DNA from: a virus | DNA: 64,000 bases | IMG/VR virus record: IMGVR_UViG_3300029188_000196 | Coordinates: 2,329 to 66,328 of that record | Direction: 5' to 3' (one strand) | In this document: one piece after another, positions 1 through 64,000 of the stretch | Position numbering within the stretch: position 1 is the stretch's first letter | Layout: the number at the start of each line of letters is the position of its first letter | The notes under the pieces: generated by a model | What the model was told of the DNA's origin: nothing | Databases searched by the model: none | The model's input: the letters and a program-made list of their open reading frames with translations, nothing else | Program-made: the position numbers and the translations under genes

Positions 1-559
1 GTGAAATATGGCCAATTTCAGTAACTCAATTAGTGTGCAAAACAGGTTCTTTTTGGCAATGCTACGTCAATACGGTTTGTTGAGTAGACATTTGTTTTGT
101 ACTTTTGTTGCATATAAATAGTTAAATCGTGCAATTATATTTACATTTCGCTTCAACCGGGGTAGTCATTTTCTGAATCGAGTGATTATTCAGGGATTAT
201 GACCGTCCAAAGCCTCTCTTGAAAGAATGAAATTTGCATAAAAATAAGGCCTACCGACAGACGTCGATAGACCTTAGGCATGATAAAATCATTTATTTTG
301 AAATATTGCTCATAGCTGATTATAATCACCTATTTTTATCTTATAAGTAATTATAATCAGTTTTTCATTTTACTTTCCTACACACCACATTTTTTCTTTG
401 CAATGCTAAATTGTAACCAGAGTGGCACTTAGCTGTTCTCCTTCCCAACATTGCCCCTTAGTCTGTTCAGCTGCTATTGTTGCTTTACGACATACAGTGT
501 CTTCTACTCAACGTAGAGTAACCTTGGGACTTATAGCCTCGTCCTTTCTTTATCTGTTG

Positions 560-964
560 CTATAGAGTTCCTGATGCTCCAAATTCCTTTAGTGAGATTA
601 GGTTTCCTTTTTCATTTGCCGCAAGCGAAATAACAACAGCGTTTTTCTCTATATCATACCGCCCACTAAATTGATAGTCTTTTCCCGTAACAAGACCGTT
701 AGCATCCAAAAGTGACTGAACAAACCCCATTCCGTTGATTCTCATTTTGCATTGTCCATCAGTCAACAGCTTATCCGGAACCCGAAATGACATAGGGTGA
801 ACCGCAGCACACGGCGTAATCACTATGGATTTTCGATCTTTTCTCTGCAAAACGCAAATATAATCCGGGCTTCCAAGAATACGAATGATGTCCTTTCCAA
901 TATGTACTCTCCGACTTTCCGCTGGAATCGTCACCAATAAATTCATGATTCGTCCTGAATTCAT
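560..964 (-). CDS. Hypothetical small protein, possibly an AbrB/SpoVT-like DNA-binding fold
   Basis: 134-aa ORF. The N-terminal segment 'RRVHIGKDIIRILG' resembles the swapped-hairpin AbrB/MazE motif. No other recognisable motif. Confidence 0.3.
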   Translation of the reverse strand: MNSGRIMNLLVTIPAESRRVHIGKDIIRILGSPDYICVLQRKDRKSIVITPCAAVHPMSFRVPDKLLTDGQCKMRINGMGFVQSLLDANGLVTGKDYQFSGRYDIEKNAVVISLAANEKGNLISLKEFGASGTL

Positions 965-1785
965 GTCGGAGTTCCTCTCTCGACAGCTGTACTATCTGGT
1001 GGCTCCATATTCTCAGACTGTTCCTGCAAAACGGATAAAGAGGTTTCCTTAGAGGCTTCATCGGTCTGGAGTGTTGATTCTTTTGAAAGTTCATCCTTTT
1101 CCTGTTCAGGCTCATTCAATGCCACAGCCCCCTGATACCCGATAAAATCCTCAAACATGTTCATCTGATGAGCTGCAACATAATCATTATAAGATTTTCC
1201 GATACAATTCTTATAGGCATCCGGGAAGAATTTTATCTGCTTTTTCTTCGTTTCGCCAGTAACAGGGTCTGTATATTGCTGTGGTTTCGGTGTGAACATG
1301 ATGGCCTCTTCCAAGTCGAATAGCATACAGAGACCTTGATTTGAGTTAGCCACCCGTCCAAGCACTTTATAACGGCATTCTCTATTCCAGCTCATCATTT
1401 TATAGATTTTCTCTACAAATTCTAATGATACAATGTCCTTATTCACCCAACTTTCACCCTTTTGTCTGGCCCATTCAACAGAAGCACTGTCTTCTTCCGG
1501 GCACATAATCAATGCAAGTCGCTTCTTGTACGGATTCAAAATCGGGACTACATACTTAATTCCTTCAAAAAGTCGGATGCAGGCCATGTTAAATTTCATA
1601 ACGCCATATTTTATGCTCAATGCGGGTTTATTCAGCATAGAGAACTGTGTACGCGGTGGAAGTTCATAGCCATCGAAATTTTCGTACTCCAGTTCTCTTT
1701 TTTGTTCTTTCCGTATCTGCGCCAGTTCACGAATCAGCGTAATTTCCTGTGCACTCAGTTTCTGCTCCCGGCTTTTTTCTTCCAT
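961..1785 (-). CDS. Hypothetical protein
   Basis: 274-aa ORF translationally coupled to the downstream gene. Acidic N- and C-termini, no motif recognised. Confidence 0.35.
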   Translation of the reverse strand: MEEKSREQKLSAQEITLIRELAQIRKEQKRELEYENFDGYELPPRTQFSMLNKPALSIKYGVMKFNMACIRLFEGIKYVVPILNPYKKRLALIMCPEEDSASVEWARQKGESWVNKDIVSLEFVEKIYKMMSWNRECRYKVLGRVANSNQGLCMLFDLEEAIMFTPKPQQYTDPVTGETKKKQIKFFPDAYKNCIGKSYNDYVAAHQMNMFEDFIGYQGAVALNEPEQEKDELSKESTLQTDEASKETSLSVLQEQSENMEPPDSTAVERGTPT

Positions 1786-1799
1786 TCTACAAGTTCCTC

Positions 1800-3644
1800 C
1801 TACATAGACATCAAAAGAGCATCCAGTTCACGCTGTACCTCATTTTTGCTCGGAATTGCGCCAATCATGGGATTTTCTACGACCAGTCCATACTCCATTA
1901 CATCGCTGTTCATAATGCTTTGAATCCACTTGCTCCGATATAATCGACATCCCAGATTCATAGCGGAGTTCTCAGCCTTCTTATAATGATTTTTTCCAAT
2001 CAAAGTCTGAGATTCATCCAGTTCAAAAATCAAGAATTTCGTATTTTGCCGCCCACGAGAGATACCACGACACTGATAGCGACAGTCCTGTTTCCAGTTC
2101 ATTTCATCTAATATCGCACCCGCAAAAGCTCTAGATGAAAATCTATTGCAGATGTCATTTGCATTTTGCCAATGAATCGCCGTTGAAGAGTCATGACCGC
2201 TCTTTCGCAGAATTATGACCTGCAGGATTGGATGATATAGCAGTTCCACATATTCACAGTCGTCCAATCTGGTATGACAAGCCTTGCTAAAACGAATTTC
2301 ATTTTTAGCAATTGTAATAACTGGGCTACTATGGTTGATAAAGCAGGCGCTGGAAGCCGTCAGATATTCAGACTGATACATCGAATCTTGTTTTTTCCCG
2401 GCCCTCATATCAGCCATAGCATTTAATTCTACCACTTCTTCTGGCATATAGGCACTCAGACAAAGGCTGCGGATACTTTCATCGTTTATACCACTCCAGT
2501 TCGGATGAATGCCTACAAATCCTTTCAATGCTCCCTGTTTAATTACAACGATATCCTGTACCCCACACCTTTTGCTGCTGGATGCCACAAGATGTGCAGC
2601 TCGTGCAATCTCCGGTGAAACAATCGCTTCGTGATGTTCTGGGACATAAGCCGAGCATCGGTCGCCATTATTCTTCGTCACCTTCCCCAGCTTATAATCT
2701 ACCACGATGCTCTTCCGAGCTTCCAAATCACCCCAGCGGCGTTCGTTTTTCATGATGTTGGCTACCATCATGCCGTTCCACTTTTGCCTGCCTCGCAGGG
2801 TGCTGCGCTTCTTTTTCGTAAGGATCATTGCAATTTGGTCGTAGTCGTACCCTTGAATAAAGGCCAGAAAAATAAAACGTACTGTCTTTGCTTCTTCCGG
2901 CTCGATTACCAGCTGCCCATCCGTTGTATGCCGATATCCCATCAAATCAGCTACCGGATATTGGCCAGTCATAATACGCTGATCATACGAAAGAATCATG
3001 CGACGGCTCTTATTACCAGATTCCCAGTCTGCTAAAAGAGCCTGAACATCCAAGCTATACTGGCTGTCAGGATTAAGCGTGTAAATATTTTCAGTTTCAA
3101 AGTACACACCAATCGGATGAGCCGGATGCATAGTTTTCAGGGCAGCGATTTGTGTCATGCAATCCGAGAAATTTCGAGCAAAACGCGAAACACTGGCACA
3201 AACAACCAAGTCGATTTTTCGCTCTTTTGCATCCTGCATCATGCGCTTAAAAGCATCACGCTTTCTCAGTGATGTACCGGATTTTCCTTCATCACTGTAT
3301 ATATTCTGCAGTGTCCAGTTCTCGGTTTCTGCAATCTTTTTAGTGTAATAGAGAGTTTGATTTTCAATTGAAGAAATCTGCTCTTCGCTGGAAGTACTAA
3401 CACGGGTATAAACCGCCACACGTTTCAGATTACTGTCATAAATAGATGGCGTGGGTTTTGCCGGACGGAAATAGTCTTTTGCCGTTTTCTGGCAGTGGTC
3501 CGTCTGCTTATGAATTCTACCACGAATTTCCGCTTTTCGTCTTTCTGCTTCCGTATGTCGGCTCTGCCAGTCCGTTCCAAGTGGGAGCATCTCAGTTTGT
3601 CCTGCAGGAATATACTCTATGGCTTTTTGTCCTTCTACAATCAT
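1800..3644 (-). CDS. Large serine recombinase (integrase)
   Basis: Resolvase catalytic motif 'VAVYTRVSTSSEEQ...SVSRFARN' followed by a recombinase domain and a long C-terminal extension. 614 aa, with about 75 aa ahead of the catalytic domain. Confidence 0.9.
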   Translation of the reverse strand: MIVEGQKAIEYIPAGQTEMLPLGTDWQSRHTEAERRKAEIRGRIHKQTDHCQKTAKDYFRPAKPTPSIYDSNLKRVAVYTRVSTSSEEQISSIENQTLYYTKKIAETENWTLQNIYSDEGKSGTSLRKRDAFKRMMQDAKERKIDLVVCASVSRFARNFSDCMTQIAALKTMHPAHPIGVYFETENIYTLNPDSQYSLDVQALLADWESGNKSRRMILSYDQRIMTGQYPVADLMGYRHTTDGQLVIEPEEAKTVRFIFLAFIQGYDYDQIAMILTKKKRSTLRGRQKWNGMMVANIMKNERRWGDLEARKSIVVDYKLGKVTKNNGDRCSAYVPEHHEAIVSPEIARAAHLVASSSKRCGVQDIVVIKQGALKGFVGIHPNWSGINDESIRSLCLSAYMPEEVVELNAMADMRAGKKQDSMYQSEYLTASSACFINHSSPVITIAKNEIRFSKACHTRLDDCEYVELLYHPILQVIILRKSGHDSSTAIHWQNANDICNRFSSRAFAGAILDEMNWKQDCRYQCRGISRGRQNTKFLIFELDESQTLIGKNHYKKAENSAMNLGCRLYRSKWIQSIMNSDVMEYGLVVENPMIGAIPSKNEVQRELDALLMSM

Positions 3645-4132
3645 TTTTCTTCAACCTTTTCCATTTCATTTTCCAATCGTGCTCTCCAAGCAAGATAGTC
3701 TGCTTTACGGATTGCTGTGTATTTTTCGGCTAAAACTTTCAGACTCCGCCTCTGATCTTCCACATCCAAAATAGTATCGATTCGCTGATCATTATCGTCC
3801 GTAACAATGTCAATCCGCATTGGCAAGTCAAACAGATATTGCAATAAGAAACAAAATTCGCATGTATTGGCTGCAAGGTAGGCTCGTGTCTGCGAAGAAA
3901 TTAGATTGATTTTCCCCTTTTTGCAGTCACGGAGTAAATGTACCATCTCTGGACGTTTGAAGATTTCTTTATTGCCTGTAATGTCAATGTACACACCGAA
4001 CAGCTCTTTATCTGTATCATCTTTGAATTTTTCAGCATAGTAGGAACTATGATAGGCTACTACGGCATCTTTAGAGCGTTCCCATAGTTTTGCCAGTTTT
4101 ACATAGCCGCCGACCTTATATTTGCTGTCCAT
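3641..4132 (-). CDS. Resolvase-like domain protein, catalytically degenerate
   Basis: Aligns to a resolvase N-terminal domain ('GGYVKLAKL...KRPEMVHLLRDCKKGKINLISSQTRAYLAANTCEF'). The Y-A-R-V-S nucleophile motif is replaced by Y-V-K-L-A, so the catalytic Ser is absent. Its stop overlaps the recombinase start. Confidence 0.55.
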   Translation of the reverse strand: MDSKYKVGGYVKLAKLWERSKDAVVAYHSSYYAEKFKDDTDKELFGVYIDITGNKEIFKRPEMVHLLRDCKKGKINLISSQTRAYLAANTCEFCFLLQYLFDLPMRIDIVTDDNDQRIDTILDVEDQRRSLKVLAEKYTAIRKADYLAWRARLENEMEKVEEK

Positions 4133-5105
4133 TTATAGCACCTTCTTCCGGCTGAACACTCCAATACCATCTCCGTTTCTTCTGATAGCAATGAATGCCC
4201 ATTTCCGTTTTCGCCATCCGTGCAACTCGTTTGCTGATGCCCTCATTATCCAGACGGCAATAAATTTCATTTGCACTCATATCACCATTTGCAAGAAAAT
4301 GTTTGATCCAATAGGCCGCCTTCTGCTGCTCAGAGTCAAATTTAGGCTTATCATCTTTCTGCTGAAATTCATAGGTTTGTGGTTTGCATTCCAGCCACTG
4401 AAAGCCACTCTCGGCAGAAATGGAAAAGCGAATGTCTTCTGCTGTAGGAGCAAGGCTGTTTTTGATTTGGTGTACGATTCTTATATCGGAGTTTTCCGTA
4501 TCTCGTTCTACCTGCAGGACGCTCCGCGCAGCTGCCACAACATCAATACTTCCAAGGCTACGGTACAGTCCCTTGGAGCCTTCCTTTTTATTAAGGTGTC
4601 CGATTAGAACGATGGCGCAGTCGTAGCCAGTAGCCCACATTCCAAGGCGGCGCATAAGTTTTCGTGCCCTACCTGCGATTTGCAAATCCGAATCGCTACC
4701 GAGGTATGCTTGGATCGGGTCAATCACGACCAATCGCGGCCGGAATTCAACAATTGCCTGACGGATACGCTCATCATCCAAGGTAAGACCGTTGTATACT
4801 TCCTCATTAATGAAAGCTATCTTCCTGCAATCTGCTCCGCATCGTTCCAGACGGGGTTTTATTGTGTCCGAAGCGTCATCTTCGGAGCACTGATAAATCA
4901 CCTTTTGTGGTACACCTACTTTACAGCCGTCTGGGGTCTTTCCTCCTGTCGAAAGCTCTGCAATCAGATTCATCATCATAGTGGATTTTCCATCGCCAGG
5001 ATCTCCCTGCAATAATGTGATTTTCCCAATTGCAATAAACGGATACCATAACCATCGTACATCTGTTGACTGAACTTCGCTGTACAACGTCAGTAACTGT
5101 TCCAC
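4116..5105 (-). CDS. AAA_25 / RecA-like (KaiC/DnaB-like) ATPase with C-terminal HTH-like region
   Basis: Walker A 'GDPGDGKST', Walker B 'LVVIDPIQ', then 'IGHLNK'. Typical of RepA/primase-associated helicases on mobile elements. GTG start. Confidence 0.75.
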   Translation of the reverse strand: MEQLLTLYSEVQSTDVRWLWYPFIAIGKITLLQGDPGDGKSTMMMNLIAELSTGGKTPDGCKVGVPQKVIYQCSEDDASDTIKPRLERCGADCRKIAFINEEVYNGLTLDDERIRQAIVEFRPRLVVIDPIQAYLGSDSDLQIAGRARKLMRRLGMWATGYDCAIVLIGHLNKKEGSKGLYRSLGSIDVVAAARSVLQVERDTENSDIRIVHQIKNSLAPTAEDIRFSISAESGFQWLECKPQTYEFQQKDDKPKFDSEQQKAAYWIKHFLANGDMSANEIYCRLDNEGISKRVARMAKTEMGIHCYQKKRRWYWSVQPEEGAINGQQI

Positions 5106-5177
5106 GTCGTTCTCACCGCCTCATCCTTGCAACTTAACTTCACGCTTTTATTATACGCCTGTCAGATAATTTTTTCT

Positions 5178-5225
5178 GTGAAGTAACACTTCACATGTGC
5201 AAGGAATTGTGATGTAACACTTCAC
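5178..5225. promoter_or_regulatory. Pair of 17-bp palindromic operators in a divergent promoter region
   Basis: A perfect palindrome GTGAAGTaacACTTCAC at 5178-5194 and a near-copy GTGATGTAACACTTCAC at 5209-5225 lie 31 bp apart, between the minus-strand ATPase gene and the plus-strand XRE gene. Confidence 0.5.
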
Positions 5226-5372
5226 AAAATCGCCTCAGAATACATGACCGCTAGAGGTAGGGCTGTAATCTCTGAGCATTTTCTATCATCAAATGCCCAT
5301 TGCTTGTATACGCTTCCTGAAAAGCGAATAATTATATTGTCTTATGCGGGCATTTGAAAGGAAGTTTTACTT

Positions 5373-5717
5373 ATGTCCGTCAATTATTCCGCTTTAGGGA
5401 AACGTATTGGCTATTTCAGAATGCAGTGCGGTAACATCACCCAAGAAGCCTTAGCTTCTAAAATCAATCGCAGCCGTGAATTTTTGGCTAAAATTGAAAA
5501 AGGCACCGAACATCCAAGCATTGCCACGCTAGTCGATATTGCTGATGCCCTTTGCATTTCTGTTGATGATTTGTTGATTGATAGTCTTCACTATTCTGTT
5601 TCAACATCTAACTCCGAACTGCATCGTTTACTATTGGATTGCAATGAAACAGAGCAGGCCATAATCACCCGCATGGCAAAAGAGTTAAAGGCTACTCTTG
5701 TCAGCCTTGGAATTTAA
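5373..5717 (+). CDS. XRE-family HTH transcriptional regulator (Cro/CI-like)
   Basis: HTH motif 'ITQEALASKINRSREFLAKIEKG'. 114 aa, divergent from the recombinase operon. Confidence 0.9.
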   Translation: MSVNYSALGKRIGYFRMQCGNITQEALASKINRSREFLAKIEKGTEHPSIATLVDIADALCISVDDLLIDSLHYSVSTSNSELHRLLLDCNETEQAIITRMAKELKATLVSLGI

Positions 5718-5823
5718 CATTTTTTCGTAGCAAAGGTTAAAATAAAAAGGCTCGCATAAGCTGCAGACGCACCCTCGAATTCTCCTAGGTGCTGTCTGTG
5801 GTTTATGCGGCCATAGACAGCAA

Positions 5824-5876
5824 TAAAAAAAGCCCACCAACGAACCATGTAGCAATTACACAGTGCGTTAGTGGGC
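5824..5876 (-). terminator. Rho-independent terminator downstream of the AAA-ATPase gene
   Basis: On the minus strand, hairpin GCCCAC...GTGGGC followed by TTTTTTT. Confidence 0.6.
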
Positions 5877-5882
5877 ATGTGG

Positions 5883-7514
5883 TCAATCTTTCTCGTATTT
5901 TTCAATCAGGCATTGATGTTCTTTAGTGTCCTTGTCGTAATTAATTCCTACGAGTAGGATATCTCCAGTATAGCTCAGAATCGAAGACGGATACTTTTTG
6001 TCTTTTATCTGTTGCATGGCTGTCGCAGCATTTTTACTCCACTTCAATTCAACGACCATCGCTGGATATGATGAAATATACTCTGGCTTCGGTATGAAAA
6101 CAAAATCTGCAAAGCCTCGGCCAGTTGGCAGCTCCCGAATCGGTTTGAAATAATACTGCATTGCGCTCAAGTATGCGATTGCCAGTACACTGCTCAACGA
6201 ATTTTCGTTATGATACTGGATTACCGATACATATTCATTATGGATTTTCTCAATTTGAGCAGCGACTGTTATGCCATCCATGTCCAATGTTGCATCAAGT
6301 AGACGTTCTGAATCTCGCTGGAAAGACAGCATCTCATTCCACGCTCCACTTTCGACTGCTGCTGTGAGCTCCTGCCGAATTTCTTCATTGGGTACGAAAG
6401 CCGTCTTCAATTTTTGATTAAACCCAAGATATCCCAGATGAATCATATAGGTCAGCACATCGTCCCTACTTTTTATATTAACTGTATCATTTTTGAACGT
6501 CGCTGTGTTCACCTTGACCTCTGCACCAGAAAGCATCTCGATGATGGCCGTTTTTAGTCCATCGAAATCCATATTAATCAGTGGCACAATTGCATCATAG
6601 GAAGCAGTTTCTGACCAATAGCTTTTGAATTCTCCTCGCAGCATTACACTGACAACCGCTCTAGGATTATAGACTTGATAATCCTTCAGAAGATATCCGT
6701 CATACCACCGCTTCACCTCATCGAAATCCTGATGGTACTCCTCCGCCAGTTTCCGCACCTCATCTTCTGTAAATCCAATATATGGTGCTAGTCTGCTTGC
6801 ACTCAGCATTGTAAATTCATCAAAATTATTCAGTGCCGACTGAGTTTTTTCCTTCTTTATGGGAAGGATGCCTGTCAGATAAGCCAGTTGAATATACTTT
6901 GTTGGCTCTGTTCCTTTGAACATTCCTCTGAGGAAATTGATGTAATCTTCCTGTGCCTTCGTATTAGCAGCCTCGTCACGAATAAGAACATCCCATTCAT
7001 CAATAATGACGATGAACTTTTTTCCTGTTAGGGCATTGATTTGTGATAAAGCCTCTGGCAGCGACTTTGTTTCCTCTGGAAGCGTATCTGGATAGTACTC
7101 CTTAAGCTCTGCAATTGTCCTCTCAGAAATGTAAGGAACTACCTGTTCCGCTCCCCCCGCTGGTTCCATACACCATTGAATATCAAGATGAATTACGTCA
7201 TATTGATTTAAGTGCTTCTTAAAATCCGCGCTCTTGCTGATTTCCAAATCTGCGAACATCGCTTCTGAGTCGCAGCCTCTACTATAGTAAGCTGTGAGCA
7301 TATTCGCTGTAATAGACTTACCGAATCTTCTCGGACGGCTGTTGCAAATATAACCTTGCAGTGTATTTAAAACTCTATTTGTGTATTTAATGAGTCCGCT
7401 TTTGTCCACATAGATTTCAGAATTCAAAGCGACTTGGAACGCAGAATTGTCTGGATTCACAAACATTCCCATATCGTATCCCGTTCCTTTCCGTGACTGT
7501 TTGATACAAATCAC
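5883..7514 (-). CDS. AAA-ATPase-like (PF09820-type) plus PD-(D/E)XK (PDDEXK_9-type) family protein
   Basis: 'SRPRRFGKSITANMLTAYY' P-loop region typical of the 'predicted AAA-ATPase' family, with a C-terminal nuclease-like region. The likely true start is the internal ATG at 7472 ('MGMFVNPDN'), preceded by AAAGGAA. A TTGCTA-17-TAAAAT promoter sits at about 7528-7556 on the minus strand. Confidence 0.75.
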   Translation of the reverse strand: MICIKQSRKGTGYDMGMFVNPDNSAFQVALNSEIYVDKSGLIKYTNRVLNTLQGYICNSRPRRFGKSITANMLTAYYSRGCDSEAMFADLEISKSADFKKHLNQYDVIHLDIQWCMEPAGGAEQVVPYISERTIAELKEYYPDTLPEETKSLPEALSQINALTGKKFIVIIDEWDVLIRDEAANTKAQEDYINFLRGMFKGTEPTKYIQLAYLTGILPIKKEKTQSALNNFDEFTMLSASRLAPYIGFTEDEVRKLAEEYHQDFDEVKRWYDGYLLKDYQVYNPRAVVSVMLRGEFKSYWSETASYDAIVPLINMDFDGLKTAIIEMLSGAEVKVNTATFKNDTVNIKSRDDVLTYMIHLGYLGFNQKLKTAFVPNEEIRQELTAAVESGAWNEMLSFQRDSERLLDATLDMDGITVAAQIEKIHNEYVSVIQYHNENSLSSVLAIAYLSAMQYYFKPIRELPTGRGFADFVFIPKPEYISSYPAMVVELKWSKNAATAMQQIKDKKYPSSILSYTGDILLVGINYDKDTKEHQCLIEKYEKD

Positions 7515-7585
7515 CTATTGTACTTTGATTTTACCATTTAGAAGGACAAATAGCAAGTTGATATTCCCTCGCAGCACCACTCTTT

Positions 7586-7975
7586 TCAGTCTTTTCTCAA
7601 GAGGATATACACATCTTCGACAAAACTCATGAATTCCACACTGGCTCTCTCGACCATGTGCTTTCCATTTATACCTTTCAACTCTTCCATGACCTTTTCT
7701 GCCGCAACACCTCTCCGCTCTCCCACTTCTTGCATCGTACTCACCACCGCCTCATCGATGAAAGAAGCGTACTTTGCACCATCGATATGGCTTCGTACTG
7801 GCACAAGTTCGCCACTTTCAATGCGGAGCACGTTCGGCATATAGATTCGTTCAATCCTTGCCAGTGCTTCATCAGCTTCCATTTTACAAAGATACAGCTG
7901 CATGGCACTTACAGCCGCAACCTCCGATGCACAAACTCCATAGTTCTCCGATACGAGCTTTGAGATGTTATTCAT
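7586..7975 (-). CDS. Hypothetical protein at the prophage/host junction
   Basis: 129-aa ORF with an AGGAG RBS 8 nt upstream. It sits just downstream of the strong terminator that ends the recombinase operon. Confidence 0.5.
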   Translation of the reverse strand: MNNISKLVSENYGVCASEVAAVSAMQLYLCKMEADEALARIERIYMPNVLRIESGELVPVRSHIDGAKYASFIDEAVVSTMQEVGERRGVAAEKVMEELKGINGKHMVERASVEFMSFVEDVYILLRKD

Positions 7976-8061
7976 TTTGCTTTCTCCTATGTGTATTACT
8001 TGCTACCCACAACATATAACAAAATTCTGCACATAGCAATCCCTGAAAAAAAAATACCTAT

Positions 8062-8104
8062 AAACGAAAAAAGGCCCCGCCAGACTATTTTGTCCAGCGG
8101 GGTC
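8062..8104 (-). terminator. Strong rho-independent terminator ending the prophage late/integrase transcript
   Basis: On the minus strand, GACCCCGCTGG...CCAGCGGGGCC hairpin (6-bp GC stem) followed by TTTTTTCGTTTAT. Confidence 0.7.
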
Positions 8105-8146
8105 GTGATTGTTCACATTTTGCTTCTAGTCGAATCATCTTTTTTC

Positions 8147-10415
8147 TTACACAGCATCTTTACGCTCACGCTTTGCAGCCATCGTCAGGTATCGGCGGTA
8201 CTGAATGCTGAATCCATAAACCTTATACGGAGCATCCACATACTCAACCGTGCCATCCATATTGCACCGCTTGAAACCTCGGAAGCTGTTCAGCGTCCGG
8301 CGGTTTCCAACCGTAGTAAGGGTCACACCGAAGGTCGTCTTGAACTCGACCACATCTCCTTTGACCGTTTCCTTTTCAATGAAAGCACAGTAGATGCCCT
8401 TTTCAAAATGAAGCAGGTCGGGAGCCTCGGCAATCAGCTCCGGTGTAAGTTTCAGGCTACGCTTACGAGTACTCGTAGGGTTGCCATCTTCATCCCTATA
8501 TGCACTACTCTGAACATTCAGCCCATATACCTTCAGAGGCATACCTGCCGTGTTCTGTTCAGGAAGCTGTTTCAGGCAGTCGATGAAGACATCGAAGTTC
8601 TTCTTCATGTTTCCGAGTTCTCCCTGTTCGTTTTCCAGCATACTGCGCTCTTTTCGCAGGTCATCCATACGCTTCCGAATCTCATTTGCAAGCGTGTTAT
8701 AGGTTTCGACCACAGAACCTTCCTCGACATCGATGCTGTACATTCTCGTTCCAAGGTCACTGGCTGTCAGTCCATTGCGGATGTCCATTTCAAGGTCACC
8801 AATGGAAAGGTCACCGTTTGCAATGGCTTCTTTTAAATTCTCGTTCTGCTCCATCGCCGCCTCACGCATTGCAACCACCTGTTTACCGATGATTTCATTC
8901 AGTTTGACTTCCAATTCTTTCACCTGATCGTCCAGAGCTTCGATACGCTGAGCAGAAACTGCACTGTTTTTCACTTTCCGGTAAAACTTGTCGTAGGCAG
9001 CCTTAAACATCCGGACGATATCCGAACCATCACCTTTTGTCTCGTAGTCATACTTTAGTCGGTAGAGCATTTCCATGAAGCTCTGTTCCAAAGCGACCTC
9101 ATGGTAGAGTATGGTAGAGTTCGGAAGGACACCGCTCCTCGGCGGCTTCCCGTTCCGCATCTGTCATCCGCCCCAGTTTGCTGCGGCAGTATTTCTTCTG
9201 GTCAAGAGTTCCAGTCTTGGGTTCTTCCCCTTCCCGTACTCCGGCTTTCCTCTTACAACGCCAGACCGGGAATGCAAAAGTGTACTTCTCCAGATATTCA
9301 CCGCCGTCCTCACCTGTTGCCTGCAAACTCCGCTCATCCGTATAGCCAGATGCCACGTTCGTGTAGGTGAGGCGGAAGAATCCGGCACCGCACTCTTCTC
9401 CATCCGGCAAATGCGTTCCACAGACAAGGTTTACAAAGGGACGTTTCACAATGGTCTTCTTCTCTTTGGTCTTGATGTCTCCCCGGTTGGGTTTGTTGTA
9501 CATCATGGCCTGTACTTTATCCCAAGTCAGACGGTCGATGATTGCGACATGATGGTTTTCGATATAGTAGCGAGGTGCTTCACCACTGTTCTTTGAAGAC
9601 CGATGGGTTAGGAAGTCTTTTGTGATGGTCTTCTGCATCTCAATGTCGCCCACATACTTCTCATTCCGAAGAATGATCATAACGGAACCAGCTGCCCATT
9701 TCTTTCCGTTTACTGTCGGCCGCCCCATCTCATTCAATTCTGCCGCGATTTTAGTGGCGGACAGTCCCAGCAGATACCGCTCAAAGATGTAGCGGACGGT
9801 GGCCGCCTGATCGGAGTTGATGATCCATTCACCATCCGGACCCATATCGTAGCCAATCATGCGCTTCAGATTGATCTGCGGACTGCCGCGCTGGAACTTG
9901 CGCTGGAGTGCCCAGCGGATGTTGTCCGAAATGGAGCGGCTTTCGTCTTGCGCCAGAGCCGAAAGAATGGTCAAAATCAATTCACCAGTTGCATCCAGCG
10001 TATCGATATTCTCTTTTTCAAAGAAAACGCCCACCGGAGGATTGAGCTGTCGAAGCTCACGGATACAAGTTAGTGTATCAACCGTGTTACGGGCAAAACG
10101 GGAAATGGACTTCGATACGATATAATCGATTCTTCCTGCCTTGGCATCATCCATCATGCGGTTGAACTCCACGCGGTGCGCACGGCTCGTGCCGGACAAT
10201 GCTTCGTCCGCATAGATGCCAGCGAAACGCCAGCCCGGTTTGCTGGTGATGAAACTCGTATAAAAAGCTTTCTGGGTCGTATAGGAAGTCTGCTGACTTT
10301 CATCTCCCGTGGAAACACGGCAGTAGGCAGCCACACGGATGTTGTTCTGCATCTTCAACTGACCGCCATTTTGCACAGAGCGTTTGGTTGCCGGAATAAT
10401 AGAAACATTTGCCAT
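8147..10415 (-). pseudogene. Large serine recombinase disrupted by a frameshift (10-bp tandem duplication)
   Basis: An N-terminal ORF (9099..10415; 'VAAYCRVSTGDE...SKSISRFARN') and a C-terminal ORF (8147..9160; coiled-coil and C-terminal domain) sit in frames that differ by +1. Deleting one copy of ATGGTAGAGT at 9101-9120 restores a single reading frame of about 755 aa ('...CPSELYHEVALEQSF...'), matching the neighbouring intact paralog. Confidence 0.8.
9101..9120. repeat. Perfect 10-bp tandem duplication (ATGGTAGAGT x2) causing the recombinase frameshift
   Basis: Read directly from the sequence. Confidence 0.9.
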
Positions 10416-10429
10416 AGTGCTTTCTCCTC

Positions 10430-12661
10430 TCATTTTATAAACCGTTTCCGGTATGCGTTATCCCGCATGACCTGTCCATCATAGTAGCTGGCGGTATTGC
10501 GGAAGTCTTCAATATTGCTGTCCATCTCCACTTTTGTTCGAGTGTCATCGAACCAATGAACACTGTACTTCAGCGGAGAGTAAACCGTGATGGACAGGAT
10601 GAACGCTTTGCAGTGTTCCCCTGTCAATCCATTCAAGAATGCTACGGTTCCCTCTCGGCCCTTGGGAAGCTGTCTCATCCACTGCACCGCTTCTTCTCTG
10701 CGGTCGTAGTCATCTTCCAGCTCATCCCAGTAGTCTTCCAGATAATCGAGCTTGTCCTCCAGCTTCTGGGCTTCGGTCTCATCCTGCTCTATCCGTTTTC
10801 TCAACCGCTCGATTTCCTCTTTTCGCTCAGTCAGGGCCGCTTCATCTATCGTTTCATCTCCAAGCAAGTCCCGCCGGGTCTCCATCGCATCTTTCTGGCT
10901 TTGAAGAAGGCTCATTCTCTTATGGGCAGCTTCTGCGTCTTTCTGGAGTGCGATGATTTGCTTTTTGTAGAAACAACGGTCACGCTCCATGAAGTCAATC
11001 TTCTGCAGGTTTTCAAGCCGTGCCTGCATCTGAATCACAAAGTCATCGGCCTCATGAGTAAGAAAGTCGGTATTCTCTGCGTACCGTCCGCTCATAATGT
11101 CTGCCACGCTCACATCATCCCGAATGGGGGCGCTCGACAACTGGAAGCGTTCTATCACGGCCCTGCGGATAACACGGACAATCTGCTCTTCGTAGACACT
11201 TTCGGCATGGCAGATGCTCTTTCCATTGTTCTGCTTCGCCGAAGGGCAAAACCATATAGGATTCAGATTTCTATTTCTTACATTGAAAAATCGTCCGCAG
11301 CTTCCGCAGATAAGCCGTCCTGAAAAAGCCCACTGTGTTTTTTCCTCTCTCTTGTGCGAATCCGATTTTGCATTGACGATCTTTTGCACCTTTTCAAACA
11401 GTTCCCTGCTCACAATCGCTGGATGATGGTCTTTAATGTAGTACTGCTGAACTTCACCTTTGTTTTTCCGCACTTCATGCGACAGATAGTCAGCAGTATA
11501 GCTTTTCTGTACCAGAACATCTCCAGTATACCGTTCATTGCGAATCATCCCAGCAATCCGACCGTTTGTCCATCCGGTGTCAAGCTCGCTGTTAAGCTGA
11601 CCTTTCTTGGATTTGACCTTGCGCAACTTCTGTGCACTGCTCTCCGGAGCAGGAATGTGCTCACGGTTCAATTTCCTTGCGATGTCTGCAAACGAGAACC
11701 CTTCTGCGACCTCTTGGAAGATGCGCCGGATAACTACAGCTTCCTCCTTAACGATTTCAACTGCCTTATACTTGTAGCCGCTTTCGCTGGTAATCATCTC
11801 ACCATTGTAGCGGTATCCATAGATGTCAACATTCCGCACATCTCCACGCTTAAAGCGCATCTTATTGCCAAGGTTGATGTTGCCGGAGATGCTTCGGCTT
11901 TCCTCTTGCGCAATAGCCCCCAGTGTAGTAAGGATGAATTCACTGGTCGGGTCTGCTGTATCGAGATTTTCTTTCTCGAATAGAATCGTCACATTGTTTT
12001 CTCGAAGCAAATCCAGTGCCATCATAAAATCAGCCGTATTTCGGGCGAATCTCGAAATCGACTTGCAAATCACGCGGTCGATTTTCCCTGCCTTGCAATG
12101 CCGAAGCAGTCTGCGGAAGCCGGTACGCTTTTCACTGTTCGTGCCAGAGATACCATAGTCCGAATATACACCGATGGGATTCCACTCAGGGTTGGCTTCA
12201 ATCAGCTGGTTAAAGTACCGTTCCTGCGTTTCATAGGAGTTTTCCTGGTCAGATGAATCCGTTGAAACACGGATATAAGCGGCAACATTCAGCGTTCCAG
12301 TCTTCTGCTTCGTTGCACGGAAGCTCTCAGCAGAGATGAAATCACCCGGTTTTGCTTCATATACCAATTCCTGAGAGGGCTCATCACTCCTCTCAACCGG
12401 AATCGTAATGTCCTGCCGTACCACGGCGGCCTTCTTTGTGGTGACTGCTTGGTCGATGAACGCCTGCAATGCGGGGTCAACTTTCTTTTTTTGTTGAGTA
12501 GACTTGTCTTTCGTCTGATTTTTCTTGGGTGAAAAAAGAACCGCAGCGGAACCCAGTTCAGGCAGGTTCACAGCTGCGGTCTTGTTAGATGTCTTTGGCT
12601 GTACCGACTTTTCTTCAGTCATCTTCTGCAATTTTGCCAAGAAATCAGTTGTTGTACTCAT
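10430..12661 (-). CDS. Large serine recombinase (integrase) with about 125-aa N-terminal extension
   Basis: 'LNVAAYIRVSTDSSDQ...CKSISRFARNTADF' catalytic domain, recombinase domain, zinc ribbon 'CGSCGRFF', coiled coil. AAAGGAGAG RBS precedes the first ATG, so the Lys/Thr/Gln-rich extension is translated. Its stop overlaps the start of the next recombinase (ATGA). Confidence 0.9.
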   Translation of the reverse strand: MSTTTDFLAKLQKMTEEKSVQPKTSNKTAAVNLPELGSAAVLFSPKKNQTKDKSTQQKKKVDPALQAFIDQAVTTKKAAVVRQDITIPVERSDEPSQELVYEAKPGDFISAESFRATKQKTGTLNVAAYIRVSTDSSDQENSYETQERYFNQLIEANPEWNPIGVYSDYGISGTNSEKRTGFRRLLRHCKAGKIDRVICKSISRFARNTADFMMALDLLRENNVTILFEKENLDTADPTSEFILTTLGAIAQEESRSISGNINLGNKMRFKRGDVRNVDIYGYRYNGEMITSESGYKYKAVEIVKEEAVVIRRIFQEVAEGFSFADIARKLNREHIPAPESSAQKLRKVKSKKGQLNSELDTGWTNGRIAGMIRNERYTGDVLVQKSYTADYLSHEVRKNKGEVQQYYIKDHHPAIVSRELFEKVQKIVNAKSDSHKREEKTQWAFSGRLICGSCGRFFNVRNRNLNPIWFCPSAKQNNGKSICHAESVYEEQIVRVIRRAVIERFQLSSAPIRDDVSVADIMSGRYAENTDFLTHEADDFVIQMQARLENLQKIDFMERDRCFYKKQIIALQKDAEAAHKRMSLLQSQKDAMETRRDLLGDETIDEAALTERKEEIERLRKRIEQDETEAQKLEDKLDYLEDYWDELEDDYDRREEAVQWMRQLPKGREGTVAFLNGLTGEHCKAFILSITVYSPLKYSVHWFDDTRTKVEMDSNIEDFRNTASYYDGQVMRDNAYRKRFIK

Positions 12662-12828
12662 AATTCTACTCTCCTTTCTGCCCTTTATTTCCTTTGGGCA
12701 GTCACATATTCCCTCTGTTTCGTGATATTATCAAGTAAATTTGGCGCAGAAAAACGGAGAATAATCTGTCGGATTATTGTCTTTTCTGCACGATATGTAC
12801 TCCCCGCCCAATAAGGACGGGGACAGAC

Positions 12829-14283
12829 TCAGATACGAGTCACAAGGTCGAGCGAGATCCAGCCTGCACCGGATTTCAGCTTGCCCCAGCCTTTCGTGGA
12901 ACCAACGCCAGTAGATTCTGCCACAATGGTGAATACACCCTTTCTGGTGTACTGCCCGGTCTTTGCATAGTTCGTGCCCGGACCTTTGCGGATGTTGAGG
13001 TCGCTGACGGACACACGGACTGCATACGGAACAGAGGACTTCTGCTCCGGATAGACCGCCTTGCCCGCCGGGTCAAACACACAGTAGCCCGGATTGGCAT
13101 CCGCACACTGCTTTGCGTTGGCGAGGTCACGGAACGCCCCCTTCTGGGATGCAGCGTTCTGCCAGCTCTTACGCACACGATACCATCCGGAAATCGTAGT
13201 GTCGGTGGTGGAATTGAACTTCGTCAGATTCCATTGCTCGATGATGCTGCAAAGGTTTTGTACATAGTCATGACTGGTAGCGTAACCACCATCCTTGATG
13301 ATTTGTGCGGCCTTCTTGTAATCGGTACAGCCAGCCAGACTCTCATAGCGTTTCTTGCTGCCATTCATCGCACCGAGCAGATACGCCGCATGGTCGGCAA
13401 TAGAGTCCTCGACACAAGTGTACTTACGGAAATCAGCATTGAACATCACATAGCTTCCTTCTGCATTCTGTTCCTGCGTTTTCTTGGTGTAGACGGACTT
13501 GCCATCCCACACAGAGTTCGGCCAGCTGTTCCCGGAAAGGCTGGTCTTCATACCAAAGCAGTTGTTCGCCTTTCGTGCCAGTTCGGAAGAACCGTAGCTG
13601 GATTCCAGAATGAACTGCGCCATCGACACACAGGCGAGGATGCCAGTGGTTTTCTGGTTTGCAGTAAACAGCGGACCGATTTTGGCTACCGTCTCCGCTC
13701 TAGTAAGATTTTCCAAGTCAGCCGCCTGCAAGCCGGGAGAATCATTCAGGGCAGCTGTAACCTTTTCGGCCAGATCCCCAAGACGAGCATACAGCCAGTC
13801 GCCGGGGCAGCTTTTATTTGCATACCAGCGATGGACCGTCAGTACCATCTCATCCGACGCAGGTGCGTAATTGAGAGTTTTATTCTTGTCGCCAAGCCAT
13901 AAAAGTTTCCGCTTGCCATTGCGCTGGCAAATGTCAGTGCAGAGTTTGATGAGCGAGGCATACACGGCACTGTTCATGGCATACGGCTCGCTCTTATCGC
14001 TTGCACACTCAATCGTGATGGCGCGCTGGTCATTGGCATTGCTGGACGAACACCAGCTGCGGTTTTTCTCTTCTACGCAAAGAGAGATTTTCCCGTCTTT
14101 GCCAATACCATAGTTACAGCTTGCCTGACGGCTCGTGCTTGCAAAGCATCCGCAGATACTTTCCGCAGAAAGCTGACCGACCACACAATGCGGAGTGATA
14201 CGGTCAATGCTGTGGGTGCGCTGCCCGGAATGATTCGGACTGAGTTTGGTGTAGGACACCAGAGGGCTATTGGAATAAGCCAT
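12829..14283 (-). CDS. Endolysin: N-acetylmuramoyl-L-alanine amidase (Amidase_2/PGRP) + glucosaminidase + ~50-aa module + SH3b
   Basis: 'HSIDRITPHCVVGQ' amidase_2 region. 'MAQFILESSYGSSELARKANNCFGMK' mannosyl-glycoprotein endo-beta-N-acetylglucosaminidase motif. C-terminal SH3-like 'VRVSVSDLNIRKGPGTNYAKTGQY...GWGKL'. Start at 14283, preceded by AAAGGAG. Confidence 0.85.
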   Translation of the reverse strand: MAYSNSPLVSYTKLSPNHSGQRTHSIDRITPHCVVGQLSAESICGCFASTSRQASCNYGIGKDGKISLCVEEKNRSWCSSSNANDQRAITIECASDKSEPYAMNSAVYASLIKLCTDICQRNGKRKLLWLGDKNKTLNYAPASDEMVLTVHRWYANKSCPGDWLYARLGDLAEKVTAALNDSPGLQAADLENLTRAETVAKIGPLFTANQKTTGILACVSMAQFILESSYGSSELARKANNCFGMKTSLSGNSWPNSVWDGKSVYTKKTQEQNAEGSYVMFNADFRKYTCVEDSIADHAAYLLGAMNGSKKRYESLAGCTDYKKAAQIIKDGGYATSHDYVQNLCSIIEQWNLTKFNSTTDTTISGWYRVRKSWQNAASQKGAFRDLANAKQCADANPGYCVFDPAGKAVYPEQKSSVPYAVRVSVSDLNIRKGPGTNYAKTGQYTRKGVFTIVAESTGVGSTKGWGKLKSGAGWISLDLVTRI

Positions 14284-14356
14284 TTCACACACTCCTTTAT
14301 AATAAGGAAAGGCCCGGACCACTCCGAGCCTTTATGGGTTGATTACTTCTTTGTGT

Positions 14357-15064
14357 TTAGGGAATCAGCAATTTCATACCGACACGGATGGCATTGGAAG
14401 TCAGACCGTTCAGGGTACGGATATCCGCACAGCGACTTCCATCTCCCAGTTCCTCCTTGGCAATCTTCCAGAGGTTGTCACCGGGCTGGACGGTATAGGT
14501 CTTGCTGGCCGTGAATGCGTAGGTGTCTGCACTGTTCAGGACATATGCCACGCCATCTTCTGCTTCCGCACACTTGATCTTCAGCCAGCCATCACAGAAC
14601 TGGATGATCTCTACAAGGGTGTTTTTCTTATAGACCGTCACGATCTCCGCACTGGTATCCGGTTTTTTGCGGATGTTCATGAGGGTCTTGAGCTTGCCAT
14701 AGGCAATGGTAGCCGGAAGTTCTTCTGCGGTCGGAAACTCGGTCTCGTCCACATCAGCCTCGGCTTTCTCCTCTGCCAAATCATCCGTCTTCGGCTGTTC
14801 CTCTACATCAGGTTCTTTCTCTTCCTGCTCGTCCAGAACCGGCTGTTCCTCGCTCTCCTCTGCTCCGGTGACAGGCACAGCCTCCTCCGGGTAGATCACA
14901 TTGCCGTCGTTGTCGAACACACGGCTGCCGGGATTCTCATCACACTTGGCTTTTGCGTTCGCCAACAGACGGTACGCGCCCAGCTGAGATGCTTCATCCT
15001 CCCAGTCCATGCGCACGCGATAGTAACCGGTCGTCAGTTTTGCAGGATAATTGTTCTTACTCAT
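14357..15064 (-). CDS. Cell-wall-binding protein (shared ~50-aa module + acidic linker + SH3-like + LysM) with no catalytic domain
   Basis: N-terminal 'TGYYRVRMDWEDEASQLGAYRLLANAKAKCDENPGSRVFD' is paralogous to a segment of the endolysin. C-terminal LysM 'YTVQPGDNLWKIAKEELGDGSRCADIRTLNGL'. GGAGG RBS 8 nt before the ATG at 15064. Confidence 0.65.
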   Translation of the reverse strand: MSKNNYPAKLTTGYYRVRMDWEDEASQLGAYRLLANAKAKCDENPGSRVFDNDGNVIYPEEAVPVTGAEESEEQPVLDEQEEKEPDVEEQPKTDDLAEEKAEADVDETEFPTAEELPATIAYGKLKTLMNIRKKPDTSAEIVTVYKKNTLVEIIQFCDGWLKIKCAEAEDGVAYVLNSADTYAFTASKTYTVQPGDNLWKIAKEELGDGSRCADIRTLNGLTSNAIRVGMKLLIP

Positions 15065-15116
15065 AGCACTTGCCTCCATAAAATGTGGGAGGGGCCGTTA
15101 CACCCCTCCCGGTTGC

Positions 15117-15560
15117 TCACTGTTTCTTCTCTTCGCTGGTTTTACCGTTCAGTTTAGCCGCATGATTCTCATCCACAAGCTGAATGAGCATGGCTTTCAA
15201 CTTCTCCGGCACAGGGAGTCCGATCACAGCACAGTTCTCCAGAATAGAAAGGCCCTCGTTAGAGATTGCCCAGAAAATCAGAGCAGTTCGGAGTGCTGCG
15301 CCCTCGCCGATGATCTGCGTATCGATCACACTGGAGATACCAACAAGGATGAAGATGCATACCTTCTTGGCGATACCCTTAAACCCGACCTCAGAAGACA
15401 GCTCATGTCGCACGGCCGCTGCAAGCACCCCAGTGAAATAATCACAGGTCACAAAAACAACCAGCGCATAAAAGAAGCCGTCAAAACCGCCGAAGAACCA
15501 GCCCAGGAATGCACCCATACCTGCAAACATCAGCTCTAACTTATCGATCACATTCTGCAT
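15117..15560 (-). CDS. Holin (TcdE/phage_holin_4-like, three predicted TMs)
   Basis: 147 aa with hydrophobic segments 'FAGMGAFLGWFFGGF', 'ALVVFVTCDYFTGVLAA', 'VCIFILVGISSVI' and a charged C-terminus. Sits immediately upstream of the lysin genes. Confidence 0.75.
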   Translation of the reverse strand: MQNVIDKLELMFAGMGAFLGWFFGGFDGFFYALVVFVTCDYFTGVLAAAVRHELSSEVGFKGIAKKVCIFILVGISSVIDTQIIGEGAALRTALIFWAISNEGLSILENCAVIGLPVPEKLKAMLIQLVDENHAAKLNGKTSEEKKQ

Positions 15561-15690
15561 AATTCTTTCCTTTCCGCCCTCTTGAGGGCATAAAAATTGG
15601 GCGGCATTGCTGCCACCCTGTGTAACTGTCTGTCTATACTAAACACCGTGGAGCAGGAGCAAGGAACACCTCTGCCCTTTCGGTGGGAAT

Positions 15691-18600
15691 TTACGAGGAG
15701 CTATCTTCCGTCAGCCACGCGCGGATCTGACAGTAGTAACCATCTGCCCATGCCTGATAGCCTCTTGCGGAGGGATGGATGCTGTTCGTCAGCGTCCGGC
15801 TCGTTTCCGTGAAGCGGTTCGTTACAGGCTTGTCCGAATACGGGAATGCCAGACGGCGGTCAGTACGCAGACCGTGCGCAAAGCAGGTCACATTCTTATG
15901 GTACTTGCCAGCATCAAATGCTTTGATGAGTGCGAGATTGAGCGTGTTGATGCTCATATGGAAGATGCCCATGCTTGCACCGCACTGATAAGAATAATCC
16001 GAACCGGGACCACAAAGACCGATACCGATCTTGCAATTCGGGAAGCCCGTTTCCTTATCCAGCAGCGCATCGATGAACTGCTTTGCCTGATCCACGAACT
16101 TCTGTACCTCTGCTTCCGTGCGGTATAGTGTAGTGCCCTGCGATACATCATTGGTACCAAGTGCGATCAGGAAGTAGTCGATGCCCTCATAGCCGTTGGT
16201 CTCGCAATATTTCTGGAAGTCCAAACGGCCTTTGATCTTGTCCCAGAACGCATTCGTTTTGCCAGCGTAATCCGTGTCTGCCAGATACCGGGCAAATGTC
16301 CAGCTGCCGCGTCCTTCGTGTTTACCGCCTTCCGGTCCTCTCGTTCCCAGCGGATGGATCACGCAGTCATTATCCTCTGCCAGCAGACGGTACACTTCCG
16401 TTGCCACAGAACCATTGTCCACGAGAGAATCTCCACAGATGCAGATATTTTTCGTGAGCTTATCCTTCAGCTTATGGTGGACCCTGACCTGCACAGGTTT
16501 GGACGATACCGTATGGCAGTCTTCTTCATCCAAACGGCGGACGGTCAGTGCAAAATCCGTACTGTCCTTCGTCGGCGTGTAATTCATGCAATACTCGTTC
16601 CGGGTCAAGCTCGGTGCATTCGTGCCTCTGGCGAGCACATACAGATTTTCCTTGCCATCATGCCGGGAAAGACAGTCAAAGAAGATGGAAAGCTGGCGCC
16701 CTTCCATGCAGTCCCAGTGGGACGGGGTCACGATGTCATCTTCTACAGCCGGAGTAATAGCTCTCTGCACATAATCCGTGATACGCTTCGGGATAAAAGA
16801 CGCCTCGTTATCTGCGAACAGATTGCCCGCTTTGTATTCCTTACCGCCCACAATGAACTTCACATCCGGGTGAATGTGCGGATTATATAGCTTGCTCTGA
16901 TACCAGCTTGCAATATAGAAACCATTCGTTCCCAGCTTGCGGAACAGGCTGGTGTCGTACAGATTGATGGTTCTCGTGCCAGCGTCATAAGCAAGAATGC
17001 GCATCGGCATGCCAAATGTCGAGCTGGGTGTGTTAAACGCCATCTCTACCGGATCACCTGCCGTGATCCACTCATAGTGAAACGTATCCGGAACACCCAG
17101 ACACTTGGTACTGACCTGGATCGTACCGGCATTCTGGTCAATGGTAATACCGCCGCTTGCCAGATACATGTGACGGGAATCCTTACCGGCGAGATCCGTG
17201 CGGAGCTGCTGGAAGCGGTCCTCATACTTCTTTTCGATATAGGAATCACGCCGTTCCTCATCGAACAGCTCACCAGCCTTATAAGTCGTGCCATCCAGTA
17301 CAATGCTGAAAGAGGAACCCATGTGCGGATACCAGAAATGCTTTTCATACCAGGCAGCGATATAGTAGCCGTTTACTCCCAATGCACGGTACTGCGCAGT
17401 GTTGTAAAGATTGATCTGGTCCTTGGATGAGTCATAGGCAAGGATCAGCATATGATTCTTTTCCGCTTCCGTACTATCCAACATCGGCACCGGCTCCTCG
17501 CTAGCACTGATCCAGTAGTAAGCACCGTTATCAACCACCGCCAGGATACGTTTTGTGACCTGAATGGTGCGGTTGACCGTATCGATCGCAAACTGGCCCG
17601 TGGACAGGAACATCTTTGCTGAACGGTACTTGTGCTGGGTCATCGCAGTATTCGCAATTTTGGCTGGATTGCCATAATCGATCCCGTTGATGACTGTACC
17701 GCTACTCGAAGGAGCTGCATACACCACATTCCAGTCAAAAAAGACCGCAAAAACAAAGCGCCCCCTTGTGAATAGATCGCCCCAGCTATCGCCGCTCGTA
17801 TTTTCCACCTTAATGACCGGAACCTCTGTCTTTTCTCCCGTCTCGTCTGCGGATACTTCCGCACCATCATAGTAGATCGCCCACCATTTTCCCACCACCG
17901 CAAAGTCAGCCGAAATACTGTTTTCCGCCACCAGTTTCGTCTGCTCGTACTGTGTACCATTTGTACGGCGGCAGACATATACACTCTTTCCCTCCGGGAA
18001 TGTGACCGTCACCTTGCTGCCAGTGAGCCTGATGTCCACACTTCCGTTCATCCACTGCCATCCAGTTGCATAATTCGACAGTAATCTCAGCGGAAGCATG
18101 TTGTCATAAAGGTAAACAGAGAGCTTCGAGAACAGCTTTTCATTGGTGGTGACCGAAATAAATCGAGTGTTCGGAAGCAATGTGATCACATAGTTGTCAT
18201 AAACCTTGCCGCTCTCTGCCCGGAAACAGCCGCCAAGAAATTTGCGGTCCATGTCATAGCAGACCATGTTGTTGTAGTCGTCCCGGCCGCTCATATAGCC
18301 GAACTCACCATCTACCAGAATTGCTCCGCCACTAACAGGGACCATATATGCCGCCCGCCAGCCCTCAGAGGATGCCAACCTGCCATACTGGTTTACAAAA
18401 CCATTTTTGATTACCCAGTTCTTCATGATATTCTGCATGGAACGTACCCTGCCGATGGCACGGACATTCTCTCCAGCAGTACCATAGGTCTTCCCGGTGT
18501 TATCCACACGGGCATCTACCAGCTCCTGTGCATAGTTGGCATTTTTGTCCGTAGATGCCTTGACATTGGCATTGATCTGGGCTTTCAGCGTTTCTGCGGT

Positions 18601-18933
18601 CTTATCCATCTCGGACTTACTGGCCACAACAGCACTGTTTGCGGCATCGACCTTCTGAGTGATATCCGCCACATCCTGTGCGGTCATCTTGCGCAGGGTG
18701 GCCACATCTGCTGCAGTATTCTGGCGGTACAGAGCCATCTGCTCCGAGAACCGAGAACACATCGCCCAGTATTCCTCCTGTGACAAAAGCGTTCCGGCCG
18801 GCACAGGTTTCCGGCTGAGATAGCTGTCACCCGTTGCTTCCTCATATACAATCGTAAGAGGCTCATACTCTTTTGCTTTGTCCCAGATACCATCATGGCG
18901 AGGGACGATTCGGTTTCCGATATATTTCGACAT
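15691..18933 (-). CDS. Tail fibre / receptor-binding protein with tandem duplicated beta domains and C-terminal SGNH/GDSL hydrolase domain
   Basis: C-terminal 'ICICGDSLVDNGS...DYFLIALGTNDVS' has the GDS(L) and GTND SGNH esterase motifs. An internal domain of about 150 aa is duplicated (residues ~425-572 and ~603-722; 'ILAYDSSKDQINLYNT...YKAGELF' versus 'ILAYDAGTRTINLYDT...YKAGNLF'). Start at 18933 with a GGGG RBS. Confidence 0.7.
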   Translation of the reverse strand: MSKYIGNRIVPRHDGIWDKAKEYEPLTIVYEEATGDSYLSRKPVPAGTLLSQEEYWAMCSRFSEQMALYRQNTAADVATLRKMTAQDVADITQKVDAANSAVVASKSEMDKTAETLKAQINANVKASTDKNANYAQELVDARVDNTGKTYGTAGENVRAIGRVRSMQNIMKNWVIKNGFVNQYGRLASSEGWRAAYMVPVSGGAILVDGEFGYMSGRDDYNNMVCYDMDRKFLGGCFRAESGKVYDNYVITLLPNTRFISVTTNEKLFSKLSVYLYDNMLPLRLLSNYATGWQWMNGSVDIRLTGSKVTVTFPEGKSVYVCRRTNGTQYEQTKLVAENSISADFAVVGKWWAIYYDGAEVSADETGEKTEVPVIKVENTSGDSWGDLFTRGRFVFAVFFDWNVVYAAPSSSGTVINGIDYGNPAKIANTAMTQHKYRSAKMFLSTGQFAIDTVNRTIQVTKRILAVVDNGAYYWISASEEPVPMLDSTEAEKNHMLILAYDSSKDQINLYNTAQYRALGVNGYYIAAWYEKHFWYPHMGSSFSIVLDGTTYKAGELFDEERRDSYIEKKYEDRFQQLRTDLAGKDSRHMYLASGGITIDQNAGTIQVSTKCLGVPDTFHYEWITAGDPVEMAFNTPSSTFGMPMRILAYDAGTRTINLYDTSLFRKLGTNGFYIASWYQSKLYNPHIHPDVKFIVGGKEYKAGNLFADNEASFIPKRITDYVQRAITPAVEDDIVTPSHWDCMEGRQLSIFFDCLSRHDGKENLYVLARGTNAPSLTRNEYCMNYTPTKDSTDFALTVRRLDEEDCHTVSSKPVQVRVHHKLKDKLTKNICICGDSLVDNGSVATEVYRLLAEDNDCVIHPLGTRGPEGGKHEGRGSWTFARYLADTDYAGKTNAFWDKIKGRLDFQKYCETNGYEGIDYFLIALGTNDVSQGTTLYRTEAEVQKFVDQAKQFIDALLDKETGFPNCKIGIGLCGPGSDYSYQCGASMGIFHMSINTLNLALIKAFDAGKYHKNVTCFAHGLRTDRRLAFPYSDKPVTNRFTETSRTLTNSIHPSARGYQAWADGYYCQIRAWLTEDSSS

Positions 18934-18955
18934 ATTTTCCCCTTTCCCGGCCGCA

Positions 18956-19624
18956 TTAGCCGTTTGCAAACTCTACGATCAGCCGCCCATTACCATCCAT
19001 GGAAAAGATGAGTTTCAGACCATCTTCGGTACTAAAGGCAAGATAACCATCATCCGTGACCGTACAGTTCAAAAGATTCTCGATGAATTTCTGGATGGTG
19101 CTGGATTCCGACTTGTCACTGAAGCCGAGTCCGTCCTCCGACACAACGGCAAAATAGCCATCGTCCGTGATATACACTTCCAGCAGTCCCTGGCGGATGG
19201 CTTCCACAACACCGGCGTAGGTATAAGTGGCGATCTTGCCGTTGTTGATGGCTGCCCGCTCCACCTTCAGCGTGAGGGAGAACGACCCAAGGACATCCCC
19301 TGCTGTGCTGAGCATAACAACATCCAGTGGAAAACACCCTGCCTGTGCGGTCATGAAGGTCGTGATCGTAAAGATGACCGCCCCATTTTCAACAAACACA
19401 AGGTCGGATGCCGTCTCGCTGGTGTAATGGAATATTGTGCCGTCCGGTCTGGTACCGGAGCAGGCAACGATGCAGTCCTGCGGCACGGAATACTGTACCG
19501 AGTTGTTATACAGGACACATCTGACTTTCCGTGCCCTGTTATCATATTGTTTGACCGGGACTATCACCGGGATCAGATTCTCCGTCAGTGACAGCTCCAC
19601 TTCCTGATAAATGCTTGTGATCAT
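18956..19624 (-). CDS. Putative tail/baseplate-associated structural protein
   Basis: The likely start is ATG at 19624 with GGAGGG 9 nt upstream. The Arg-rich N-terminal extension in the ORF track is read-through of the upstream gene. Its position between Tal and the tail fibre suggests a structural role. Confidence 0.4.
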   Translation of the reverse strand: MITSIYQEVELSLTENLIPVIVPVKQYDNRARKVRCVLYNNSVQYSVPQDCIVACSGTRPDGTIFHYTSETASDLVFVENGAVIFTITTFMTAQAGCFPLDVVMLSTAGDVLGSFSLTLKVERAAINNGKIATYTYAGVVEAIRQGLLEVYITDDGYFAVVSEDGLGFSDKSESSTIQKFIENLLNCTVTDDGYLAFSTEDGLKLIFSMDGNGRLIVEFANG

Positions 19625-21584
19625 TACGCGCTCCCTCCTGATCGGTCTTCTTATCCTCTGTTTCTTCTTTATTCCCATTATCTTTCTCTTCGGTGTCCGG
19701 GTTCTCCGGCTCCGGCTGTTCCGGTTCCGTTGGTGTAGTCGGTTCCGTTGGCTGTTCCGGCTCATAGCCAATGGTCTGCCACTGTTCTCCATCCCAGAGC
19801 TTTAACCGAAGGTTCTTCTTATCGATCCAGAGCGTATCTGCTGCCAGGGCCTCCGGTGCGGTTTCCGATACCGGGATACTCGGCTGGTACTTTTCATCCA
19901 GTTCTTTTTCAACCTCTTCCGACAGCTTCTTCGCCGCACTGTATCTCTCGTCCAACTCCTTTTGCAGATCTTCTGAGATTTCCGTAAGGGTGCCATACCG
20001 CTTATCCAGTTCCTCATACAGCTCTATGGACAGCTTTTTGGCAGTTTCGTACCGCTGATCGAGTGTTTTCTGAAGCTCGGCAGAGATAGCGGTCGCTGTT
20101 TTGTACCGCTCATCCAGTTCCTTCAGCAGCTCCTCGGAAAGCTCCGTGGCTTTCTTATAGCGGTCATCCAGTTCCTTGAGGGTCTGTTCCAGCAGGATCG
20201 CTGTCCTGACTGCCGTGTCATCCGACTCCCAGCCATAGCTCCACGTCTTACCGCCATCCGTGGATACAAACAGTCCGGCAGAGCTGTTCTTCCATGCGAC
20301 CGTGGACTGTTTCAAAGTCGCCGCATTGAATGCATACCGGGTCGTGTTTCCCTTGCTGTCCGTCTCATTTTTATAATGAAGGCCAAATAGCGCAGCAAAA
20401 AGCGCACCGTCATAAATAATAGATGCTGTGATCCCACCGACCTGCTCCCCCACTGCTGTCTCCGCACGGACTGCCGTATCGTAGGCAATCGTTGCTGTAT
20501 TCCGGATGCTGTTGAGCGAACCGGTCAGAGAAGAATTCCGGCTGCTGACCGTGGAGTTTGAGAGCGTGATGCTGTTATAACGTTCCAGCAGCGCATCATA
20601 CTCGGTCTCGGTGACTTTGGAACTGACCTCAATGCCCAGCTTTGAGATATACACATGGACCGTATCACAAAGGGAAACACGCTCTGCTTCCACAATGTCC
20701 TCATACCCCGGCGTATTCCAGAGCTGTAAAAAGTCGATCTTGATGTCGATCTCCGGCTCCGTTAAGTCCGTGGTGTCGATATAGTTCTGTGCGTATTCCC
20801 GGAGTGCCGCTTCACTCGGCTTTTCCTGAAAATTACTGGTACAGTCCAGCACGGTGATCTTCTGGTAGGGGATCGACCGTTTGCTTTGCAGCACCACCTT
20901 CTCCGGCAGTTCCATGACCGCCTGGGTTTCATTATCCACCCAGTACGGATGCACACCAGTGATTGTGTTCTCGATAGATTTTTCCATCTTGAAATCCGTC
21001 AGGTTCTTACCGTAGATGATGTGGACGTTATGGTCGGCACCTCTTGCCTTATGGAACCTGACCGTATACCGGTCCCACTCGAATTCACCGCCAAAAACAT
21101 CCAGAACTGACCCTGCCATACCTCCAAGGCAGTTTCGGAAGGAAGATGGAACCCCAAGCGTAAAAGTCGCGCTGGATTCCACATCCGTCCAGACATTAAA
21201 CGGACAGTCAGAAGCCGCATGGCTTTTCAACCCCTGCATTGCCCCGACACAGCCAGTCACTGAAAAAGACGATACCGTGATAAAGTTGAGCTGGTAGGAA
21301 ATATGCCGTGCCTGCACCTCCAGCTTTCCGTCAATGGGAGTAGTGATCTTGTAGATACGGAACGGCTGAGACTGCATGGTATCGGATGGCTTGGCAAGGA
21401 TGATATTCCCCTCCTCCAGCATCTCTGCATGGATGCCATCTGCCGGACAGATGAGTTTCAGCTCATAGCTTCCGTTTCTCTTTTCCGTTACGGTACAGGA
21501 CTGTGCATCTGCCAGCTTTCCGATGCCGTTATGGTCAAATCTCATTTCTCTGGAATCATATAAACATGGGATCACTGGCTGCAC
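19542..21584 (-). CDS. Tail-associated lysin / Tal-like tail tip protein (prophage tail endopeptidase family) with C-terminal coiled-coil repeats
   Basis: Located after Dit. The N-terminal ~350 aa are typical of siphovirus tail endopeptidase. The C-terminus carries six 18-aa 'ELDxRYxxAxxLSEEL' repeats and a Pro/Glu/Thr-rich tail. Confidence 0.7.
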   Translation of the reverse strand: MQPVIPCLYDSREMRFDHNGIGKLADAQSCTVTEKRNGSYELKLICPADGIHAEMLEEGNIILAKPSDTMQSQPFRIYKITTPIDGKLEVQARHISYQLNFITVSSFSVTGCVGAMQGLKSHAASDCPFNVWTDVESSATFTLGVPSSFRNCLGGMAGSVLDVFGGEFEWDRYTVRFHKARGADHNVHIIYGKNLTDFKMEKSIENTITGVHPYWVDNETQAVMELPEKVVLQSKRSIPYQKITVLDCTSNFQEKPSEAALREYAQNYIDTTDLTEPEIDIKIDFLQLWNTPGYEDIVEAERVSLCDTVHVYISKLGIEVSSKVTETEYDALLERYNSITLSNSTVSSRNSSLTGSLNSIRNTATIAYDTAVRAETAVGEQVGGITASIIYDGALFAALFGLHYKNETDSKGNTTRYAFNAATLKQSTVAWKNSSAGLFVSTDGGKTWSYGWESDDTAVRTAILLEQTLKELDDRYKKATELSEELLKELDERYKTATAISAELQKTLDQRYETAKKLSIELYEELDKRYGTLTEISEDLQKELDERYSAAKKLSEEVEKELDEKYQPSIPVSETAPEALAADTLWIDKKNLRLKLWDGEQWQTIGYEPEQPTEPTTPTEPEQPEPENPDTEEKDNGNKEETEDKKTDQEGARNDHKHLSGSGAVTDGESDPGDSPGQTI

Positions 21585-21591
21585 CTCCCTC

Positions 21592-22374
21592 TTACAGCGT
21601 CCACCAGCGTGGAGTCACCTCCACCGCCGTGATACCGCCTGTCCATGTGATCTGTGTCTTTCCTTCCGGCAGTTCCGGGAAATCATCCGAAAGGATTGTC
21701 TCATTGCAGAAGCCGGAAGCGTTGTAGGCATTGTGCGTCTCACAGTTGAGCAGCACATAGTCCTGAATGCTGTGGATCGTAATCTTTTGTTCTCCCACAT
21801 ACAGCTCACCACCGCTGTCTCCGTAAACCTTGAAGATGGGCTGTGCCGGAAAAGCAAAGGGGTTCTTTAAGGTCGACCTGCCATCCAGCCGGATCACCCT
21901 CTGCCCATCCACGCTCCACCTCTGGGGCTTACAGTTGAATGTCAGCTCCATCTCAGCGGCTTTCTGGGCGGTGATATCAAAGGCAAGGGCATCCTTGCAG
22001 ACCGCCATCCGGAAAAAATCCGGATCGTAGGTATCCTGCAATTTCTGATACCCGATCGGAGATAACAGCCACGCCTTGACCGCTGCTGTCTTGGCTGGCA
22101 GACCATTGAAGAAAAATGCCTTATATTTGATATCCACGTTCTGATATCTGCGCCTGCCTGTTCTTGCATTCTCGGTGATGATATCCCCGTTCCTGCCGGG
22201 TACGGAGGTGCTCTCCACATCCGCAGCCGGGGAATCATACACACCGGGGCCAGACAAATATAATAGGAAGTCCTTACTGGACTTCCCGGCAAAGGACAGA
22301 TACTGTCTGGCGTATCTGCCTTTAAGCTGAAACTGTGATACTGTCTGCTTTGGGGCATTGTAGCCCATACGCAT
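21592..22374 (-). CDS. Distal tail protein (Dit, Sipho_tail family)
   Basis: 260 aa, immediately downstream of the TMP, conserved synteny. 'FFFNG...AFDITAQKAAEMELTFNCKPQRW' beta-sandwich-like region. Confidence 0.75.
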   Translation of the reverse strand: MRMGYNAPKQTVSQFQLKGRYARQYLSFAGKSSKDFLLYLSGPGVYDSPAADVESTSVPGRNGDIITENARTGRRRYQNVDIKYKAFFFNGLPAKTAAVKAWLLSPIGYQKLQDTYDPDFFRMAVCKDALAFDITAQKAAEMELTFNCKPQRWSVDGQRVIRLDGRSTLKNPFAFPAQPIFKVYGDSGGELYVGEQKITIHSIQDYVLLNCETHNAYNASGFCNETILSDDFPELPEGKTQITWTGGITAVEVTPRWWTL

Positions 22375-22383
22375 CTACCTCCT

Positions 22384-25300
22384 TTACTTGAAGACCGAAT
22401 CATCCTCGTGGATCATGCCGTTGATCTTATCGGCAACGGTCTGTGCGAGTTCATCATCGTTCCGGGCATTGTAGCCATTGACCGTGATATACACACCGCC
22501 AAGGTTGGTCGTCCGGGTGGTGCCGCCTCCGGCCAGAGCCGCCTGCGGGAAGTTCCAGCCAGAGCCATCGAAGTGCGGCAGGGTCAGTTCCGGCAGGCTG
22601 AAGGAACTGATGCCCTCCATTCCCTGCTGTACCTTTGCTGCCATCGACCTGATCTGGCTGATCAGTCCGCCCTCGCCTTTCTTGATGCCACCGGAAAGCA
22701 GTTTCATAAAGTCGGGCATATAGGTGTCCGCATCTGCCAGAGGTCCTTCATCCGGCACAGAGAAGTGCAGGAACGAACGGATACCGCTTGCCACACTCTT
22801 GACCGCATTGCCGACCCAGCTCACACCCTTCTTGATGCCTCCTGCAATGCCGCCAACGATGTCCTTGCCCCAGCTGACTGCCGAGGAAGCCACGTTCTTG
22901 ATACCGCCCCAGATGGACGATGCCACGTTGCCAATAGCAGATGCCGCATTGGAGATTCCGTTCTTGATGGCGTTTATTCCATTCGAGAATACCGAAGTGA
23001 CCTTGTTCCAGATATTTGTGACACCTTCCCGGAAGCCATCGCAGTTTTTCCAGAGAGCGGTCAGTCCAAGACCGATGCCGCCAACGGCTGCCACTGCGAT
23101 ACCTGCAGGACCCGCCAAACCAGCAAGTGCCGTGCCTGCGGATGCGAGGAAACCACCTGCGGAGCTTGCTACCCCTGCAAGGGCTGTACCTGCACCAGCA
23201 GCCAGGCCGGATACGGTCGTACCCACAGAACCGAGCAGACCGGAAAGCGTTGTGCCGACTGTCCCGGCAATACCGCCCAGCGAAGAACCGATAGACGATA
23301 CGATGCCGGAAAGACTACCGCCTAAGCCGCCGATCTTCGATACCACACCAGAGAGCAGTCCGCCCAGATTCGACAGGATTCCCCCACCGCTGGAGCCAAG
23401 GCTTCCCAGCTTCGAGATGATGCCGGAGATTCCCTCTCCCAGACCGCCCATTTTGGAGGTCAGTCCGGAGATCAGATTGCCAAAGTTCGACACGATCTGA
23501 CCGCCATCTGCACTGCCGATTTTTGACAGGAAACTGCCGATGTTGGATAACAGACCACCGCCGTTCTCTGTACCGAGGACATTGCCGAGGTTCTGCATGG
23601 TATCACCAATGTTTCCGATGGTGCTCTTCATGGAACCAAGCTTGTCCACAAGCCCCGTGACCGTATTGACCGTATCGCCGACTTTGCTGATACCATTGCC
23701 CAGACTCTTTAAGAAATCCGAGTTGAAAGTATCGCCAAGGCTTCGGATCGAATTTCCAAGGGAACTGGTCTGAGAACTCAGCTCGCCAATGGAAGATTTC
23801 ATGTCCGCAAAACCCTGCTTTACTTCATCACTCATGCCGCCGACTGCGGTTTTGGTGATGCCCTGCAAGTCTGTCCAGAGCTGTTGAAACTGTGTTTTCA
23901 CACCGGAAAGGCCAGACATCAACTGAGTCTGGATACTACTGCCAACGCTCCGTGCAGCCGAACCGATTCCGCTCTGGTTTCTGCTGATTGTTGCAGCAAA
24001 GCCCCCGACCACCGAATCCATCCAGTCTCCCAGAGAATTCACAGGGGTCGTAAGGTTATTGCTCATTGACCCAGCCAGACCTTTCACGGCTTTAACTACA
24101 ACTTTTACATTTTTCTTGATACCACTTGCCAGCAGCTTCATAAAGTCTGGCATATACTCATCGGCATCGGACAGCGGACCTTCATCTGGCACTGAGAAGT
24201 GCATGACGGAACGAATCTTATCCGCAACACCATTGATGGCACTTGTCACCTCTCCGATCTTCGACTGAATGCCAGAAACGATATTCCCGATAATATCCGC
24301 ACCCCAAGAGAAAGCCTGACTTGCCAGCCCCTTGATATACGCAACTGCGCTGTTGAACCCTGCTTCAATTGCGGAACGAATGTTTCCGACCGTACTTATG
24401 ATGCCACTATGCATAGCAGTGAAAGCACTGATTGCCGCATCCCTTGCGCTGTTGCTGAAAGAAGTAACCGCAGTCTTTGCCGCATTCCACCCAGCAGAAA
24501 TTGTGGACTGGATCGTAGCGGTAACGGACGAAATCGTACTGCTGATGCCGGTCCAGATGGAAGAAACAGTGGACTGGATTGCAGAAAGGACCGTCGAGAT
24601 GACTGTCTTGATCGCATTCCATACCGTGCTCATCTGGGTCTGGATGCCAATCAGCAGCGGAGATAGGAACGATACAATGGCGTTCCACACCGTAGTCACT
24701 GCGGTCTGGATCGCAGTCAACGCGGTGGAGATCGCGGTCTGGATGGCTGTCCAAATCGTAGAGAAAGTTGTTTGCAATCCGGTCAAAATCGGCGTTATAA
24801 ATGCAACGATGGCGTTCCAGATGGAAGTGATTTTCGTCTGGATTGCGGTCAATGCCGCACCGATCAGGATTTGTATTGCCTGCCAGATGGTCTCAAACAA
24901 ATATTTGAACGCATCCAACAGAGGTTTCATGGTGTTATAGATGCCATTCCACACCGAAGTGATGGTCGTGCTGATGGTATTCATGACCGTAGTGATCGCG
25001 GTCGAGATCGCCGTCCACACAGTTGTCACCGTGGTATGGATCGTATTCAGCACGGAAGAAACTGCTGTAGAAATGGCAGTCCAGATGGTGCTGAAGGTCG
25101 TCTGGATACTCGTAAGGACAGTCGTAAAGAAACTCGAAACTGCTGTAAATACTGTCGTTGCCACACTCTGGATAGCGGAAACTGTGTTTGAAAAGAAGCT
25201 GCTGATTCCGCTCCACACGGTCTCGAAGAAGCTCTTGATACTGCCCCAGACCGTCTGCCAGTCTGTCCCAAACAGACCGAGGAACACATCCAGTGCGCTC

Positions 25301-27375
25301 TTTAGTGCGGTAAGCGTCGTGGAGAATACAGACTTCACACCTTCCCAGATGCTGGCGAAGATTTCCTTTACCGCTTCCCATGCACCGCTCCAATTGCCGG
25401 AGAACACATTGGAAAAGACATCGAACAGACCGAGCAGCGTATCCAGAACCGTACTCAATACCGTAGCCATAATCTGGAATGCTCCCTCGAACAGCGGTGC
25501 AAGCACCTGACAGAAGCCATCCCAGACGGCTTTCAGTACCTCAGTGACATCCTTAAAATCAAAGCCCAGCCCGTTGATCCGCTGTGTCAGCTGGTCGCAG
25601 AAGCCTTTCACCTTGGAAACAATGTCGTTCCAGATGCCGGTAATGGCAGTGCGGAACTCCTCGTTGGTGTTCCAGAGGTTCATGAACGCCGCCACCAGCG
25701 TACCGATGACCGCCACCACTGCTACGACCGGCCCGGACAGACCACCCAGAACCACACCCAGCTTGCTGAACACACCGCTGGCACTGCCCACATGGGTGAT
25801 GAGAAGCCGGACACCCTTTGCAAGAGAACTGAATCCCCGCATCGCTGTGCCGACGGTCGATATGGTCTTGCCCAGCACAATAAGCAACGGACCAATGGAT
25901 GCCGCCAGAAGTCCGATCTTGATGATCGTTTCCCTGGTGCTTTCATCCATGCTGTTCAGCTTGTCCACGAACTGCTGCACGGCAGATACGATCTTGCGGA
26001 TGGTGGGCATCAGGATATCGCCAAAAGAAATAGCCAGCTCCTCCAGCTGAGATTTCAGGATGGTAAGCTGACCATTTAAATTGTCCTGCATGGTCTCTGC
26101 CATGCTCTCGGATGCGCCATCGCAGTTTTCAATGGCACCACGCAGTTTGTTGATGTCCGTCTCGCTGGAATTCATCAGGGCAAGGAAACCGGACATGGCA
26201 TTCTTACCGACCAGTGCCTCTGCGTTGGCTGCCTTCTCAGATTCCGACAGCCCGGAGAATGCCACACGGCAGTCCGCAAGGATGTCGTTTAGGCTTCTCA
26301 TGCTGCCATCTGCGTTGCTGGTCGCAATCGTGACCTCACCGATGTTTTTACCAACATAGGTCACTTCACCGGAAAGGTTGTTCATGATGGTACGAAGGGA
26401 AGTACCAGCCTGAGAAGCCTTGATACCACTGTTTGCCATCAGACCGATGGCTTCTGCGGTATCCTCTGCCGAGAACCCCAGTGCACCGGCAATAGGCGCA
26501 CAGTACTTGAACGTCTCGCCCATCATGGAGACATTGGTGTTCGCATTGGAAGAAGCGGCCGCAAGGATATCTGCAAAATGCCCGGAATCTGCCGCAGACA
26601 AACCGAAAGCTGTGAGGGCATCCGTAACGATATCCGAAGTCGTAGCGAGGTCTTCACCGGATGCCGCCGCAAGGTTCATGATACCTTCGATACCGTTCAG
26701 CATGTCGGAGGTCTTCCATCCGGCCATGGTCATATACTCCATCGCCGAAGCTGCCTCGGATGCAGAGAACTTGGTCTTTGCACCCATCTCACGGGCTTTC
26801 GCACGAAGCTGGTCGAAGTCATCCCCGGTCGCACCGGAAATGGCAGAGACCTTGCTCATCTCGGAATCGAAATCTGCTGCAGTCTTCACTGCAGCAGTGC
26901 CAAGACCCGTTACAGCGGCAGTCACCGGCAGGAACTTCTTACCGACATTCTCCACAGAAGATCCAATGTTCTGGAGCTTTTCTCCGGCTTCATCGATTTT
27001 GGCAAGAGTCGCATTCGTGGTCGCCGCCTGGTCCTGTAAGGATCGCAGATTCTGTTCAGTCTCCACGATCTCACGCTGGAGAGCATCGTACTGCTGCTGG
27101 GTGATCTCACCGTTGGCAAGCTGCTCATTAGCCTGCTGTGCGGCAGTCTTCAGCGTTGCCAGCTTTTCCTTGGTGGCTTCAATGGCATCCTTGAGCATCT
27201 TTTGCTTCTGGACGACCAGTTCTGTATTGGAGGGGTCCAACTTCAGGAGTTTGTTGACATCCTTCAGTCCGGACTGCGTCCCCTTGATTGACTTGTTTAC
27301 ACTTTCCAGTGCTTTGGAGAGCTTTGTGGTATCGCCGCCGATCTCAACGGTGATGCCCTGGATTCTGGATGCCAT
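22384..27375 (-). CDS. Tail tape measure protein (about 1660 aa)
   Basis: N-terminal TMP helical region ('KLDPSNTELVVQKQKMLKDAIEATKEKLATLKTAAQQ'). Long internal T/V/W-rich repeats ('STIWTAIQTAISTALTAIQTAVTTVWNAIVSF...'). Gly/Ser-rich tract. Duplicated 'HFSVPDEGPL(S/A)DAD(E/T)YMPDFMKLL' modules. Start at 27375 with AAGGAGGTGG RBS. Confidence 0.9.
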   Translation of the reverse strand: MASRIQGITVEIGGDTTKLSKALESVNKSIKGTQSGLKDVNKLLKLDPSNTELVVQKQKMLKDAIEATKEKLATLKTAAQQANEQLANGEITQQQYDALQREIVETEQNLRSLQDQAATTNATLAKIDEAGEKLQNIGSSVENVGKKFLPVTAAVTGLGTAAVKTAADFDSEMSKVSAISGATGDDFDQLRAKAREMGAKTKFSASEAASAMEYMTMAGWKTSDMLNGIEGIMNLAAASGEDLATTSDIVTDALTAFGLSAADSGHFADILAAASSNANTNVSMMGETFKYCAPIAGALGFSAEDTAEAIGLMANSGIKASQAGTSLRTIMNNLSGEVTYVGKNIGEVTIATSNADGSMRSLNDILADCRVAFSGLSESEKAANAEALVGKNAMSGFLALMNSSETDINKLRGAIENCDGASESMAETMQDNLNGQLTILKSQLEELAISFGDILMPTIRKIVSAVQQFVDKLNSMDESTRETIIKIGLLAASIGPLLIVLGKTISTVGTAMRGFSSLAKGVRLLITHVGSASGVFSKLGVVLGGLSGPVVAVVAVIGTLVAAFMNLWNTNEEFRTAITGIWNDIVSKVKGFCDQLTQRINGLGFDFKDVTEVLKAVWDGFCQVLAPLFEGAFQIMATVLSTVLDTLLGLFDVFSNVFSGNWSGAWEAVKEIFASIWEGVKSVFSTTLTALKSALDVFLGLFGTDWQTVWGSIKSFFETVWSGISSFFSNTVSAIQSVATTVFTAVSSFFTTVLTSIQTTFSTIWTAISTAVSSVLNTIHTTVTTVWTAISTAITTVMNTISTTITSVWNGIYNTMKPLLDAFKYLFETIWQAIQILIGAALTAIQTKITSIWNAIVAFITPILTGLQTTFSTIWTAIQTAISTALTAIQTAVTTVWNAIVSFLSPLLIGIQTQMSTVWNAIKTVISTVLSAIQSTVSSIWTGISSTISSVTATIQSTISAGWNAAKTAVTSFSNSARDAAISAFTAMHSGIISTVGNIRSAIEAGFNSAVAYIKGLASQAFSWGADIIGNIVSGIQSKIGEVTSAINGVADKIRSVMHFSVPDEGPLSDADEYMPDFMKLLASGIKKNVKVVVKAVKGLAGSMSNNLTTPVNSLGDWMDSVVGGFAATISRNQSGIGSAARSVGSSIQTQLMSGLSGVKTQFQQLWTDLQGITKTAVGGMSDEVKQGFADMKSSIGELSSQTSSLGNSIRSLGDTFNSDFLKSLGNGISKVGDTVNTVTGLVDKLGSMKSTIGNIGDTMQNLGNVLGTENGGGLLSNIGSFLSKIGSADGGQIVSNFGNLISGLTSKMGGLGEGISGIISKLGSLGSSGGGILSNLGGLLSGVVSKIGGLGGSLSGIVSSIGSSLGGIAGTVGTTLSGLLGSVGTTVSGLAAGAGTALAGVASSAGGFLASAGTALAGLAGPAGIAVAAVGGIGLGLTALWKNCDGFREGVTNIWNKVTSVFSNGINAIKNGISNAASAIGNVASSIWGGIKNVASSAVSWGKDIVGGIAGGIKKGVSWVGNAVKSVASGIRSFLHFSVPDEGPLADADTYMPDFMKLLSGGIKKGEGGLISQIRSMAAKVQQGMEGISSFSLPELTLPHFDGSGWNFPQAALAGGGTTRTTNLGGVYITVNGYNARNDDELAQTVADKINGMIHEDDSVFK

Positions 27376-27400
27376 TTGCGTAACCACCTCCTTGCAGGCA

Positions 27401-27479
27401 TGAAAAAAGCCCATCTGCACGGAGCAGACAGGCTAAAAAATGGGTATAAAAATACCCTGCCAGCTTTCACCAGCAGGGT
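27401..27479 (-). terminator. Two tandem rho-independent terminators between the ATPase moron and the TMP gene
   Basis: On the minus strand, ACCCTGCTGGTGAAAGCTGGCAGGGT + ATTTTTAT, then CCCAT...ATGGG + CTTTTTTCA directly before the TMP RBS. Confidence 0.55.
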
Positions 27480-27491
27480 TGATTAGAATTT

Positions 27492-28889
27492 TTACTTGTA
27501 AAGGTCTTCCAGCGTTATCAGCCGAACTTCACCTCGCTCTTGTGCCTGAAGAAGTCCATCTGTGAATCCGCCTTTCGAGAAGATATAGTAGTGATAGTTG
27601 TTGCCCTTTCCAAAAACTGAGGCATAATTCCGAATCAAATCGAGTTCATCCACACCGATTTTCTCATTCCGGTATTTGCATGAACCGATGATATAGTCTT
27701 TGCCCTCAACAGGAGTTCCGACGATATCAATCTGTATCTGCTTTTTCTTCTTCGGGTCTGTCCCCCACCACTGGCCGATTTCACTCAGCTCAATAGGAAG
27801 GCTATCCGAATAATAGAGCAGGTAATCCTGACACATCTTCTCATAAATTAGACCCATGTAATCCGGAAGATACTGTTTTACAGCGTGTGGATAGGTCTTT
27901 GCAATTCTGCCAGAGTCAATGGCACTCATATTGATTGGCACAAACCGATACCAGAAACGGAAGAAGTTATCAGCCAGCAGATAGATGGTTTTCTTACCCG
28001 GTTTTTCTGTAATCGGTGTTTCTTTCTTAGCAATGCCAAGGTCGATCAGCGTTTTCAGGTACTTCGATACGACCGAGTTCTCCTCGCCGACCTTCATCTT
28101 GATATCGTTCATTCGGGAAGCACCTTCTGCAATCGCTTTAATGATTGCATTATAAATGGCTGGCTCCCGGAGTTCCTGCTTCAGTAAGTTCCCCGGTTCC
28201 TCATACAGATAGCTGGAGCGGTCAAAGAAATTATCCAACAGAGCTTCATCCACACTATCTCGCACATCCAACTTATTGATATAGTGGGGAACTCCTCCCG
28301 TGATTCCATAAATCAGGGAATTGTCTTCTGCGGACAGATTTGGGTGGAACACAGCGGTTTCTTTATAGTCTAGCGGCTCAATCTTAAACTGGCCAGTACG
28401 TCTGCCATACAGCGGACTTTCCTTGCCAAGCACCTGACTCTCCATGAAGCTCATAGAGGAGCCGCAAAGAATCAGGTACATCTTTGATTCTGTCCACTTG
28501 TGGTCGATGATGTGCTGCAGCATCGCTGAAATGGCCGGCTTTGCCTTTGCAAGATACGGGTACTCGTCAATAACAAAGACTATTCGTTTTTCCTTTGAAA
28601 GTGCAGTCAGCTCGTCCAAGGCAGCATCATAAGACCTGAACTCTGGTGCAAACTCCATATCTGGCCGCTCAAAACTCATGATTGACTTTGAGAGAGCCTC
28701 CAGATTTTCCTTTCCTGTCGTATTCAATGCAGAAAAGAAAATGGTAGGCTTATCTTTACAGAACTCATTGATCAATGCTGTTTTACCAACACGTCGTCTG
28801 CCGTAGATGACGATGCACTCAAACTTATCACCAGCGTACCGTTTATTCAGTTTCCGAAGCTCATCCTCACGGCAATAGAATTGATTCAT
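27492..28889 (-). CDS. AAA+ ATPase (Arch_ATPase/DUF234-type 'ATP-binding protein'); moron in the tail module
   Basis: Walker A 'GRRRVGKTALI', 'VFVIDEYPYL' Walker B, DUF234-like C-terminal region. It has its own TTGACT-17-TATTAT promoter and its own terminators, and sits between G/GT and TMP where no conserved tail gene is expected. Confidence 0.7.
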   Translation of the reverse strand: MNQFYCREDELRKLNKRYAGDKFECIVIYGRRRVGKTALINEFCKDKPTIFFSALNTTGKENLEALSKSIMSFERPDMEFAPEFRSYDAALDELTALSKEKRIVFVIDEYPYLAKAKPAISAMLQHIIDHKWTESKMYLILCGSSMSFMESQVLGKESPLYGRRTGQFKIEPLDYKETAVFHPNLSAEDNSLIYGITGGVPHYINKLDVRDSVDEALLDNFFDRSSYLYEEPGNLLKQELREPAIYNAIIKAIAEGASRMNDIKMKVGEENSVVSKYLKTLIDLGIAKKETPITEKPGKKTIYLLADNFFRFWYRFVPINMSAIDSGRIAKTYPHAVKQYLPDYMGLIYEKMCQDYLLYYSDSLPIELSEIGQWWGTDPKKKKQIQIDIVGTPVEGKDYIIGSCKYRNEKIGVDELDLIRNYASVFGKGNNYHYYIFSKGGFTDGLLQAQERGEVRLITLEDLYK

Positions 28890-28950
28890 ACGTCCACCTC
28901 CAATAATTATACTCGTGAGTTAGTAACTCGTAAGTTACTTCTTTGCGAGT

Positions 28951-28979
28951 ATAATAAATCAGATGGTCTGCAAAGTCAA
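28951..28979 (-). promoter_or_regulatory. Sigma70-type promoter (TTGACT-17-TATTAT) of the ATPase moron, followed by a nested palindromic 5'UTR
   Basis: The -35 and -10 hexamers are 17 bp apart. Downstream are nested inverted repeats TTATACTCG...CGAGTATAA and GTAACtcgtaaGTTAC (28908-28954), then a GGAGGTGG RBS. Confidence 0.5.
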
Positions 28980-28997
28980 GTAAAATAAGTCGAACCT

Positions 28998-29539
28998 TTA
29001 GAACCGGTCGAAGTCCGACTGACTTGCCAGCTCTTTGTACGGATAGTCGTCGTTCTGCCGCTCCGTGAACATATCATTGACCAACCCGATGGTCAGCAGG
29101 TCGAGGTCGGCGATGCTGATACCGAGCTGTACACAGCGCAGCAGAAAGAGCGGGGTGGTCATTTCCCGCTCACTTTTTCGAGGTTTTTTCTGGATTCCAC
29201 CTCGGTCTGCACGTTCAGACCCCACAGTTCGATCAGCTGGGGAAGGATCTGATAAATGGAGAACGTGTTGAACTGGTCCAGGAACTCCTCCGGGCTGTCC
29301 GGCACATTCGCAGGGTCAGCATGACGGGCCATCAGCCATGCCAGATCCTCGAACATTTCCAGACTGAACAGGTCGAGGTTGGAATTGTCCTCATCGTTCT
29401 CACCCACGCTCTTTTCCAGCTGGCGCAGGTCTTTATAGATGTCACGGCCGAACTTGATGCGGTACAGGCGAGGCACAGCGGCACTTGCCTTAAAGATGAC
29501 TTCCTTGCCATCGATCTCGATTTTCTTTGTAACTGCCAT
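28998..29539 (-). CDS. Tail assembly chaperone GT, -1 frameshift fusion product
   Basis: The -1 frame is open from the slippery site to 28998 ('GIQKKPRKSEREMTTPLFLLRCVQLGISIADLDLLTIGLVNDMF...'). Conserved position between the major tail protein and the TMP. Confidence 0.6.
29159..29539 (-). CDS. Tail assembly chaperone G (gpG-like)
   Basis: 'MAVTKKIEIDGKEVIFKASAAVPRLYRIKFGRDI' is a typical TAC N-terminus. Start at 29539 with GGAGGA 9 nt upstream. It ends 7 codons after the slippery site. Confidence 0.7.
   Translation of the reverse strand: MAVTKKIEIDGKEVIFKASAAVPRLYRIKFGRDIYKDLRQLEKSVGENDEDNSNLDLFSLEMFEDLAWLMARHADPANVPDSPEEFLDQFNTFSIYQILPQLIELWGLNVQTEVESRKNLEKVSGK
29183..29189 (-). other. 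Programmed -1 ribosomal frameshift slippery heptamer A_AAA_AAC (G/GT)
   Basis: The minus-strand sequence AGA AAA AAC in the G frame becomes CAG AAA AAA C in the T frame. This is a classic X_XXY_YYZ site near the 3' end of G. Confidence 0.65.
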
Positions 29540-29572
29540 AATCGTAATCCTCCAAAATTTCATGTAAAATTG

Positions 29573-29593
29573 GCAGAGCCGAAGCCCTGCCGT
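29573..29593. repeat. Direct repeat copy 1 (CAGAGCCGAAGCCCTGC hairpin-like) flanking the SPFH gene
   Basis: A 17-bp element identical to that at 30461-30481. It forms a GGCAG...CTGCC stem followed by a U-rich tract on the minus strand. Confidence 0.7.
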
Positions 29594-29605
29594 ATATCGT
29601 GTTTC

Positions 29606-30439
29606 TTACTCTGCCGGGTCAATGCTGACCAGTGCATTACCGCCACTCACAGTCGGCAGCTTTCCATCCCACTTCTGGATCTTCTGGTAATCGATCAGCG
29701 TATCGGACAGGCTTTCTGCCAGTTTGCGGTTTGCCTCTGCCTGTGCTTCTGCGGCAATGGAAGTCTTCTGGGCTTCCGCCTCTGCATTGGTGATCGCCAC
29801 CTGCTTATCCGCTTCTGCCTTGGCAATGGCGGCTTCATTCTCGATCTTCTGCTTATCTGCGTTCTGCTGGGCAATGGACTTCTGCTGGATGGCTTCGTTG
29901 TAGGCATCCTCGAAATTCATGTCGTTGATGACGACCTTATTCACGAACACAACGTCCTCACCATACTTCTGCACAAGGGACTCTGCCAGCTTCTGCTGCG
30001 CCAAAGGTTCAATCTTAGTGCGGTTGGTTACCTCATTGGGGCCAAGTTCAGCCATCGCAGACTTGATGGCAGATGCCACCAGCTCGTCACCGACCAAATT
30101 CTTGATGTCGGACACATTCGCATACAGCCATGCACTCTTCTCAGGAAGCACCTGATAGGTCACGATCACATCTGCAGCATACACAGGTGTTTTATCGGCG
30201 GCTTCGCCCCAGACCTGTGCTTCGATATGCTTATCCTGCTGCTTGTTGTTGACCTTGTGGATACTCTGCACAAAGGGAATGCAGAAGTTGAGCTTGCCAC
30301 TCTGAATGGTGGTCTCCTTGATCTGACCGAAGCTGGTCTTCACGCCGGTGTAGCCGGTAGGGATGATGTGGAACGAGCAGACAGCCAGCACCAGAACGAT
30401 GATCACTGCGAACAAAGGAAAAATCTTCTTCATAATCAT
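29606..30439 (-). CDS. SPFH/Band 7 (prohibitin/HflKC-like) membrane protein; moron in the tail module
   Basis: N-terminal TM helix 'IFPLFAVIIVLVLAVC', SPFH core 'IIPTGYTGVKTSFGQI...', Ala/Glu/Gln-rich coiled-coil C-terminus. Inserted between the major tail protein and G/GT. Confidence 0.8.
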   Translation of the reverse strand: MIMKKIFPLFAVIIVLVLAVCSFHIIPTGYTGVKTSFGQIKETTIQSGKLNFCIPFVQSIHKVNNKQQDKHIEAQVWGEAADKTPVYAADVIVTYQVLPEKSAWLYANVSDIKNLVGDELVASAIKSAMAELGPNEVTNRTKIEPLAQQKLAESLVQKYGEDVVFVNKVVINDMNFEDAYNEAIQQKSIAQQNADKQKIENEAAIAKAEADKQVAITNAEAEAQKTSIAAEAQAEANRKLAESLSDTLIDYQKIQKWDGKLPTVSGGNALVSIDPAE

Positions 30440-30460
30440 ATACCTCTTTATAATAATGTA

Positions 30461-30481
30461 AGCAGAGCCGAAGCCCTGCGG
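30461..30481. repeat. Direct repeat copy 2 flanking the SPFH gene
   Basis: Same 17-bp element as 29573-29593. It lies immediately downstream of the major tail protein gene and acts as a terminator-like hairpin. Confidence 0.7.
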
Positions 30482-30497
30482 TGTGTGTGTCGGTCAC

Positions 30498-31112
30498 TTA
30501 GCCCTGCGGCTCCTCGGTGTGACCGGTGTCTTCGGTGTCCACAGCTTCCGCCTGCGGCTCATAGACCGCATCGTACCACTTGTTATAGACATCATCGGTG
30601 GTGTTGGTACCGGTCTTTGCCTTTACATAACCGTTTGCCAAAGGGGTTGCCTGCAGGTTCAGGGTGTCCGTCTTGACTTCCTTGCTGTCCTCATTGGTCT
30701 CACCCTCGATGGACGGACGGCTTGCCACACAGTTGTACAGCACATGACGGATGTGGCGCTGGTCACCATCGAACTCGAACAGGAACGCAAAATGCTCCAG
30801 TTCCACATTGGCATTCTCAGCAAGCACGCCGTTGCCGTCCAGCTCCTCGTGCATGATGTCCGTAAGGAAGCTCTCCGGAATCAGTGCGATCTCCAGATCA
30901 CCCTCGTAGCCGGAGTTGTTATTCACGACATAGTAAGCGATATTGTCCGCATAGAACGGCTCGATCTCGCCATTGGCATCCATAGAAAGACTGACTGCAC
31001 CGGGGATGCGGACCGGCTTTGCGTAAGTGACGCTGCCATCTTCGTCAAAGGTTGCCTTGGCATAATGGCAGTTTTTCAGGCCAAATTTGACCTTATTGCT
31101 TTTCTTCGACAT
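30498..31112 (-). CDS. Major tail protein (TP901-1/phi13 family)
   Basis: 'KFGLKNCHYAKATFDEDGSVTYAKPVRIPGAVSLSMDANGE' family signature. 204 aa with an acidic C-terminus. Confidence 0.8.
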   Translation of the reverse strand: MSKKSNKVKFGLKNCHYAKATFDEDGSVTYAKPVRIPGAVSLSMDANGEIEPFYADNIAYYVVNNNSGYEGDLEIALIPESFLTDIMHEELDGNGVLAENANVELEHFAFLFEFDGDQRHIRHVLYNCVASRPSIEGETNEDSKEVKTDTLNLQATPLANGYVKAKTGTNTTDDVYNKWYDAVYEPQAEAVDTEDTGHTEEPQG

Positions 31113-31146
31113 AGTGTTCCTCCCATAAAAATATCCTGCATGAGCA

Positions 31147-31464
31147 TCACACGGTCAGCTCATACAGGACTTCATACATCTTTTCGGTTTCGATCCAGAC
31201 CTCACTTTTCTCATAGTAGAGTTCATGCTCGGTCAGGACTTCTTCAATATTTGCTTCCATATCCGGGTCTTTGTAATCGGTGTAGACCTCAATGTCCAGC
31301 CGGTTGAAATGGTGGTACACAAGGTTATCCGCACCAAAGTTCTCAGCCCTGGGATACAGAAAGCAGATAAACGGTGGATCAGGACTCTCCCCTTCTGCGA
31401 AATGGTCATACGCATAAGGAAGCCCCATCTCCTCCACCAGAGCTTTTACTTCTTCGTGGGTCAT
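31147..31464 (-). CDS. Putative tail completion/terminator protein
   Basis: 105 aa, placed between the gp10-like and major tail genes. Called on synteny only. Confidence 0.35.
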   Translation of the reverse strand: MTHEEVKALVEEMGLPYAYDHFAEGESPDPPFICFLYPRAENFGADNLVYHHFNRLDIEVYTDYKDPDMEANIEEVLTEHELYYEKSEVWIETEKMYEVLYELTV

Positions 31465-31473
31465 TGGTTTCTC

Positions 31474-31851
31474 CTATTTCAGCGCCTTTTCGATGAGGGA
31501 CTGGAGCTGCTCGATGCCGGCCTGTTCTGCTGGAGCGATATGCGGTCTTCCTGCCACCCGTCCGCCACCGCGCTTGGCATGACCTTTTTCCAGCAGATGT
31601 GCCAGCTGGTAGCGGTTCTTGGAATGCACTACCATCTGAAGGCTCTGGCTGGATTCGGACTGCTTGGTCGCCATCCAGCTTCCTTTGTACGCGCCCGTCC
31701 GGGATGGTGCATTGGCCGAGATCTGGTCTTTGACCGTTTTCGCAGATTTGCGGACTGCCTTCTTGACCTCCGTGGAGGCAAGGGTCGCATACTCTTTCAG
31801 TCCTTCGTTGATGGCGTCTGCCATCTCATCAATGCTGACGGTTCTGCTCAT
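31474..31851 (-). CDS. HK97 gp10-family head-tail joining protein
   Basis: 125 aa at the conserved position; 'APSRTGAYKGSWMATKQ' region. Confidence 0.55.
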   Translation of the reverse strand: MSRTVSIDEMADAINEGLKEYATLASTEVKKAVRKSAKTVKDQISANAPSRTGAYKGSWMATKQSESSQSLQMVVHSKNRYQLAHLLEKGHAKRGGGRVAGRPHIAPAEQAGIEQLQSLIEKALK

Positions 31852-32182
31852 CCGGCTGCCTCCTTTCCAGTCTGCAATGAATCTTCAGAATCTTCTTCTG
31901 ATAGTTCATCGGGTCAACGGATTCGATATTGTAGAGCTGCTCCCGGAAGCGGATGCGGAAACCCGTTGATGTGAGATTTCTGGTCTCACTGCACCAGCGC
32001 ACCGTAAACACCACGCTCTTCTGTTCGGCTGTGACCTCACCCTCTTCTTCCTGCGCCTGATAGGTCGAAGCGTAGGCAAAGCAGGTGAAATATTCCTCCC
32101 ATGTGTTCCGATGGTTTCCGACCTTATCGGTCACAACCGTGCTTTTCTCGATCGTGATCCGCTCATTCAGTTTCTCGATCAT
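31829..32182 (-). CDS. Head closure / head-tail adaptor protein (SPP1 gp16-like)
   Basis: 117 aa, synteny and 'VFTVRWCSETRNLTSTGFRIRFREQLYNIESV' motif region. Confidence 0.6.
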   Translation of the reverse strand: MIEKLNERITIEKSTVVTDKVGNHRNTWEEYFTCFAYASTYQAQEEEGEVTAEQKSVVFTVRWCSETRNLTSTGFRIRFREQLYNIESVDPMNYQKKILKIHCRLERRQPDEQNRQH

Positions 32183-32520
32183 CAGAACACCCCCTCCCTC
32201 ACAGCAAACAGAATGGAACGAAGCGTCAGCATCAGCTGGTGATGATCAGCTTCGTCCCGGTGCTCATAGAGATACCCCAGTGCATACAGAATCGCTACAC
32301 GGCAGGTGCTTCGCAGGGCTTCCAGTTCCCTTGTGGGCTGTATCCCATTTTCGGCATCCCGGTCAGCGGCATTGACTGCCTCCCACTGGTCTTCCGATAA
32401 ACGTCCCACATCCTTGCACATCTGCTCCGCAGAAGATAAAAGGATGCCGATCAGGGCATCCTCATCACTGCTGTCCACGCGGAGATAGGTCTTCGCTTCG
32501 TAAAGCGGGATCAGTGCCAT
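32182..32520 (-). CDS. gp6-like head-tail connector protein
   Basis: 'MALIPLYEAKTYLRVDSSDEDALIGILLSSAE' is a typical Phage_connect_1 N-terminus. Confidence 0.65.
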   Translation of the reverse strand: MALIPLYEAKTYLRVDSSDEDALIGILLSSAEQMCKDVGRLSEDQWEAVNAADRDAENGIQPTRELEALRSTCRVAILYALGYLYEHRDEADHHQLMLTLRSILFAVREGVF

Positions 32521-32546
32521 AACCGGCTCCTCCTTTCCAGGCTTTC

Positions 32547-33752
32547 TTAGCCCTGCGGTGCCATCTGCAGAAGCTGTACGGCTTCCGGCAGGATCAGCTT
32601 GCCATCCACACGCTGGGTGGTCAGGAAACCGACCTGATCAGTACGGGCATACAGCTCGTTCAGACGGCGGAAGGTGCGGTTCTGGCGGTCAGCCACCCAG
32701 TAGTAGCTGTAATCACCAAAGGCCATGACCTTGCTGCCACCCTTGATCTCCGGCATGAAGGCGGAGGTCTTCAGCGGACGGTTCAGCAGGGTATCAGGCT
32801 TGCCGATTTCCAGACCCGGCTTCCAGATATAGTTGCCGTTGTTGTCCTTGATGGTCATCAGCTGCAGCACCAGGGCTTCGTTGCAGAGGAACTGTGCCTT
32901 CTTGCGGTACGGAGCCTTCAGTGCGTAGTAGAGCTTGAAGATCTCATCAAAGGACACAGCATCCTTCTGGGCAGCGGTCACACCGACCTTGGCACCGCCG
33001 GTCTCTGCCAGCAGGCCCAGAGGCTTGCCCACACCGTCGCCGGTGATAAATGCACGCTCCTCTGCGTTGCCCATACGCACACCGAAACGGCGGGCAATAT
33101 AGGTGGCAAGGTCGAATGCAGAGTCGTTCAGCAGCTCGTTGGAGATCTTGATCATAGTGCCCAGCTTGTAAGCAGACAGCATGGTCTGACCGAAGGTGGT
33201 GTCGCTCTCCGGGATCTCCTCGCCCTCATCGATCCAGCTTGCCTCGCCGGTATCCTCTGCGATAGGAATCTTACGGGTACCGGAGCTGGTGCGGATGACG
33301 GTCGCCATACCACGGAAGATGTTGTTCTCCTCCAGTGCCTCTACCAGCTTCTTCTCAAACTCATCGGGAACGGTAAAGCCGCCCTCGGTGTCCTCACCCA
33401 CAGACAGGGCATTGCGGACCTCGCCGTAATGGCCGCGGTTGCGGATCATGTTCCAGAAGTTCTCAGCGTACTCGGCAGTGGCGGTCGGCTTGACATCCTT
33501 CTTGGCACCGTTCTTCGGGTCCGCATGGACAGGGCTGGAAGTCGGTGCGGACAGCTGTGCCTCGATCTGTGCCTGCTGCTCCAGACGCTCGATCTCCGCA
33601 CCCAGGTCCTTGACCTCCTGTGCCATCTTGTTGTACTGCTCCACGGCATCAGCCTTTACCAGACCATTCTCGCCGCGGTTCTTCTCCAGAAAGTCCTTGG
33701 TCTGCTCCCAGAGAGTGTTGCGCTTGGTGCGCAGTTCCAGAATCTTACTCAT
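32547..33752 (-). CDS. Major capsid protein, HK97 family
   Basis: 401 aa; 'GGFTVPDEFEKKLVEALEENNIFRGMATVIRTSSGTRKIPIA' HK97-fold signature. N-terminal delta-domain-like coiled coil. Confidence 0.85.
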   Translation of the reverse strand: MSKILELRTKRNTLWEQTKDFLEKNRGENGLVKADAVEQYNKMAQEVKDLGAEIERLEQQAQIEAQLSAPTSSPVHADPKNGAKKDVKPTATAEYAENFWNMIRNRGHYGEVRNALSVGEDTEGGFTVPDEFEKKLVEALEENNIFRGMATVIRTSSGTRKIPIAEDTGEASWIDEGEEIPESDTTFGQTMLSAYKLGTMIKISNELLNDSAFDLATYIARRFGVRMGNAEERAFITGDGVGKPLGLLAETGGAKVGVTAAQKDAVSFDEIFKLYYALKAPYRKKAQFLCNEALVLQLMTIKDNNGNYIWKPGLEIGKPDTLLNRPLKTSAFMPEIKGGSKVMAFGDYSYYWVADRQNRTFRRLNELYARTDQVGFLTTQRVDGKLILPEAVQLLQMAPQG

Positions 33753-33809
33753 AGTGTTTGTCCTCCATAAATTGATTTGTGGTGATATGAAAAACAGCCT
33801 GAATGCACA

Positions 33810-34709
33810 TCACTTCATGCACTCAAGCTGCTTCATCAGGATATTGTAGGGGATGCTGCCATCCTCAGTCTTGCCGTCCATGTCAAGGACAGGCCCCGGA
33901 TTAGCAGGCGGTTCTACCTGAGGGGTCGGCTCGGCGGACGGTTTCGGGTCAGCAGGCGGCTCCTTCGGCTCAGTGTGTTTCTGGCCCACATCTTCCGGTT
34001 TCACACCCAGACGGTTCAGGACGATTAGATCCATCTGACGGCTGGAGAAAAGGTGCCCTGCCGTGTCCTTCTGGAACGGCTTCTCTTCTCCGCCCTCGCC
34101 CGGTTCACTGTCGGGGGCTTCTTCCGGATTCTCCGGGTCTGCCGGGTCACTGTCCGGCTCCTCCTCTTTCTTTGCAAAGAGGATCTCGTCTGCAAAGCCC
34201 AGCTCCACCGCCTTCTTCGCATTCATCCAAGTTTCATTGCTCATAAGGTTGGCGATGCGAGCATGGCTGAGTCCGCTCTTTGCAGCGTAGGCATTGATAA
34301 TGCTCTCCTTGACCTCGGTCAGCACCTCGATGGCTTTCTCCATGTCCTTAGTATTGCCCATCGCTACCGTGCTGGGGTCATGGATCATCAGCATGGCAAC
34401 GGGACTCATCTGGACAATGTCACCGGCCATTGCCACAACGGATGCAGCAGATGCCGCAATCGCATCGATCTTGACCGTGATGCTGCCCTTGTAATCCTTA
34501 AGCATGGTATAGATCTCAGCAGCGGCGAACACATTTCCGCCCGGAGAGTTGATCCAGACGGCCACATCCCCCTCACCGGATTCCAGCTCATCCCGGAACA
34601 TCTGTGGCGTGATCTCATCGCCCCAGAACGATTCCTCATCGATGGGGCCTTCCAGCCGGAGGATTCTGGTATCGTCACTGTTTTTGATCCAGTTCCAGAA
34701 TTTCTTCAT
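33810..34709 (-). CDS. Prohead protease (ClpP/S14 family) with acidic C-terminal extension
   Basis: 'VWINSPGGNVFAAAEIYTMLKD...AASAASVVAMAGD...MIHDP' ClpP motifs including the catalytic Ser and His regions. Confidence 0.85.
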   Translation of the reverse strand: MKKFWNWIKNSDDTRILRLEGPIDEESFWGDEITPQMFRDELESGEGDVAVWINSPGGNVFAAAEIYTMLKDYKGSITVKIDAIAASAASVVAMAGDIVQMSPVAMLMIHDPSTVAMGNTKDMEKAIEVLTEVKESIINAYAAKSGLSHARIANLMSNETWMNAKKAVELGFADEILFAKKEEEPDSDPADPENPEEAPDSEPGEGGEEKPFQKDTAGHLFSSRQMDLIVLNRLGVKPEDVGQKHTEPKEPPADPKPSAEPTPQVEPPANPGPVLDMDGKTEDGSIPYNILMKQLECMK

Positions 34710-36106
34710 CGGGTTCTCCTTCTTTCATTTTTCCGTGGCTTACTCTCACTCAGCCGGTTATCGCTTTCAGGTTCTTCTTCCGGGTCGGGCTGTGTTTCTT
34801 TCGGCTGATTCTGCTGGACGGCGGCAGCTTTATTCTGCTGTGCCACTCCTGCATCTTTCAGCTTTACATAGCCGCCGTTCAGGTAGTAGTCATCTCCGCC
34901 CTCCTCTGCCGGGATGAGATCCATGTTCTCCAGCCGATGCACATCATTCGGGGAGAGGAACCCATTGCTGATGCCGGTCGCATAACCGTTCATCCGGCTC
35001 TGATAGTCGCCACGGAGCAGACCGTCCACATTGAACTTCGGGAAGTAGGTGTCCTGCTCCTCTTCCAGCAGCAGATCCTTGATGATGCCCTGCTCGATGC
35101 GGACAAGCCACGGAGTCAGGGAGTGCATCACGAAGTTCAGTGACTGGTATTCAATGTTGGAGAAGGTCGCTCTGGACAAGTCCGCCACCAGATGCGGAGG
35201 CACACGGAAGATACGGCAGATCTCCGTCACGGAAAACTGCTTCGTTTCCAAAAACTGGCTGTCCTCCGGCGGCAGGGAGATTGGTTTGTAGGATAGGCCC
35301 TCTTCCAGCACAGCCACACGATGTGCATTGGAAGCACCACCGTAAGCCGCTTCCCAGCTGTCCCGGATACGGTTCGGGTCTTTCACAACGCCGGGATGCT
35401 CCAGCACACCGCTAGGCTGTGCACCATTCTTGAAGAAGGACGAGCCGTACTTGTCCACCGCAATGGATGTGCCGAGGCTGTTCTTCATCATGGCAATCGG
35501 TGAGAAACCAATCAGACCATTAAAGCCAAGCCCCGGCACATGGAAGATCTCGTCCCGGCGGAAGTAGATGTCTTTATTCTGCTCTCCCGGAACTTCATCC
35601 GTGTATGCGTGGTAGATATAGTAAAGCTCGCCACTCTCATCTCGATCCACTTCGACATTCTCCGGCAAAAGCGGATACAGACCCAGCACCGTGTTCTTGC
35701 CATCCCGAACAATCTGTGCATAGGCGTTGCCCCAGAGGAGCAGGTGGGTCATCAGTGTCTCCCAGAAGACAAAGGATGTCATCTCCGGGTTGGGCTGCCG
35801 ATACAGAATCTTGTACAGCGGATGATCCCGTGCCTTTTCCTTGTTGCCGTTATCGTCCGTCACACGGTAGAGATGCAGCGGCAGTGCTGCAATGGACTCT
35901 GCCAGCAGACGGACACAGGCATATACGGTCGGGATCTGCATGGCGGCTTTTTCATCCACCTGCTCCCCGGCATTGGAACGACCAAACACAAAGGTCTGCC
36001 CGGAATCGCGGACGTTATCCGTGACCTGCGGCAGACCTTCTTTTGGCTGTTCTGTTTTGGGAGAATCCCTTGGGTTCTCAAACCCCATCCATTCCCAGAA
36101 TCCCAT
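34706..36106 (-). CDS. Portal protein (HK97 family)
   Basis: 466 aa; conserved portal core ('LPLHLYR...GNAYAQIVRDG'). Start codon overlaps the stop of the upstream gene. Confidence 0.85.
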   Translation of the reverse strand: MGFWEWMGFENPRDSPKTEQPKEGLPQVTDNVRDSGQTFVFGRSNAGEQVDEKAAMQIPTVYACVRLLAESIAALPLHLYRVTDDNGNKEKARDHPLYKILYRQPNPEMTSFVFWETLMTHLLLWGNAYAQIVRDGKNTVLGLYPLLPENVEVDRDESGELYYIYHAYTDEVPGEQNKDIYFRRDEIFHVPGLGFNGLIGFSPIAMMKNSLGTSIAVDKYGSSFFKNGAQPSGVLEHPGVVKDPNRIRDSWEAAYGGASNAHRVAVLEEGLSYKPISLPPEDSQFLETKQFSVTEICRIFRVPPHLVADLSRATFSNIEYQSLNFVMHSLTPWLVRIEQGIIKDLLLEEEQDTYFPKFNVDGLLRGDYQSRMNGYATGISNGFLSPNDVHRLENMDLIPAEEGGDDYYLNGGYVKLKDAGVAQQNKAAAVQQNQPKETQPDPEEEPESDNRLSESKPRKNERRRTR

Positions 36107-36321
36107 TAAGCCTTATCCTCCTTCTCCAGCTCCGGCAGACCGGCAAGGCTGGTACCGAGGGATGCAACGCCTGCCACGATAGCTGCACTGCCAACTGCCA
36201 TCCAGTCCACAGTACCACCGGGCATCTGGGTCACGATCAGAGCTGCGCCGGTCTGGAACATCGTCTTTGCAGCACGGATACCGGCTGCCTTCCACCATTC
36301 TGCACTCATCAGATACTTCAT
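36106..36321 (-). CDS. Small membrane protein (holin-like) between terminase and portal
   Basis: 71 aa, two hydrophobic segments. GGGAGG RBS; stop overlaps the portal start (TAATG). Confidence 0.5.
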   Translation of the reverse strand: MKYLMSAEWWKAAGIRAAKTMFQTGAALIVTQMPGGTVDWMAVGSAAIVAGVASLGTSLAGLPELEKEDKA

Positions 36322-36399
36322 AGAAACCTCCCTTTCTTTCCCGATTCTTTCCTGCTTTCTTTCTCGTCTTAATGTGGAAAGAAAGAAGTGAAAGAAAAA

Positions 36400-38025
36400 C
36401 TAAAAAACGATCATGTCACGTTCGTCGTAGACGCTTCCCTGCTGCTGTCCTTCGTTTCGGATGCAGCGGTCCAGTGCCATGATCGCAGCGACGATACCAT
36501 CGATCTTCTCCGGCGACTTCGCCTTTGTCGGCTTGATGTTGCCCGCCGGGTCGGTATCCACGACCACATTGCCGGCCATCCATGCCATGACCGGGTTGCC
36601 GCCGTGGATAATTCTGCCTTCCATCAGGAGCTTGTAGAACTCCTTGGTAGGCGGGCTCATATCTTTGAAGCCCTGACCAAAAGGCACGACCGTAAATCCC
36701 ATCCCCTCAAGGTTCTGGGTCATCTGCACGGCTCCCCATCGGTCAAAGGCAATCTCTAAAATGTGATAGGTCTTGCCCAGTTCCTCGATGACCTTTTCGA
36801 TAAAACCGTAGTGGATGACATTGCCCTCGGTCGCCATCAGGTAGCCCTGCTGGTACCAGACATCATACGGAACGGATGCCCTGCGCACACGCTGGGGGAT
36901 CGTATTATCCGGTATCCAGAAGAACGGAAGCATGATGTATTTTTCTTCCGAGGTTCTGGGCGGGAACATCAGCACAAAAGCAGTGATGTCTCCGGTGCTG
37001 GACAAGTCCAGTCCTCCATAACAGTCACGGCCTTTGAGAGTTTCCATATCGATAAGCTGGTTGCCGAGGTCATAGATGTGTTCTGGGATGAACCGGGTCA
37101 GCGAGGACACCCACATATTCAGACGGAGCTGCTTGAACACATTCTCCTCTGCCGGATTGTCCGGTGCCTCCTGATACGCATCCCGAACACGCTGGATCTG
37201 AATGGTCTGGCCGAGAGAGGGATTGGCTTTATACCAGTTCGCTTCGTCGTGCCAGTCATCTTCATCCGTTAGTCCGTAGACCACGGGGTAAAAGGTGTGG
37301 TCAATCTTACGTCCAGCCAACAAGTCAAGTGCCTTCATGTGGAGTTCGTAACAGATGCTCTCCTTGTCCGTGCCGGCCGTGGTGATCAGGAAGAACAACG
37401 GCTGCTCACGGGCATCACCGGAGCCTTTGGTAAGGACATCATAGAGCTTTCGGTTGGGCTGGGCATGAACCTCATCCAGCACCAGACCCGACACATTCAA
37501 GCCGTGCTTCGTGCCGACTTCGGCAGACAGGACTTGGTAAAATCCTACATTGCCGTAATTCACGATACGCTTCGTTGCCGCCATAATCTTGCACCGCTTC
37601 AAGAGTGCCGGTGTCATCTGCACCATCTGGTGCGCGACATCAAAGACGATGGATGCCTGCTGGCGGTCGGCGGCAGCACCATAGACTTCGGCAGAGGGTT
37701 CGTTATCGGCAAAGAGCAGATACAGAGCCACCGCAGCGGCAAGTTCGGACTTGCCGTTCTTCTTACCGATTTCGACATAAGCCGTGCGAAACTGACGGTT
37801 TCCTCTCTCGTCCACGATGCCGAACACATCCCGGATGATCTGTTCCTGCCACGGAAGCAGCCAGAACCGTTTTCCCGCCCACTTGCCTTTAGTGTGTCGG
37901 AGGTTCTCAATAAAGGTCACTGCCCGGTCTGCTTTTGCGGCATCGTAGTGGCAGGTTGAAAGCATGAACCGGCTTGGCTTATAGTCCTTCAGTTTCGGAT
38001 AGTTTTTTGGTCTGCACTCTGCCAT
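36400..38025 (-). CDS. Terminase large subunit (Terminase_1 family)
   Basis: ATPase Walker A 'EIGKKNGKSELAA', 'LVLDEVHAQ' Walker B/DE and a C-terminal nuclease region. 541 aa. Confidence 0.9.
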   Translation of the reverse strand: MAECRPKNYPKLKDYKPSRFMLSTCHYDAAKADRAVTFIENLRHTKGKWAGKRFWLLPWQEQIIRDVFGIVDERGNRQFRTAYVEIGKKNGKSELAAAVALYLLFADNEPSAEVYGAAADRQQASIVFDVAHQMVQMTPALLKRCKIMAATKRIVNYGNVGFYQVLSAEVGTKHGLNVSGLVLDEVHAQPNRKLYDVLTKGSGDAREQPLFFLITTAGTDKESICYELHMKALDLLAGRKIDHTFYPVVYGLTDEDDWHDEANWYKANPSLGQTIQIQRVRDAYQEAPDNPAEENVFKQLRLNMWVSSLTRFIPEHIYDLGNQLIDMETLKGRDCYGGLDLSSTGDITAFVLMFPPRTSEEKYIMLPFFWIPDNTIPQRVRRASVPYDVWYQQGYLMATEGNVIHYGFIEKVIEELGKTYHILEIAFDRWGAVQMTQNLEGMGFTVVPFGQGFKDMSPPTKEFYKLLMEGRIIHGGNPVMAWMAGNVVVDTDPAGNIKPTKAKSPEKIDGIVAAIMALDRCIRNEGQQQGSVYDERDMIVF

Positions 38026-38510
38026 CAGCTTCCACCTCCTCCCAGCAGATTCTCCATCTCATCGGCTGCATCCGCAGGACCACCGTCCGAAGCAATGATC
38101 CGGCTTCGGGAGGACGGGGTCAGACCGAACTGCTCTGCAAACTTGTTCATGATCTTCAGATAGGTCTGTGCAATGGACACCTGCGGCACTTGCTGCCAGT
38201 AGCCGGACGGGGTCTTGACGATGGTGCCGTGCTGGGTGATGAACTCCTCAGCCTCTTTCCATCGGGCATAGGCCTGACAGTAACCGGCAAAGGCCGCCAT
38301 ATCCACTTCGGTCAGGATGCCGATGGCTTCCATCTGCTTTGCAAGTCTGCGCCACTCTTTCTTTGCTTCCGGCTCCAGCCACTTCGGACAGGCCGGCGCT
38401 TTCTTATTGGGCTTCGGTTCGCTGGTATTCAGCGGATGCTTGCCCGGATTGCCTTCCAGCTCCTTCATGGCGGTCGGCTTTGGTTTTCTGCCTCTGGTAG
38501 CCATTGGCAT
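38025..38510 (-). CDS. Terminase small subunit (P27 family)
   Basis: 'MATRGRKPKPTAMKELEGNPGKHPLN' is a typical P27 N-terminus. The start is at 38510 or 38504 (GGGAGGAG RBS). The ORF-track N-terminal extension is untranslated leader. Confidence 0.7.
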   Translation of the reverse strand: MPMATRGRKPKPTAMKELEGNPGKHPLNTSEPKPNKKAPACPKWLEPEAKKEWRRLAKQMEAIGILTEVDMAAFAGYCQAYARWKEAEEFITQHGTIVKTPSGYWQQVPQVSIAQTYLKIMNKFAEQFGLTPSSRSRIIASDGGPADAADEMENLLGGGGS

Positions 38511-38632
38511 CTCCTCCCTTCTGCAAAAATGGGTAAAGAAAAAGGACCTCCGAAGAAGTCCTTGAAATCTATATAAAACACATCGGATACGAGGCACAGC
38601 CCCTTTACGGGGCGTGTACCCTTTGGGTGCTG

Positions 38633-39013
38633 TTAGGTGTTGGGGTTGGCTTCCTTCCAAGCCTCGTACTCATCGACCAGCTCCGCTTCCTCGATGACCT
38701 GCCAGACGCTGCAGAAGCGGCTTCTTTGCTGCTCGATCTCCGCTTCCGTCCAGTCTTCCGGCTTGCGGCTCATGTCGTGGTAGGCATCCATCTCCGCCTT
38801 CGTCCGGAAGAATAGGATCTGCTTCAGCTTCAGCGTTTCCTCGTTGTTCCGCAGGCTGTACCGCTTATCCTCTGCCGCCCTGCAAAGGCTTCCGAGGTCG
38901 TTGCAGCCAAGGGTCATGTCCTGCTTGAAGGCGATCTCGATGCCGATCAGCTTCTTCTCGGTGTCGGCTTCCTGAATGTTCTTAAGGTAGGTTTTTGCTT
39001 TGTTCGTCATGGT
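38633..39013 (-). CDS. Hypothetical early protein
   Basis: 126 aa starting 'MTNKAKTYLKNIQEAD'. Preceded by GGAGG and promoter-operator module P1. Confidence 0.5.
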   Translation of the reverse strand, partial: TMTNKAKTYLKNIQEADTEKKLIGIEIAFKQDMTLGCNDLGSLCRAAEDKRYSLRNNEETLKLKQILFFRTKAEMDAYHDMSRKPEDWTEAEIEQQRSRFCSVWQVIEEAELVDEYEAWKEANPNT

Positions 39014-39060
39014 CTGTATCCTCCGTATGTTTTGTTTTCCGTAGGGCTTTTCCCTTCGTT

Positions 39061-39110
39061 GTGACTGTATATTACCGTCACTGCCGGATACTATCAAGCG
39101 GCTATACTGC
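39061..39110 (-). promoter_or_regulatory. Repeated early promoter-operator module, copy P1 (TTGATA-17-TAATAT with GTGAC-N11-GTCAC)
   Basis: Read on the minus strand: CTTGATAG, a 17-nt spacer, TAATAT. The palindrome GTGACGGTAATATACAGTCAC overlaps the -10. Confidence 0.6.
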
Positions 39111-39210
39111 ACGATCATACACACCTCTTTTTGTCGGATTTATGTGTATTTACACGCCGGAAGAATCCGCCACTACGAGCAAAAGCTCCCGAAGGAGCCC
39201 TGCCCATTTC

Positions 39211-39495
39211 TTAGTGTGCGTTTTTAATGCACCACTCGATTGCGTGTCCGGCATCCGTGTAGGTCTCATCGGAAATCTTCAGAAGCTCCAGCCGGCACTC
39301 AATCGGTGACCAGCCTTCCTCTGGGTCTTCCACAAATCCGTATACCGCTCCCTCCAGCATGCCGTTCCAGTTCATCTGGGCTACCAGAACCCGGTCACCG
39401 AACTGCATGATGCTGTCGTAGCAAGGTCTGAGTCGGTCATAGAAACTCTCGATGCTGATGTTGTTTTCCGGGAAGTCGATCAAATGCATTTTCAT
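39211..39495 (-). CDS. Hypothetical early protein
   Basis: 94 aa from 'MKMHLIDFPENN'. Preceded by module P2 and a GGAGG RBS. Confidence 0.5.
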   Translation of the reverse strand: MKMHLIDFPENNISIESFYDRLRPCYDSIMQFGDRVLVAQMNWNGMLEGAVYGFVEDPEEGWSPIECRLELLKISDETYTDAGHAIEWCIKNAH

Positions 39496-39540
39496 GGTAA
39501 AATCCTCCGTGTTTTCGTTATTCCTTGGGGCTTTCCCCTT

Positions 39541-39595
39541 TCGGTATGTGCATATTACCGTCAGGTGCAAAGGATAGCAAGCGGCTAAAGTACAC
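39541..39595 (-). promoter_or_regulatory. Early promoter-operator module, copy P2 (TTGCTA-17-TAATAT)
   Basis: Conserved module sequence. A GGGGAAAGCCCC 5'UTR hairpin lies downstream. Confidence 0.6.
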
Positions 39596-39629
39596 GATCT
39601 TCTGCCCGGAATACCAAGCAGAATGTACA

Positions 39630-39836
39630 TCACTCTGCATCCTGCTCCATGAGTTCCACAATGGTATCGTAGAAGAACTGCGGGTCATATGCCAGCGGCT
39701 CCCGTCCGGCTTCCTTGTCCATCCTGATCTGGTCTTCCACCATATCCTCGGCATCCTCCAGCGTGAAGGCATCCTTATCGCTGTCATCCATGTGGTTGTA
39801 GATTTCCACGATGGTATCCATCATCCGTTCTTCCAT
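39630..39836 (-). CDS. Small acidic hypothetical protein
   Basis: 69 aa, very acidic ('DDSDKDAFTLEDAEDMVEDQIRMDKEAG'). GGAGGG RBS 8 nt upstream. Confidence 0.45.
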   Translation of the reverse strand: MEERMMDTIVEIYNHMDDSDKDAFTLEDAEDMVEDQIRMDKEAGREPLAYDPQFFYDTIVELMEQDAE

Positions 39837-39885
39837 GTGCTTTTCCCTCCTGGCGCATCCACGCCGCCACATCTGCCCCTGTCTG

Positions 39886-39951
39886 GGGCGTTACCGGTTC
39901 ATCCGGATTGTTTTGCCACCCGTGGCACAAGCCCCTGTGTGGGGCTGTGTC
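39886..39951. repeat. Two GC-rich hairpins GCCCC-TGTNT-GGGGC about 36 bp apart
   Basis: GCCCCTGTCTGGGGC (39886-39900) and GCCCCTGTGTGGGGC (39937-39951) lie between two early genes. No U-tract follows, so they are not canonical terminators. Confidence 0.5.
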
Positions 39952-39964
39952 GGGGGCTGCCGGT

Positions 39965-40156
39965 TTATCTGTTCATCCGTCCCAGCAGGTAGGCTTCCTC
40001 CATTGCTTTCTGGATGCCCCAGACCGGAACCTCGATGAAGTCCTCGCTGTCATTGTCGCGGACTTCGAGGTCTCCCCGGCTGTCTACCGCTGCCATCAGG
40101 CGCTTGGCGATCTCCAGCAGGGCTTTTTCCTCTTCCTTGGTGATGTTCTTCTTCAT
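39965..40156 (-). CDS. Hypothetical early protein
   Basis: 64 aa from 'MKKNITKEEEKALLEIAKRL'. Preceded by module P3. Confidence 0.45.
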   Translation of the reverse strand: MKKNITKEEEKALLEIAKRLMAAVDSRGDLEVRDNDSEDFIEVPVWGIQKAMEEAYLLGRMNR

Positions 40157-40186
40157 GGTGGTTTCCTCCGTTTTTCTTGGTTTTCC

Positions 40187-40240
40187 GTTTCGGTATGTGC
40201 ATATTACCGTCACTTCCACACACTATCAAGCGGCTATACT
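40187..40240 (-). promoter_or_regulatory. Early promoter-operator module, copy P3 (TTGATA-17-TAATAT)
   Basis: Conserved module sequence. Confidence 0.6.
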
Positions 40241-40327
40241 ACACAAAGATGGGAAATCAGAACTGTGAGTATTACGGTAGAAGAAAAGGGCTGCCGTTTT
40301 TCGGCAAGCCCCATGTGTTTCTCTGGC

Positions 40328-40792
40328 TTAGTAGTCTTCTTCGTCCTCGTAATCTTCCTCGTCGTAGTCCTCTTCGTCCCAGCCGTCTTCCTCTTCTTCC
40401 ATCCAGCTGTCATCCCGGTCTTCTTGCTCATCCTTGAAGTCCCACATGTCTTTGGTCGGCTGGTTTCGGAGGTCTGGGTTCTGTTCGATGTAGTCGGCGA
40501 CCGCTCCCTCAAGGGTATCCAGCACCTTTTCGTAAGCATCCTCGCTGAAGATTTCCCAAAGGGCAACCGTCAGGTCTGCGATTTCGTGGTTGCCTTTTGC
40601 AATCAGGAATCGGGCCGGCGGGTTGCAGGTTTCCTTGCCGTAGGCAATGTTCACCATGTCGCCGTCGTTGCAGAATCGGTATCCGATTCGGTTGATGGCT
40701 CTGACCAGTTCTCCGGCGAGGCTTTCTGCCTTGCCCATGTCCGGCACCAGTTCCTTAAAAAGTTTGCTCAGTCGCTCTTCGTTCTTCGTCAT
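40328..40792 (-). CDS. Acidic early protein with poly-Asp/Glu C-terminus (candidate DNA-mimic / anti-restriction protein)
   Basis: 154 aa ending 'DDSWMEEEEDGWDEEDYDEEDYEDEEDY'. Preceded by module P4. Confidence 0.45.
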   Translation of the reverse strand: MTKNEERLSKLFKELVPDMGKAESLAGELVRAINRIGYRFCNDGDMVNIAYGKETCNPPARFLIAKGNHEIADLTVALWEIFSEDAYEKVLDTLEGAVADYIEQNPDLRNQPTKDMWDFKDEQEDRDDSWMEEEEDGWDEEDYDEEDYEDEEDY

Positions 40793-40822
40793 TGTCGTAT
40801 CCTCCGTTTTTGTTGTTTTCCC

Positions 40823-40878
40823 CTTTCGGTGACTGTATATTACCGTCACCTCGGAGCACTATCAAGTGGCTATACTAC
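40823..40878 (-). promoter_or_regulatory. Early promoter-operator module, copy P4 (TTGATA-17-TAATAT with GTGAC-N11-GTCAC)
   Basis: Conserved module sequence including the full palindrome. Confidence 0.6.
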
Positions 40879-40994
40879 ACGATCATTCGGCCCTGTAATT
40901 GTCATATTCATGTGCTTTTCATGCCAGCTTTCGGAAGACAGACACGAGCAAAAGGCTGGTCGATTCCAGCCCCTTGCGCCTGTCGGTCTTGCCC

Positions 40995-41255
40995 TTATCG
41001 GATAATTTCGAGGTAGCTGATGTTGCCCCAGCAATCCGTACCCTTGAAGCGGATGCGCTTTTCGTTCTCCCTGTCGAGGGTGAATTTCCGCAGGAGCTTC
41101 ATCTTCTGGATACGGTTCAGAAGGTCCTTGCCGTTCTTCGCATCCTCAACGGCATCCCTGATCTCGACCACCGCACTGTCGCTTCCGTACCAAAGGTTGC
41201 TGAGTGCCTCCGGAATTCCGTTTGCAAGGTAAAGGTTGATTTTTGTGTAGGTCAT
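40995..41255 (-). CDS. Hypothetical early protein
   Basis: 86-aa ORF, second gene of a two-gene unit behind P5. Confidence 0.45.
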   Translation of the reverse strand: MTYTKINLYLANGIPEALSNLWYGSDSAVVEIRDAVEDAKNGKDLLNRIQKMKLLRKFTLDRENEKRIRFKGTDCWGNISYLEIIR

Positions 41256-41270
41256 GTTTTTGTTCTCCTC

Positions 41271-41477
41271 TCAGAATGTCATCGTTTCCAGAATCTCATC
41301 CATGCCTGTCTCCCAGTCATGGCGGCTAAGTTCAATTTTGCTGTACATCTCTGCGCTGTCCGGCTCATCGAAAAGCCGGAAGCATTCTCTTGCCAGCTCC
41401 TCGCTAGTGTGCTGCTGGATTTCATCCGGCTGTCCATCCAGCCGTGTAAAGGTGATCTCGTAAGTGTAGCGTTCCAT
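41271..41477 (-). CDS. Hypothetical early protein
   Basis: 68 aa, 'MERYTYEITFTRLDGQPDEIQQH...'. Preceded by module P5. Confidence 0.45.
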   Translation of the reverse strand: MERYTYEITFTRLDGQPDEIQQHTSEELARECFRLFDEPDSAEMYSKIELSRHDWETGMDEILETMTF

Positions 41478-41496
41478 GTTCTTTGCCCCTTTCGTT

Positions 41497-41550
41497 TTGG
41501 TAGCTGTATATTACCGTCACTGCCGGATACTATCAAGCGGCTAAAGTACA
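41497..41550 (-). promoter_or_regulatory. Early promoter-operator module, copy P5 (TTGATA-17-TAATAT)
   Basis: Nearly identical to P1 over more than 50 bp. Confidence 0.6.
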
Positions 41551-41616
41551 CGATCATCTGCGCCCTGATCTGGTGGATTTATGTGTTTATCCGGGGAGGT
41601 TTCCCTCCCCGTTTTC

Positions 41617-41793
41617 TTAGCTGAACATCTCTGCCGTGTCATCGTCAATCCAAAGGTGCATGCCATCTGCTTCCATGATCGCGTGGTCTTCATGAACCTC
41701 GGTGATGATTCCTTCCCGGCTTCCGCTACCATCGAATTCGTTCCAGTGCCATGTTGTCTTTCTTCCTTTTTTCCATGTTCTCCAATCAGCCAT
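41617..41793 (-). CDS. Hypothetical early protein
   Basis: 58 aa from 'MADWRTWKKGRK'. Preceded by module P6. Confidence 0.4.
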   Translation of the reverse strand: MADWRTWKKGRKTTWHWNEFDGSGSREGIITEVHEDHAIMEADGMHLWIDDDTAEMFS

Positions 41794-41816
41794 TCTGCTG
41801 TCCTCCTTTGCTTTTT

Positions 41817-41866
41817 GTAGCTGTATATTACCGTCACTGCCCTGTGATAGCAAGGCCATAAAACCT
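41817..41866 (-). promoter_or_regulatory. Early promoter-operator module, copy P6 (TTGCTA-17-TAATAT)
   Basis: Conserved module sequence. Confidence 0.55.
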
Positions 41867-42002
41867 CATATTATCAACGATCTTCGTCCCTCATGTTTGG
41901 TACATATATGACCCCTGATTGACTTGCTATATATGTGTTTCTGCGGCATTATACACACAACGAAAGCAAAGAAAACCAAACCAAAAACGGAGGACAAAAA
42001 CC

Positions 42003-42254
42003 ATGAAAAAGACCATTACAGAAGTTGAAACCGCAATCGAAAACCGCATCGCAGAGCTTGAAGAAGAATACGAGCTGGACATTTACGACCGCAACGACAT
42101 TCGGGAAGAAGAATACCAGAAAGCCGGATGGCGGCACGACCCTTTCCCAGAGGAGCTTGAGGAAAAGGACGAAGAAGAGGAAGAGGATTGGCACTACCAC
42201 AGCATGGAGGAACGACTGAACGAGGTCGGCATGAGCATGAGGGATTTCTTCTAA
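42003..42254 (+). CDS. Small acidic coiled-coil protein (only plus-strand gene in the prophage)
   Basis: 83 aa from 'MKKTITEVETAIENRIAELEEEY' with an 'EEKDEEEEEDWHYH' acidic tail. GGAGG RBS 9 nt upstream. Confidence 0.5.
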   Translation: MKKTITEVETAIENRIAELEEEYELDIYDRNDIREEEYQKAGWRHDPFPEELEEKDEEEEEDWHYHSMEERLNEVGMSMRDFF

Positions 42255-42373
42255 GGAATCCCAAGAGGCTCCCCAGCAGAGGCTGGGGCTCTGCCTCGTA
42301 TCCCCCGTTTTGGTTTGGTATGATACACAAAACCGCTGCCAGATGTTTGTGTACATTATGGCGGCGGTTTTCC

Positions 42374-42402
42374 TTGCTATCGTTGCTTTCCAGAGGTAAT
42401 AT
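42374..42402 (+). promoter_or_regulatory. Inverted-orientation copy P9 of the early promoter module (TTGCTA-17-TAATAT, plus strand)
   Basis: Same module on the opposite strand. It fires into the 42412-42447 hairpin and runs antisense to the minus-strand genes at 42453..43099. Confidence 0.45.
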
Positions 42403-42411
42403 ACAGTAAAC

Positions 42412-42447
42412 TGGAAGGGGGTTCTCATTCTTTTGAGGCCCCCATTT
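42412..42447. terminator. Bidirectional terminator hairpin between convergent genes
   Basis: GGGGG-ttctcattcttttgagg-CCCCC, followed by ATTTTCC on the plus strand. Confidence 0.55.
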
Positions 42448-42452
42448 TCCGT

Positions 42453-42644
42453 CTAATCGGCTTCGCCCTGTATTGCCTGATGCATCACCCTGCGGTTATG
42501 CGCTCTGGCTTTCTTTTTCAGATCCCTTTTCCATCTGCGGATGGTCACCGCCTTGCAGTGGTTTCTCGACCATTCGTATTCATCCAGAACGTATCTGCCG
42601 CCGTGTTCCCTCTCGCCATAAGCCGGCATCTTTCTGTGTCCCAT
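42453..42644 (-). CDS. Small basic hypothetical protein
   Basis: 63 aa, Arg/Lys/His-rich. Confidence 0.4.
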   Translation of the reverse strand: MGHRKMPAYGEREHGGRYVLDEYEWSRNHCKAVTIRRWKRDLKKKARAHNRRVMHQAIQGEAD

Positions 42645-42715
42645 AGGCTCCTCCTGTTAAACTAAGCCCTCCCGGTCTTTTCTGGCCGAGAGGGTATTTT
42701 TCTGATTGTGGTATC

Positions 42716-43099
42716 TTATTCCGGTTTCGTGCCGTCATCCATCCGGATGATACTCATCTGCCCGAACATGCTGACGAATGCTTCCGGCACCCAGAAGCGT
42801 TCCGTATATTTGCGGATGAGGTCTTCCGGCAGCTCTGCGAAATCCTCCTCGCCCAATCCGCAAATGAAGAAGTTTCCCTTGATGGGCTGCTTCAGCTCTG
42901 GGATGTATCTGCTGAACGGCTTCTCAGTGAACAGCCCGTTGTCGTCCGTTACCAATGCGACTGCATCGGCTTCCCACGGGTAGGTTGCCGTAATGCAGTC
43001 GCATTCGAGGATGCGGTAGAATTCATCCAGCGAATCCTCGATGTCGACCACCTGCGGATGCTCCATAGGCTTGATCAGAAGGACTTTCATTCGACCCAC
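42716..43099 (-). CDS. DUF3846-like protein
   Basis: 'MKVLLIKPMEHPQVVDIEDSLDEFYRIL' N-terminus resembles DUF3846, a family common in early/anti-restriction regions of phages and conjugative elements. Family assignment is from memory. Confidence 0.45.
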   Translation of the reverse strand: MGRMKVLLIKPMEHPQVVDIEDSLDEFYRILECDCITATYPWEADAVALVTDDNGLFTEKPFSRYIPELKQPIKGNFFICGLGEEDFAELPEDLIRKYTERFWVPEAFVSMFGQMSIIRMDDGTKPE

Positions 43100-43106
43100 C
43101 CCGCTT

Positions 43107-43556
43107 TCACGATTCCGTATCCATGCATTCTTTCAGCGCACTTTCGAGGATGTGCATCGGGAACTTGAATGTCTTGTAGCCGTCATGCAGAACTTTGTAG
43201 TAATGCAGACTCGGTGCGCGCCGACCGAAGTCGTTTTCCATAATGTAGACCATTGCGGTCACCATCTCCGGCTCTGCGCCCTCACGGAGCAGTTCGATGT
43301 TCAGTTCTTCCTTGCGGTAGTAGGTCGGGTAGCCCTCGTAGGTGTCGAGGTTCTTTTCATCCCTCTCGGAAATCTCCCACACCAGAACCGGGGTGTTCTT
43401 CTTCGGATTCGGTGCAATGGTGGCGCAGCCCCGGAACAAAAGCTCCCAGCCGGCCAGCACCGCCTGTCCTGCGATTCTGGCATCCGGACACCGGTGTGCC
43501 ATCTGCTCCACCGACAGGTTGCTGCCGTAGGCAATGTAGTATTTCTTGTTTTTCAT
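43107..43556 (-). CDS. Gamma-glutamyl cyclotransferase-like (GGCT/AIG2-like) protein
   Basis: 'KYYIAYGSNLSVEQMAHRCPDA...VLAGWELLF' matches the AIG2/GGCT fold signature (YGSN(L/M) motif). 149 aa. Confidence 0.65.
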   Translation of the reverse strand: MKNKKYYIAYGSNLSVEQMAHRCPDARIAGQAVLAGWELLFRGCATIAPNPKKNTPVLVWEISERDEKNLDTYEGYPTYYRKEELNIELLREGAEPEMVTAMVYIMENDFGRRAPSLHYYKVLHDGYKTFKFPMHILESALKECMDTES

Positions 43557-43686
43557 TATTTCTTCGCGCTCCTTTCGTTTTCGCCCTTGTAAGGTGGTAT
43601 GGTATATATGCCTCTGTTCGGCTTAATTATCAAGGTCGATGAGCATCATATACTGCACAATGTTTTCTACCTGTGATCGTGTACTT

Positions 43687-43917
43687 TTACATTGGCGGCA
43701 GTTCACACGCCGTTACTTCGACTCCCTGGAAATCTTCGGTTCCCAGTTCGATTTGGCTGTCCTGCCACCAATCCTCCGCAACACGCTCGGCTTCCTGAAC
43801 GGTCGGCTCTTTCATTTCGGATTCATACACGGTGATGGTTCTCTGGTAGGTTTCGGTAATGGTCACCTTGAACGCTCTGCCATTCGGCTGGTTCTTTGTC
43901 TTGCTGGTATTGTTCAT
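43687..43917 (-). CDS. Hypothetical protein
   Basis: 76-aa ORF downstream of amidoligase-1, preceded by a GGGCGG..CCGCCC hairpin and a GAGGAAGGGAG RBS. Confidence 0.4.
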   Translation of the reverse strand: MNNTSKTKNQPNGRAFKVTITETYQRTITVYESEMKEPTVQEAERVAEDWWQDSQIELGTEDFQGVEVTACELPPM

Positions 43918-43990
43918 AGCTTTCGCTCCCTTCCTCTACCACCTAAAGGGCGGTTGTCCGCCCATAAGGTTCTTTCAGTTTGCGTAAGGC

Positions 43991-44926
43991 TTACCGCCAT
44001 GCGCTGTTCCCTTCCATGTTGTTCAGGTAGTATTCTCTGGCAGTCTTGAATTCGTCACCGATGAAGCCAAGCCTCAGCATCCAGCACCGCATTGCGTACT
44101 TTTCGTTCTCGGTCTGCTGGGGTTTAGGGCTTGCTGTTCTGACCATCTTGGCAAGCTGGTTGATGGCAAGGCAAAGCTGGATGAATGACTTGACCTGTCC
44201 AGCATGCATTCCGTTCTGCTTGCCATCGTGAGGGCAGTCGAATTGAAAAAGCCGAAATTCGATGGTGTGGTGTCCGTGGAAGAAGCTGTGCAGGTTGCAA
44301 ACTCGATATCGTGACGAATTGTAGTGGGTGTACCGATTCCCGTCCGCATTCTGTGTCTGATACCAGAGGTCTTCAAGCTCCTCCATCGTTCTGGGCTTCT
44401 TTCGATTGACCCCTTCCAGAAACTTGGGGTCAACCGTTCGGCAGTAACGGTTCATTCGGTTGCGGTCAATTCGGATTGCTTTTGCCAGCTGGCTTTCATG
44501 GGCCGCCATGATGTTCACGAGGTTTCGGATGGTCTGCGGTGTGTGTCCCTCCCCGCTGATATGAACATGAACTCCCGCCATTCTGGTGTAATCACTTTTC
44601 ATTCCGGCTTTCCGCAGTGCTCTTACAACCCCCTGCAGAAGTTCCATGTCCTCGTAATGAAGAATGGGGCTGACCATTTCACATTTCTGGCTTTCCGGGC
44701 CGGTAATGCTGACATCCTTCTGAAACTTCCACTCCCTGCCCTGCGCATCCCACGCACTCCACGCATCGTAGCCGTTGCGTCCTGCAGTGTATTCGTAGCG
44801 GTCGGTCTCAAAATACCGTGCCGCCGTTCTGGCAGCTTTCTCTCTCGTGATATTGTTACCCTCGATTTCAATACCGAATGTAGGCTTCTTCATGGCTTCA
44901 ATCTGCTCTCTTGTTTTATCATTCAT
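43991..44926 (-). CDS. Amidoligase (GCS2/COG2170-like carboxylate-amine ligase, 'Amidoligase_2')
   Basis: 'KKPTFGIEIEGNN' N-terminal strand and 'GVHVHISGEGH' HxH motif, as in the glutamate-cysteine-ligase-2 / PF12224 family. 311 aa. Preceded by module P7. Confidence 0.7.
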   Translation of the reverse strand: MNDKTREQIEAMKKPTFGIEIEGNNITREKAARTAARYFETDRYEYTAGRNGYDAWSAWDAQGREWKFQKDVSITGPESQKCEMVSPILHYEDMELLQGVVRALRKAGMKSDYTRMAGVHVHISGEGHTPQTIRNLVNIMAAHESQLAKAIRIDRNRMNRYCRTVDPKFLEGVNRKKPRTMEELEDLWYQTQNADGNRYTHYNSSRYRVCNLHSFFHGHHTIEFRLFQFDCPHDGKQNGMHAGQVKSFIQLCLAINQLAKMVRTASPKPQQTENEKYAMRCWMLRLGFIGDEFKTAREYYLNNMEGNSAWR

Positions 44927-44948
44927 GGTATGTTCTCCTTTGGCTTTC

Positions 44949-44997
44949 TTCCCTTTCGGTGTGTGTATATTACCGTCAGGAACGGACTAATTCAAGG
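44949..44997 (-). promoter_or_regulatory. Early promoter-operator module, copy P7 (TTGAAT-17-TAATAT)
   Basis: Conserved module sequence. Confidence 0.55.
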
Positions 44998-45065
44998 CCA
45001 TAAAAGAACATATAGTCGACAAATATACAGTAGAAAAATCGTGTACATTTCTGCGATTTATCCGC

Positions 45066-45094
45066 TTGATAATGTACATTTGAAGAGTTAATAT
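45066..45094 (+). promoter_or_regulatory. Inverted-orientation promoter P10 (TTGATA-17-TAATAT, plus strand), antisense to the amidoligase-2 3' end
   Basis: It shares the CCGCTTGATA -35 context with the early modules. No RBS-preceded ORF lies downstream. Confidence 0.4.
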
Positions 45095-45151
45095 CGGTAC
45101 AATGGAAGAAGGTCTCGCATATTTCCGGCCCCCATTGGGGGGCTTGGGAGC

Positions 45152-46300
45152 TTACGCTCCCGCCTCCAGCATCTGCGCCGTGTCTGCCTCACAGTCGGGC
45201 TGTGTTGGCTCGGCATTTGCCGATGCGACCGTTACCCCAGAGGGGAAACCGCCCTCCTGTGCCGCCTGTTTCGCGGCCTTGAGTGAATCTCGTTTTGCCT
45301 TTTCCCTTGCGAGGAACTTCTGTGCTTCCTCATCCGTGCGGAAAGCCGCATGCCCGGAAAGATTCTCCATGAGGATCTTGCGAGTTGCTTTGAAATCCGA
45401 CCCATTCATGCCCAGACGGATGAGCCATGTGCGGAGCGCATATTTTTCATTTTCATCGTTGACATTCTTAGCCTGAATGCGCTTCTGGCTGATGGCCTGC
45501 TGGTTCATCAGAACGGCAAGCTGTGCGAAAGCTGTCAGGTGTTCGTGGTCCGGTGCAGTCGGGAAGCCAGTGAAAATGACCTTCTCGGTGGTGATTTTCA
45601 AGCCTTCCAATGCCGCGCCATGCTCTGCTTCATAACCATTGACTGCGCTGATGAAGTTCATGGTGGCAAGGGTGCAAGTGTCATCCTTCAGCTTGTCGAC
45701 CAGCCCCTCTTCCACATGAAAGTGGCCGCCCGTTGCTTTCCCGATAAGATTTCCGCGGCTGTAAAGGAGGTTGACCAGATTACGCAGGGTCACACCGTTG
45801 TGCTGACTGACCAGGAAGGAAAGTTCCAAATCCAGAGGAACTTCATCCTGCTGGTCTTCCTCTTCCGTTTGCTCTTCGGTCTCCTGCTCCCCTGTATCCA
45901 ACTCTTCTTCCGGCTCATCCTCTGCTGTGTCGTCCGGCTCCGGTACTTCCGCAGGTTCATTCTGCTCTGCAAAATCATCTGCTTCGGATTCCTGCTCATC
46001 GGGAACTTCCGGTTCTGCTTCAGTCGGCTGTTCCTCTTCCGGTGCCGACTCTGCGTTCTCCGGCTGAACATCCGTGCTCTCGGCGTTGCGAATCAGCCCC
46101 TCGTTCAGCAGGCTCGTCAACAGCTCTGCATCCGCATTCTCCGGTTCGACCAGCAGGTTTCCATCCCGGTCGATGGTATAGTCGCCAATATCATAGGCAT
46201 ACAGAGGTGCTTTGGTGTAGTAAGGGTGGATGCCAGTCAGCTCCTCCATGCGTCTTGCGAGGGTCTTGCGCTCGGCTACATTCAGTTCAAATTTCAACAT
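45152..46300 (-). CDS. Amidoligase paralog with a large acidic insert (possibly divergent/inactive, or a partner/substrate)
   Basis: The C-terminal half aligns with the 43991..44926 protein ('GGHFHVEEG' ~ 'GVHVHISGEGH'; 'ENEKYALRTWLIRLGMNGSDFKATRKILMENLSGHAAFR' ~ 'ENEKYAMRCWMLRLGFIGDEFKTAREYYLNNMEGNSAWR'). An acidic Glu/Pro/Thr-rich insert of about 130 aa lies after the N-terminal domain. Preceded by module P8. Confidence 0.6.
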   Translation of the reverse strand: MLKFELNVAERKTLARRMEELTGIHPYYTKAPLYAYDIGDYTIDRDGNLLVEPENADAELLTSLLNEGLIRNAESTDVQPENAESAPEEEQPTEAEPEVPDEQESEADDFAEQNEPAEVPEPDDTAEDEPEEELDTGEQETEEQTEEEDQQDEVPLDLELSFLVSQHNGVTLRNLVNLLYSRGNLIGKATGGHFHVEEGLVDKLKDDTCTLATMNFISAVNGYEAEHGAALEGLKITTEKVIFTGFPTAPDHEHLTAFAQLAVLMNQQAISQKRIQAKNVNDENEKYALRTWLIRLGMNGSDFKATRKILMENLSGHAAFRTDEEAQKFLAREKAKRDSLKAAKQAAQEGGFPSGVTVASANAEPTQPDCEADTAQMLEAGA

Positions 46301-46346
46301 AATTCGTCGCTCCTTTTTTAATTAGTCTTTTGTGCATTCCGATGTT

Positions 46347-46395
46347 CTTTTCGGTAGCACATATATCCCTCTAAACCGAGCAAATAGCAAGGCCA
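46347..46395 (-). promoter_or_regulatory. Early promoter-operator module, copy P8 (TTGCTA-17-GATATA)
   Basis: Conserved -35 context GGCCTTGCTAT; the -10 is more divergent. Confidence 0.45.
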
Positions 46396-46522
46396 TTTCC
46401 CGATATTCTTCATGTTCAACCATTTACACAACACGGTTCAAAAGCTGTTGTGTAAATGGTCCTGATATGTATGCCCACCATATCACTGGGTAGCTGTCTA
46501 CCTAGTAATATAGCGGGCCAGT

Positions 46523-48694
46523 TTATTCTTCCAGTCCTGCGCACCATGCGATGCCTGCCAGAACAAAGTACACACATGGAAGTGCGACACCGTTACCCCA
46601 GAGTTTGTACTCAGCCGCATCCGAATACGGATCTGCCAGCCATTTCCGGATTTGCTTCTCCGTCTTCGGCTTCTTCGCATGGGTCACGATCTTACGGTGT
46701 GTTTCAAACACATCTGCCCAGAATGCCAACTCTTCCTCGGTTGGATTTTCCGTTCCAAGGTCTCTGCACCACCAATCCGGGAATCCTTGAAGTCTGGCAC
46801 ACTCGGTCGGTGTCAGGCGGCGGACGGTGTAGGTCACAGGTGTGGACTGTGCTTCCGGGTTGTCGATGACAAGACGGTCATTGAAAGCGTCCTGCCCATT
46901 GAAGCCGCTGGGATGTGCCCCGCTCGCCACGGTACCAGCCACACCCTCGTTCAGATGCGGTGCCGGTGCAATGGTGGTCGGGTCTTTGTAATCCCGTGCC
47001 ATCAGAGTCGGAGATACATTCTCCTCTACTCGCATAAAGGAGCCAGTGGTCATGGCATACACATCTTCCGGTGCGCAGACTGCATGACGGTCAGTGGCGT
47101 CCAGCGTAAAGCAGACATCCTCATTGACCCCATCTCCCTGTGGACCATTCTCGTCCTTGCGGCCGATCATGTTACCCTGCAGGACGAAGGTCTGCATCTG
47201 GTCGCTTCGGGTCGCCATGAGTGCGCCAGACTTTCCATGCAGGTCAATCAGCTCATTGCGCTGATTCACATGGAAAGCAGTCACATCTTCCGGCTGTACC
47301 ACAAAGGTCTGCTGTTTCATTCCCGGCTCTGCTGCCAGTGCCGCTGACTTGTCCCCCAGATCCCGGACTTCATCTCTCTGGTTCTGGGTAAAAGCAACAG
47401 GCTCTACCACACAGATGCCGCCCTGATTGCAAGTCGGAGCACCGCCGCTGCGGTCCAGTGTCCGGGAAGTTTCCGCTTCATAGAAACCGCTATGCGGATT
47501 GTCGGACATCATGGAATGGCTGGCTTTCGAGCAGACACCATAGCATTTCGGGACGAACAGTGTCTGGTCGTTGTTACAGCCAAGGGTGGCCGATTTTTCT
47601 TCCTGCCAGATGACTCCCTTGCCGCCGCCCTCACACCCGGAACGGATCTTCAGCGTGACTGCCGGAGAATTATCTGCACCATCCATGACCAGCGGAACAT
47701 TGCCACCGCCCGTACCGCATCGGCTGGTCAGCGTTTGAACCTTGCCATCTTCGGAAATCTTCACCCTGCTGTCTGCCGGATGATTTTCCAATGCAATGGC
47801 GGCAGGTACGACACCTGCCCGGAGGGTCGGTGACCGTTCTTCCTCATATCCGATGCTTCTGGCATTTGCGGAATGCTCAGTACAGAAACCAGCAGCTTCA
47901 AGAATCTCTCCCGGCTTGTTCAGGCCGATTCTTCCTGCACAGCTTGCCGTTCCAATGCCGCTTTCAGAACTGGCGGCAGCTCTTTGCCACGCACGGAAGC
48001 TCTCCGGAGAATACCGAGACAGGCCTTCGGACTTAAATAGTACTTTTCCGGCACTTTGACCTGCAAAGTCTGCGACAAGGAACAGACGTTTTCTTCGTTG
48101 AGCCAAGCCGAAGTGTTGAGCATCGAGAGTTCTGTATGCCACGCTCCATCCGTCTCCCAGAATAATATCGGCGGTTGCCCACTTTCCCTTTTCAGGCATA
48201 GGCAGCGGTGGCGCTTCTGGCTCTTTGACTGCGATGATTTCTTCAAGGACCGACTTAAAGTCCTCACCGGATTTGCTGGAGAACAGTCCGGGAACGTTCT
48301 CGACGACAAAATATCGTGGGTTTTCTCCATCGGTTGCTTCCCTCATTTCTTTAATAATCCTGACCGCCTCATAAAACAGACCACTTCGGGTTGTCTTTTC
48401 TCCGCCGTGGTCGATATGCTGAACGCCCTCTCTTTTTCCAGCCACAGAAACGGACTGGCAAGGGAAACCACCTGTGATGATATCTACAGGAGGGAGTTCC
48501 GCTCCACGAAGACTGGAAATATCTCCGTAGTGGATTACCTGCGGCAGTCGTTTTGTAGTCACACGAATTGGGAATGGTTCAACTTCACAGTTCCAGACCG
48601 GCTGGATTCCTGCAAGCAGCCCTCCCAATTCAAAACCCCCGGAACCTGCAAAGAGGCTGCCGAGGGTCAAGGTCTTATTCTGTTCTGTACTCAT
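46523..48694 (-). CDS. DNA (cytosine-5)-methyltransferase, large (723 aa; probably multispecific phage-type)
   Basis: Motif I 'LFAGSGG', motif IV 'GFPCQSVSVAG', motif VI 'FVVENVPGL'. A long variable region suggests several target-recognition domains. Confidence 0.85.
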   Translation of the reverse strand: MSTEQNKTLTLGSLFAGSGGFELGGLLAGIQPVWNCEVEPFPIRVTTKRLPQVIHYGDISSLRGAELPPVDIITGGFPCQSVSVAGKREGVQHIDHGGEKTTRSGLFYEAVRIIKEMREATDGENPRYFVVENVPGLFSSKSGEDFKSVLEEIIAVKEPEAPPLPMPEKGKWATADIILGDGWSVAYRTLDAQHFGLAQRRKRLFLVADFAGQSAGKVLFKSEGLSRYSPESFRAWQRAAASSESGIGTASCAGRIGLNKPGEILEAAGFCTEHSANARSIGYEEERSPTLRAGVVPAAIALENHPADSRVKISEDGKVQTLTSRCGTGGGNVPLVMDGADNSPAVTLKIRSGCEGGGKGVIWQEEKSATLGCNNDQTLFVPKCYGVCSKASHSMMSDNPHSGFYEAETSRTLDRSGGAPTCNQGGICVVEPVAFTQNQRDEVRDLGDKSAALAAEPGMKQQTFVVQPEDVTAFHVNQRNELIDLHGKSGALMATRSDQMQTFVLQGNMIGRKDENGPQGDGVNEDVCFTLDATDRHAVCAPEDVYAMTTGSFMRVEENVSPTLMARDYKDPTTIAPAPHLNEGVAGTVASGAHPSGFNGQDAFNDRLVIDNPEAQSTPVTYTVRRLTPTECARLQGFPDWWCRDLGTENPTEEELAFWADVFETHRKIVTHAKKPKTEKQIRKWLADPYSDAAEYKLWGNGVALPCVYFVLAGIAWCAGLEE

Positions 48695-49464
48695 TCGGCA
48701 ACCTCCTCTCCGAGCATCTGCTCATTGGCTTTCTGGTAAAAATCTCTGGATACCTCAAATCCATAGCTGTTGCGGCCAAGCTCCCGTGCGGCACGAAGGG
48801 TCGAACCGCTGCCAGCACATGGGTCAATAACCACATCGCCGGGGTCAGTGAAAGTTTCGATCAGGCGTTTCAGCACAGAGATTGGTTTCTGAGAGGGATG
48901 AATTTTCGGATATTCCTTACTATCCCGTTTCCAGTCAAACCAGTTGAAGATCATGTGGGGCTTGCCGTCCTCACCGAGATTGCGGAACTTGGGGAGCTTG
49001 CCCCGGTACAGCACCAGCGCATACTCCGTTGCACCCACAATCTTCATGTTGGCTTTGAGTACCTGTGGACTGTAGTTCTTACAGAACACCAGTGGGATAT
49101 AATTCTTGAAGCCGTATTTTTCCGCTTCGGTGATCACCTTCGGGATCTGCTGGAACGCACAGAACACAATCATGCATGGCGCGTCCTTTTCACCCGTGCC
49201 GGGTTCTTTCTTCAGCAGGCGGTTGCAGAAATGGAAATATTCTGCAATGTTGAAAGTGAAGTCGGTATTGAATGCCGCTTTCCTCGCCTTGCTGCTCTCC
49301 CCGTTTTTGTTGTCGCCATCCACATACCAGTCCGGCCGACTGGCGTAGAAGTCCGTACCGATGTTGTACGGAATGTCTGCGATCACCAGCTGTGCCTTGG
49401 GGATGTTGTAGGACTTGAAGTTCTGGAAGTTGTCATGGATGAGGACACATTTTACATCAGGCAT
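48691..49464 (-). CDS. DNA N6-adenine/N4-cytosine methyltransferase (beta-class)
   Basis: 'VIADIPYNIG' DPPY motif and 'HPSQKPISVLKRLIETFTDPGDVVIDPCAGSGST' AdoMet motif. The likely start is the internal ATG at about 49464. Confidence 0.8.
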   Translation of the reverse strand: MPDVKCVLIHDNFQNFKSYNIPKAQLVIADIPYNIGTDFYASRPDWYVDGDNKNGESSKARKAAFNTDFTFNIAEYFHFCNRLLKKEPGTGEKDAPCMIVFCAFQQIPKVITEAEKYGFKNYIPLVFCKNYSPQVLKANMKIVGATEYALVLYRGKLPKFRNLGEDGKPHMIFNWFDWKRDSKEYPKIHPSQKPISVLKRLIETFTDPGDVVIDPCAGSGSTLRAARELGRNSYGFEVSRDFYQKANEQMLGEEVAE

Positions 49465-50737
49465 CGGCATCCACACTTTCCGGCTCAAAGGTCGCCACTT
49501 CCTCAAACTTCAGCTTCTGACTGTCACGGATAACATACACATCATCGTAGTGACCCTCCCGGAACTGAATGTAGCGTTTGACTGCAACATCCACGAACTT
49601 CGGTTCCACCTCCACACCATAACAGATACGATCGATCTGTTCACAGGCAATCAGGGTCGATGCGCTGCCGAGGAAGCCGTCCAGAACAATGCCGTTGGTC
49701 ATGGTGGACTGCTTGATCAGATAGGCAATCAGTGGAACAGGCTTGCTGGAGGGGTGGCCGAAACCATCCTCTTTGGAGTTCTTGATGCCCTCAAATTCAA
49801 ACACATTGGTCTGCTTCTGATCGCCGTACCAGCGATGACGGCCGTCCTTACGCCAGCCAAAGATGATAGGCTCGGAGTTGAACTTCCAGTCGGTACGCAT
49901 AAAAGGCGCACGAGGCTTCTTCCAAATCAGGCCGGCTCCCACCTTGAAGCCCGCATCCTCGAAAGCATCGTAAAACACACGGGCTTTCATCGTGGCGTAG
50001 AATTCATAGATGGAAGCGTCCATCGCCATCGCATTTTTGAAGTTGGCGTAGACCTTCATCAAAAACTCGTAGGCGGACTTGTCATCCAGATCATCATTCT
50101 TGATACTGCCGGAAGCATTCTCCAGCTTGACGAAGTAAGGTGCATCGGTACAGACCAGATTAACCTTGGTATCGCCCAGCAGATTTTTATAAACCTCCGG
50201 GTCCGTGGAATCTCCGCAGATGGCTGTGTGTTTACCAAGGTGCCAGATATCTCCGGCCTTGGAAAAACACGGCTGTTTCAGTTCAGATTCCACATCGAAA
50301 TCATCATCTTTCACATCCTTGTCGTGGACACTAGTAAAGAGTTCACTGATTTCCGGTGGCTCAAAACCTGTCTTTCCGAGGTCGAAGTTTGAATCTTCGA
50401 GGTCTTTCAGCAGATCAGCCAGCAGGGAATCATCCCATGCACCCGTAATCTTGTTGAGTGCGATGTTCAGGGCTTTCTCCCTGGTCTTGTCGATGTCCAC
50501 CACCGCGCAAGGCACTTCGGTGTAGCCCAGCTCCATCGCTACGGTCAGTCTCTGGTGACCACCGATGATCGTCATATCGGCATTGACCACCAAAGGATCT
50601 GCGAAGCCGAACTCCGTGATGGAGTTCTTGATCTTCTCGTACTCTTTGTCCCCCGGCTTCAGCTTCTTCCGGGGATTGTATGCGGCCGGCTTGAGTACGG
50701 ACACCGGCAGCATCTTCAATTCAGCAGTCGCTTTCAT
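49457..50737 (-). CDS. ParB-like nuclease domain fused to DNA methyltransferase (N6/N4 family)
   Basis: N-terminal ParB/Srx motif 'IIGGHQRLTVAMELG'. C-terminal 'HPSSKPVPLIAYLI...DGFLGSASTLIACEQ' MTase motifs. Confidence 0.8.
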   Translation of the reverse strand: MKATAELKMLPVSVLKPAAYNPRKKLKPGDKEYEKIKNSITEFGFADPLVVNADMTIIGGHQRLTVAMELGYTEVPCAVVDIDKTREKALNIALNKITGAWDDSLLADLLKDLEDSNFDLGKTGFEPPEISELFTSVHDKDVKDDDFDVESELKQPCFSKAGDIWHLGKHTAICGDSTDPEVYKNLLGDTKVNLVCTDAPYFVKLENASGSIKNDDLDDKSAYEFLMKVYANFKNAMAMDASIYEFYATMKARVFYDAFEDAGFKVGAGLIWKKPRAPFMRTDWKFNSEPIIFGWRKDGRHRWYGDQKQTNVFEFEGIKNSKEDGFGHPSSKPVPLIAYLIKQSTMTNGIVLDGFLGSASTLIACEQIDRICYGVEVEPKFVDVAVKRYIQFREGHYDDVYVIRDSQKLKFEEVATFEPESVDADA

Positions 50738-50758
50738 GTAGATCCTCCCACTTTAGAT

Positions 50759-50977
50759 TCACACGCGCATGACCCCAGAGAACGGCACGAAAAAGGAGCC
50801 GAATAAAAAGCCCGACTCCATCTCATCGCCATTTTCCCGCGGCTGTTCGGTCATCTCGCACCATTCCGGGTTTTCTCCGTTCACGGATGCCAGCACCTTA
50901 TCTTCCGCATCGTCAATCGCATGTACACAGATCCCCCCGGTGTTGAACATCGGGAACACACCGACAATCTTACTCAT
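50759..50977 (-). CDS. Hypothetical protein
   Basis: 72-aa ORF. Confidence 0.35.
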   Translation of the reverse strand: MSKIVGVFPMFNTGGICVHAIDDAEDKVLASVNGENPEWCEMTEQPRENGDEMESGFLFGSFFVPFSGVMRV

Positions 50978-51470
50978 CCTGCTTTGCCCCCTTTAACCCA
51001 TATCGAAATTCAAAATAGCATTCCCGGCTGCAAAATCTTCTCTGTCCGTTACATTCGTGGACGGCCTTAAACTCTCTTCCACAGTTCTGGCAGATTGCAT
51101 TTCGGCCGGTCGCCAGACTTTTGTAGTGTTTTCGCTCGTACTCGTCTTTGCATTCCTTTGAGCAAAAGCGCCGAACACCACCGACTTTCTGCAACACCGG
51201 TTTTCCACACACCGGACAGAACTTCCCTTTCGTCATGTTCGGAGGGATCAGGTGACAATTCCCGACTTCCGGCAGCCCAAGTTCTCTGCAATAGTCGATG
51301 ACCTGTTCTATCGGAAGGCCTGTTTTCTCTGCGATTTCCACGCACTCCACGCCTGCCAGCCGCTGATTCCGCACTTCTTCACGCTCTGCGGAATAGGCCA
51401 TGCCTTCTATCAGGCAGTCCAGACGAACTCCATGCTTTACCACATCACGCTGTATTGTCAAAGGTTCCAT
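50970..51470 (-). CDS. Sigma-70 region-4-like HTH + double zinc-ribbon protein (putative transcription regulator)
   Basis: 'REEVRNQRLAGVECVEIAEKTGLPIEQVI' region-4-like HTH, followed by two CxxCG...RRFCSxEC modules. AAGGAG RBS 8 nt before the ATG at 51470. Confidence 0.55.
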   Translation of the reverse strand: MEPLTIQRDVVKHGVRLDCLIEGMAYSAEREEVRNQRLAGVECVEIAEKTGLPIEQVIDYCRELGLPEVGNCHLIPPNMTKGKFCPVCGKPVLQKVGGVRRFCSKECKDEYERKHYKSLATGRNAICQNCGREFKAVHECNGQRRFCSRECYFEFRYGLKGAKQDE

Positions 51471-51753
51471 CCGATGCACTCCTTCCTCGATTCGCACAGG
51501 CGCGGCTGCAATATTTCCGTTCTAGTCCATACTGTTGTCGGTAGGAAAATTCCCTGCCGCACACCGGGCAGATCTTCGACCGCACGGTCTTCCAGTTCTC
51601 CAGTTTCGGATGAGTGTTGTTCCACCGTGACCGGCATTCCGGTGAACAGAACTTCCGTGGTCTGCCTTTATGGTTTGGTACGATTGCCGTACCGCACTGA
51701 GGACAGAACGAAAACGCCATGTCCTTGATCATCTCAGCCGTGAAATCTTCCAT
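51445..51753 (-). CDS. Double zinc-ribbon protein, paralog of the C-terminal half of 50970..51470
   Basis: 'FCPQCGTAIVPNHKGRPRKFCSPECRSRW' and 'ICPVCGREFSYRQQYGLERKYCSRACANRG' repeat the same module found in the neighbouring gene. Confidence 0.5.
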   Translation of the reverse strand: MEDFTAEMIKDMAFSFCPQCGTAIVPNHKGRPRKFCSPECRSRWNNTHPKLENWKTVRSKICPVCGREFSYRQQYGLERKYCSRACANRGRSASDGTFDNTA

Positions 51754-52155
51754 CTGCCCTCACCCCACTCTCATTTTTCGCCGTTTCTTCGGCGGTTTCT
51801 TGGAAAAGTTTCATAATTCATATGAAAAGCGGCGAAGTGGAAATCGGCACCGCCCCGCCAGGTCGGATTGTTGTTGCGGCGGCCGATTCGCACTCGCCCC
51901 TGCTCCTCCCGGAACAAGCTAAAATGTGCGAAAGCTCCCTGTTTACGAGAGTTTTCACACACTTTGGTTCATTTCGGGGAAAAAGGAAGGCACCTGAACC
52001 GAAGCTCCGATGCCTGTGCATTTTCCTGTTTCATTTTGCGCCGTTAATCCTCTGACCCCCGGCCTACTAATTTTGCGATTTTTCACACGAAAGCCATCGC
52101 CGGTCTCCGTGTGACTTCACCATAGAGAAGTGACCCCGGCCCCCGGTGGGCCCTG
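51754..52155. other. 400-bp GC-rich noncoding region with multiple hairpins (function unknown)
   Basis: No RBS-supported ORF. Contains GGCCC-ACCG-GGGCC and GTGAC...GTGAC elements. Lies between the HNH gene and the zinc-ribbon genes. Confidence 0.4.
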
Positions 52156-52515
52156 TCAGTAGGTGTAGGTCGGGTTGATGTCCTCGGTCAGTGTCTTGCG
52201 GTCATGACACTCTTTGCAGAGAGCCTGCCAGTTGCTCCGATCCCAGAACAATTTCTGGTCACCACGGTGTGGTTTGATGTGATCCACCACCGTTGCCCGG
52301 ACGTACTTTCCTCGCTTGGCACACTCCACACACAGCGGATGAGCTTCGAGATACGATTTTCTCGCTTTCTGCCACCGCCTGTTATAACCTCGCCTGGCGG
52401 CGGGTCTTGTTGCTTCCGGATGGAGAGGCAGATGCTTCTCACAGTAGAGCCGGCCGGCTTCCACCAGTTCTGGGCAACCGGGATGGTGGCACGGTGTCTT
52501 TGGTCTGTACGGCAT
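52156..52515 (-). CDS. HNH endonuclease
   Basis: 'VDHIKPHRGDQKLFWDRSNWQALCKECHDRKT' HNH motif with CxxC pairs. Confidence 0.85.
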   Translation of the reverse strand: MPYRPKTPCHHPGCPELVEAGRLYCEKHLPLHPEATRPAARRGYNRRWQKARKSYLEAHPLCVECAKRGKYVRATVVDHIKPHRGDQKLFWDRSNWQALCKECHDRKTLTEDINPTYTY

Positions 52516-52518
52516 GGG

Positions 52519-53586
52519 TCAGTCCTCCCACGGAAGACCAGCCTTGCCGAAGTGACCGTAGGCACTGACCTTGTTGTAGTCCACGTCCAGCAATCCCAGC
52601 CGCTTGATGATACCCTGCGGAGTCAGGTCGTAGCTGTCTTTGACATAAGCCTGAATGAACTCCAAGTCCTCACGCTCCGTGCCGAAGCACTCGACCGACA
52701 CACCCACCGGCTGAACCACACCAATGGCGTAGGCCAGCTGGACTTCGCACTTGTCAGCGTAGCCAGCCTGCACAATGTTCTTGGCAATCTTCCGTGCCAT
52801 GTATGCTGCGGAGCGGTCCACCTTGGTGGGGTCTTTACCGCTCAGAGCACCACCGCCCATGCGACCGATGCCGCCATAGGTGTCACACGCCAACTTCCGG
52901 CCGGTCACACCGCAGTCTGCGTAGCTACCACCCAGCACGAAACGGCCGGTCGGATTCACAAGCTTCGTGAAGTCACCGTTCAGACCATACTCGCAGGCGG
53001 CCAGCACCATCATAGATTCGATGATGTGGCGGAAGTCGCTGACCTCCACATCCGGGCTATGCTGCACGGAGCAGAGAAATGTGGTAATGCGACCAGTGTC
53101 GTAATCATAGCTGACCTGTGCCTTGGCATCTGCACGGAACATCTTAGTTGGATGATTCTTCAGCAGTTGCAGGAACTTGGTTGCTACCATGTATGGAATC
53201 GGCATCTGCTCTGCCGTTTCGTTTGTAGCGTAACCGTACATGATTCCCTGGTCACCGGCACCACCCTTATCCACGCCGAGTGCGATGTCCGGCGACTGTT
53301 TGTCCACCAAAACGCCGATGCGAATTCGGTCGCTAAAGTCGAAGCCCATCTTCTCCGCACCAATGTGAGTAATCACATTGTGTACGAGCTGATGGTAGTT
53401 CGGCTGATAGTCAGTCGTCATCTCGCCAGCAATAAAGAGCTGGTTCTTCTTCAGCAGGCATTCGATTGCGACACGCGCATTCTTGTCGTGCTTCAGAACA
53501 TCCGTCACGATGGCGTCTGCAATCTGGTCACAGATTTTATCGGGATGGCCGTTGCTGACCTGTTCACAGGTAATGATCTTGCTCAT
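52519..53586 (-). CDS. metK: S-adenosylmethionine synthetase (MetK), phage-encoded
   Basis: 'SEQVSNGHPDKICDQIADAI' N-terminal signature and 'GGGALSGKDPTKVDRSAAYMAR' C-terminal signature. Start at 53586 with a GGAGGG RBS. Confidence 0.85.
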   Translation of the reverse strand: MSKIITCEQVSNGHPDKICDQIADAIVTDVLKHDKNARVAIECLLKKNQLFIAGEMTTDYQPNYHQLVHNVITHIGAEKMGFDFSDRIRIGVLVDKQSPDIALGVDKGGAGDQGIMYGYATNETAEQMPIPYMVATKFLQLLKNHPTKMFRADAKAQVSYDYDTGRITTFLCSVQHSPDVEVSDFRHIIESMMVLAACEYGLNGDFTKLVNPTGRFVLGGSYADCGVTGRKLACDTYGGIGRMGGGALSGKDPTKVDRSAAYMARKIAKNIVQAGYADKCEVQLAYAIGVVQPVGVSVECFGTEREDLEFIQAYVKDSYDLTPQGIIKRLGLLDVDYNKVSAYGHFGKAGLPWED

Positions 53587-53983
53587 GGTTCTTGCCCTCC
53601 ATCTCTTTCCAGCCATTTTCTTTATTGCCACAGTTCTTACAAGTGTAGTAAAGCGTGGAATTGTCGCACTCCTCCATGTGAGGTTGAAGGCGTTTCCCGC
53701 ACTTGGGACAGTGTCGAATCGGGACGACCGTAGCTCTCAAATCGAAGCCACTCCAATTGGACAACTCATACGGATAAACTACGCGCTTACCCTCTTCCTC
53801 CGCTTCTGCCAGACAATAGCAGTTCGGTGTGTCTACACAATCACGCATCACGACATTGTCCTCGTCATCGGTATCCACACACATAACCGTCATGCCATCG
53901 GGCAAAGGAATGAGCCGCATCAGCTGGATGTCCTCATATCCGTCTGTATCTGTTCCCAAGAAGTCCTGATTACCGTTTTTCAT
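53564..53983 (-). CDS. Hypothetical acidic protein with C-terminal zinc ribbon
   Basis: 'CPKCGKRL...CKNCGNK' CxxC pairs. The ATG at 53983 is the likely start. Confidence 0.4.
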   Translation of the reverse strand: MKNGNQDFLGTDTDGYEDIQLMRLIPLPDGMTVMCVDTDDEDNVVMRDCVDTPNCYCLAEAEEEGKRVVYPYELSNWSGFDLRATVVPIRHCPKCGKRLQPHMEECDNSTLYYTCKNCGNKENGWKEMEGKNHEQDHYL

Positions 53984-54374
53984 TGTATATGTCCTCCAGA
54001 CCAAGTTGTACTTTTACCGCCGTTTCGATATCTGCGACCATTTTTGCATCCTCGCAGGCACACAGCTTTCGCCGCAGCCTCCACTTTGGAATGGCGGTGA
54101 TCTGTTCTGCCAACACCACAGAGTCCTCATCCAGCAGGTCACTGATGATGCAATGGGTCGGCATATACATCTTCTTTATCTGGCTCGTCATCGGAAGTAC
54201 CGTCACAACATCCGAGCATCGATTCGCCACATCATTGCTGATAACCAGCACAGGACGGTCACCTTCCTGCACGGAAGTACCGGTGTTCTCTCTCAGGTGT
54301 GCGTACCAGATATCCATCCTTTTGGGAGGCTGGATATTCGTCACCGAAGGCAGCGGTTTTCTGTAGATTCGCAT
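53970..54374 (-). CDS. MazF/PemK-family toxin (mRNA interferase-like)
   Basis: 'DIWYAHLRENTGTSVQEGDRPVLVISNDVANRCSDVVTVLPMTSQIKK' matches the PemK/MazF core (RPxxVxS...P.TS). The start is uncertain (54374 or 54317). Confidence 0.7.
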   Translation of the reverse strand: MRIYRKPLPSVTNIQPPKRMDIWYAHLRENTGTSVQEGDRPVLVISNDVANRCSDVVTVLPMTSQIKKMYMPTHCIISDLLDEDSVVLAEQITAIPKWRLRRKLCACEDAKMVADIETAVKVQLGLEDIYNEKR

Positions 54375-54378
54375 CGGC

Positions 54379-54696
54379 TTATTCTTCCTGCTCATCTCTC
54401 GCCCTTTCTGCGGATTCTTTCCACGGCATCTTACCACCGTAGTATCTCTCCGCATAGGCTTTCTGCTCATATGCAGGAAGGCGGTTCATGCGCTCATCAT
54501 GCTTACGGATAGACTCTTCATGCTGTTCTCTGGTCTTTCGGAACGGGCACGGAGTCTCCGGAGTGTGAGAACATACAGGGTTTGCAAGTGCCCTGCAAAG
54601 ATGGAGATTTCCAACAAAGGCACATCCTTTACTGTTCTCCTCGCTGACTGCCTTCTGCTTTGCGGTCAGCTTGCGTTCTGCTTGACGAAAATCCAT
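54379..54696 (-). CDS. Cys/His-rich hypothetical protein translationally coupled to the MazF-like gene (candidate non-canonical antitoxin)
   Basis: 106 aa from 'MDFRQAERKLTAKQ'. Contains C..C..C..H..C.C. Its stop lies 2-5 nt from the MazF-like start. No AbrB or RHH similarity. Confidence 0.4.
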   Translation of the reverse strand: MDFRQAERKLTAKQKAVSEENSKGCAFVGNLHLCRALANPVCSHTPETPCPFRKTREQHEESIRKHDERMNRLPAYEQKAYAERYYGGKMPWKESAERARDEQEE

Positions 54697-54849
54697 AATC
54701 AAATCATCCTTTCCGGGGTTTCCCCACATCGTTTATGTATAAAAAGATGCCATGTGGCTTCATAGAACCGCACAGCACCCTTTTATCACCAAAAGCAGTC
54801 ACCCAGCGGAGCAAGTCAGCACCAGGCAACCGCAGCAAAAGTAAACAGG

Positions 54850-54895
54850 CATAAAAAAAGACCGACCGGGTGTTACGCCGGTTGGCCTATCTTTC
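54850..54895 (-). terminator. Rho-independent terminator after the sigma factor gene
   Basis: On the minus strand, GGCCAACCGGCGTAACACCCGGTCGGTC + TTTTTTTATG. Confidence 0.6.
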
Positions 54896-55090
54896 AGGAT
54901 CATCGCCTGTTCTTCCTGTTCACTTTTGCATTATAAGTATAACACAGCATTTCGTTTCTGTCCAGTGCCAAAATGGTACAATTTTGTTTCTGTTCAGATT
55001 TGTTTTTGATTTTTCATACGCAATATCAAATTCATCTGTTCAAAGTTGCTCGAATATTGAGCAACAACTAATTATTGGGCAACACTCTTG

Positions 55091-55747
55091 TCACCCCAGC
55101 ATGATGCGGAGCTTATTGTTTTCCCGTTCTTCAAGAACCCCAGCCATATAAACGATGGCTTTGTCCTTGATTCGGCTGATTGTAGTATGTGACCGGACAT
55201 GGAGAGCATCTGCGATGGCATCCCAGCCCTGGTCTTCGATCCAGAGCATTCTTGCCACGAGCGATGTTTTCTCATCCATGCCGGATATCGTAGTACTGAT
55301 GAAATCAACTACGCTTTTCTTTTCGAGATACCGACTTTCAAGCATCAAGAGCTGTTCTTTGTAATACGCCGGCTCATCATTCAACTCTGCCATCAGCCTG
55401 TCGTACTCTTTTTCATAGTTGAGAGCGATTCGTGCTGTCGGGTCAGAGATGTTACTGCTCTTCACTCGCTCACAGTCGGTACTGACTCCGGGGTGGCACA
55501 TCATTTCGATGACTTCTGTTTTCGACAACGACCGGTGCGGAAGACTACCCTTTTCGCCCCTTGCCTTCAAGTCCTCCAACTGATGCTTTGCCGTGCGCAT
55601 CTCAAACTCCACCTTGCGATAGTTTTCCAGAAGCGTTCTGGCAGCAGCTACAAAATAGCTGTTACAGGCTGCGCGTGTTTCATCGCTCAATTCAAGGGTG
55701 ATCATTTCGCCATTTGCAGTTTCAAACTCCATCTGATTTCTTGACAT
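55091..55747 (-). CDS. Sigma-70 family (ECF-like) sigma factor
   Basis: C-terminal region 4 'TSLVARMLWIEDQGWDAIADALHVRSHTTISRIKDKA'. GGGGAGG RBS 8 nt upstream. Confidence 0.7.
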   Translation of the reverse strand: MSRNQMEFETANGEMITLELSDETRAACNSYFVAAARTLLENYRKVEFEMRTAKHQLEDLKARGEKGSLPHRSLSKTEVIEMMCHPGVSTDCERVKSSNISDPTARIALNYEKEYDRLMAELNDEPAYYKEQLLMLESRYLEKKSVVDFISTTISGMDEKTSLVARMLWIEDQGWDAIADALHVRSHTTISRIKDKAIVYMAGVLEERENNKLRIMLG

Positions 55748-55818
55748 ATCTTTGTCCTCCCCTATTGGTTTATATTGTCAGTATTCAGTTATCAACTATC
55801 TGCCGGACGCTGTTTTGC

Positions 55819-57213
55819 TCACCCGTAAAGGCGTGCTTTGACGGCTCCAATCAGGTCATCCTGCCGGATTTCCTTCCTGTCGAGAGCTTTCATAACATCT
55901 TCATCTACGGTATCTTTCATCAGGATGTGGTGGATCGTTACAACGCTTTTCTGGCCCTGCCGCCACAGACGAGCATTCGTCTGCTGGTAAAGTTCCAGCG
56001 ACCATGTAACCCCGAACCAAATCAGGATGTGCCCGCCAGACTGGATATTCAGTCCATGCCCTGCGGAAGCCGGGTGAATCAGAGCAACTGAGATTTTCCC
56101 ATCACACCAGTTCTCCATATCCTTGCTGCTTTTGAGTTCCCTCACCGGAGTATGCTTCTTTTTGAAATACTCAATGATTCGATCCTTATCGTGCTTGAAC
56201 CAATATGCCACCAGAACGCTCTGCCCATTAGCCAATTCGATTAGTTCGTCCAAGGCTTCCAGTTTTTTGTTGTGGATCTCACGAACCGTGCCGTTCTCAT
56301 CGTAGACAGCTCCGTTCGCCATCTGGTGGAGCTTCCCGGACAATGCTCCTGCGTTTGCTGCTTCCACATCTCCGTCTACCATTGGCAAAATCAGGTCTGC
56401 TTTCATCTGGTCATAGAGTTTGCGTTCTCGTTCATCCATCTGGATCTCGACCTTGTTGTAAATGCACTCTGGCATATCAAGGTAATCCAGAGCCTTCATG
56501 GAGATGCAAATATCTGAGATTCGGTCGTATATCAGTTTATCTGCGCCCTTCCGCAGCTCGTAACTGAATACAACACCCGTATTGGGATTCATGCTTCCGG
56601 GTCGGAAGTACGCATAACGGTAATCCGTAATGAACCGTCCCAGCCGTTGTCCCATGTCCAAGATTCCAATTTCTGCCCACAGATCCATGAGACCATTCGG
56701 GCTGGGTGTACCGGTAAGCCCTACCACTCGTTTGAACTTCGGGCGAATCGACTTGAGCTTTTTCCACCGGGCGCTTTTGTTATTCTTAAACGAGGACAGT
56801 TCATCAATCACGAGCATATCAAAGTCCCATTCGAGCTGATGCTCCTCATAGTACTTCACCAGCCACGGAATGTTTTCACGGTTGATGGTGTAGATGATGG
56901 ATTTCCGCTCCAAGGCTTTGATTCGCTGCTTCTCCGTTCCGACCATGACGGACACCGTCAAATACTGAAGGTGCTCCCACTTGATCACTTCTGCCGGCCA
57001 AGTGTCCCGTGCGCCCCGGAGCGGAGCTACGATCAAGACCTTCTGAATGAGGAACTGCTCCAGTACCAGCTCTTCGATTGCCGTCAAAGTGATAACCGAC
57101 TTACCGAGTCCCATGTCCAGAAGCAATATTGCAACAGGATGCGTCAGGAGAAAACTCGATGCAAACCTCTGATACTCATGAAGCTGTTCTTTTTTCAACT
57201 TCTCACTTTCCAT
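55819..57213 (-). CDS. SNF2-family helicase
   Basis: 'LLDMGLGKSVITLTAI' motif I, 'LVIDELSSFKN' DExx motif, and helicase-C motifs in the C-terminal half. Confidence 0.85.
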   Translation of the reverse strand: MESEKLKKEQLHEYQRFASSFLLTHPVAILLLDMGLGKSVITLTAIEELVLEQFLIQKVLIVAPLRGARDTWPAEVIKWEHLQYLTVSVMVGTEKQRIKALERKSIIYTINRENIPWLVKYYEEHQLEWDFDMLVIDELSSFKNNKSARWKKLKSIRPKFKRVVGLTGTPSPNGLMDLWAEIGILDMGQRLGRFITDYRYAYFRPGSMNPNTGVVFSYELRKGADKLIYDRISDICISMKALDYLDMPECIYNKVEIQMDERERKLYDQMKADLILPMVDGDVEAANAGALSGKLHQMANGAVYDENGTVREIHNKKLEALDELIELANGQSVLVAYWFKHDKDRIIEYFKKKHTPVRELKSSKDMENWCDGKISVALIHPASAGHGLNIQSGGHILIWFGVTWSLELYQQTNARLWRQGQKSVVTIHHILMKDTVDEDVMKALDRKEIRQDDLIGAVKARLYG

Positions 57214-57216
57214 TTC

Positions 57217-57681
57217 TTACCCTCCATCAGTGGAGTTCTTTATAGCGGGGATATTATCGAAATCCGAAAAAGGATCTCCGTACTTTGCCACAACTGCATC
57301 GTACTCCCTGAACTCCACATCACCCATCTGCTTCACCACATCTTCCACTGCTCTCAGGATCGGGATTTTCGCTCCAACACCCTCTGTGCTGTCTCCGGGG
57401 CGGTATTCTCGAATCGCATCAATGACCGGACGAATCTGTTCAAAGCGATCTACACAGTAGACTGGAAATCCGAGTTCTTCAAGCTGTATCTTCCGCTTCA
57501 CTTGCAACGGGCGCATCATCTTGCCCGGAGCTTTCAGCTCACAAAAACCGACGTGACCTCCAGGAAGAAGCACAAGACGATCCGGCACACCGTTCATCGT
57601 CTGGGAAGAAAACTTTAACGCCAGACCTCCCTGCTTCTTCACTTCATCACGGAAAGCCTGTTCAACCACATACTCTCTCAC
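57217..57681 (-). CDS. VRR-NUC domain nuclease
   Basis: 'GVPDRLVLLPGGHVGFCELKAPGK' PD-(D/E)xK core, as in VRR-NUC proteins. Confidence 0.8.
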   Translation of the reverse strand: MREYVVEQAFRDEVKKQGGLALKFSSQTMNGVPDRLVLLPGGHVGFCELKAPGKMMRPLQVKRKIQLEELGFPVYCVDRFEQIRPVIDAIREYRPGDSTEGVGAKIPILRAVEDVVKQMGDVEFREYDAVVAKYGDPFSDFDNIPAIKNSTDGG

Positions 57682-57699
57682 TGTCCTCGCCTAATCCTT

Positions 57700-58188
57700 T
57701 CCCTATCCTTCTCAGCCCTTCCGCTTTGCGTGTTTCTCAATGTTGCTCTTCGCGCGCGCGTATATGGGCGAATCGCGTGTTTTACCTGTTTTCTGTATGT
57801 CTATCTGTCTATTTTTATATAAATACATAGATAGTAATTATTAAGCAACAGAGCAACAACAGTACAGAAAACACAGTAAAATCAACAACTTTTTGGCGTT
57901 GCCGAGAACTGTTGCCCTCGTGTTGTGTTGCTGGACTGTTAAGCAACACCTTTGTTGACACTCGGCACTTTTTCTCGAAAATTACCGATTTTGTTGCCTG
58001 TTGCTCGCCCCTCATTTCTGAGCAACGGCAACAGCAACAACCCAAAACAGAGTTATTTTCCGCTCTACATTCCCATCTTCTCCTTTCCTTCACCCGTAAC
58101 CCAATCAACAAGAGTTGCCCTAGAGCGTCCCTCTGCTCTCCTGCAACACCTGTCAAGTCGGTTCGCTGTGACAGCCCATGACGTTCTC
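57700..58188. other. Putative phage origin of replication: iteron array (GTTGC/GCAAC x >12) plus AT-rich inverted-repeat unwinding element
   Basis: 'TTAAGCAACA' occurs twice; many AGCAACA/TGTTGC copies lie at 57840-58070. The AT-rich palindrome CTATCTGTCTATTT-ttatata-AAATACATAGATAG is at 57800-57840. The region lies between the VRR-NUC and primase genes and contains no ORF. Confidence 0.55.
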
Positions 58189-60837
58189 TCATTCTTCGTC
58201 ACCTGCATCACGGACATAGACATTCACGATGCCGTAGCCCTTGACGCGCTGCTTTTTAGGGCTTCGCTTCCAGCCATCGATACGCTCCATCATAGCGATG
58301 ATTGAATTGGAGTCCTGACGCCCAATAGAACCACGATCCCGGCCGAAGCACTCGCACCAGATCTCCTGATTGCATACGACCGTACGCTTCACCGTTCCCG
58401 GCAGCGTGGACACACCATCGTTGCTGAACTCGGTTCCCTGAATATAGTCCCGACGTTGGAACAGAGTAAGGCTGTCCCAGTTTGCAGGGAGCAGCTTGTC
58501 CAGATACTCACGCACCATAGGCTCACGGTCATCCGTCTCCATCGACATCTTCTGCTGATGGATCGCTTCGATACCGATATCACCTTCGAGGTACAGTTTC
58601 TCGCCCTGCTCATAGCGATACAGAGCTTCCGCCCAAATCTGCTTAACCTCCTCATCCGAGAGTTCCCACGAGGGGCGGCAACCACGCACACGGTCTTCTT
58701 CTTTGAAGCCCGGAGTATTGACAGGCCAGAAACGGCGGTTACCAGTAACATCGCGGAGATAACCGTTTTCCGCATTCGTTGTGCCGATGAAAACACACTG
58801 GCGCGGATGCGGCGTGGCACGGCGGCCGAATGCAGCGCGGAAGATGTCATCCTGACGAGATAGAAAGCCTTTCAGGATTTCAGTGTCGGCCTTGCGCAGA
58901 CCTGCCAGCTCACCGATTTCCATGATCCAGTAGCCCTGCAGTTTTTCGGCAGCAGTCTTATCCTTGGTATCGTTCAGCTGAAGAGAGTCGTTGTACCAGT
59001 TTCCGCCCATGCGGCGAATCAGTGTAGACTTGCCACAGCCCTGCTCACCCTTCATGACCAGCATGGAATCGAACTTTATGCCCGGATGCTTAACACGAGC
59101 AATAGCAGCCACAAAAGTCTTTCTGGTAACGGCACGGATATAGGGCGTATCTTCTGCGCCCAAAGTAATATACAGAAGCGTGTCCAGCCGTTCGGTACCA
59201 TCCCATTTGGGCAGCGCATCCAGCCACTGCTTGATAGGATGGTAGGAGCGGTCATCTGCGATTTTGGTAAGACCCGCCTTGAAGTTACGGTCGGAAAAAG
59301 TACCATAGTGAGCTTCTAAGTACGCCATAAGCTGCGCATCATCCTGATCGCGCCAGAATTCTTTCTCCGGCCGGCCCCACGGTGCTTTTCCCGTAAATTC
59401 AATGTTATCTGCCAAAGCGTTATAGCGAATGCCTTTCAATTCCGGGTCATTGCTCAGGATCAAAAGGAGGTTACGGATGCTGTTCACAAGCTGTCCGGAT
59501 TTCGAGTAGTCCAGTGCAGTCTTCCACGCATCCGGGTCAGCAGGAGTACCACCGACATTGTTGGCAGATACTGTTGCACCGGCTGTGTTACTGGCGTTAC
59601 CGCTGTTACCGCTTTTGGGCGGCTTACCACCCATCAGCTTGAAATCCGCTTCCGCTGCGGCTTCACGCATCTGGAGCAGCACCTTTTTCACTTCACCATC
59701 TGCGGCCGCGAACTCACACATTGCTTTGTAGGACGGCAGCTTCGTGGTTTCCGTCACCGTGACAGATTCGCCATCCAGATTGCCGAAGCGGTGGACACGG
59801 ACAGCATCAAAGGAATTCAGCAGCATACCACTTGCCGGGTCGGTAGCATGATGGGAATACATAAACTTGTTCTCATATACCACGACACCAGCAACAGAGT
59901 CTGCCGGGATATAGCTGTATCGGTCCGGAGAGGCAGTCGGCTCATACACCTCGTTGAGAAAACTGCCAATAGCAGACGGAATGTCGTATGCCTGACAGAA
60001 TGCACCGATCAGGTTATTTTTCGTCAGTGGGTCTTTCTGCTTCTGCATCATGTGCTGAACGATCTTCGTCTGCCGGGAAGAAACCGGGTACTCGCTGACA
60101 TCGTGCCAGTTCTTGTACCTAGCAAGGACGCTGTCCGGATTCAGCAGGTCACCATGCAGTTCCCGGTACACATATACGCCGTCCTTAGAGGTGCTGGGCC
60201 AGTACATTAGTCGGTTCGGTTCGTAGGTAGTGTCATCGAACATCTCGATGTCGATTTCCTCAGCCACCTTACGAGCAATTGCTACATATTCCTCTGCCAT
60301 AACCGAACGCGACAGAGGAATGACCAAACGGAGGCGTGGAGCTTCCGGCTTATGCTTGTGCGTGGAATAGATGATGCCGGCGAAGTCCGTAGTAAAGTCC
60401 AGAACATCTTCAATACCAGGCACACCGTAATCGATGTCCAGCGTGATCGCAGAGCGGGACAAAACATCCTGCTTGCCACGATGACCACCTTTCAGCACGG
60501 CCATGACCATGCCGCCGACATCCTTGATCTCGCCCTGCTTGGTACGGCTGAAAGTCGCATACTGTGCCATCGTTTCATCGGTGTACACCGTCTTGGCAAG
60601 GCGCTCCTTAAGCTGTTTGAATGTGATTTTATACGGTTTCCAATTCTTCTGGTTACGATTTTTGCCTACAGCGATGTCCAGAACGAAATCATCGTGGGGA
60701 GACAACTCCACCTCGATTTTAGGATGAGGCTGCCCTGCGGCAGCCGCCTCCTTCTGCATTATCGTGGTGTTGGCCGACTCGACCGGGACTGCGGTGGTCT
60801 CCATGCCCATCACAGTATTCTCTTTCTTTTCACTCAT
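58189..60837 (-). CDS. Bifunctional primase-polymerase / VirE-type (D5-like) helicase
   Basis: 882 aa; C-terminal P-loop 'VMKGEQGCGKSTLIRRMGG' of the VirE/D5 family and N-terminal prim-pol-like region. GGAGGA RBS. Confidence 0.8.
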   Translation of the reverse strand: MSEKKENTVMGMETTAVPVESANTTIMQKEAAAAGQPHPKIEVELSPHDDFVLDIAVGKNRNQKNWKPYKITFKQLKERLAKTVYTDETMAQYATFSRTKQGEIKDVGGMVMAVLKGGHRGKQDVLSRSAITLDIDYGVPGIEDVLDFTTDFAGIIYSTHKHKPEAPRLRLVIPLSRSVMAEEYVAIARKVAEEIDIEMFDDTTYEPNRLMYWPSTSKDGVYVYRELHGDLLNPDSVLARYKNWHDVSEYPVSSRQTKIVQHMMQKQKDPLTKNNLIGAFCQAYDIPSAIGSFLNEVYEPTASPDRYSYIPADSVAGVVVYENKFMYSHHATDPASGMLLNSFDAVRVHRFGNLDGESVTVTETTKLPSYKAMCEFAAADGEVKKVLLQMREAAAEADFKLMGGKPPKSGNSGNASNTAGATVSANNVGGTPADPDAWKTALDYSKSGQLVNSIRNLLLILSNDPELKGIRYNALADNIEFTGKAPWGRPEKEFWRDQDDAQLMAYLEAHYGTFSDRNFKAGLTKIADDRSYHPIKQWLDALPKWDGTERLDTLLYITLGAEDTPYIRAVTRKTFVAAIARVKHPGIKFDSMLVMKGEQGCGKSTLIRRMGGNWYNDSLQLNDTKDKTAAEKLQGYWIMEIGELAGLRKADTEILKGFLSRQDDIFRAAFGRRATPHPRQCVFIGTTNAENGYLRDVTGNRRFWPVNTPGFKEEDRVRGCRPSWELSDEEVKQIWAEALYRYEQGEKLYLEGDIGIEAIHQQKMSMETDDREPMVREYLDKLLPANWDSLTLFQRRDYIQGTEFSNDGVSTLPGTVKRTVVCNQEIWCECFGRDRGSIGRQDSNSIIAMMERIDGWKRSPKKQRVKGYGIVNVYVRDAGDEE

Positions 60838-60852
60838 ATTGTGAGTCCTCCA

Positions 60853-61920
60853 TTACTGGTTCAGGATCTTCCACTGCTTCGGCTCCATCGTAGCGACCTG
60901 CCAGCCCACTTCCTCCAGCACCGTTGCACGGTCATAGGACTCGATGTCCTGTGATGCACGAGTGATGGCGTTCGACAGACCATACTTGGAGAGGTCACCA
61001 CCCTCAATGAGATACTTGAGGATGCTGTTCTGTTCGTCACTGTTCATGCCGTAGTTCTTCGCAGTAAGCTCCACCACATCAGTGACAGCACCCTCGATGG
61101 GGATACCTGCCGCTTCTTTCAGCTGGTCAACTGCCGTATGGAAGCGGCTCTCCTCAATGGCTGCAGTCGTTGCGTCACGGAGTTTGAGCAGGAAAGCTTT
61201 GTCCTCAGCTTCCATCGTTTCGTCCGAATAAACGGTATAATCGCAATCTTCGATGGCTTTCTGCTGGCGTCCGACATGGTGACGGCGTTCGCCCAGACTA
61301 TTCAGTATCATGCCATTGGTGCAGACAAGGCGGTACAAAAGAGGGCGCACAGACACGGCTCCCAGTCCGACCTCGGAGTTGGAAATCACCACACCAGCCT
61401 GCACAATATCGCCCTTTTTCACCTCTGCTTCCAGACGATGGTTGACGATTTTGATGTGGAGACGGGATTCCGTCACCTCTGTGGACACCACTTCAACATC
61501 CGGCAGGCCAGCGAAAAGAGGAAGCGTGGCAGTTGCAATTTCCAGATTGTCCACACGGCGGTAACGCTCCGACAGGAAAGCACGAGCAGTCGGCATGCCG
61601 CTGCCGTAATCCATCGTGCGAACCATGTAATTGACTTTACGGTCATAGACGAGGGTATTCACGGTACTGACCAGCAGTTCCGGGTGGGTCTGTGCCAGAT
61701 AATCATAGAACTTGGTGGGGATGTTCAACGCACTTGCCATCTGATGATGGAACAGCGTATTCGGCGCAAAACGCTCGGTACTGTTTTTGTTGTAGATGCC
61801 GATCCAGTCCGCCTCATCGCCCATGAAGATGCTCTGCGCCGGAACAATAAGATCACGCTTTGCCTTCGCTTCTTTTTCGACCTGTTGCATGACCTCAGCG
61901 AGTGTACGACCCTGTTTCAT
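60853..61920 (-). CDS. DUF932-family phage/plasmid protein
   Basis: 355 aa, conserved partner of primase genes on mobile elements. Domain family assigned from memory. AAGGAG RBS. Confidence 0.5.
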   Translation of the reverse strand: MKQGRTLAEVMQQVEKEAKAKRDLIVPAQSIFMGDEADWIGIYNKNSTERFAPNTLFHHQMASALNIPTKFYDYLAQTHPELLVSTVNTLVYDRKVNYMVRTMDYGSGMPTARAFLSERYRRVDNLEIATATLPLFAGLPDVEVVSTEVTESRLHIKIVNHRLEAEVKKGDIVQAGVVISNSEVGLGAVSVRPLLYRLVCTNGMILNSLGERRHHVGRQQKAIEDCDYTVYSDETMEAEDKAFLLKLRDATTAAIEESRFHTAVDQLKEAAGIPIEGAVTDVVELTAKNYGMNSDEQNSILKYLIEGGDLSKYGLSNAITRASQDIESYDRATVLEEVGWQVATMEPKQWKILNQ

Positions 61921-61972
61921 AATGTGCTCCTTCCTGCGGACAGTCCGCTTTAAAATAAGTGATAGTTGATTG

Positions 61973-62329
61973 TCATTGGTTGAGTTCTAACCGGATACGG
62001 TTAGAAAGCTGCATAACAACCTCCCCCATTTTCTCCCGGCTCAAGTGTTTCTCATATAAGAGCGAGGACACTGCCTCTGTCTTCTCCAGTAAATCCAGAA
62101 GTATATTTCGATGCTGTTCGCGGCGCATTTCTGCGTCCTGCACCATCTGCTCAAGGATTTTTTCATAGTCATCGCCATCTGCCAGATTTACCTCATAGTA
62201 GCTGGCAAGATATCGTTTGAGCTCCTCCCCGGCATACTCCCCGGCATACTCTCCGACTGCTTCCAAGGCATCATCCAAAGAGAGAATGACGAGGAGTTGC
62301 TGGTCCTTCAGTTCCACGCTGTATGCCAT
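61973..62329 (-). CDS. Hypothetical protein with EYAG tandem repeat
   Basis: Likely start 'MAYSVELKDQQ'. Contains a 12-bp tandem DNA duplication at 62227-62254 encoding EYAGEYAGE. Confidence 0.45.
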   Translation of the reverse strand: MAYSVELKDQQLLVILSLDDALEAVGEYAGEYAGEELKRYLASYYEVNLADGDDYEKILEQMVQDAEMRREQHRNILLDLLEKTEAVSSLLYEKHLSREKMGEVVMQLSNRIRLELNQ

Positions 62330-62342
62330 GATGCGCCTCCTG

Positions 62343-64000
62343 TCAGTCTTTGCGGTACCACTCGCACTCGTAACCATCTGCACGAAGCGGGAGCTTGTCA
62401 TCGACCCAGTCCGGTGATTCGGCCATCATATCACAGAGTTCCTTGACTGAGGATTTACCATTGGGGACTTCCACGATCATTTCATCGTGAACGTGGGCAA
62501 CGATGTCAAACCCGGTGGCATCGACACGAAGCATAGCCTCTGCCAGAATATCTCTGGCGATTGCCTGAATGCAGTTCTCAACGAGTTTCGGGCCGTAAGT
62601 CATGATACGCTCCCATTTGCGTGTCTTACCGACACCCATGTAGGTCAGTTCCATACGATTGAAGCTGTTCAGCCGTTTTTCTGGCTCGATGTAAGCCAGC
62701 TTCCGTCCAGACGGCAGACAGATGAACAGCTTGTGGTCATAGTAACCAATCTTCAAACGGCCAGCTGTCTGCATCTTTCCCGTATCAAGAGCTTTGTTAG
62801 CGGCACGGTCAACATCCCACCAGAACTTCGTAATAGCAGGACTGGCGGCGCGCCACTGCTTGATGATATCCGGGAGTTCTTCCTCTTTCAGTCCTTTATC
62901 GATAGCTCCCATCGACTTCATTGCACCAACGCCGCCACCATAACCGAGGGCCAGCTCAGCGACCTTTCCGGTCGTTCTCAGCTCACCGTTGATGCCATGC
63001 TTCTCAACAGGTACATGGAACATCTGGCTGGCAGAAGCGCAATAGATATCCTTTCCTTCACGGAAAACATCCAACCGCCACTGCTCCCCTGCCATCCATG
63101 CAAGAACACGAGCCTCGATCTGGCTGAAGTCTGCCACAATGAACCGGCAGCCCGGTTTCGGAATAAACATGGTACGAATCAACTGAGAGAGCACATCTGG
63201 GGTGTTTTCGTAAATCATCTCAAGAACACCGAACTCTCCCATACGAACGAGCGTCCGGGCCTCTGCCAGAGTTTCAATGTGATTCTGCGGCAGGTTTTGA
63301 AGCTGCACGAGACGCCCTGCCCAACGACCAGTACGATTGGCACCCATAAACTGAAAACAACCGTGTATCCGGCCATCCTTGCACACGCTCCGTGCTGCTG
63401 CTTCATATTTTTTGACTGAGGACTTTGCCATCTTTGCCCGGAGTGCCAAAACCTCGATTGCTTCCGCATTAGAGGAGGCGTTCTTCTCTAGTTCTTTCAT
63501 GGTCTGCTTGACGGCCTTTTTAGAGAGGCTGTCGATTTCAACGCCCTGCTCCGAGAGCCATCCTTTTAATTGGGATACGCTATTGGGATTGTCACAGCCA
63601 GTCAGTTCATAGGCTCTTGCGGTAGCGGTTTCGCTGTGCATCACATCGCAGGCGATTGCCTGCTTTACCAGCTCCATATCTACTAGCACACCACGGTCAT
63701 TGATACGCTGGTCAAGGCGATACAGCTCCATTTCGTGCGGACTGATTGGATACAACGAGATTTTCTTCTCGATGTCACGTTCTGTCTCAACATCCTGGCA
63801 GCAGTAATATTTGAATTTGTCCCATTTTTCCGGTGCATGTTCCGGGAGATTCCAAGTGCGGCCACTGTTCAGTTTGGTAGGTTTGCACGGAACACAAAAG
63901 TAGCGGATCAGGTCGTGCCCCTCCTTATCTTTCTGCTCTACTGTTTTCAGGGCTTCTGCACAGCCCTCCAGAGACAGCGGCAGCGACAAGTAACAGGCCT
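62343..64000 (-). CDS. Family A DNA polymerase (partial; N-terminus beyond the window end)
   Basis: Motif A 'FIVADFSQIEARVLAW', motif B 'RTTGKVAELALGYGGGVGA', motif C 'VHDEMIVEV'. The ORF remains open up to the window edge. Confidence 0.85.
   Translation of the reverse strand, partial: ACYLSLPLSLEGCAEALKTVEQKDKEGHDLIRYFCVPCKPTKLNSGRTWNLPEHAPEKWDKFKYYCCQDVETERDIEKKISLYPISPHEMELYRLDQRINDRGVLVDMELVKQAIACDVMHSETATARAYELTGCDNPNSVSQLKGWLSEQGVEIDSLSKKAVKQTMKELEKNASSNAEAIEVLALRAKMAKSSVKKYEAAARSVCKDGRIHGCFQFMGANRTGRWAGRLVQLQNLPQNHIETLAEARTLVRMGEFGVLEMIYENTPDVLSQLIRTMFIPKPGCRFIVADFSQIEARVLAWMAGEQWRLDVFREGKDIYCASASQMFHVPVEKHGINGELRTTGKVAELALGYGGGVGAMKSMGAIDKGLKEEELPDIIKQWRAASPAITKFWWDVDRAANKALDTGKMQTAGRLKIGYYDHKLFICLPSGRKLAYIEPEKRLNSFNRMELTYMGVGKTRKWERIMTYGPKLVENCIQAIARDILAEAMLRVDATGFDIVAHVHDEMIVEVPNGKSSVKELCDMMAESPDWVDDKLPLRADGYECEWYRKD

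What the first reader, a model, noticed from the sequence alone, without database searches (positions are those of the whole stretch)
1800..5717. Second serine-recombinase element (recombinase + degenerate resolvase + AAA_25 ATPase + XRE) adjacent to the prophage
The left 5.7 kb carries its own large serine recombinase. A degenerate resolvase-like protein, with the nucleophile Ser replaced (YVKLA instead of YARVS), is translationally coupled to it. A RecA-like AAA_25 ATPase with a GTG start and a divergent XRE regulator complete the module. It looks like an integrative mobilizable element or a satellite inserted next to the prophage. The inactive resolvase-like protein could be a directionality factor, a regulatory subunit, or a DNA-binding decoy.
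Basis: partly seen in the sequence, partly recalled or inferred. Interest (0 to 1): 0.6.

Follow-up and report, generated by a model that had tools for sequence, protein, structure and literature searches.

The report
Prophage recombinase module with dead resolvase
The left end of this gut-bacterial prophage carries a tightly packed operon: a helicase-like ATPase, a working large serine recombinase, and three free-standing non-catalytic copies of that recombinase's own domains, one of which is a conserved "dead" resolvase. The operon appears to be the outermost part of the prophage's own integration machinery rather than a separate neighbouring element.

Summary
The 163-aa protein (3641-4132, minus strand) really has a resolvase catalytic-domain fold. 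The nucleophile Ser is Ala and both active-site Arg are lost, across the whole family, and the gene is under strong purifying selection (dN/dS 0.05-0.09).

The unit is larger than reported. It is a coupled five-gene operon (AAA_25, p163, LSR614, p274, p134; window 560-5105) plus a divergent XRE repressor. LSR614 has no zinc-ribbon or coiled-coil domain. It has an unassigned C-terminal domain ("X") that recurs as the free-standing p274 and p134.

The cassette is conserved in about 100 loci from Clostridia, Negativicutes and Spirochaetes. It lies at the extreme end of prophage-like regions, usually downstream of two or three more serine recombinase genes. An XRE, LSR-C, X, X core without AAA_25 or p163 occurs in complete Ca. 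Heliusvirales phage genomes.

In this lineage the cassette always travels with the prophage. Its outer end joins at least four unrelated flanks at one fixed position. No boundary between cassette and prophage was found.

Verdict: the cassette is most likely the prophage's terminal recombination and replication module, not an independent satellite or IME. The role of p163 as a non-catalytic partner or regulator of LSR614 is inferred, not shown.

The parts
1..559 (-). Non-coding terminal region of the element. It continues 281 bp beyond the window start to the recombination end ...GTTGAGTAGAGCATGAA|TG. It holds GTTGAGT(A) repeats (window 79-85 and 506-512, with three more off-window) and GATTATAAT(C/T) palindromes.
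   Evidence: It is 93% identical to the end of the sister cassette E2. There is no Rfam match.
318..358 (.). Two 10-bp palindromes, GATTATAAT(C/T), 31 bp apart. One of them carries the L017 deletion junction.
560..964 (-). p134: a free-standing copy of the recombinase's C-terminal 'X' domain.
   Evidence: hhalign gives 94.9% to LSR614 residues 436-559 and 95.5% to p274. The AF2 model has pLDDT 83.5 and an internally duplicated beta-beta-alpha-beta-beta topology. No confident PDB relative was found.
961..1785 (-). p274: an X domain plus an acidic, apparently disordered tail.
   Evidence: hhalign gives 98.4%, E=5e-15, to LSR614 residues 392-586. It is conserved downstream of the LSR in about all loci.
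1800..3644 (-). LSR614 ('LSR-C'): a large serine recombinase built as N-terminal extension, catalytic domain, Recombinase domain, then X domain. It has no zinc ribbon or coiled coil.
3641..4132 (-). p163: a catalytically dead resolvase-fold protein (catalytic domain, an alpha-E-like helix, and one extra helix). It has no DNA-binding domain.
4116..5105 (-). AAA_25 (RepA/RadA/DnaB-like) P-loop ATPase with a C-terminal extension of about 80 aa. It has a GTG start.
   Evidence: The Walker A motif GDPGDGKST and Walker B motif LVVID were read from the translation.
5177..5226 (.). Two 17-bp palindromes, GTGAAGT-GTT-AC(A/T)TCAC, 31 bp apart, in the XRE/AAA_25 intergenic region. They are probable XRE operators.
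5373..5717 (+). XRE/RstR-like repressor, divergent from the operon.
   Evidence: It lies within the block of nucleotide homology shared with about 80% relatives, E1 2035-7230.
5883..7514 (-). AAA-ATPase_like + PDDEXK_9 gene. It is variable cargo between LSR-B and XRE: it is PDDEXK_2 in the sister element and absent in many relatives.
7586..7975 (-). 129-aa gene of unknown function. It is 48% identical to its E2 counterpart.
8147..10433 (-). LSR-B of the prophage. It is frameshifted here (444 + 337 aa) and intact at 752 aa in other samples.
10430..12661 (-). LSR-A of the prophage (743 aa; Resolvase + Recombinase + Zn_ribbon_recom), directly after the endolysin.

Best explanation
Window about 1-5717, continuing 281 bp off the left edge, is the outermost module of the prophage's multi-recombinase integration region. 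It is not a separate element.

The module is an XRE-controlled operon with these parts:
- A RepA/RadA-like AAA_25 ATPase. Inferred role: an initiator-helicase that replicates the excised DNA, acting on the repeat-rich terminal 0.85 kb.
- The active recombinase LSR614. Inferred role: it performs strand exchange at the nearby element end, ...GTTGAGTAGAGCATGAA|TG.
- Three non-catalytic paralogues of LSR614's own domains.

p163 keeps the resolvase fold and the alpha-E-type helix. It lacks the Ser nucleophile, both Arg residues and any DNA-binding domain. The most likely mode of action is heteromerisation with the LSR614 catalytic domain through the dimer or tetramer interface. That would gate or bias synapsis and catalysis, in place of the coiled-coil and RDF control that this recombinase lacks. 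p274 and p134, which are copies of the C-terminal X domain, would occupy or bridge the same DNA sites or protein surfaces as the recombinase's own X domain.

Shown: the anatomy, the homologies, the loss of catalytic residues, purifying selection, the conserved synteny, the terminal position, and co-travel with the prophage.

Inferred: every protein-protein and protein-DNA interaction, which recombinase integrates the phage, and replication.
For: - Gene anatomy and coupling.
- p163 fold and dead active site.
- Purifying selection on p163, dN/dS 0.05-0.09.
- p274 and p134 are paralogues of LSR614 residues 392-586.
- The five-gene cassette is conserved in 46 genome loci and 52 viral loci.
- In diverse genomes, host genes or other islands begin 0.4-2 kb after p134.
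- The outer end joins at least four different flanks at the same position.
- The cassette is always found with LSR-A/B in this lineage.
- Left-side variants are microhomology deletions of the prophage.
- Complete Heliusvirales phage genomes contain the XRE, LSR-C, X, X core beside an LSR pair.
- SCC elements give a precedent for an initiator-helicase operon immediately upstream of LSR genes: PMC7581432.
- Streptococcal ICEs give a precedent for triplets of serine integrases at an element end: PMC4701971.
Against: - G+C is 0.41-0.44 in the module against about 0.52 in the phage.
- The cassette, with or without XRE, behaves as an exchangeable module with sharp homology boundaries between relatives.
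- A few genome loci (L039, L044) show no LSR genes within 7-9 kb upstream.
- One contig (L017) lacks exactly the five-gene operon, and its junction lies at the centres of palindromes. This could mean the operon can excise on its own.
- The other end of the prophage and the att sites were not recovered.
- No interaction was tested.
- The sister lineage E2 and the Heliusvirales phages work without p163, so it is dispensable for the basic reaction.
Confidence: 0.55

Rival explanations
1. The cassette would be an autonomous small integrative element (IME or phage satellite) that sits next to or inside the prophage. It would excise by LSR614, replicate with AAA_25 and hitchhike on the phage. p163 would be its directionality factor.
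For: - It has its own repressor, recombinase and replication-type ATPase.
- Its G+C is lower than the phage's.
- Homology blocks of 5.4-6.6 kb are shared between genomes whose flanks differ on both sides: L062/L064, L031/L034, L044/L047.
- L017 lacks exactly the operon.
- The cassette is retained in prophage remnants that have lost all structural genes.
- L039 and L044 have no neighbouring LSRs.
Against: - It was never seen without part of the phage to its left in this lineage.
- The boundary with the phage side is not a fixed site; it is a set of scattered microhomology junctions.
- Module boundaries between relatives fall at the RBS of the next gene, as in ordinary phage mosaicism.
- No relaxase, oriT, terS or capsid-redirecting genes were found.
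- Predicted circle and empty-site junctions are absent from JGI metagenomes and IMG/VR.
- The core occurs inside complete phage genomes.
Confidence: 0.25
2. LSR614 would not be an integrase. It would be a resolvase-type enzyme for a replicon driven by AAA_25, resolving multimers or deleting and inverting DNA within the phage. p274, p134 and p163 would build the accessory architecture of a res-like synaptosome on the palindromes and GTTGAGT repeats.
For: - LSR614 lacks the zinc-ribbon and coiled-coil domain that imposes attP x attB selectivity.
- Repeat arrays and paired palindromes flank the operon.
- The L017 deletion runs between two palindromic sites.
- The terminal repeats co-vary with AAA_25 (75% aa) rather than with the LSR (35%) between E1 and E2.
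Against: - The precise outer end is joined to several unrelated flanks, which indicates intermolecular integration at that end.
- The repeats are not found in distant relatives.
- There is only one example of the internal deletion.
Confidence: 0.12
3. p163 would be a decaying remnant of a truncated recombinase gene with no function.
For: - The single sequence fails the Pfam Resolvase model.
- The catalytic residues are lost.
Against: - There are 473 homologues of a conserved length of about 160 aa, with 24 invariant columns.
- dN/dS is 0.05-0.09.
- The position and coupling are conserved in distant taxa.
- The fold is predicted confidently.
Confidence: 0.02

Closest known systems
SCC (SCCmec) ccr gene complex of staphylococci (Cch or Cch2 helicase operon, CcrAB or CcrC, then small conserved ORFs)
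   Same: A replication-initiator-type helicase or ATPase operon sits immediately upstream of the large serine recombinase gene(s). Small conserved ORFs follow. A putative origin lies next to the operon (PMC7581432). The best NCBIfam hits of LSR614 are CcrB, CcrC and CcrA.
   Different: - Scores are far below the Ccr cut-offs (87 against 900 bits).
- AAA_25 is not Cch (MCM-like). Whether it is homologous to Cch2 was not tested.
- No dead resolvase or X-domain paralogues are described for SCC.
- The context is a prophage in Clostridia, not an rlmH-targeted island.
Triplets of serine integrases at the ends of streptococcal ICEs (external, middle and internal; Ambroset et al. 2016, PMC4701971)
   Same: Three co-oriented LSR genes lie at one end of a mobile element. 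Other CDSs sometimes sit between the triplet and the target. The function of the multiplicity is unknown.
   Different: Here the external recombinase is separated from the other two by 2-4 genes. It has a different C-terminal domain. It comes with an ATPase and three domain paralogues. The host element is a phage.
Canonical phage large serine integrases with an RDF (phiC31/gp3, Bxb1/gp47, TP901-1, SPbeta SprA/SprB)
   Same: The catalytic and Recombinase domains are shared. The gene sits at a prophage end. A small co-encoded protein is expected to control the reaction.
   Different: LSR614 has no zinc ribbon or coiled coil, which is the RDF target in canonical systems. To my knowledge, and consistent with two literature searches that found nothing, no described RDF is a resolvase-fold paralogue.
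Truncated or non-catalytic transposase derivatives that regulate their enzyme (Tn5 Inh, IS911 OrfA, P-element KP repressor). This comparison rests on my own knowledge.
   Same: A protein made of part of the recombinase, co-encoded with it, is expected to form mixed, inactive or altered oligomers.
   Different: Those are DDE transposases, and the regulators are usually products of the same gene. p163 is a separate, long-diverged gene of the serine recombinase fold.
XRE, LSR-C, X, X core in complete Ca. Heliusvirales gut phage genomes (e.g. PV036446.1, PV036411.1)
   Same: It has a homologous repressor (34-37% identity), a homologous recombinase with the X domain (33-43%) and two X-domain proteins. 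It lies beside an LSR pair and the endolysin.
   Different: It has no AAA_25 and no p163. It is convergent with the LSR pair rather than co-oriented. The genes are annotated only as hypothetical proteins.

Membership tests
Large serine recombinase (LSR614) | N-terminal resolvase catalytic domain with the nucleophile Ser and the Arg residues | tested here: met
   PF00239 E=6e-24. YTRVST and SRFARN read from the translation.
Large serine recombinase (LSR614) | Recombinase domain (PF07508) | tested here: met
   E=8e-12, residues 249-350
Large serine recombinase (LSR614) | Zinc-ribbon domain with embedded coiled coil (PF13408) | tested here: not met
   No Pfam hit. No CxxC motifs in residues 350-440. 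Residues 392-586 are the X domain shared with p274 and p134.
Large serine recombinase (LSR614) | Recombination at short att sites with a 2-bp crossover | tested here: inconclusive
   The outer end is joined to at least four flanks at one position, with only TG shared. The other end, attP and attB were not recovered.
Resolvase/invertase catalytic domain (p163) | Fold and sequence-profile homology | tested here: met
   The single sequence alone fails Pfam.
Resolvase/invertase catalytic domain (p163) | Catalytic Ser10, Arg8, Arg68 and Arg71 | tested here: not met
   The equivalents are Ala14, Lys12, Tyr85 and Ala88, conserved across the family.
Recombination directionality factor (p163, p274, p134) | Binds the integrase and switches attP x attB to attL x attR | not testable with these tools
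   This is a functional definition only. There is no sequence family to test.
AAA_25 / RepA-RadA-like ATPase | P-loop RecA-like core with Walker A and B motifs | tested here: met
   PF13481 E=1.9e-22 and TIGR00416 E=2e-10. Motifs read from the translation.
AAA_25 / RepA-RadA-like ATPase | Helicase or initiator activity on a cognate origin | not testable with these tools
   The only evidence is repeat arrays in the terminal 0.85 kb, which co-vary with AAA_25 between E1 and E2.
Phage satellite (PICI/PLE-like) | Discrete att-bounded island with int, repressor, replication genes and packaging or capsid-redirecting genes, and no tie to one prophage | tested here: not met
   No packaging or capsid genes. 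No fixed boundary on the phage side. Always linked to the prophage.
Integrative mobilizable element | Relaxase and/or oriT | tested here: not met
   No relaxase or Mob family in Pfam, NCBIfam or PHROGs for any of the nine ORFs. oriT is not testable.
Known anti-phage defence systems | Match to PADLOC models | tested here: not met
   Only generic HTH hits and one weak P-loop hit.
SCC ccr complex | CcrA, CcrB or CcrC orthology | tested here: not met
   87, 68 and 53 bits against cut-offs of 900, 900 and 700.
Triplet of serine integrases | Three co-oriented LSR genes at the end of one element | tested here: met
   LSR-A at 10430-12661, LSR-B at 8147-10433 (frameshifted) and LSR614 at 1800-3644. 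The same pattern is seen in relatives.
Triplet of serine integrases | Common descent of the external, middle and internal members with the streptococcal triplets | not tested
   No phylogeny was made.

The most novel reading that the evidence does not exclude
LSR614 and its relatives would define a new class of large serine recombinase system. The enzyme has swapped the zinc-ribbon and coiled-coil domain for a previously undescribed domain. It would be controlled not by a conventional RDF but by free-standing, non-catalytic copies of its own domains. One is a 'pseudo-resolvase' subunit (p163) that enters the catalytic tetramer or blocks its assembly. The other two are X-domain proteins that compete or cooperate at the DNA sites. 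The system is coupled to an AAA_25 ATPase. It is possibly a low-specificity, transposase-like integrase, because only a TG is shared among four targets.
Probability: 0.3. Interest if true: 0.75.

Novelty: new variant of a known kind. Interest (0 to 1): 0.55.

Why it matters
Large serine recombinases are major genome-engineering tools. Their directionality control through the coiled coil and an RDF is the central mechanistic question in the field. This is a very abundant gut-phage recombinase: the exact p163 protein is indexed in 2031 blocks of the contig collection, those read being gut metagenome assemblies. It lacks the usual control domain and is instead surrounded by conserved non-catalytic paralogues of its own domains. 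If those paralogues are regulatory subunits, that would be a new way of controlling a serine recombinase. It would also give a testable reason why Clostridial phages and ICEs carry several serine recombinase genes. For annotation, it shows that these 'hypothetical proteins' next to prophage integrases form one module, and that prophage borders should include them.

Tried and rejected
- Pfam, NCBIfam, PHROGs and PADLOC on the single p163, p274 and p134 sequences gave nothing useful.
- Megablast of window 1-8200 found only a 5-kb unannotated fragment in the phage collection and nothing in plasmids.
- Exact-pattern scans for the element ends, the predicted cassette circle junction, the L017-type empty junction and an L013-type empty site found at most one contig in IMG/VR and nothing in JGI metagenomes.
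- I first read the break at window 7846 as an att site because several contexts meet there. The junctions turned out to be at -105, -10, -10, +2 and +8, each with 2-4 bp of microhomology to partners inside the same prophage (window 19528 and 23508). Their clustering is explained by my own query, since the 84-aa product requires a break in that stretch. I rejected this as an att site.
- Rfam found nothing in the module.
- The GTTGAGT repeats are shared with the E2 sister cassette but absent from distant relatives.
- A search for the gene disrupted at the GroES-proximal site found nothing.
- Literature searches for a serine recombinase lacking the catalytic serine, or for AAA_25 with an LSR, found no description. 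The Heliusvirales paper does not discuss integrases.
- A -1 frameshift fusion of p163 to LSR614 at A-AAA-ATG-A was considered. It is unlikely, because distant relatives have 30-150 nt between the two genes.

Full report
**1. What is in the sequence**

On the minus strand, window 560-5105 holds five tightly packed genes:
- AAA_25 ATPase, 4116-5105, GTG start.
- p163, 3641-4132.
- A 614-aa large serine recombinase (LSR614), 1800-3644.
- p274, 961-1785.
- p134, 560-964.

The junctions were read directly. AAA_25 and p163 overlap by 17 nt. p163/LSR614 and p274/p134 each overlap as ATGA. LSR614 to p274 has a 14-nt gap with a GGAGGA Shine-Dalgarno sequence.

A divergent XRE/RstR-like repressor lies at 5373-5717. 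The intergenic region carries two 17-bp palindromes, GTGAAGT-GTT-AC(A/T)TCAC, 31 bp apart.

Pfam, NCBIfam and PHROGs confirm the LSR (Resolvase + Recombinase), AAA_25 (RadA/DnaB-like) and XRE. They give nothing for p274 and p134. PADLOC gives nothing relevant.

**2. The 'degenerate resolvase' is real, conserved and dead**

The single sequence does not reach Pfam Resolvase. It has only weak hits to the CcrB N-terminus and phrog_95.

A homologue search found 473 proteins, mostly 160-170 aa long. Their alignment has 24 invariant columns and the motif Y-V-K-L-A-K-L-W-E.
- 18 of 23 members hit PF00239.
- The family profile matches the solved N-terminal domain of a C. difficile conjugative-transposon recombinase (3g13) at E=2.4e-11. 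YCRVS aligns with YVKLA, and SRFARN aligns with (R/K)AYLAAN.
- The nucleophile Ser and both Arg of the DRxxR region are therefore replaced, by Ala14, Tyr85 and Ala88. Arg8 becomes Lys12.
- An AF2 model (pLDDT 91.9) gives serine-recombinase catalytic domains as its top structural matches (3g13, TP901-1 3bvp, LSR cryo-EM chains).
- The model has the alternating beta/alpha core, a long alpha-E-like helix (residues 124-141) and one further helix. It has no DNA-binding domain.
- Profile-profile comparison with the LSR N-terminal domains of the same loci gives 95-99% probability.
- Against relatives of about 80% identity, pN is about 0.10 and pS about 0.65, so dN/dS is 0.05-0.09.

p163 is a functional pseudo-enzyme, not a decaying fragment.

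**3. More domain paralogues**

LSR614 has no zinc ribbon or coiled coil. Its residues 392-586 form a domain ('X') that is homologous to p274 (hhalign 98.4%, E=5e-15) and to p134 (94.9%). p134 and p274 match each other at 95.5%.

The operon therefore encodes the enzyme (N-terminal catalytic domain, Recombinase domain, X) plus one free dead catalytic domain and two free X domains.

**4. Distribution and conserved context**

The exact p163 protein is indexed in 2031 blocks of the contig collection, and XRE in 3067. The loci retrieved came from ENA metagenome assemblies, at least some of them labelled human gut.

The five-gene cassette is conserved, in the same order, in essentially all loci long enough to show it. 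These comprise 46 genome loci and 52 viral contigs. Taxa include Faecalibacterium, Lawsonibacter, Lachnospiraceae, Oscillospiraceae, Dorea, Acetivibrio ethanolgignens, Anaerovibrio and Sphaerochaeta.

Two or three further LSR genes lie co-oriented 1-5 kb upstream in nearly all viral contigs. The same holds in at least 16 of 25 genome loci with enough upstream sequence. Two of those loci were missed by tblastn and have LSR triplets by Pfam.

Downstream of p134, host genes or other islands begin within 0.4-2 kb. Examples are DprA with aspartate kinase, a truncated sugar transferase, and a tyrosine integrase. The cassette is therefore terminal.

A sister cassette (E2) has the same architecture without p163. 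Its parts are AAA_25 (75% aa identity), LSR610 (35%, with X), p230 (X) and p158 (X).

Complete Ca. Heliusvirales phage genomes carry an XRE, LSR-C, X, X core without AAA_25 or p163. It lies beside an LSR pair and the endolysin. The window's prophage looks like a relative of that group. Its TerL is 76% identical to Clostridium phage NatCom_42228. Its DNA pol A, SNF2 and VapE genes are among the replication-type genes that paper reports for the group.

**5. Separate element or part of the prophage?**

The segment shared between contexts (E1) is L001 6287-14414. That corresponds to window 7846 down to 281 bp beyond the window start.

Its outer end...AACAGCTGTTGAGTAGAGCATGAA|TG, is joined at the same position (within 2 bp) to at least four unrelated flanks. 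That marks a genuine recombination end, with little target similarity apart from TG.

On the inner side nothing comparable exists.
- Every contig read that holds the exact LSR-A has the cassette behind it.
- Contigs that lack LSR-A/B are deletion derivatives. Their junctions lie at different positions with 2-4 bp of microhomology to partner sites inside the same prophage, in the tape-measure and tail genes.
- The apparent clustering of those junctions is an artefact of my 84-aa query.
- E1 and E2 lineages are about 74-79% identical at the nucleotide level in LSR-B, the 129-aa gene, the XRE flank and AAA_25. This suggests these regions have diverged together.

Against a purely ancestral origin:
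- The module has lower G+C, 0.41-0.44 against about 0.52.
- Relatives share sharply bounded blocks, either XRE to p134 or AAA_25 to p134. Those boundaries fall at the RBS of the next gene, as in ordinary phage mosaicism.
- Contig L017 lacks exactly the five-gene operon. Its junction is a TTA at the centres of one intergenic palindrome and one GATTATAATC palindrome. This stays unexplained. The junction and the reciprocal circle were not found elsewhere.

I conclude that in this window the module is the outermost part of the prophage. It is a modular, exchangeable cassette rather than an autonomous satellite or IME. No relaxase and no packaging genes were found.

**6. Mechanism (inferred)**

The XRE repressor, acting on the paired palindromes, would keep the operon off.

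When the operon is expressed, LSR614 is catalytically competent and lies closest to the element end. It is the best candidate for strand exchange at that end.

AAA_25 has a C-terminal extension and sits near a repeat-rich terminal 0.85 kb. That region has five GTTGAGT(A) copies and palindromes. It is 93% conserved between E1 and E2 and so tracks AAA_25 rather than the LSR. This arrangement resembles the initiator-helicase and origin of SCC elements and SaPIs (PMC7581432).

p163 cannot cleave or bind DNA on its own, but it keeps the fold and the alpha-E-type helix. The simplest model is mixed oligomers with LSR614, or with LSR-A/B, whose N-terminal domains it resembles more closely. Such oligomers would gate synapsis or catalysis.

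p274 and p134 would act at the surfaces or sites used by the enzyme's X domain.

Because E2 and the Heliusvirales phages lack p163, it is an accessory regulator, not a core subunit.

**7. Comparison with what is known, and novelty**

The closest known systems are:
- The SCC ccr complex: helicase operon, then LSR, then small ORFs.
- The uncharacterised triplets of serine integrases in streptococcal ICEs (PMC4701971).
- Canonical LSR/RDF pairs.

I found no description of a resolvase-fold pseudo-enzyme or of X-domain paralogues accompanying an LSR. I therefore rate this as a new variant of a known kind. Interest is moderate to high for recombinase specialists. The evidence supports anatomy and homology only.

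Noticed in passing
window 8147-10433 (overlap region 9099-9160): The prophage's middle recombinase, LSR-B, is split into 444 + 337 aa by a frameshift just after ...RCPSELYH. The same gene is intact (752 aa) in other samples (L071, L072, L139, L141). Many samples carry the broken allele.
   Followed up: partly
L017 9981-13261 (equivalent to window 357-5214 being absent): One contig lacks exactly the five-gene operon. The TTA junction sits at the centre of one of two intergenic palindromes and one of two GATTATAATC palindromes, and both pairs are spaced 31 bp apart. This could be site-specific excision of the operon or a chance deletion.
   Followed up: partly
window 1-559 and L001 13574-14414: The terminal non-coding 0.85 kb holds five copies of GTTGAGT(A) (about 0.05 expected by chance for the 7-mer) plus palindromes. 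It is 93% identical in the sister cassette E2, although the recombinases are only 35% identical. A secondary junction at E1 7771 lies inside one repeat (L011, L019, L078).
   Followed up: partly
window 5883-7975: An AAA-ATPase_like + PDDEXK_9 gene and a 129-aa gene occupy a variable slot between LSR-B and XRE. The slot holds PDDEXK_2 in E2 and divergent PDDEXK_9 or nothing in relatives. This may be a cargo or defence slot.
   Followed up: no
L012, L017, L018, L020 (about 2800-8900): The sister element E2 (129 aa, PDDEXK_2, XRE, AAA_25, LSR610, p230, p158) sits behind a related LSR pair (786 + 766 aa). It is often in tandem with remnants of the window's module, next to host PGM or GroES loci.
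   Followed up: partly
L013, L019, L076, L144, L145: Many samples carry prophage remnants that have lost the structural genes through large microhomology deletions but keep the recombinase module intact.
   Followed up: partly
L133 15989-17913: In one sample a Tn4451-like unit (557-aa serine recombinase with DUF4368, plus TnpW) is inserted in the phage early region after the 218-aa gene.
   Followed up: no
L025, L081, L082, L089, L092, L103, L107 (about 8050-8880): Some relatives of about 80% identity carry a roughly 200-bp tandem duplication of the XRE/AAA_25 intergenic region (E1 2589-2790).
   Followed up: no
window 12829-64000 and L130: The prophage is Heliusvirales-like: TerL is 76% identical to Clostridium phage NatCom_42228, and it has DNA pol A, SNF2, VapE and several methyltransferases. 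It has its own CI/Cro-type switch about 4-4.5 kb beyond the window's right edge, so the XRE at 5373 is a second, module-specific repressor.
   Followed up: partly
L001 14410-14520 (just outside the window): At the GroES-proximal site the element end supplies an ATG to a 36-aa ORF. This ORF looks like the 3' remnant of a disrupted gene (...AKAAEEAKKIEAEAVLKKLLASGVSADEILEKLK). The intact gene was not found.
   Followed up: partly

What the first reader, a model, noticed from the sequence alone, without database searches (positions are those of the whole stretch)
9095..9165. Integrase paralog inactivated by a perfect 10-bp tandem duplication
ATGGTAGAGT is duplicated at 9101-9120. Removing one copy fuses the 444-aa and 337-aa ORFs into a single large serine recombinase of about 755 aa, co-linear with its intact neighbour. 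The lesion is recent (no further decay). It could arise or revert by slipped-strand mispairing or recombination. If both recombinases are needed, as for ccrA/ccrB-type pairs, the prophage may be locked in the chromosome.
Basis: seen in the sequence. Interest (0 to 1): 0.65.

Follow-up and report, generated by a model that had tools for sequence, protein, structure and literature searches.

The report
Widespread frameshifted integrase in gut prophage
One of three large serine recombinase genes of a roughly 82-kb Faecalibacterium prophage is split by an exact 10-bp tandem duplication, but this broken allele is common in public gut metagenomes and sits in different host strains, so it probably has not locked the phage in place.

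Summary
ATGGTAGAGT occurs twice in tandem at 9101-9120. It puts a +1 frameshift into a minus-strand large serine recombinase gene (LSR-B). Public contigs carry the same gene with one copy and an intact 752-aa reading frame.

The frameshift falls six residues after the fourth invariant zinc-ribbon cysteine. It removes the whole predicted coiled-coil and C-terminal domain.

The "recent, private lesion" and "locked prophage" readings are not supported. The exact truncated product is on 871 contigs (1582 index blocks). Each intact variant examined is on 13 contigs or fewer.

Duplication-bearing prophages differ by 0.01-0.09% from one another. Their Faecalibacterium flanks differ by 1.3-3%, and the change happens at the prophage end. 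One copy sits at a different locus. So the phage seems to have lysogenised several strains after the duplication arose.

The phage carries three LSRs: A and B adjacent, and C near the attachment end. The A-B pairing is conserved down to 33% identity. In this lineage B, A or C has each been broken independently.

Best reading: a real, widespread loss-of-function allele of an integrase paralog that this phage can do without. Ordinary in kind, moderately interesting in context.

The parts
9101..9110 (-). 10-bp unit, copy nearer the 3' end of the gene (ACTCTACCAT in gene orientation). Its last base is the first base of the premature TGA stop (9101-9099).
9111..9120 (-). 10-bp unit, copy nearer the 5' end of the gene. 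Public intact alleles have only one copy.
9099..10415 (-). LSR-B N-terminal fragment, 438 aa (444 aa if started at 10433). Contains the Resolvase catalytic domain (R33 V34 S35 T36 motif), the Recombinase domain and four invariant zinc-ribbon cysteines. Ends ...SELYH-TLP*.
   Evidence: Pfam; alignment; model; exact product P0121 on 871 contigs
8147..9160 (-). Mechanical 337-aa ORF. From 9100 downward it is the original LSR-B frame (residues 436-752: predicted coiled-coil helices 436-612 and a C-terminal alpha/beta domain 645-751). The first 20 codons are out-of-frame leader.
   Evidence: exact product P0135 on 831 contigs
9089..9100 (-). GAGG (9100-9097), a 5-nt spacer, then TTG (9091-9089) in the C-terminal frame, 8 nt after the premature stop. 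A possible termination-reinitiation site. This is inference from sequence only.
   Evidence: read sequence
10430..12661 (-). LSR-A, intact 743-aa large serine recombinase immediately upstream. Its stop overlaps the first ATG of the LSR-B ORF. The A-B adjacency is conserved in all relatives examined.
   Evidence: Pfam; synteny; BLASTP
1800..3644 (-). LSR-C, intact 614-aa third large serine recombinase. It is the LSR nearest the prophage right end and is part of an HTH / AAA_25 / 163-aa / LSR-C / 274-aa / 134-aa module.
76..89 (-). Motif GTCTACTCAACAAA (gene orientation) at junction J1. Some related contigs diverge exactly here. In this lineage a 276-bp piece, J2 and the true right end J3 follow; J3 lies about 290 nt beyond window position 1.
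12490..12503 (-). Second, direct copy of the same 14-mer inside the 5' part of LSR-A (codons ~53-58). It is conserved in relatives whose flanking sequence has diverged.

Best explanation
The window lies inside a roughly 82-kb temperate Faecalibacterium prophage. Behind its lysis genes it carries an integration region with three large serine recombinases: LSR-A and LSR-B as an adjacent pair, and LSR-C about 4.5 kb further on, near the attachment end.

Shown:
- In this allele a 10-bp tandem duplication shifts the LSR-B frame by +1 directly after the zinc-ribbon module.
- The product stops after residue 435 plus three foreign residues. It lacks the coiled-coil and the C-terminal domain.
- The allele is common, and it occurs in several host backgrounds.

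Inferred:
- The truncated protein could still fold, bind DNA and perhaps cleave. Without the coiled-coil it should not make productive, directional synapses.
- The duplication arose once, in a phage that then kept spreading. Full-length LSR-B is therefore dispensable for lysogenising new hosts. Integration at the right-end site (J3) is carried out by LSR-C and/or LSR-A.
- The A-B system and the C module are at least partly redundant in this lineage, so lesions in any one of them are tolerated.
For: - The frameshift is real, and an intact allele exists with a single copy.
- The break lies 6 residues after invariant C429 and just before invariant E436/Q441-Y448. Many invariant residues lie in the lost 317 aa.
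- The AlphaFold model has zinc-ribbon strands at 330-387, helices from 436 to 612 and a C-terminal domain at 645-751. Its best Foldseek hits are full-length serine integrases.
- Listeria integrase lacking the coiled-coil only relaxes DNA and gives a small fraction of products (PMC5499577).
- The exact truncated product is on 871 contigs / 1582 blocks, in contigs up to 347 kb. The exact downstream ORF is on 831 contigs, plus a variant on 179. Intact variants are on 13 contigs or fewer each.
- Duplication-bearing loci are 0-3 SNPs apart over 5 kb and 0.01-0.09% apart over 10.9 kb. Their flanks (acyltransferase, groES, groEL, PBP, secG, RNase R) differ by 1.3-3.0%. The flank differences are spread evenly over 4-9 kb, and in three of the four host flank types compared the jump happens at the prophage end.
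- Duplication-bearing L272 sits at another locus, homologous to the one used by intact-B L304.
- Independent lesions occur in each LSR. B: P0084, P0124, P0125/P0127, L256. A: the P0139 lineage. C: L301. A and B together: L022.
Against: - No excised (attP) form or virion-derived copy of the duplication allele was seen.
- Two small DNA scans gave 0 duplication: 2 intact in IMG/VR and 2: 1 in a metagenome set.
- Nine of 13 duplication-bearing loci share one flank haplotype over the first 600 nt. Part of the prevalence is therefore vertical, or came by homologous recombination.
- Some copies are visibly decaying or rearranged (L256, L259, L254), as expected for a grounded prophage.
- The A-B pair is conserved in every relative down to 33% identity, which argues that B normally matters.
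- Which LSR acts at which site is not established.
Confidence: 0.55

Rival explanations
1. Grounded prophage. LSR-B is needed together with LSR-A, as in a CcrAB-type pair, so the duplication blocks excision. The allele is common because the host lineage is common and the region moves between strains by homologous recombination.
For: - The A-B adjacency is conserved in all relatives.
- The C-terminal half is strongly conserved in homologs.
- There are several independent LSR lesions and decayed copies in this prophage family.
- Most duplication-bearing copies sit at one locus with one near-flank haplotype.
- No excised form was seen, and IMG/VR holds only intact copies.
Against: - Prophage divergence is 0.01-0.09% against a uniform 1.3-3% in 4-9 kb of flank. 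In three of the four host flank types compared the jump is at the prophage end, within about 35 nt in L275.
- There is a duplication-bearing copy at a second locus (L272).
- The structural, lysis, LSR-A and LSR-C genes examined in the window have full-length ORFs with the expected Pfam domains.
Confidence: 0.25
2. Split but working recombinase. The N-terminal fragment (catalytic, recombinase and zinc-ribbon domains) and a separately translated C-terminal fragment (coiled-coil and C-terminal domain) are both made and act together. Alternatively, a coiled-coil-less B subunit works inside an A-B hetero-oligomer.
For: - The break lies exactly at a predicted domain boundary.
- A GAGG-N5-TTG in the C-terminal frame lies 8 nt after the premature stop, and an ATG-initiated 337-aa ORF overlaps it.
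- The downstream frame is still open in the two common variants, on 831 and 179 contigs.
- The allele is successful.
Against: - Diversity is too low to test for selection. There is only one substitution in the C-terminal part among 19 loci.
- L256 has a further 207-nt duplication in the C-terminal part that splits the downstream ORF into two called genes.
- No naturally split homolog was seen among 120 listed relatives.
- No precedent for a two-chain large serine recombinase was looked for or found here.
Confidence: 0.12
3. Reversible switch. The two 10-bp copies expand and contract by slippage, turning LSR-B off and on.
For: Loss of one copy would restore the frame exactly. Both states exist in nature on backgrounds 6 SNPs apart over 5 kb.
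Against: - The single-copy sequence has no flanking microhomology to regenerate the duplication.
- In the sample, duplication alleles form one tight clade. No intact allele lies within 0-1 SNP of it.
- Two copies of a 10-mer are a poor slippage tract.
Confidence: 0.04
4. Assembly or sequencing artefact.
For: None found.
Against: The same 20-bp sequence occurs in dozens of fetched contigs from independent cohorts and assemblers. The exact product is indexed on 871 contigs.
Confidence: 0.01

Closest known systems
CcrA/CcrB of staphylococcal SCC elements
   Same: Two adjacent, co-oriented large serine recombinase paralogs on a mobile element. The adjacency is conserved across relatives.
   Different: - Scores are far below the NCBIfam CcrA/CcrB/CcrC cut-offs: 139 bits or less against 700-900.
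- The host element is a tailed phage with a third LSR.
- CcrA and CcrB are reported to act together as a heterotetramer (PMC10581047). Here the element appears to spread with B broken.
Triplets of serine integrases in streptococcal ICEs, and the 2-3 LSR genes of Streptococcus phages such as phi-m46.1 and the phi-Ssu_rum phages
   Same: Several LSR paralogs lie near one end of the element, all in the same orientation. Insertion is inside genes, with very short repeats (PMC4701971). The phage records each match LSR-B at 2-3 places, and the best match is 44-45% identical over the N-terminal ~350 residues.
   Different: Here the three genes are not contiguous: an HTH/AAA_25 module separates B from C. 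The C-terminal halves are unrelated at sequence level. The division of labour is unknown in both systems.
Single phage serine integrases (Listeria A118/LI, phiC31, Bxb1, SPbeta) and their coiled-coil deletion mutants
   Same: Same domain order: catalytic, recombinase, zinc ribbon, coiled-coil. The truncation resembles an engineered coiled-coil deletion mutant, which loses efficient, directional recombination (PMC5499577).
   Different: LSR-B has a much longer helical region and an extra C-terminal alpha/beta domain of about 110 aa. No Pfam Zn_ribbon_recom hit. Sequence similarity to solved integrases is limited to the N-terminal domain.
Grounded or defective prophages with inactivated integrase or excision genes
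   Same: A frameshift in a recombinase gene of a prophage, with other family members carrying deletions.
   Different: The broken allele is the most frequent exact allele seen, and it is found in diverged host strains with essentially no prophage divergence.

Membership tests
Large serine recombinase (serine integrase) | N-terminal resolvase-type catalytic domain with the nucleophilic serine | tested here: met
   PF00239, E = 5e-30, in the 444-aa fragment. R33 V34 S35 T36 are invariant in 42 homologs.
Large serine recombinase (serine integrase) | Recombinase domain (PF07508) after the long alpha-E helix | tested here: met
   PF07508, E = 2e-25. Model helices and strands at 189-305.
Large serine recombinase (serine integrase) | Zinc-ribbon domain with four zinc ligands | tested here: inconclusive
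   No PF13408 hit for LSR-B. However, four cysteines (C332, C342, C387, C429) are invariant in 42 homologs, and beta strands are predicted at 330-387.
Large serine recombinase (serine integrase) | Coiled-coil motif that controls synapsis and directionality | tested here: met
   In the repaired protein, long helices are predicted at 436-612 and the best fold matches are full-length integrases. In the window allele this part is out of frame, so the encoded 438-aa product lacks it.
Large serine recombinase (serine integrase) | Catalyses attP x attB recombination | not testable with these tools
   Junctions were mapped only by comparing contigs.
CcrAB-type obligate pair | Two adjacent co-transcribed LSR paralogs, with the pairing conserved among relatives | tested here: met
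   An A ortholog lies directly upstream of the B ortholog in L013-L031, down to 33% identity. In the window the A stop overlaps the first ATG of the LSR-B ORF, and the likely true start lies 14 nt further on.
CcrAB-type obligate pair | Sequence membership in the CcrA / CcrB families | tested here: not met
   NCBIfam SCCmet_CcrB 139 bits for B and 78 for A, against a cut-off of 900. CcrA 49 and 48 bits against a cut-off of 700.
CcrAB-type obligate pair | Both proteins required for mobility | tested here: inconclusive
   Indirect evidence only. Duplication-bearing prophages occur in several host backgrounds and at two loci, which argues against a requirement. There is no direct assay.
Phase-variable (slippage) switch | Both states interspersed on the same genetic background, with a repeat tract prone to slippage | tested here: not met
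   The duplication alleles form one tight clade, 6 SNPs from the nearest intact allele. There are only two copies and no flanking microhomology.

The most novel reading that the evidence does not exclude
The duplication may not be a simple knockout. It cuts LSR-B exactly at the zinc-ribbon / coiled-coil boundary, and a ribosome-binding-like GAGG-N5-TTG sits just after the new stop. The phage might therefore make a two-chain recombinase, or a coiled-coil-less B subunit that alters site choice or directionality of an A-B(-C) complex. That change could be why this one allele is by far the most frequent exact allele of this Faecalibacterium phage in public gut metagenomes.
Probability: 0.1. Interest if true: 0.7.

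Novelty: new member of a known kind. Interest (0 to 1): 0.4.

Why it matters
Phages and ICEs of Firmicutes often carry two or three large serine recombinases, and nobody knows how the work is divided among them. This phage offers a natural experiment. It is abundant in the human gut. Its commonest allele lacks full-length LSR-B, other lineages lack LSR-A or LSR-C, and intact versions of each exist at over 99% identity.

Comparing these variants could show which recombinase serves which attachment site. That bears on prophage stability in a key gut commensal, and on the use of multi-LSR systems as genome-engineering tools.

As an annotation matter, the finding also shows that a 'pseudogene' call here should not be read as 'defective prophage'.

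Tried and rejected
- **Assembly artefact.** Rejected. The same sequence occurs in many independent assemblies.
- **Naturally short upstream protein.** Rejected. Homologs are 750-770 aa.
- **dN/dS on the downstream part within the duplication clade.** Only 21 SNPs in 12.6 kb across 19 loci, so there is no power.
- **Tree of duplication versus intact alleles.** The duplication alleles form one tight clade. Sampling was by exact protein identity, so it is biased.
- **Allele counts by DNA pattern.** IMG/VR gave 0 duplication: 2 intact and the metagenome contig collection gave 2: 1. These are too few to weigh.
- **A fourth, TnpX-like recombinase (LSR-D) in the flank of L001-L003 as part of the phage.** Rejected. 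Other contigs share it only up to junction J2.
- **Junction type (J1, J2 or J3) correlating with the state of LSR-B.** Rejected. Intact-B lineages also end at J3.
- **Recombinant junctions between the LSR-A-internal motif and J1** (a deletion, or a circle). None found in any fetched locus.
- **The same end-motif / LSR-A arrangement in distant A-B relatives.** Only chance-level matches.
- **The prophage left end in L173.** Not within 10 kb of the polymerase gene. It was located only provisionally in L297. A further IMG/VR scan returned the same contig.
- **Host naming from the flank PBP.** The top hits had no names. A cluster member named Faecalibacterium intestinale.
- **Similarity to characterised phages.** None at the DNA level.
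- **+1 ribosomal frameshifting at CCA-TGA.** Considered and judged unlikely from the codons alone. Not tested.
Full report
**1. The observation**

The plus strand reads ...cctc ATGGTAGAGT ATGGTAGAGT tcgg... at 9101-9120. The two 10-mers are identical, and the repeat does not extend on either side. TRF lists it as period 10, 2.0 copies, 100% match. It is the only exact period-10 pair in the window. One hundred Markov-1 simulations gave a mean of 0.05 such pairs per 64 kb.

The gene runs on the minus strand. Its frame reads GAA CTC TAC CAT ACT CTA CCA TGA, so translation ends at 9101-9099 after ...SELYH-TLP. Removing one copy joins ORF 9099..10433 and ORF 8147..9160 into one ORF of 758 aa. The likely true start is the ATG at 10415, preceded by GGGGAGAG. 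This gives 752 aa, the length gene callers chose on public contigs.

**2. Is the single-copy form the ancestral, functional one?**

Yes.
- At the DNA level, ten contigs carrying P0001 have exactly one ACTCTACCAT between identical flanks. Two other contigs have the same two copies as the window.
- In an alignment of 42 full-length homologs, four cysteines (C332, C342, C387, C429) are invariant. So are E436, Q441, S442, F443, M444, E445, L447 and Y448, and many residues up to F708.
- The frameshift falls between H435 and E436.
- An AlphaFold model built on this alignment (mean pLDDT 73.8) has this layout:
  - catalytic domain 26-175
  - recombinase domain 189-305
  - zinc-ribbon strands 330-387
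  - almost continuous helices 436-612
  - a C-terminal alpha/beta domain 645-751
- Its best Foldseek hits in the PDB are full-length serine integrases: SPbeta-type complexes, phiC31, Bxb1 and 4KIS.

The 438-aa product therefore keeps the catalytic serine motif and the DNA-binding domains, but loses the whole coiled-coil and the C-terminal domain. For the Listeria integrase, deleting the coiled-coil leaves an enzyme that relaxes DNA but gives only a small fraction of recombinant products on both attP x attB and attL x attR substrates (PMC5499577). By inference, the truncated LSR-B is not a competent integrase on its own.

**3. Context**

The whole window is phage. Gene content on the minus strand, from the high end of the window to the low end:
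- family A DNA polymerase
- VapE-type primase/helicase
- SNF2 helicase
- SAM synthetase
- two DNA methylases
- terminase, portal, capsid
- tape measure and tail
- GDSL tail protein
- holin, LysM protein, amidase/glucosaminidase lysin
- LSR-A (10430..12661, 743 aa)
- LSR-B (broken)
- a 129-aa protein
- an AAA-ATPase_like/PDDEXK_9 protein
- a divergently oriented HTH protein
- an AAA_25 ATPase
- a 163-aa protein
- a third recombinase, LSR-C (1800..3644, 614 aa)
- 274-aa and 134-aa proteins

All three LSRs carry the RVST catalytic motif.

A and B share 38% identity over only the N-terminal ~350 residues. C and B share 38% over 270 residues. All three fall in PHROG 95, 'integrase'. They score far below the NCBIfam cut-offs for CcrA, CcrB, CcrC and XisF.

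The flanking host genes include a penicillin-binding protein whose 90% cluster contains a Faecalibacterium intestinale protein, so the host is Faecalibacterium. No characterised phage is similar at the DNA level.

**4. The pair and the third recombinase in relatives**

- In every relative recovered from GTDB genomes with a full-length B ortholog (L013-L031, 33-66% identity), an A ortholog lies directly upstream.
- The downstream HTH / AAA_25 / LSR-C module is present only in relatives with 59% identity or more. More distant elements have A-B alone.
- Multi-LSR sets are known. Streptococcal ICEs carry triplets of serine integrases that cluster by position (PMC4701971). Many Streptococcus phage records each match LSR-B at 2-3 places.
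- CcrA and CcrB are reported to work as a heterotetramer, whereas CcrC works alone (PMC10581047).

**5. How common is the broken allele?**

| Product | Contigs | Source |
|---|---|---|
| Exact 438-aa product of the window (P0121, also NCBI DAZ17711.1 'MAG TPA: integrase [Caudoviricetes sp.]') | 871, longest 347 kb; 1582 index blocks | |
| Exact 337-aa downstream ORF | 831 | |
| One-residue variant of the 337-aa ORF | 179 | |
| Intact 752-aa variants listed | 2-10 each in the cluster listing; 12-13 each for the four read with the look-up of encoding contigs | |

- The duplication-bearing samples come from many cohorts.
- A short exact sequence collects more contigs than a long one, and only part of the cluster was listed, so the ratio is rough.
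- Two small DNA scans gave 0 duplication: 2 intact (IMG/VR) and 2: 1 (a metagenome contig set).
- Even so, the duplication allele is by far the most frequent single allele, and it is certainly not private to this assembly.

**6. Is the prophage locked?**

*Divergence of prophage against flank.*
- Nineteen duplication-bearing loci differ by only 21 SNPs over 12.6 kb. They are 0-3 SNPs apart over 5 kb. The nearest intact alleles are 6 SNPs away.
- Where contigs run into the host, the prophage part differs by 0.01-0.09% between samples. The host flank (a 36-codon ORF, acyltransferase, groES, groEL, PBP, secG, RNase R, L31) differs by 1.3-3.0%.
- The flank differences are spread evenly, at 2-13 per 500 nt over 4-9 kb, so these are different strains rather than one clone with imported patches.
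- The change from 0-2 to about 60 differences per 500 nt happens at the prophage end in three of the four host flank types compared. In L275 it is within about 35 nt.

*Integration sites.*
- One duplication-bearing copy (L272) abuts a glycosyltransferase operon instead. Its junction sequence is homologous to that of an intact-B prophage (L304).
- The simplest reading is that the duplication arose once and the phage then lysogenised several strains by site-specific integration.

*Caveats.*
- Nine of 13 loci share one near-flank haplotype.
- Transfer by homologous recombination cannot be fully excluded.
- No excised form was seen.
- Some copies are decaying or rearranged:
  - L256 has a further 207-nt tandem duplication in the LSR-B C-terminal part.
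  - L259 has ICE genes in place of the structural genes.
  - L254 is rearranged.

**7. Other lesions in the same phage family**

- Independent frameshifts and deletions of LSR-B: P0084 and relatives, P0124, P0125/P0127.
- A 95%-identity lineage (P0139) has intact LSR-B. A deletion runs from the lysin into LSR-A residue 472, and most structural genes are lost.
- In one intact-B contig, LSR-C is split into 107 + 480 aa (L301).
- In a Blautia schinkii relative, A is missing and B is truncated, while the C module remains (L022).

Each LSR can thus be lost in some lineage. This fits partial redundancy between the A-B system and the C module. It also fits ongoing domestication.

**8. Ends of the element (partly resolved)**

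- Comparing contigs shows three junction points at the right end, each on a copy of one motif:
  - J1: GTCTACTCAACAAA | CCGTATTGACGTAGC, at window 76-89.
  - J2: 276 bp further on, with ACGGTTTGTTGAGT, a perfect 14-bp inverted repeat of J1.
  - J3: about 60 bp further, CAGCTGTTGAGTAGAGCATG | host.
- Most lineages, whether intact or duplicated, end at J3. L001-L003 break at J2. L095 and the P0139 lineage break at J1.
- The right flank of J3 begins with the last 36 codons of a small coiled-coil gene. A full-length homolog, 78% identical over that part, lies about 18 kb beyond the high end of the window in contig L297. This looks like attL, with a phage-supplied replacement 3' end, and gives a prophage of about 82 kb.
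- A CI-like repressor (HTH_3 + Peptidase_S24) lies between that point and the polymerase.
- The 14-mer of J1 recurs as a direct repeat inside the 5' part of LSR-A (12490-12503). It is conserved there in relatives whose neighbouring sequence has diverged. Its role is unknown, and no recombinant between the two copies was found.

**9. Verdict**

It is wrong, or at least unsupported, about the lesion being recent and private and about its consequence.
- The most likely account is a genuine loss-of-function allele of one of three integrase paralogs, tolerated because the others suffice, that has become the common form of an abundant Faecalibacterium phage (confidence about 0.55).
- The locked-prophage reading keeps about 0.25.
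- A working split enzyme keeps about 0.12. The break at a domain boundary, and a GAGG-N5-TTG in the C-terminal frame 8 nt after the stop, keep that reading open, but nothing tests it.
- In kind this is an ordinary frameshift in a known enzyme family. Its value is as a natural set of single-LSR knockouts for working out how multi-LSR modules operate.

Noticed in passing
window 76-89 and 12490-12503: The 14-mer GTCTACTCAACAAA at the prophage-end junction J1 recurs as a direct repeat inside the 5' part of the LSR-A ORF (codons ~53-58, KSTQQK). The chance expectation for a 14-mer match in 64 kb is about 5e-4. The internal copy is kept unchanged or with one or two substitutions in the relatives with 58% identity or more that were checked, while the surrounding sequence diverges. 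At J1 an ATG precedes the motif in the same frame. Function unknown.
   Followed up: partly
window 1-89 and about 290 nt beyond position 1 (L273:10850-11250): The right end has three junction points, J1, J2 and J3, each on a copy of the ACTCAACAAA / TTGTTGAGT motif. J1 and J2 are perfect 14-bp inverted repeats (ACTCAACAAACCGT) around a 276-bp segment. Different contigs break at each of the three. No inverted version of the segment was seen.
   Followed up: partly
window 560-7975: Between LSR-B and the prophage end lies a conserved module: 129-aa protein, a variable cargo slot (here AAA-ATPase_like/PDDEXK_9), a divergently oriented HTH, an AAA_25 ATPase, a 163-aa protein, LSR-C, and 274-aa and 134-aa proteins. 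It is about 81% identical at the DNA level among relatives whose LSR-A/B region was too divergent to be matched by the same DNA search. It might be an exchangeable or once-separate integrative unit.
   Followed up: partly
L262-L271, L256, L259, L301, L022; proteins P0084, P0124, P0125, P0127: Independent lesions in the recombinase genes of the same prophage family: other frameshifts and deletions in LSR-B, a lysin-to-LSR-A deletion with loss of structural genes, a split LSR-C, and a 207-nt tandem duplication inside the LSR-B C-terminal part.
   Followed up: partly
window 23658-23675, 59596-59613, 62225-62255: Three more exact short tandem duplications (9 bp x2, 9 bp x2, 12 bp x2.6), all multiples of three. 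Small tandem duplications seem frequent in this genome, and only the LSR-B one has a length that is not a multiple of three.
   Followed up: no
L014 (Blautia faecis DFI.3.66) and L027 (Faecalibacterium intestinale CLA-AA-H281): A prophage whose LSR-B is about 65% identical to the window's is 99% identical over 19.5 kb in isolates assigned to two different families. The two diverge exactly at J1. This means either a very broad host range or a mislabelled or contaminated assembly.
   Followed up: no
L298, L303, L304, L306 and other loci: The intact-allele variants P0137 and P0138 were recovered largely from Hadza and Nepal samples. The record names of the duplication-bearing contigs point to a different set of cohorts, whose origins were not checked. 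A possible geographic or lifestyle structure of the alleles was not tested.
   Followed up: no
window 8000-8942; GenBank MT838665.1 and MT836278.1: Two unannotated 'Bacteriophage sp.' records from human faeces match parts of the window at 99.6-99.9%. MT838665.1 stops matching at window 8942, inside the LSR-B C-terminal part. MT836278.1 matches as two pieces spread over about 19 kb of the query while covering only about 7 kb of it. Possible recombinants or chimeras.
   Followed up: no
window 43991-53631: The phage carries a SAM synthetase (52519..53631), a ParB_N-fused N6/N4 methylase (49457..50737), a C5 cytosine methylase (46523..48694) and an amidoligase (43991..44926). This looks like an anti-restriction or DNA-modification set.
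   Followed up: no
L001:20632-21681, L002:19486-21108, L298:20436-21563: Several intact-allele prophages abut a TnpX-like recombinase gene (Recombinase + Zn_ribbon_recom + DUF4368) that belongs to another element. The phage may sometimes insert next to or into other mobile elements.
   Followed up: partly

What the first reader, a model, noticed from the sequence alone, without database searches (positions are those of the whole stretch)
8147..12661. Tandem pair of large serine recombinases; upstream copy has a 125-aa N-terminal extension
Two large serine recombinase genes are translationally coupled (ATGA overlap) at the prophage end, directly after the lysis genes. The intact one has a long Lys/Gln/Thr-rich leader ahead of the catalytic domain, which is unusual because the nucleophile domain is normally N-terminal. 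Tandem Ser-recombinases suggest a two-component integrase, two att specificities, or an RDF-like partnership.
Basis: partly seen in the sequence, partly recalled or inferred. Interest (0 to 1): 0.55.

Follow-up and report, generated by a model that had tools for sequence, protein, structure and literature searches.

The report
Paired serine recombinases, one broken, in prophage
A gut-bacterium (probably Faecalibacterium) prophage carries an ancient, co-inherited pair of large serine recombinase genes. The first has a real but disordered 125-residue leader, the second is broken here by a 10-bp duplication, and a third recombinase lies further downstream; this is a variant of known multi-recombinase modules, not a new kind of system.

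Summary
The two minus-strand genes are real large serine recombinases (LSRs). rec1 (10430-12661, 743 aa) is intact. Its 125-aa leader is translated: it has the only good ribosome-binding site, it is conserved as short motifs in more than 20 homologues, and its dN/dS is 0.27. The leader is predicted to be disordered and matches no known family.

rec2 is split by a 10-bp tandem duplication (9101-9120). An intact 752-aa allele exists elsewhere, but the broken allele is by far the commoner in metagenomes.

The two are not recent duplicates: 38% identity over the N-terminal 354 aa, with unrelated C-termini. rec1-type genes are followed by rec2-type genes in essentially all Clostridia loci examined, and the two co-diverge (Mantel r = 0.89). 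This fits a CcrAB-like or ICE-triplet-like partnership, which is not demonstrated.

The pair is not at the prophage end. About 8 kb of conserved genes follow, including a third LSR (1800-3644) and a catalytically dead resolvase-like ORF. The long leader occurs only in the phage-borne clade that also carries this third-LSR module. att sites and the division of labour among the recombinases remain unresolved.

Verdict: new variant of a known kind, moderate interest.

The parts
10430..12661 (-). rec1: intact large serine recombinase, 743 aa. Domains: Resolvase 126-274, Recombinase 306-430, Zn ribbon 446-499, predicted coiled coil about 536-650, small C-terminal alpha/beta domain.
   Evidence: Pfam; AF2 model; Foldseek best hits are full-length serine integrases (SPbeta, phiC31, Bxb1, LI); nucleophile motif YIRVS invariant in the family alignment.
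12287..12661 (-). Coding region of the rec1 N-terminal extension (aa 1-125): mostly disordered, with short conserved helices/motifs (DFLAxLQK; SFLP..KSTQQK; GIxALIxKAL; SEFxxVF; FISxxxFRxTKxKxG).
   Evidence: Alignment A1. AF2 pLDDT below 50 except helices 6-16 and 63-79. No Pfam, NCBIfam or PHROG hit. phmmer against 1.84 billion representatives finds only 4 close fragments. dN/dS 0.27 versus 0.07 for the core.
12669..12677 (-). Shine-Dalgarno sequence AAAGGAGAG, 9 nt (from GGAG) before the rec1 ATG at 12661.
   Evidence: Sequence. None of the seven in-frame alternative start codons in the extension has an SD.
9099..10433 (-). rec2 5' fragment (444 aa from ATG 10433; 438 aa from the likelier ATG 10415). 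Contains the catalytic, recombinase and Cys-rich zinc-ribbon-like regions and ends at a premature TGA.
   Evidence: Gene calls of 438 aa in other assemblies.
9101..9120 (-). 10-bp tandem duplication (ACTCTACCAT x2) that frameshifts rec2 exactly at the junction between the last zinc-ligand Cys and the first long helix.
   Evidence: One copy in L008-L013, L123 and L124, two copies in the window and 12 other loci. Position relative to AF2 helix 436-460.
8147..9100 (-). rec2 3' fragment (+1 frame; the open ORF extends up to 9160): long helical/coiled-coil region and beta-rich C-terminal domain.
   Evidence: Intact 752-aa allele P0121 is 100% identical over both halves.
8075..8102 (-). Intrinsic terminator (11-bp stem, 8 GC pairs, T-run) closing the rec1-rec2 unit. 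GC content drops downstream of it.
7586..7975 (-). orf129: small protein of unknown function, conserved just downstream of rec2 in all phage-type relatives. Candidate accessory factor.
   Evidence: 29-51% identity in relatives.
5883..7514 (-). AAA-ATPase_like + PD-(D/E)XK_9 protein: variable cargo between the pair and the XRE module.
   Evidence: Replaced by other genes in L002 and L007.
5373..5717 (+). XRE-family repressor, divergent from the AAA_25-rec3 operon.
   Evidence: Conserved in relatives.
4116..5105 (-). AAA_25 (RecA/RadA/DnaB-like) ATPase.
   Evidence: 70-75% identical in relatives.
3641..4132 (-). orf163: stand-alone degenerate resolvase catalytic domain lacking the nucleophile (YVKLA in place of YIRVS).
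1800..3644 (-). rec3: third large serine recombinase, 614 aa; Resolvase domain starts at residue 76.
560..1785 (-). orf274 and orf134: conserved unknown ORFs ending the module. The host junction lies beyond window position 1.
12829..15560 (-). Lysis cassette (holin, LysM/SH3 protein, amidase-glucosaminidase endolysin) immediately upstream of rec1.

Best explanation
The locus is the paired-LSR module (rec1 then rec2) of a temperate tailed phage, probably of Faecalibacterium.

Shown:
- rec1 and rec2 are ancient paralogues that are inherited and diverge together as one bicistronic unit across Clostridia.
- rec1 in the phage-borne clade has gained a translated, mostly disordered N-terminal tail of about 100-125 aa, carrying a few conserved short helices.
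- In this window rec2 has been knocked out by a single 10-bp tandem duplication. The break separates the catalytic and DNA-binding part from the coiled-coil and C-terminal part.
- A third LSR, with its own XRE repressor, an AAA_25 ATPase and a dead resolvase-like subunit, lies 4-8 kb further on.

Inferred: where both genes are intact, rec1 and rec2 work together as a hetero-oligomeric integrase/excisionase on one pair of att sites, as CcrA/CcrB and the LSR triplets of streptococcal ICEs are thought to do. The disordered tail of rec1 would then be a docking or regulatory segment (partner, cofactor or turnover signal), not a DNA-binding domain. In this prophage lineage the pair is crippled, so persistence or movement must depend on rec1 alone, on rec3, or on vertical inheritance.
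For: LSR identity:
- Domain architecture and catalytic motifs of all three LSRs.
- Structural match of the rec1 model to solved serine integrases.

The extension is translated:
- A ribosome-binding site only at ATG 12661.
- Motif conservation with in-frame indels in 22 homologues of 53-82% identity.
- dN/dS 0.27 at dS 0.89.
- Disorder with two helices in the AF2 model.

The pair is old and linked:
- 38% identity over 354 aa, with C-termini that do not align.
- rec1-type is followed by rec2-type in about 45 of about 50 Clostridia loci with enough sequence.
- Mantel r = 0.89, with 0 of 2000 permutations reaching it, over 33 loci.
- A strong terminator directly follows rec2.
- In relatives without an extension the pair abuts host-type genes, as expected for a terminal integration module.

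The rec2 lesion:
-. The intact allele appears.
- All 13 fetched broken-allele loci carry the same duplication; the three compared directly (L014, L023, L024) are 100% identical to the window over the rec1-rec2 region, implying a single origin.

Precedents for multi-LSR modules:
- ICE triplets that cluster by position (PMC4701971).
- CcrAB (PMC11470126).
Against: - No att site, empty site or excision junction was identified, so no recombinase is tied to a substrate.
- The broken rec2 allele is far commoner than the intact one: 1582 index blocks versus about 12 contigs.
- The broken allele occurs with at least two different right-hand flanks at about 99.98% identity. This suggests that rec2 is dispensable for persistence and perhaps for movement.
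- The pair is separated from the host junction by about 8 kb that contains another LSR.
- rec1 or rec2 are independently broken in several relatives (L006, L050, L063, L086, L129).
- The role assigned to the N-terminal tail is pure inference.
Confidence: 0.5

Rival explanations
1. rec3 is the integrase of the composite element. The XRE-AAA_25-rec3 module is a portable integration cassette at the very end of the element, and the rec1-rec2 pair is a secondary or vestigial module (for example from an earlier integration system, or serving another rearrangement).
For: - rec3 lies nearest the host junction and has its own divergent repressor.
- The same module, with the same right flank, sits next to an unrelated three-LSR + TnpV element in L022.
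- rec2 and rec1 decay repeatedly in this clade.
- The broken-rec2 lineage is extremely widespread.
Against: - rec1 and rec2 are under strong purifying selection (core dN/dS 0.07).
- They are kept intact in most diverged relatives.
- Relatives without rec3 have only the pair at the element end.
- rec3 is only about 35% identical among relatives whose AAA_25 is 70-75% identical, so the module is itself a mosaic.
Confidence: 0.2
2. The region from window about 5811 leftwards is a separate small integrative element (satellite-like or IME-like, using rec3) lying in tandem with the phage. The phage's own attR lies between the AAA-ATPase gene and the XRE gene, and rec1-rec2 act there.
For: - A sharp left boundary at window about 5811 is shared by two unrelated left-hand partners.
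- GC content is lower (0.39-0.46 versus about 0.52).
- Tandem and nested element structures are documented as common in Faecalibacterium (PMC12084326).
Against: - No copy of the module without a left-hand mobile element was seen among the contexts returned.
- The module accompanies the phage arm in all diverged relatives with enough sequence.
- The low-GC stretch already starts at about 8100, before the boundary.
Confidence: 0.15
3. The two LSRs act independently, each as a homo-oligomer with its own att specificity (two integration sites, or one integrase plus one resolvase/invertase).
For: - The C-terminal (DNA-recognition and coiled-coil) halves are unrelated.
- Loss of rec2 is tolerated.
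Against: - Near-universal adjacency and co-divergence over about 45 loci is more than expected for two independent functions.
- No second set of inverted or direct target repeats was found near the pair (one search covers only the tail region).
Confidence: 0.12
4. rec2 is a non-catalytic, RDF-like regulator of rec1.
For: Tight linkage to rec1. No small RDF has been identified.
Against: The rec2 family keeps the nucleophile Ser and the other catalytic-domain invariants (R33, S35, R81, R106, R109 and others in A2), together with a full recombinase domain.
Confidence: 0.04
5. The N-terminal extension is an annotation artefact, or the two genes are recent duplicates.
For: None beyond the initial doubt.
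Against:: ribosome-binding site, conservation, dN/dS below 1, and 38% identity limited to the N-terminal half.
Confidence: 0.02

Closest known systems
CcrA/CcrB of staphylococcal SCCmec
   Same: Two adjacent, co-oriented, divergent LSR genes in one operon at the edge of a mobile element. Tandem accretion of elements at the same locus.
   Different: - Sequence membership fails: NCBIfam CcrA/B/C scores are 48-139 bits against cut-offs of 700-900.
- The element is a tailed prophage of a Clostridia host, not an SCC at rlmH.
- The proteins are about 200-300 aa longer.
- rec1 has a disordered N-terminal tail.
- A third LSR module is present.
Triplets of serine integrases in Streptococcus ICEs (Tn1806/Tn5252-type; Ambroset et al. 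2016, PMC4701971)
   Same: - Tandem LSR paralogues, same orientation, near an element end.
- Paralogues cluster by position, implying an old duplicated module.
- Some relatives of this phage have three in a row (rec1-recM-rec2).
- Function of the individual members is unknown in both cases.
   Different: - Here the carrier is a phage, with a lysis cassette immediately upstream and no conjugation genes.
- There is a pair rather than a triplet in this window.
- Phylogenetic relation to the external/middle/internal groups was not tested.
Canonical phage serine integrases (SPbeta SprA, phiC31, Bxb1, A118/LI)
   Same: Same domain order (catalytic, recombinase, zinc ribbon with coiled coil). These are the best structural matches. 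PHROG 95 'integrase'.
   Different: - Those act as single-gene homotetramers with a small RDF and start with the catalytic domain within about 10-20 residues.
- Here the gene is paired, carries a 125-aa leader and an extra C-terminal domain, and is not adjacent to the host junction.
C. difficile conjugative-transposon recombinase (PDB 3g13) and TnpX/TndX-type LSRs
   Same: Closest solved catalytic domain: 42% identity, E = 3.8e-39. Clostridial mobile-element origin.
   Different: No DUF4368 domain was detected in rec1-rec3. The TnpX-like LSRs with TnpV in L022 are only 24-27% identical.

Membership tests
Large serine recombinase / serine integrase | Resolvase-type catalytic domain with nucleophilic Ser (Y-x-R-x-S) followed by the Recombinase domain (PF07508) | tested here: met
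   - rec1: PF00239 1.2e-32, PF07508 1.1e-24.
- rec2: PF00239 5.2e-30, PF07508 2.2e-25.
- rec3: PF00239 6.4e-24, PF07508 8e-12.
- Motifs YIRVS, YCRVS and YTRVS.
Large serine recombinase / serine integrase | Zinc-ribbon domain with embedded coiled coil | tested here: met
   - rec1: PF13408 4.2e-09 and long helices 536-650.
- rec2: no Pfam hit, but a Cys-rich beta region at 330-387/429 and helices 436-612 in the AF2 model, so met structurally only.
- rec3: not modelled.
Large serine recombinase / serine integrase | Catalyses attP x attB recombination around a 2-bp crossover | not testable with these tools
   No att sites were identified. The empty-site search failed.
CcrA/CcrB (SCC recombinases) | Sequence membership (NCBIfam equivalogs NF047343/NF047344) | tested here: not met
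   Best scores are 139 bits (rec2 vs CcrB) and 78 bits (rec1 vs CcrB), against a cut-off of 900. CcrA scores are 48-54 bits against 700.
CcrA/CcrB (SCC recombinases) | Two adjacent LSR genes in one transcription unit | tested here: met
   A 14-nt spacer or ATGA overlap, a single terminator after rec2, and synteny in about 45 loci.
CcrA/CcrB (SCC recombinases) | Carried by an SCC element integrated at rlmH/orfX of staphylococci | tested here: not met
   Tailed-phage context (terminase, portal, capsid, tail, lysis). The flank is Faecalibacterium-like.
CcrA/CcrB (SCC recombinases) | Both proteins required together for recombination | not testable with these tools
   Only co-inheritance is shown. 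The prevalence of the broken rec2 allele argues for dispensability in this lineage.
ICE serine-integrase triplets (Ambroset 2016) | Three tandem co-oriented LSR genes near the element end | tested here: inconclusive
   There are two in the window. There are three (rec1-recM-rec2) in L002-L005, L086, L128, L130-L134; recM in L129 is truncated. The pair is about 8 kb from the host junction.
ICE serine-integrase triplets (Ambroset 2016) | Carrier is an integrative conjugative element | tested here: not met
   No conjugation genes were found. Phage structural and lysis genes are present.
ICE serine-integrase triplets (Ambroset 2016) | Phylogenetic clustering with the external/middle/internal groups | not tested
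TnpX/TndX-type LSRs | C-terminal DUF4368 (PF14287) | tested here: not met
   No PF14287 hit at E <= 0.01 for rec1, rec2 or rec3. Neighbouring elements in L008 and L022 do have it.
Single-gene phage serine integrase with RDF | Integrase gene adjacent to attP / the prophage end | tested here: not met
   Conserved genes, including rec3, lie between the pair and the host flank.

The most novel reading that the evidence does not exclude
The phage-borne clade has evolved a coordinated three- or four-recombinase system. In it, the disordered N-terminal tail of rec1 (found only where the XRE-AAA_25-rec3 module is also present) would be a docking segment. It would couple or insulate the rec1-rec2 integrase from the rec3 module, its AAA_25 ATPase and the catalytically dead resolvase-like subunit. 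One outcome could be that phage and a satellite-like cassette are excised jointly or separately. That would be a regulated hierarchy of serine recombinases within one prophage, which has not been described.
Probability: 0.12. Interest if true: 0.7.

Novelty: new variant of a known kind. Interest (0 to 1): 0.4.

Why it matters
Multi-gene serine-recombinase modules (CcrAB, ICE triplets) are common in Firmicutes but mechanistically poorly understood. Why two or three paralogues are needed is an open question.

This phage family offers natural material for that question:
- intact and naturally broken alleles differing by only 5-16 substitutions over the 4.5-kb rec1-rec2 region;
- versions with and without an N-terminal tail;
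- two-, three- and four-recombinase versions, all in abundant human-gut bacteria.

It also matters practically. Catalogues that mine LSRs for genome engineering assume one gene equals one integrase. Paired LSRs, and LSRs with leaders, would be mis-scored under that assumption.

The finding itself does not overturn anything.

Tried and rejected
1. Programmed frameshift at the rec2 break: rejected. A single-copy allele with a continuous ORF exists. The required +1 shift at CCA-TGA has no slippery context. The broken-allele loci compared directly are 100% identical across rec1-rec2 and all 13 carry the same duplication, whereas intact ones differ by 5-16 substitutions. This points to a single mutation rather than phase switching.

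2. Empty-site / attB search through the flanking acyltransferase gene: it landed on a paralogous locus next to another prophage and gave no empty site.

3. Walking to the left prophage end: it reached CI/Cro, an S24 repressor, UmuC/YolD and KwaB, but no integrase and no host junction.

4. Identifying the phage in INPHARED: only short fragments or distant hits. It is not one of the deposited Faecalibacterium phages.

5. Remote homologues of the N-terminal tail: none in Pfam, NCBIfam or PHROGs, and none beyond close relatives by phmmer against 1.84 billion representatives.

6. RNA genes or structured repeats in the non-coding tail right of orf134: Rfam found nothing. Short repeats and a 22-nt inverted repeat were found but not interpretable.

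7. An apparent 1-kb insertion in rec1 in some tblastn matches: this is an artefact of the match running on into the homologous part of rec2.

8. A relationship between the LSRs of the L022 neighbour element and rec1/rec2: only 24-27% identity, so a shared target specificity cannot be argued.

Full report
**1. What is in the sequence**

On the minus strand, the lysis cassette is followed after 167 nt by a 743-aa ORF (10430-12661, here rec1). The cassette comprises holin (15117-15560), a LysM/SH3 protein (14357-15079) and an amidase-glucosaminidase endolysin (12829-14322). After rec1 come two overlapping ORFs of 444 aa (9099-10433) and 337 aa (8147-9160).

- rec1 has Resolvase (residues 126-274), Recombinase (306-430) and zinc-ribbon (446-499) domains.
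- The 444-aa ORF has Resolvase and Recombinase domains.
- The 337-aa ORF matches nothing in Pfam.

The two short ORFs are one gene (rec2) broken by an exact 10-bp tandem duplication, ACTCTACCAT-ACTCTACCAT, at window 9101-9120. Deleting one copy gives an uninterrupted 758-aa ORF. A 752-aa protein that is 100% identical across both halves exists in other metagenomes (P0121). In the loci that encode it the 10-mer is present once; in the window and 12 further loci it is present twice.

**2. Start codons and coupling**

rec1 starts at ATG 12661, preceded by AAAGGAGAG. None of the seven other in-frame ATG/GTG/TTG codons within the extension has a Shine-Dalgarno sequence.

The rec1 stop and the first ATG of rec2 do overlap as ATGA. 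However, an ATG 18 nt downstream (10415) lies 8 nt after AGGAG. It corresponds to the N-terminus of homologues and is the start chosen in most other assemblies (438 aa and 752 aa). In relatives the two genes are separated by 14-35 nt or overlap by 4 nt. They are tightly linked, but the specific ATGA coupling is not a conserved feature.

A strong intrinsic terminator (11-bp stem, 8102-8075) follows the rec2 stop. rec1-rec2 therefore form one unit.

**3. The N-terminal extension is real**

Twenty-two homologues at 53-82% identity, 745-860 aa long, align from their first residues. Their extensions differ by many in-frame indels but share short motifs: DFLAxLQK at the very N-terminus, SFLP...KSTQQK, GIxALIxKAL, SEFxxVF, and FISxxxFRxTKxKxG just before strand 1 of the catalytic domain.

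Against the 82%-identical homologue (DNA in L122), the extension has dN/dS = 0.27 at dS = 0.89, compared with 0.07 for the rest of the protein. It is therefore translated and constrained, although more loosely than the core.

AlphaFold2 predicts it to be disordered (pLDDT below 50), apart from helices at 6-16 and 63-79 and a turn at 111-114. It has no match in Pfam, NCBIfam or PHROGs. A full phmmer scan of 1.84 billion representative proteins returned only four fragments of close relatives.

The remainder of the model has the canonical serine-integrase architecture. Its best structural matches are full-length SPbeta, phiC31, Bxb1 and Listeria integrases. The closest solved catalytic domain is a C. 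difficile conjugative-transposon recombinase (3g13).

**4. The two genes are old partners, not recent copies**

rec1 and repaired rec2 share 38% identity over 354 residues (catalytic plus recombinase domains). They do not align beyond that.

I scanned one genome per GTDB species and obtained 80 loci. In essentially every Clostridia locus with enough sequence, a rec1-type gene is immediately followed by a rec2-type gene. Across 33 loci with both genes full length, pairwise identities of the rec1 set and the rec2 set correlate with r = 0.89, and 0 of 2000 Mantel permutations reached that value.

The pair has therefore been inherited as a unit for a long time. This is the pattern reported for the position-specific clades of ICE serine-integrase triplets (PMC4701971). 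It is compatible with a CcrAB-like partnership (PMC11470126).

Neither protein is a Ccr orthologue: scores of 48-139 bits fall far below cut-offs of 700-900. No DUF4368 domain is present.

**5. The pair is not the end of the element**

Downstream of the terminator come, in order:
- orf129 (7586-7975);
- an AAA-ATPase/PD-(D/E)XK gene (5883-7514);
- a divergent XRE repressor (5373-5717, plus strand);
- an AAA_25 ATPase (4116-5105);
- orf163 (3641-4132);
- a third LSR, rec3 (1800-3644, 614 aa, catalytic domain from residue 76);
- orf274 and orf134.

orf163 is a stand-alone, degenerate resolvase catalytic domain in which the nucleophile motif YIRVS has become YVKLA.

The order holin, endolysin, rec1, (recM), rec2, orf129, variable genes, XRE, AAA_25, rec3, orf274 recurs in relatives whose rec1 is only 44-61% identical. 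These include isolates labelled Faecalibacterium, Blautia and Ruminococcus and 12 IMG/VR contigs. Some have a third LSR (recM) between rec1 and rec2, giving four LSRs in all.

The long N-terminal extension (catalytic Ser motif at residue 133 or later) is found only in this phage-type context. Relatives of rec1 without the extension (Ser motif at residues 8-60) have neither lysis genes upstream nor the XRE-AAA_25-rec3 module downstream. Their pair abuts host-type genes, twice glycosyltransferase clusters.

**6. Boundaries and neighbours**

Comparison of near-identical metagenomic loci shows several things.
- The XRE-to-orf134 module has a sharp left boundary at window about 5811. In L022 an unrelated element (three TnpX-like LSRs plus TnpV, 24-27% identical to rec1/rec2) lies to its left, with the same right flank as the phage-bearing L024.
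- To the right, different contigs leave the common sequence at window 519 or 700-800 bp beyond window position 1. They run into another phage, into a DUF4368 LSR gene, into a glycosyltransferase cluster, or into an acyltransferase-groESL region whose proteins carry Faecalibacterium prausnitzii names.

This is the tandem/nested mosaic described for Faecalibacterium mobile elements (PMC12084326). I could not obtain an empty site or the left prophage end. No att site is defined, so I cannot say which recombinase acts where.

**7. The broken allele**

The frameshift falls immediately after the last invariant Cys of the zinc-ribbon region and at the first residue of the long helical region (AF2 helix 436-460 of the 752-aa protein). 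It would leave a catalytic and DNA-binding fragment without the coiled coil that serine integrases use for synapsis and directionality (established knowledge from A118, phiC31 and SPbeta).

- The truncated product is indexed in 1582 blocks of the assembly collection. One 438-aa sequence was seen on 871 contigs. The intact product was found on about a dozen contigs.
- All 13 fetched broken-allele loci carry the same two-copy duplication, and the three compared directly (L014, L023, L024) are 100% identical to the window across rec1-rec2. Intact-allele loci differ by 5-16 substitutions. This points to one mutation in one very successful lineage rather than phase variation.
- One locus has a further 208-bp duplication in the same gene. 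rec1 or rec2 are independently disrupted in several relatives.

rec2 is therefore dispensable in the short term. Either the prophage is grounded and rides a common host lineage, or rec1 and/or rec3 suffice.

**8. Interpretation**

The descriptive part is secure:
- an ancient, co-inherited LSR pair on a phage;
- a translated, disordered, clade-specific leader on rec1;
- a specific inactivating lesion in rec2;
- a third LSR module downstream.

The mechanistic part is inference by analogy and from co-evolution. This covers the idea that the pair acts as a hetero-oligomeric integrase/excisionase, and the idea that the leader is a docking or regulatory segment. I give it about even odds. The main rivals are that rec3 is the working integrase of the composite, or that the rec3 module is a separate tandem element.

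The finding is a new variant of a known kind of system, of moderate interest. Its main value is as a natural comparative series for asking why some mobile elements need several serine recombinases.

Noticed in passing
window 3641-4132 (-): orf163 is a stand-alone, degenerate serine-recombinase catalytic domain with the nucleophile lost (YVKLA instead of YIRVS). It is wedged between the AAA_25 ATPase and rec3. It is absent from relatives L002 and L007, where AAA_25 abuts rec3.
   Followed up: partly
window 1800-3644 (-): The third large serine recombinase (rec3) also has an N-terminal extension, of about 75 aa before the catalytic domain. It is unrelated in sequence to that of rec1. rec3 is only about 35% identical among relatives whose neighbouring AAA_25 is 70-75% identical.
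   Followed up: partly
L018 11823-12030 (= window 8594-8801 duplicated): A 208-bp tandem duplication inside the already frameshifted rec2 in one metagenomic copy: a second decay event in the same gene.
   Followed up: no
window about 5811; L022 1-5155: The XRE-AAA_25-orf163-rec3-orf274-orf134 module occurs with the same right flank but a completely different left neighbour: three TnpX-like LSRs plus TnpV. The module is therefore a separable unit with a sharp left boundary.
   Followed up: partly
window 519; L016 19897 onward; L008 20594 onward; L021 1-4508: Near-identical contigs leave the window sequence at different points. They run into another phage (GDSL lipase + TerL), a DUF4368 LSR gene on the opposite strand, or ParB/ArdA/DUF3801 genes. 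These are either real mosaics of abutting mobile elements or assembly chimeras.
   Followed up: no
L023 10880-11260 (non-coding tail just beyond window position 1; motif also at window 78 and 506): A 22-nt inverted repeat (86% match) with arms 274 nt apart, and repeated GCTGTTGAGTA-like motifs located at the points where contigs diverge. These may be recombinase half-sites; unexplained.
   Followed up: partly
L038 and L039 (whole loci): Isolates labelled Faecalibacterium intestinale and Blautia faecis (different families) share 98.7% identity over 21.9 kb of the related prophage arm. This suggests a broad host range, recent transfer, or contamination or mislabelling.
   Followed up: no
window 43991-60837: The phage carries a MetK-like S-adenosylmethionine synthetase (52519-53631), a C5 cytosine methylase (46523-48694), a ParB_N-fused N6/N4 methylase (49457-50737), an amidoligase (43991-44926) and a VapE-like primase (58189-60837). 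This is a sizeable DNA-modification and anti-restriction load.
   Followed up: no
L118 1-9700 (left arm, outside the window beyond 64000): The left arm has a 435-aa HTH + S24 peptidase repressor, a UmuC-like Y-family polymerase with YolD, an HNH protein and a Kiwa KwaB homologue. No integrase was seen on that side within the fetched left arm (to about 19 kb beyond window position 61920).
   Followed up: partly
L006 12474-14796 versus L007 12474-14786: In a distant relative (rec1 55% identical) rec2 is again split in one metagenome and intact in another. This is an independent inactivation of the same partner gene.
   Followed up: no
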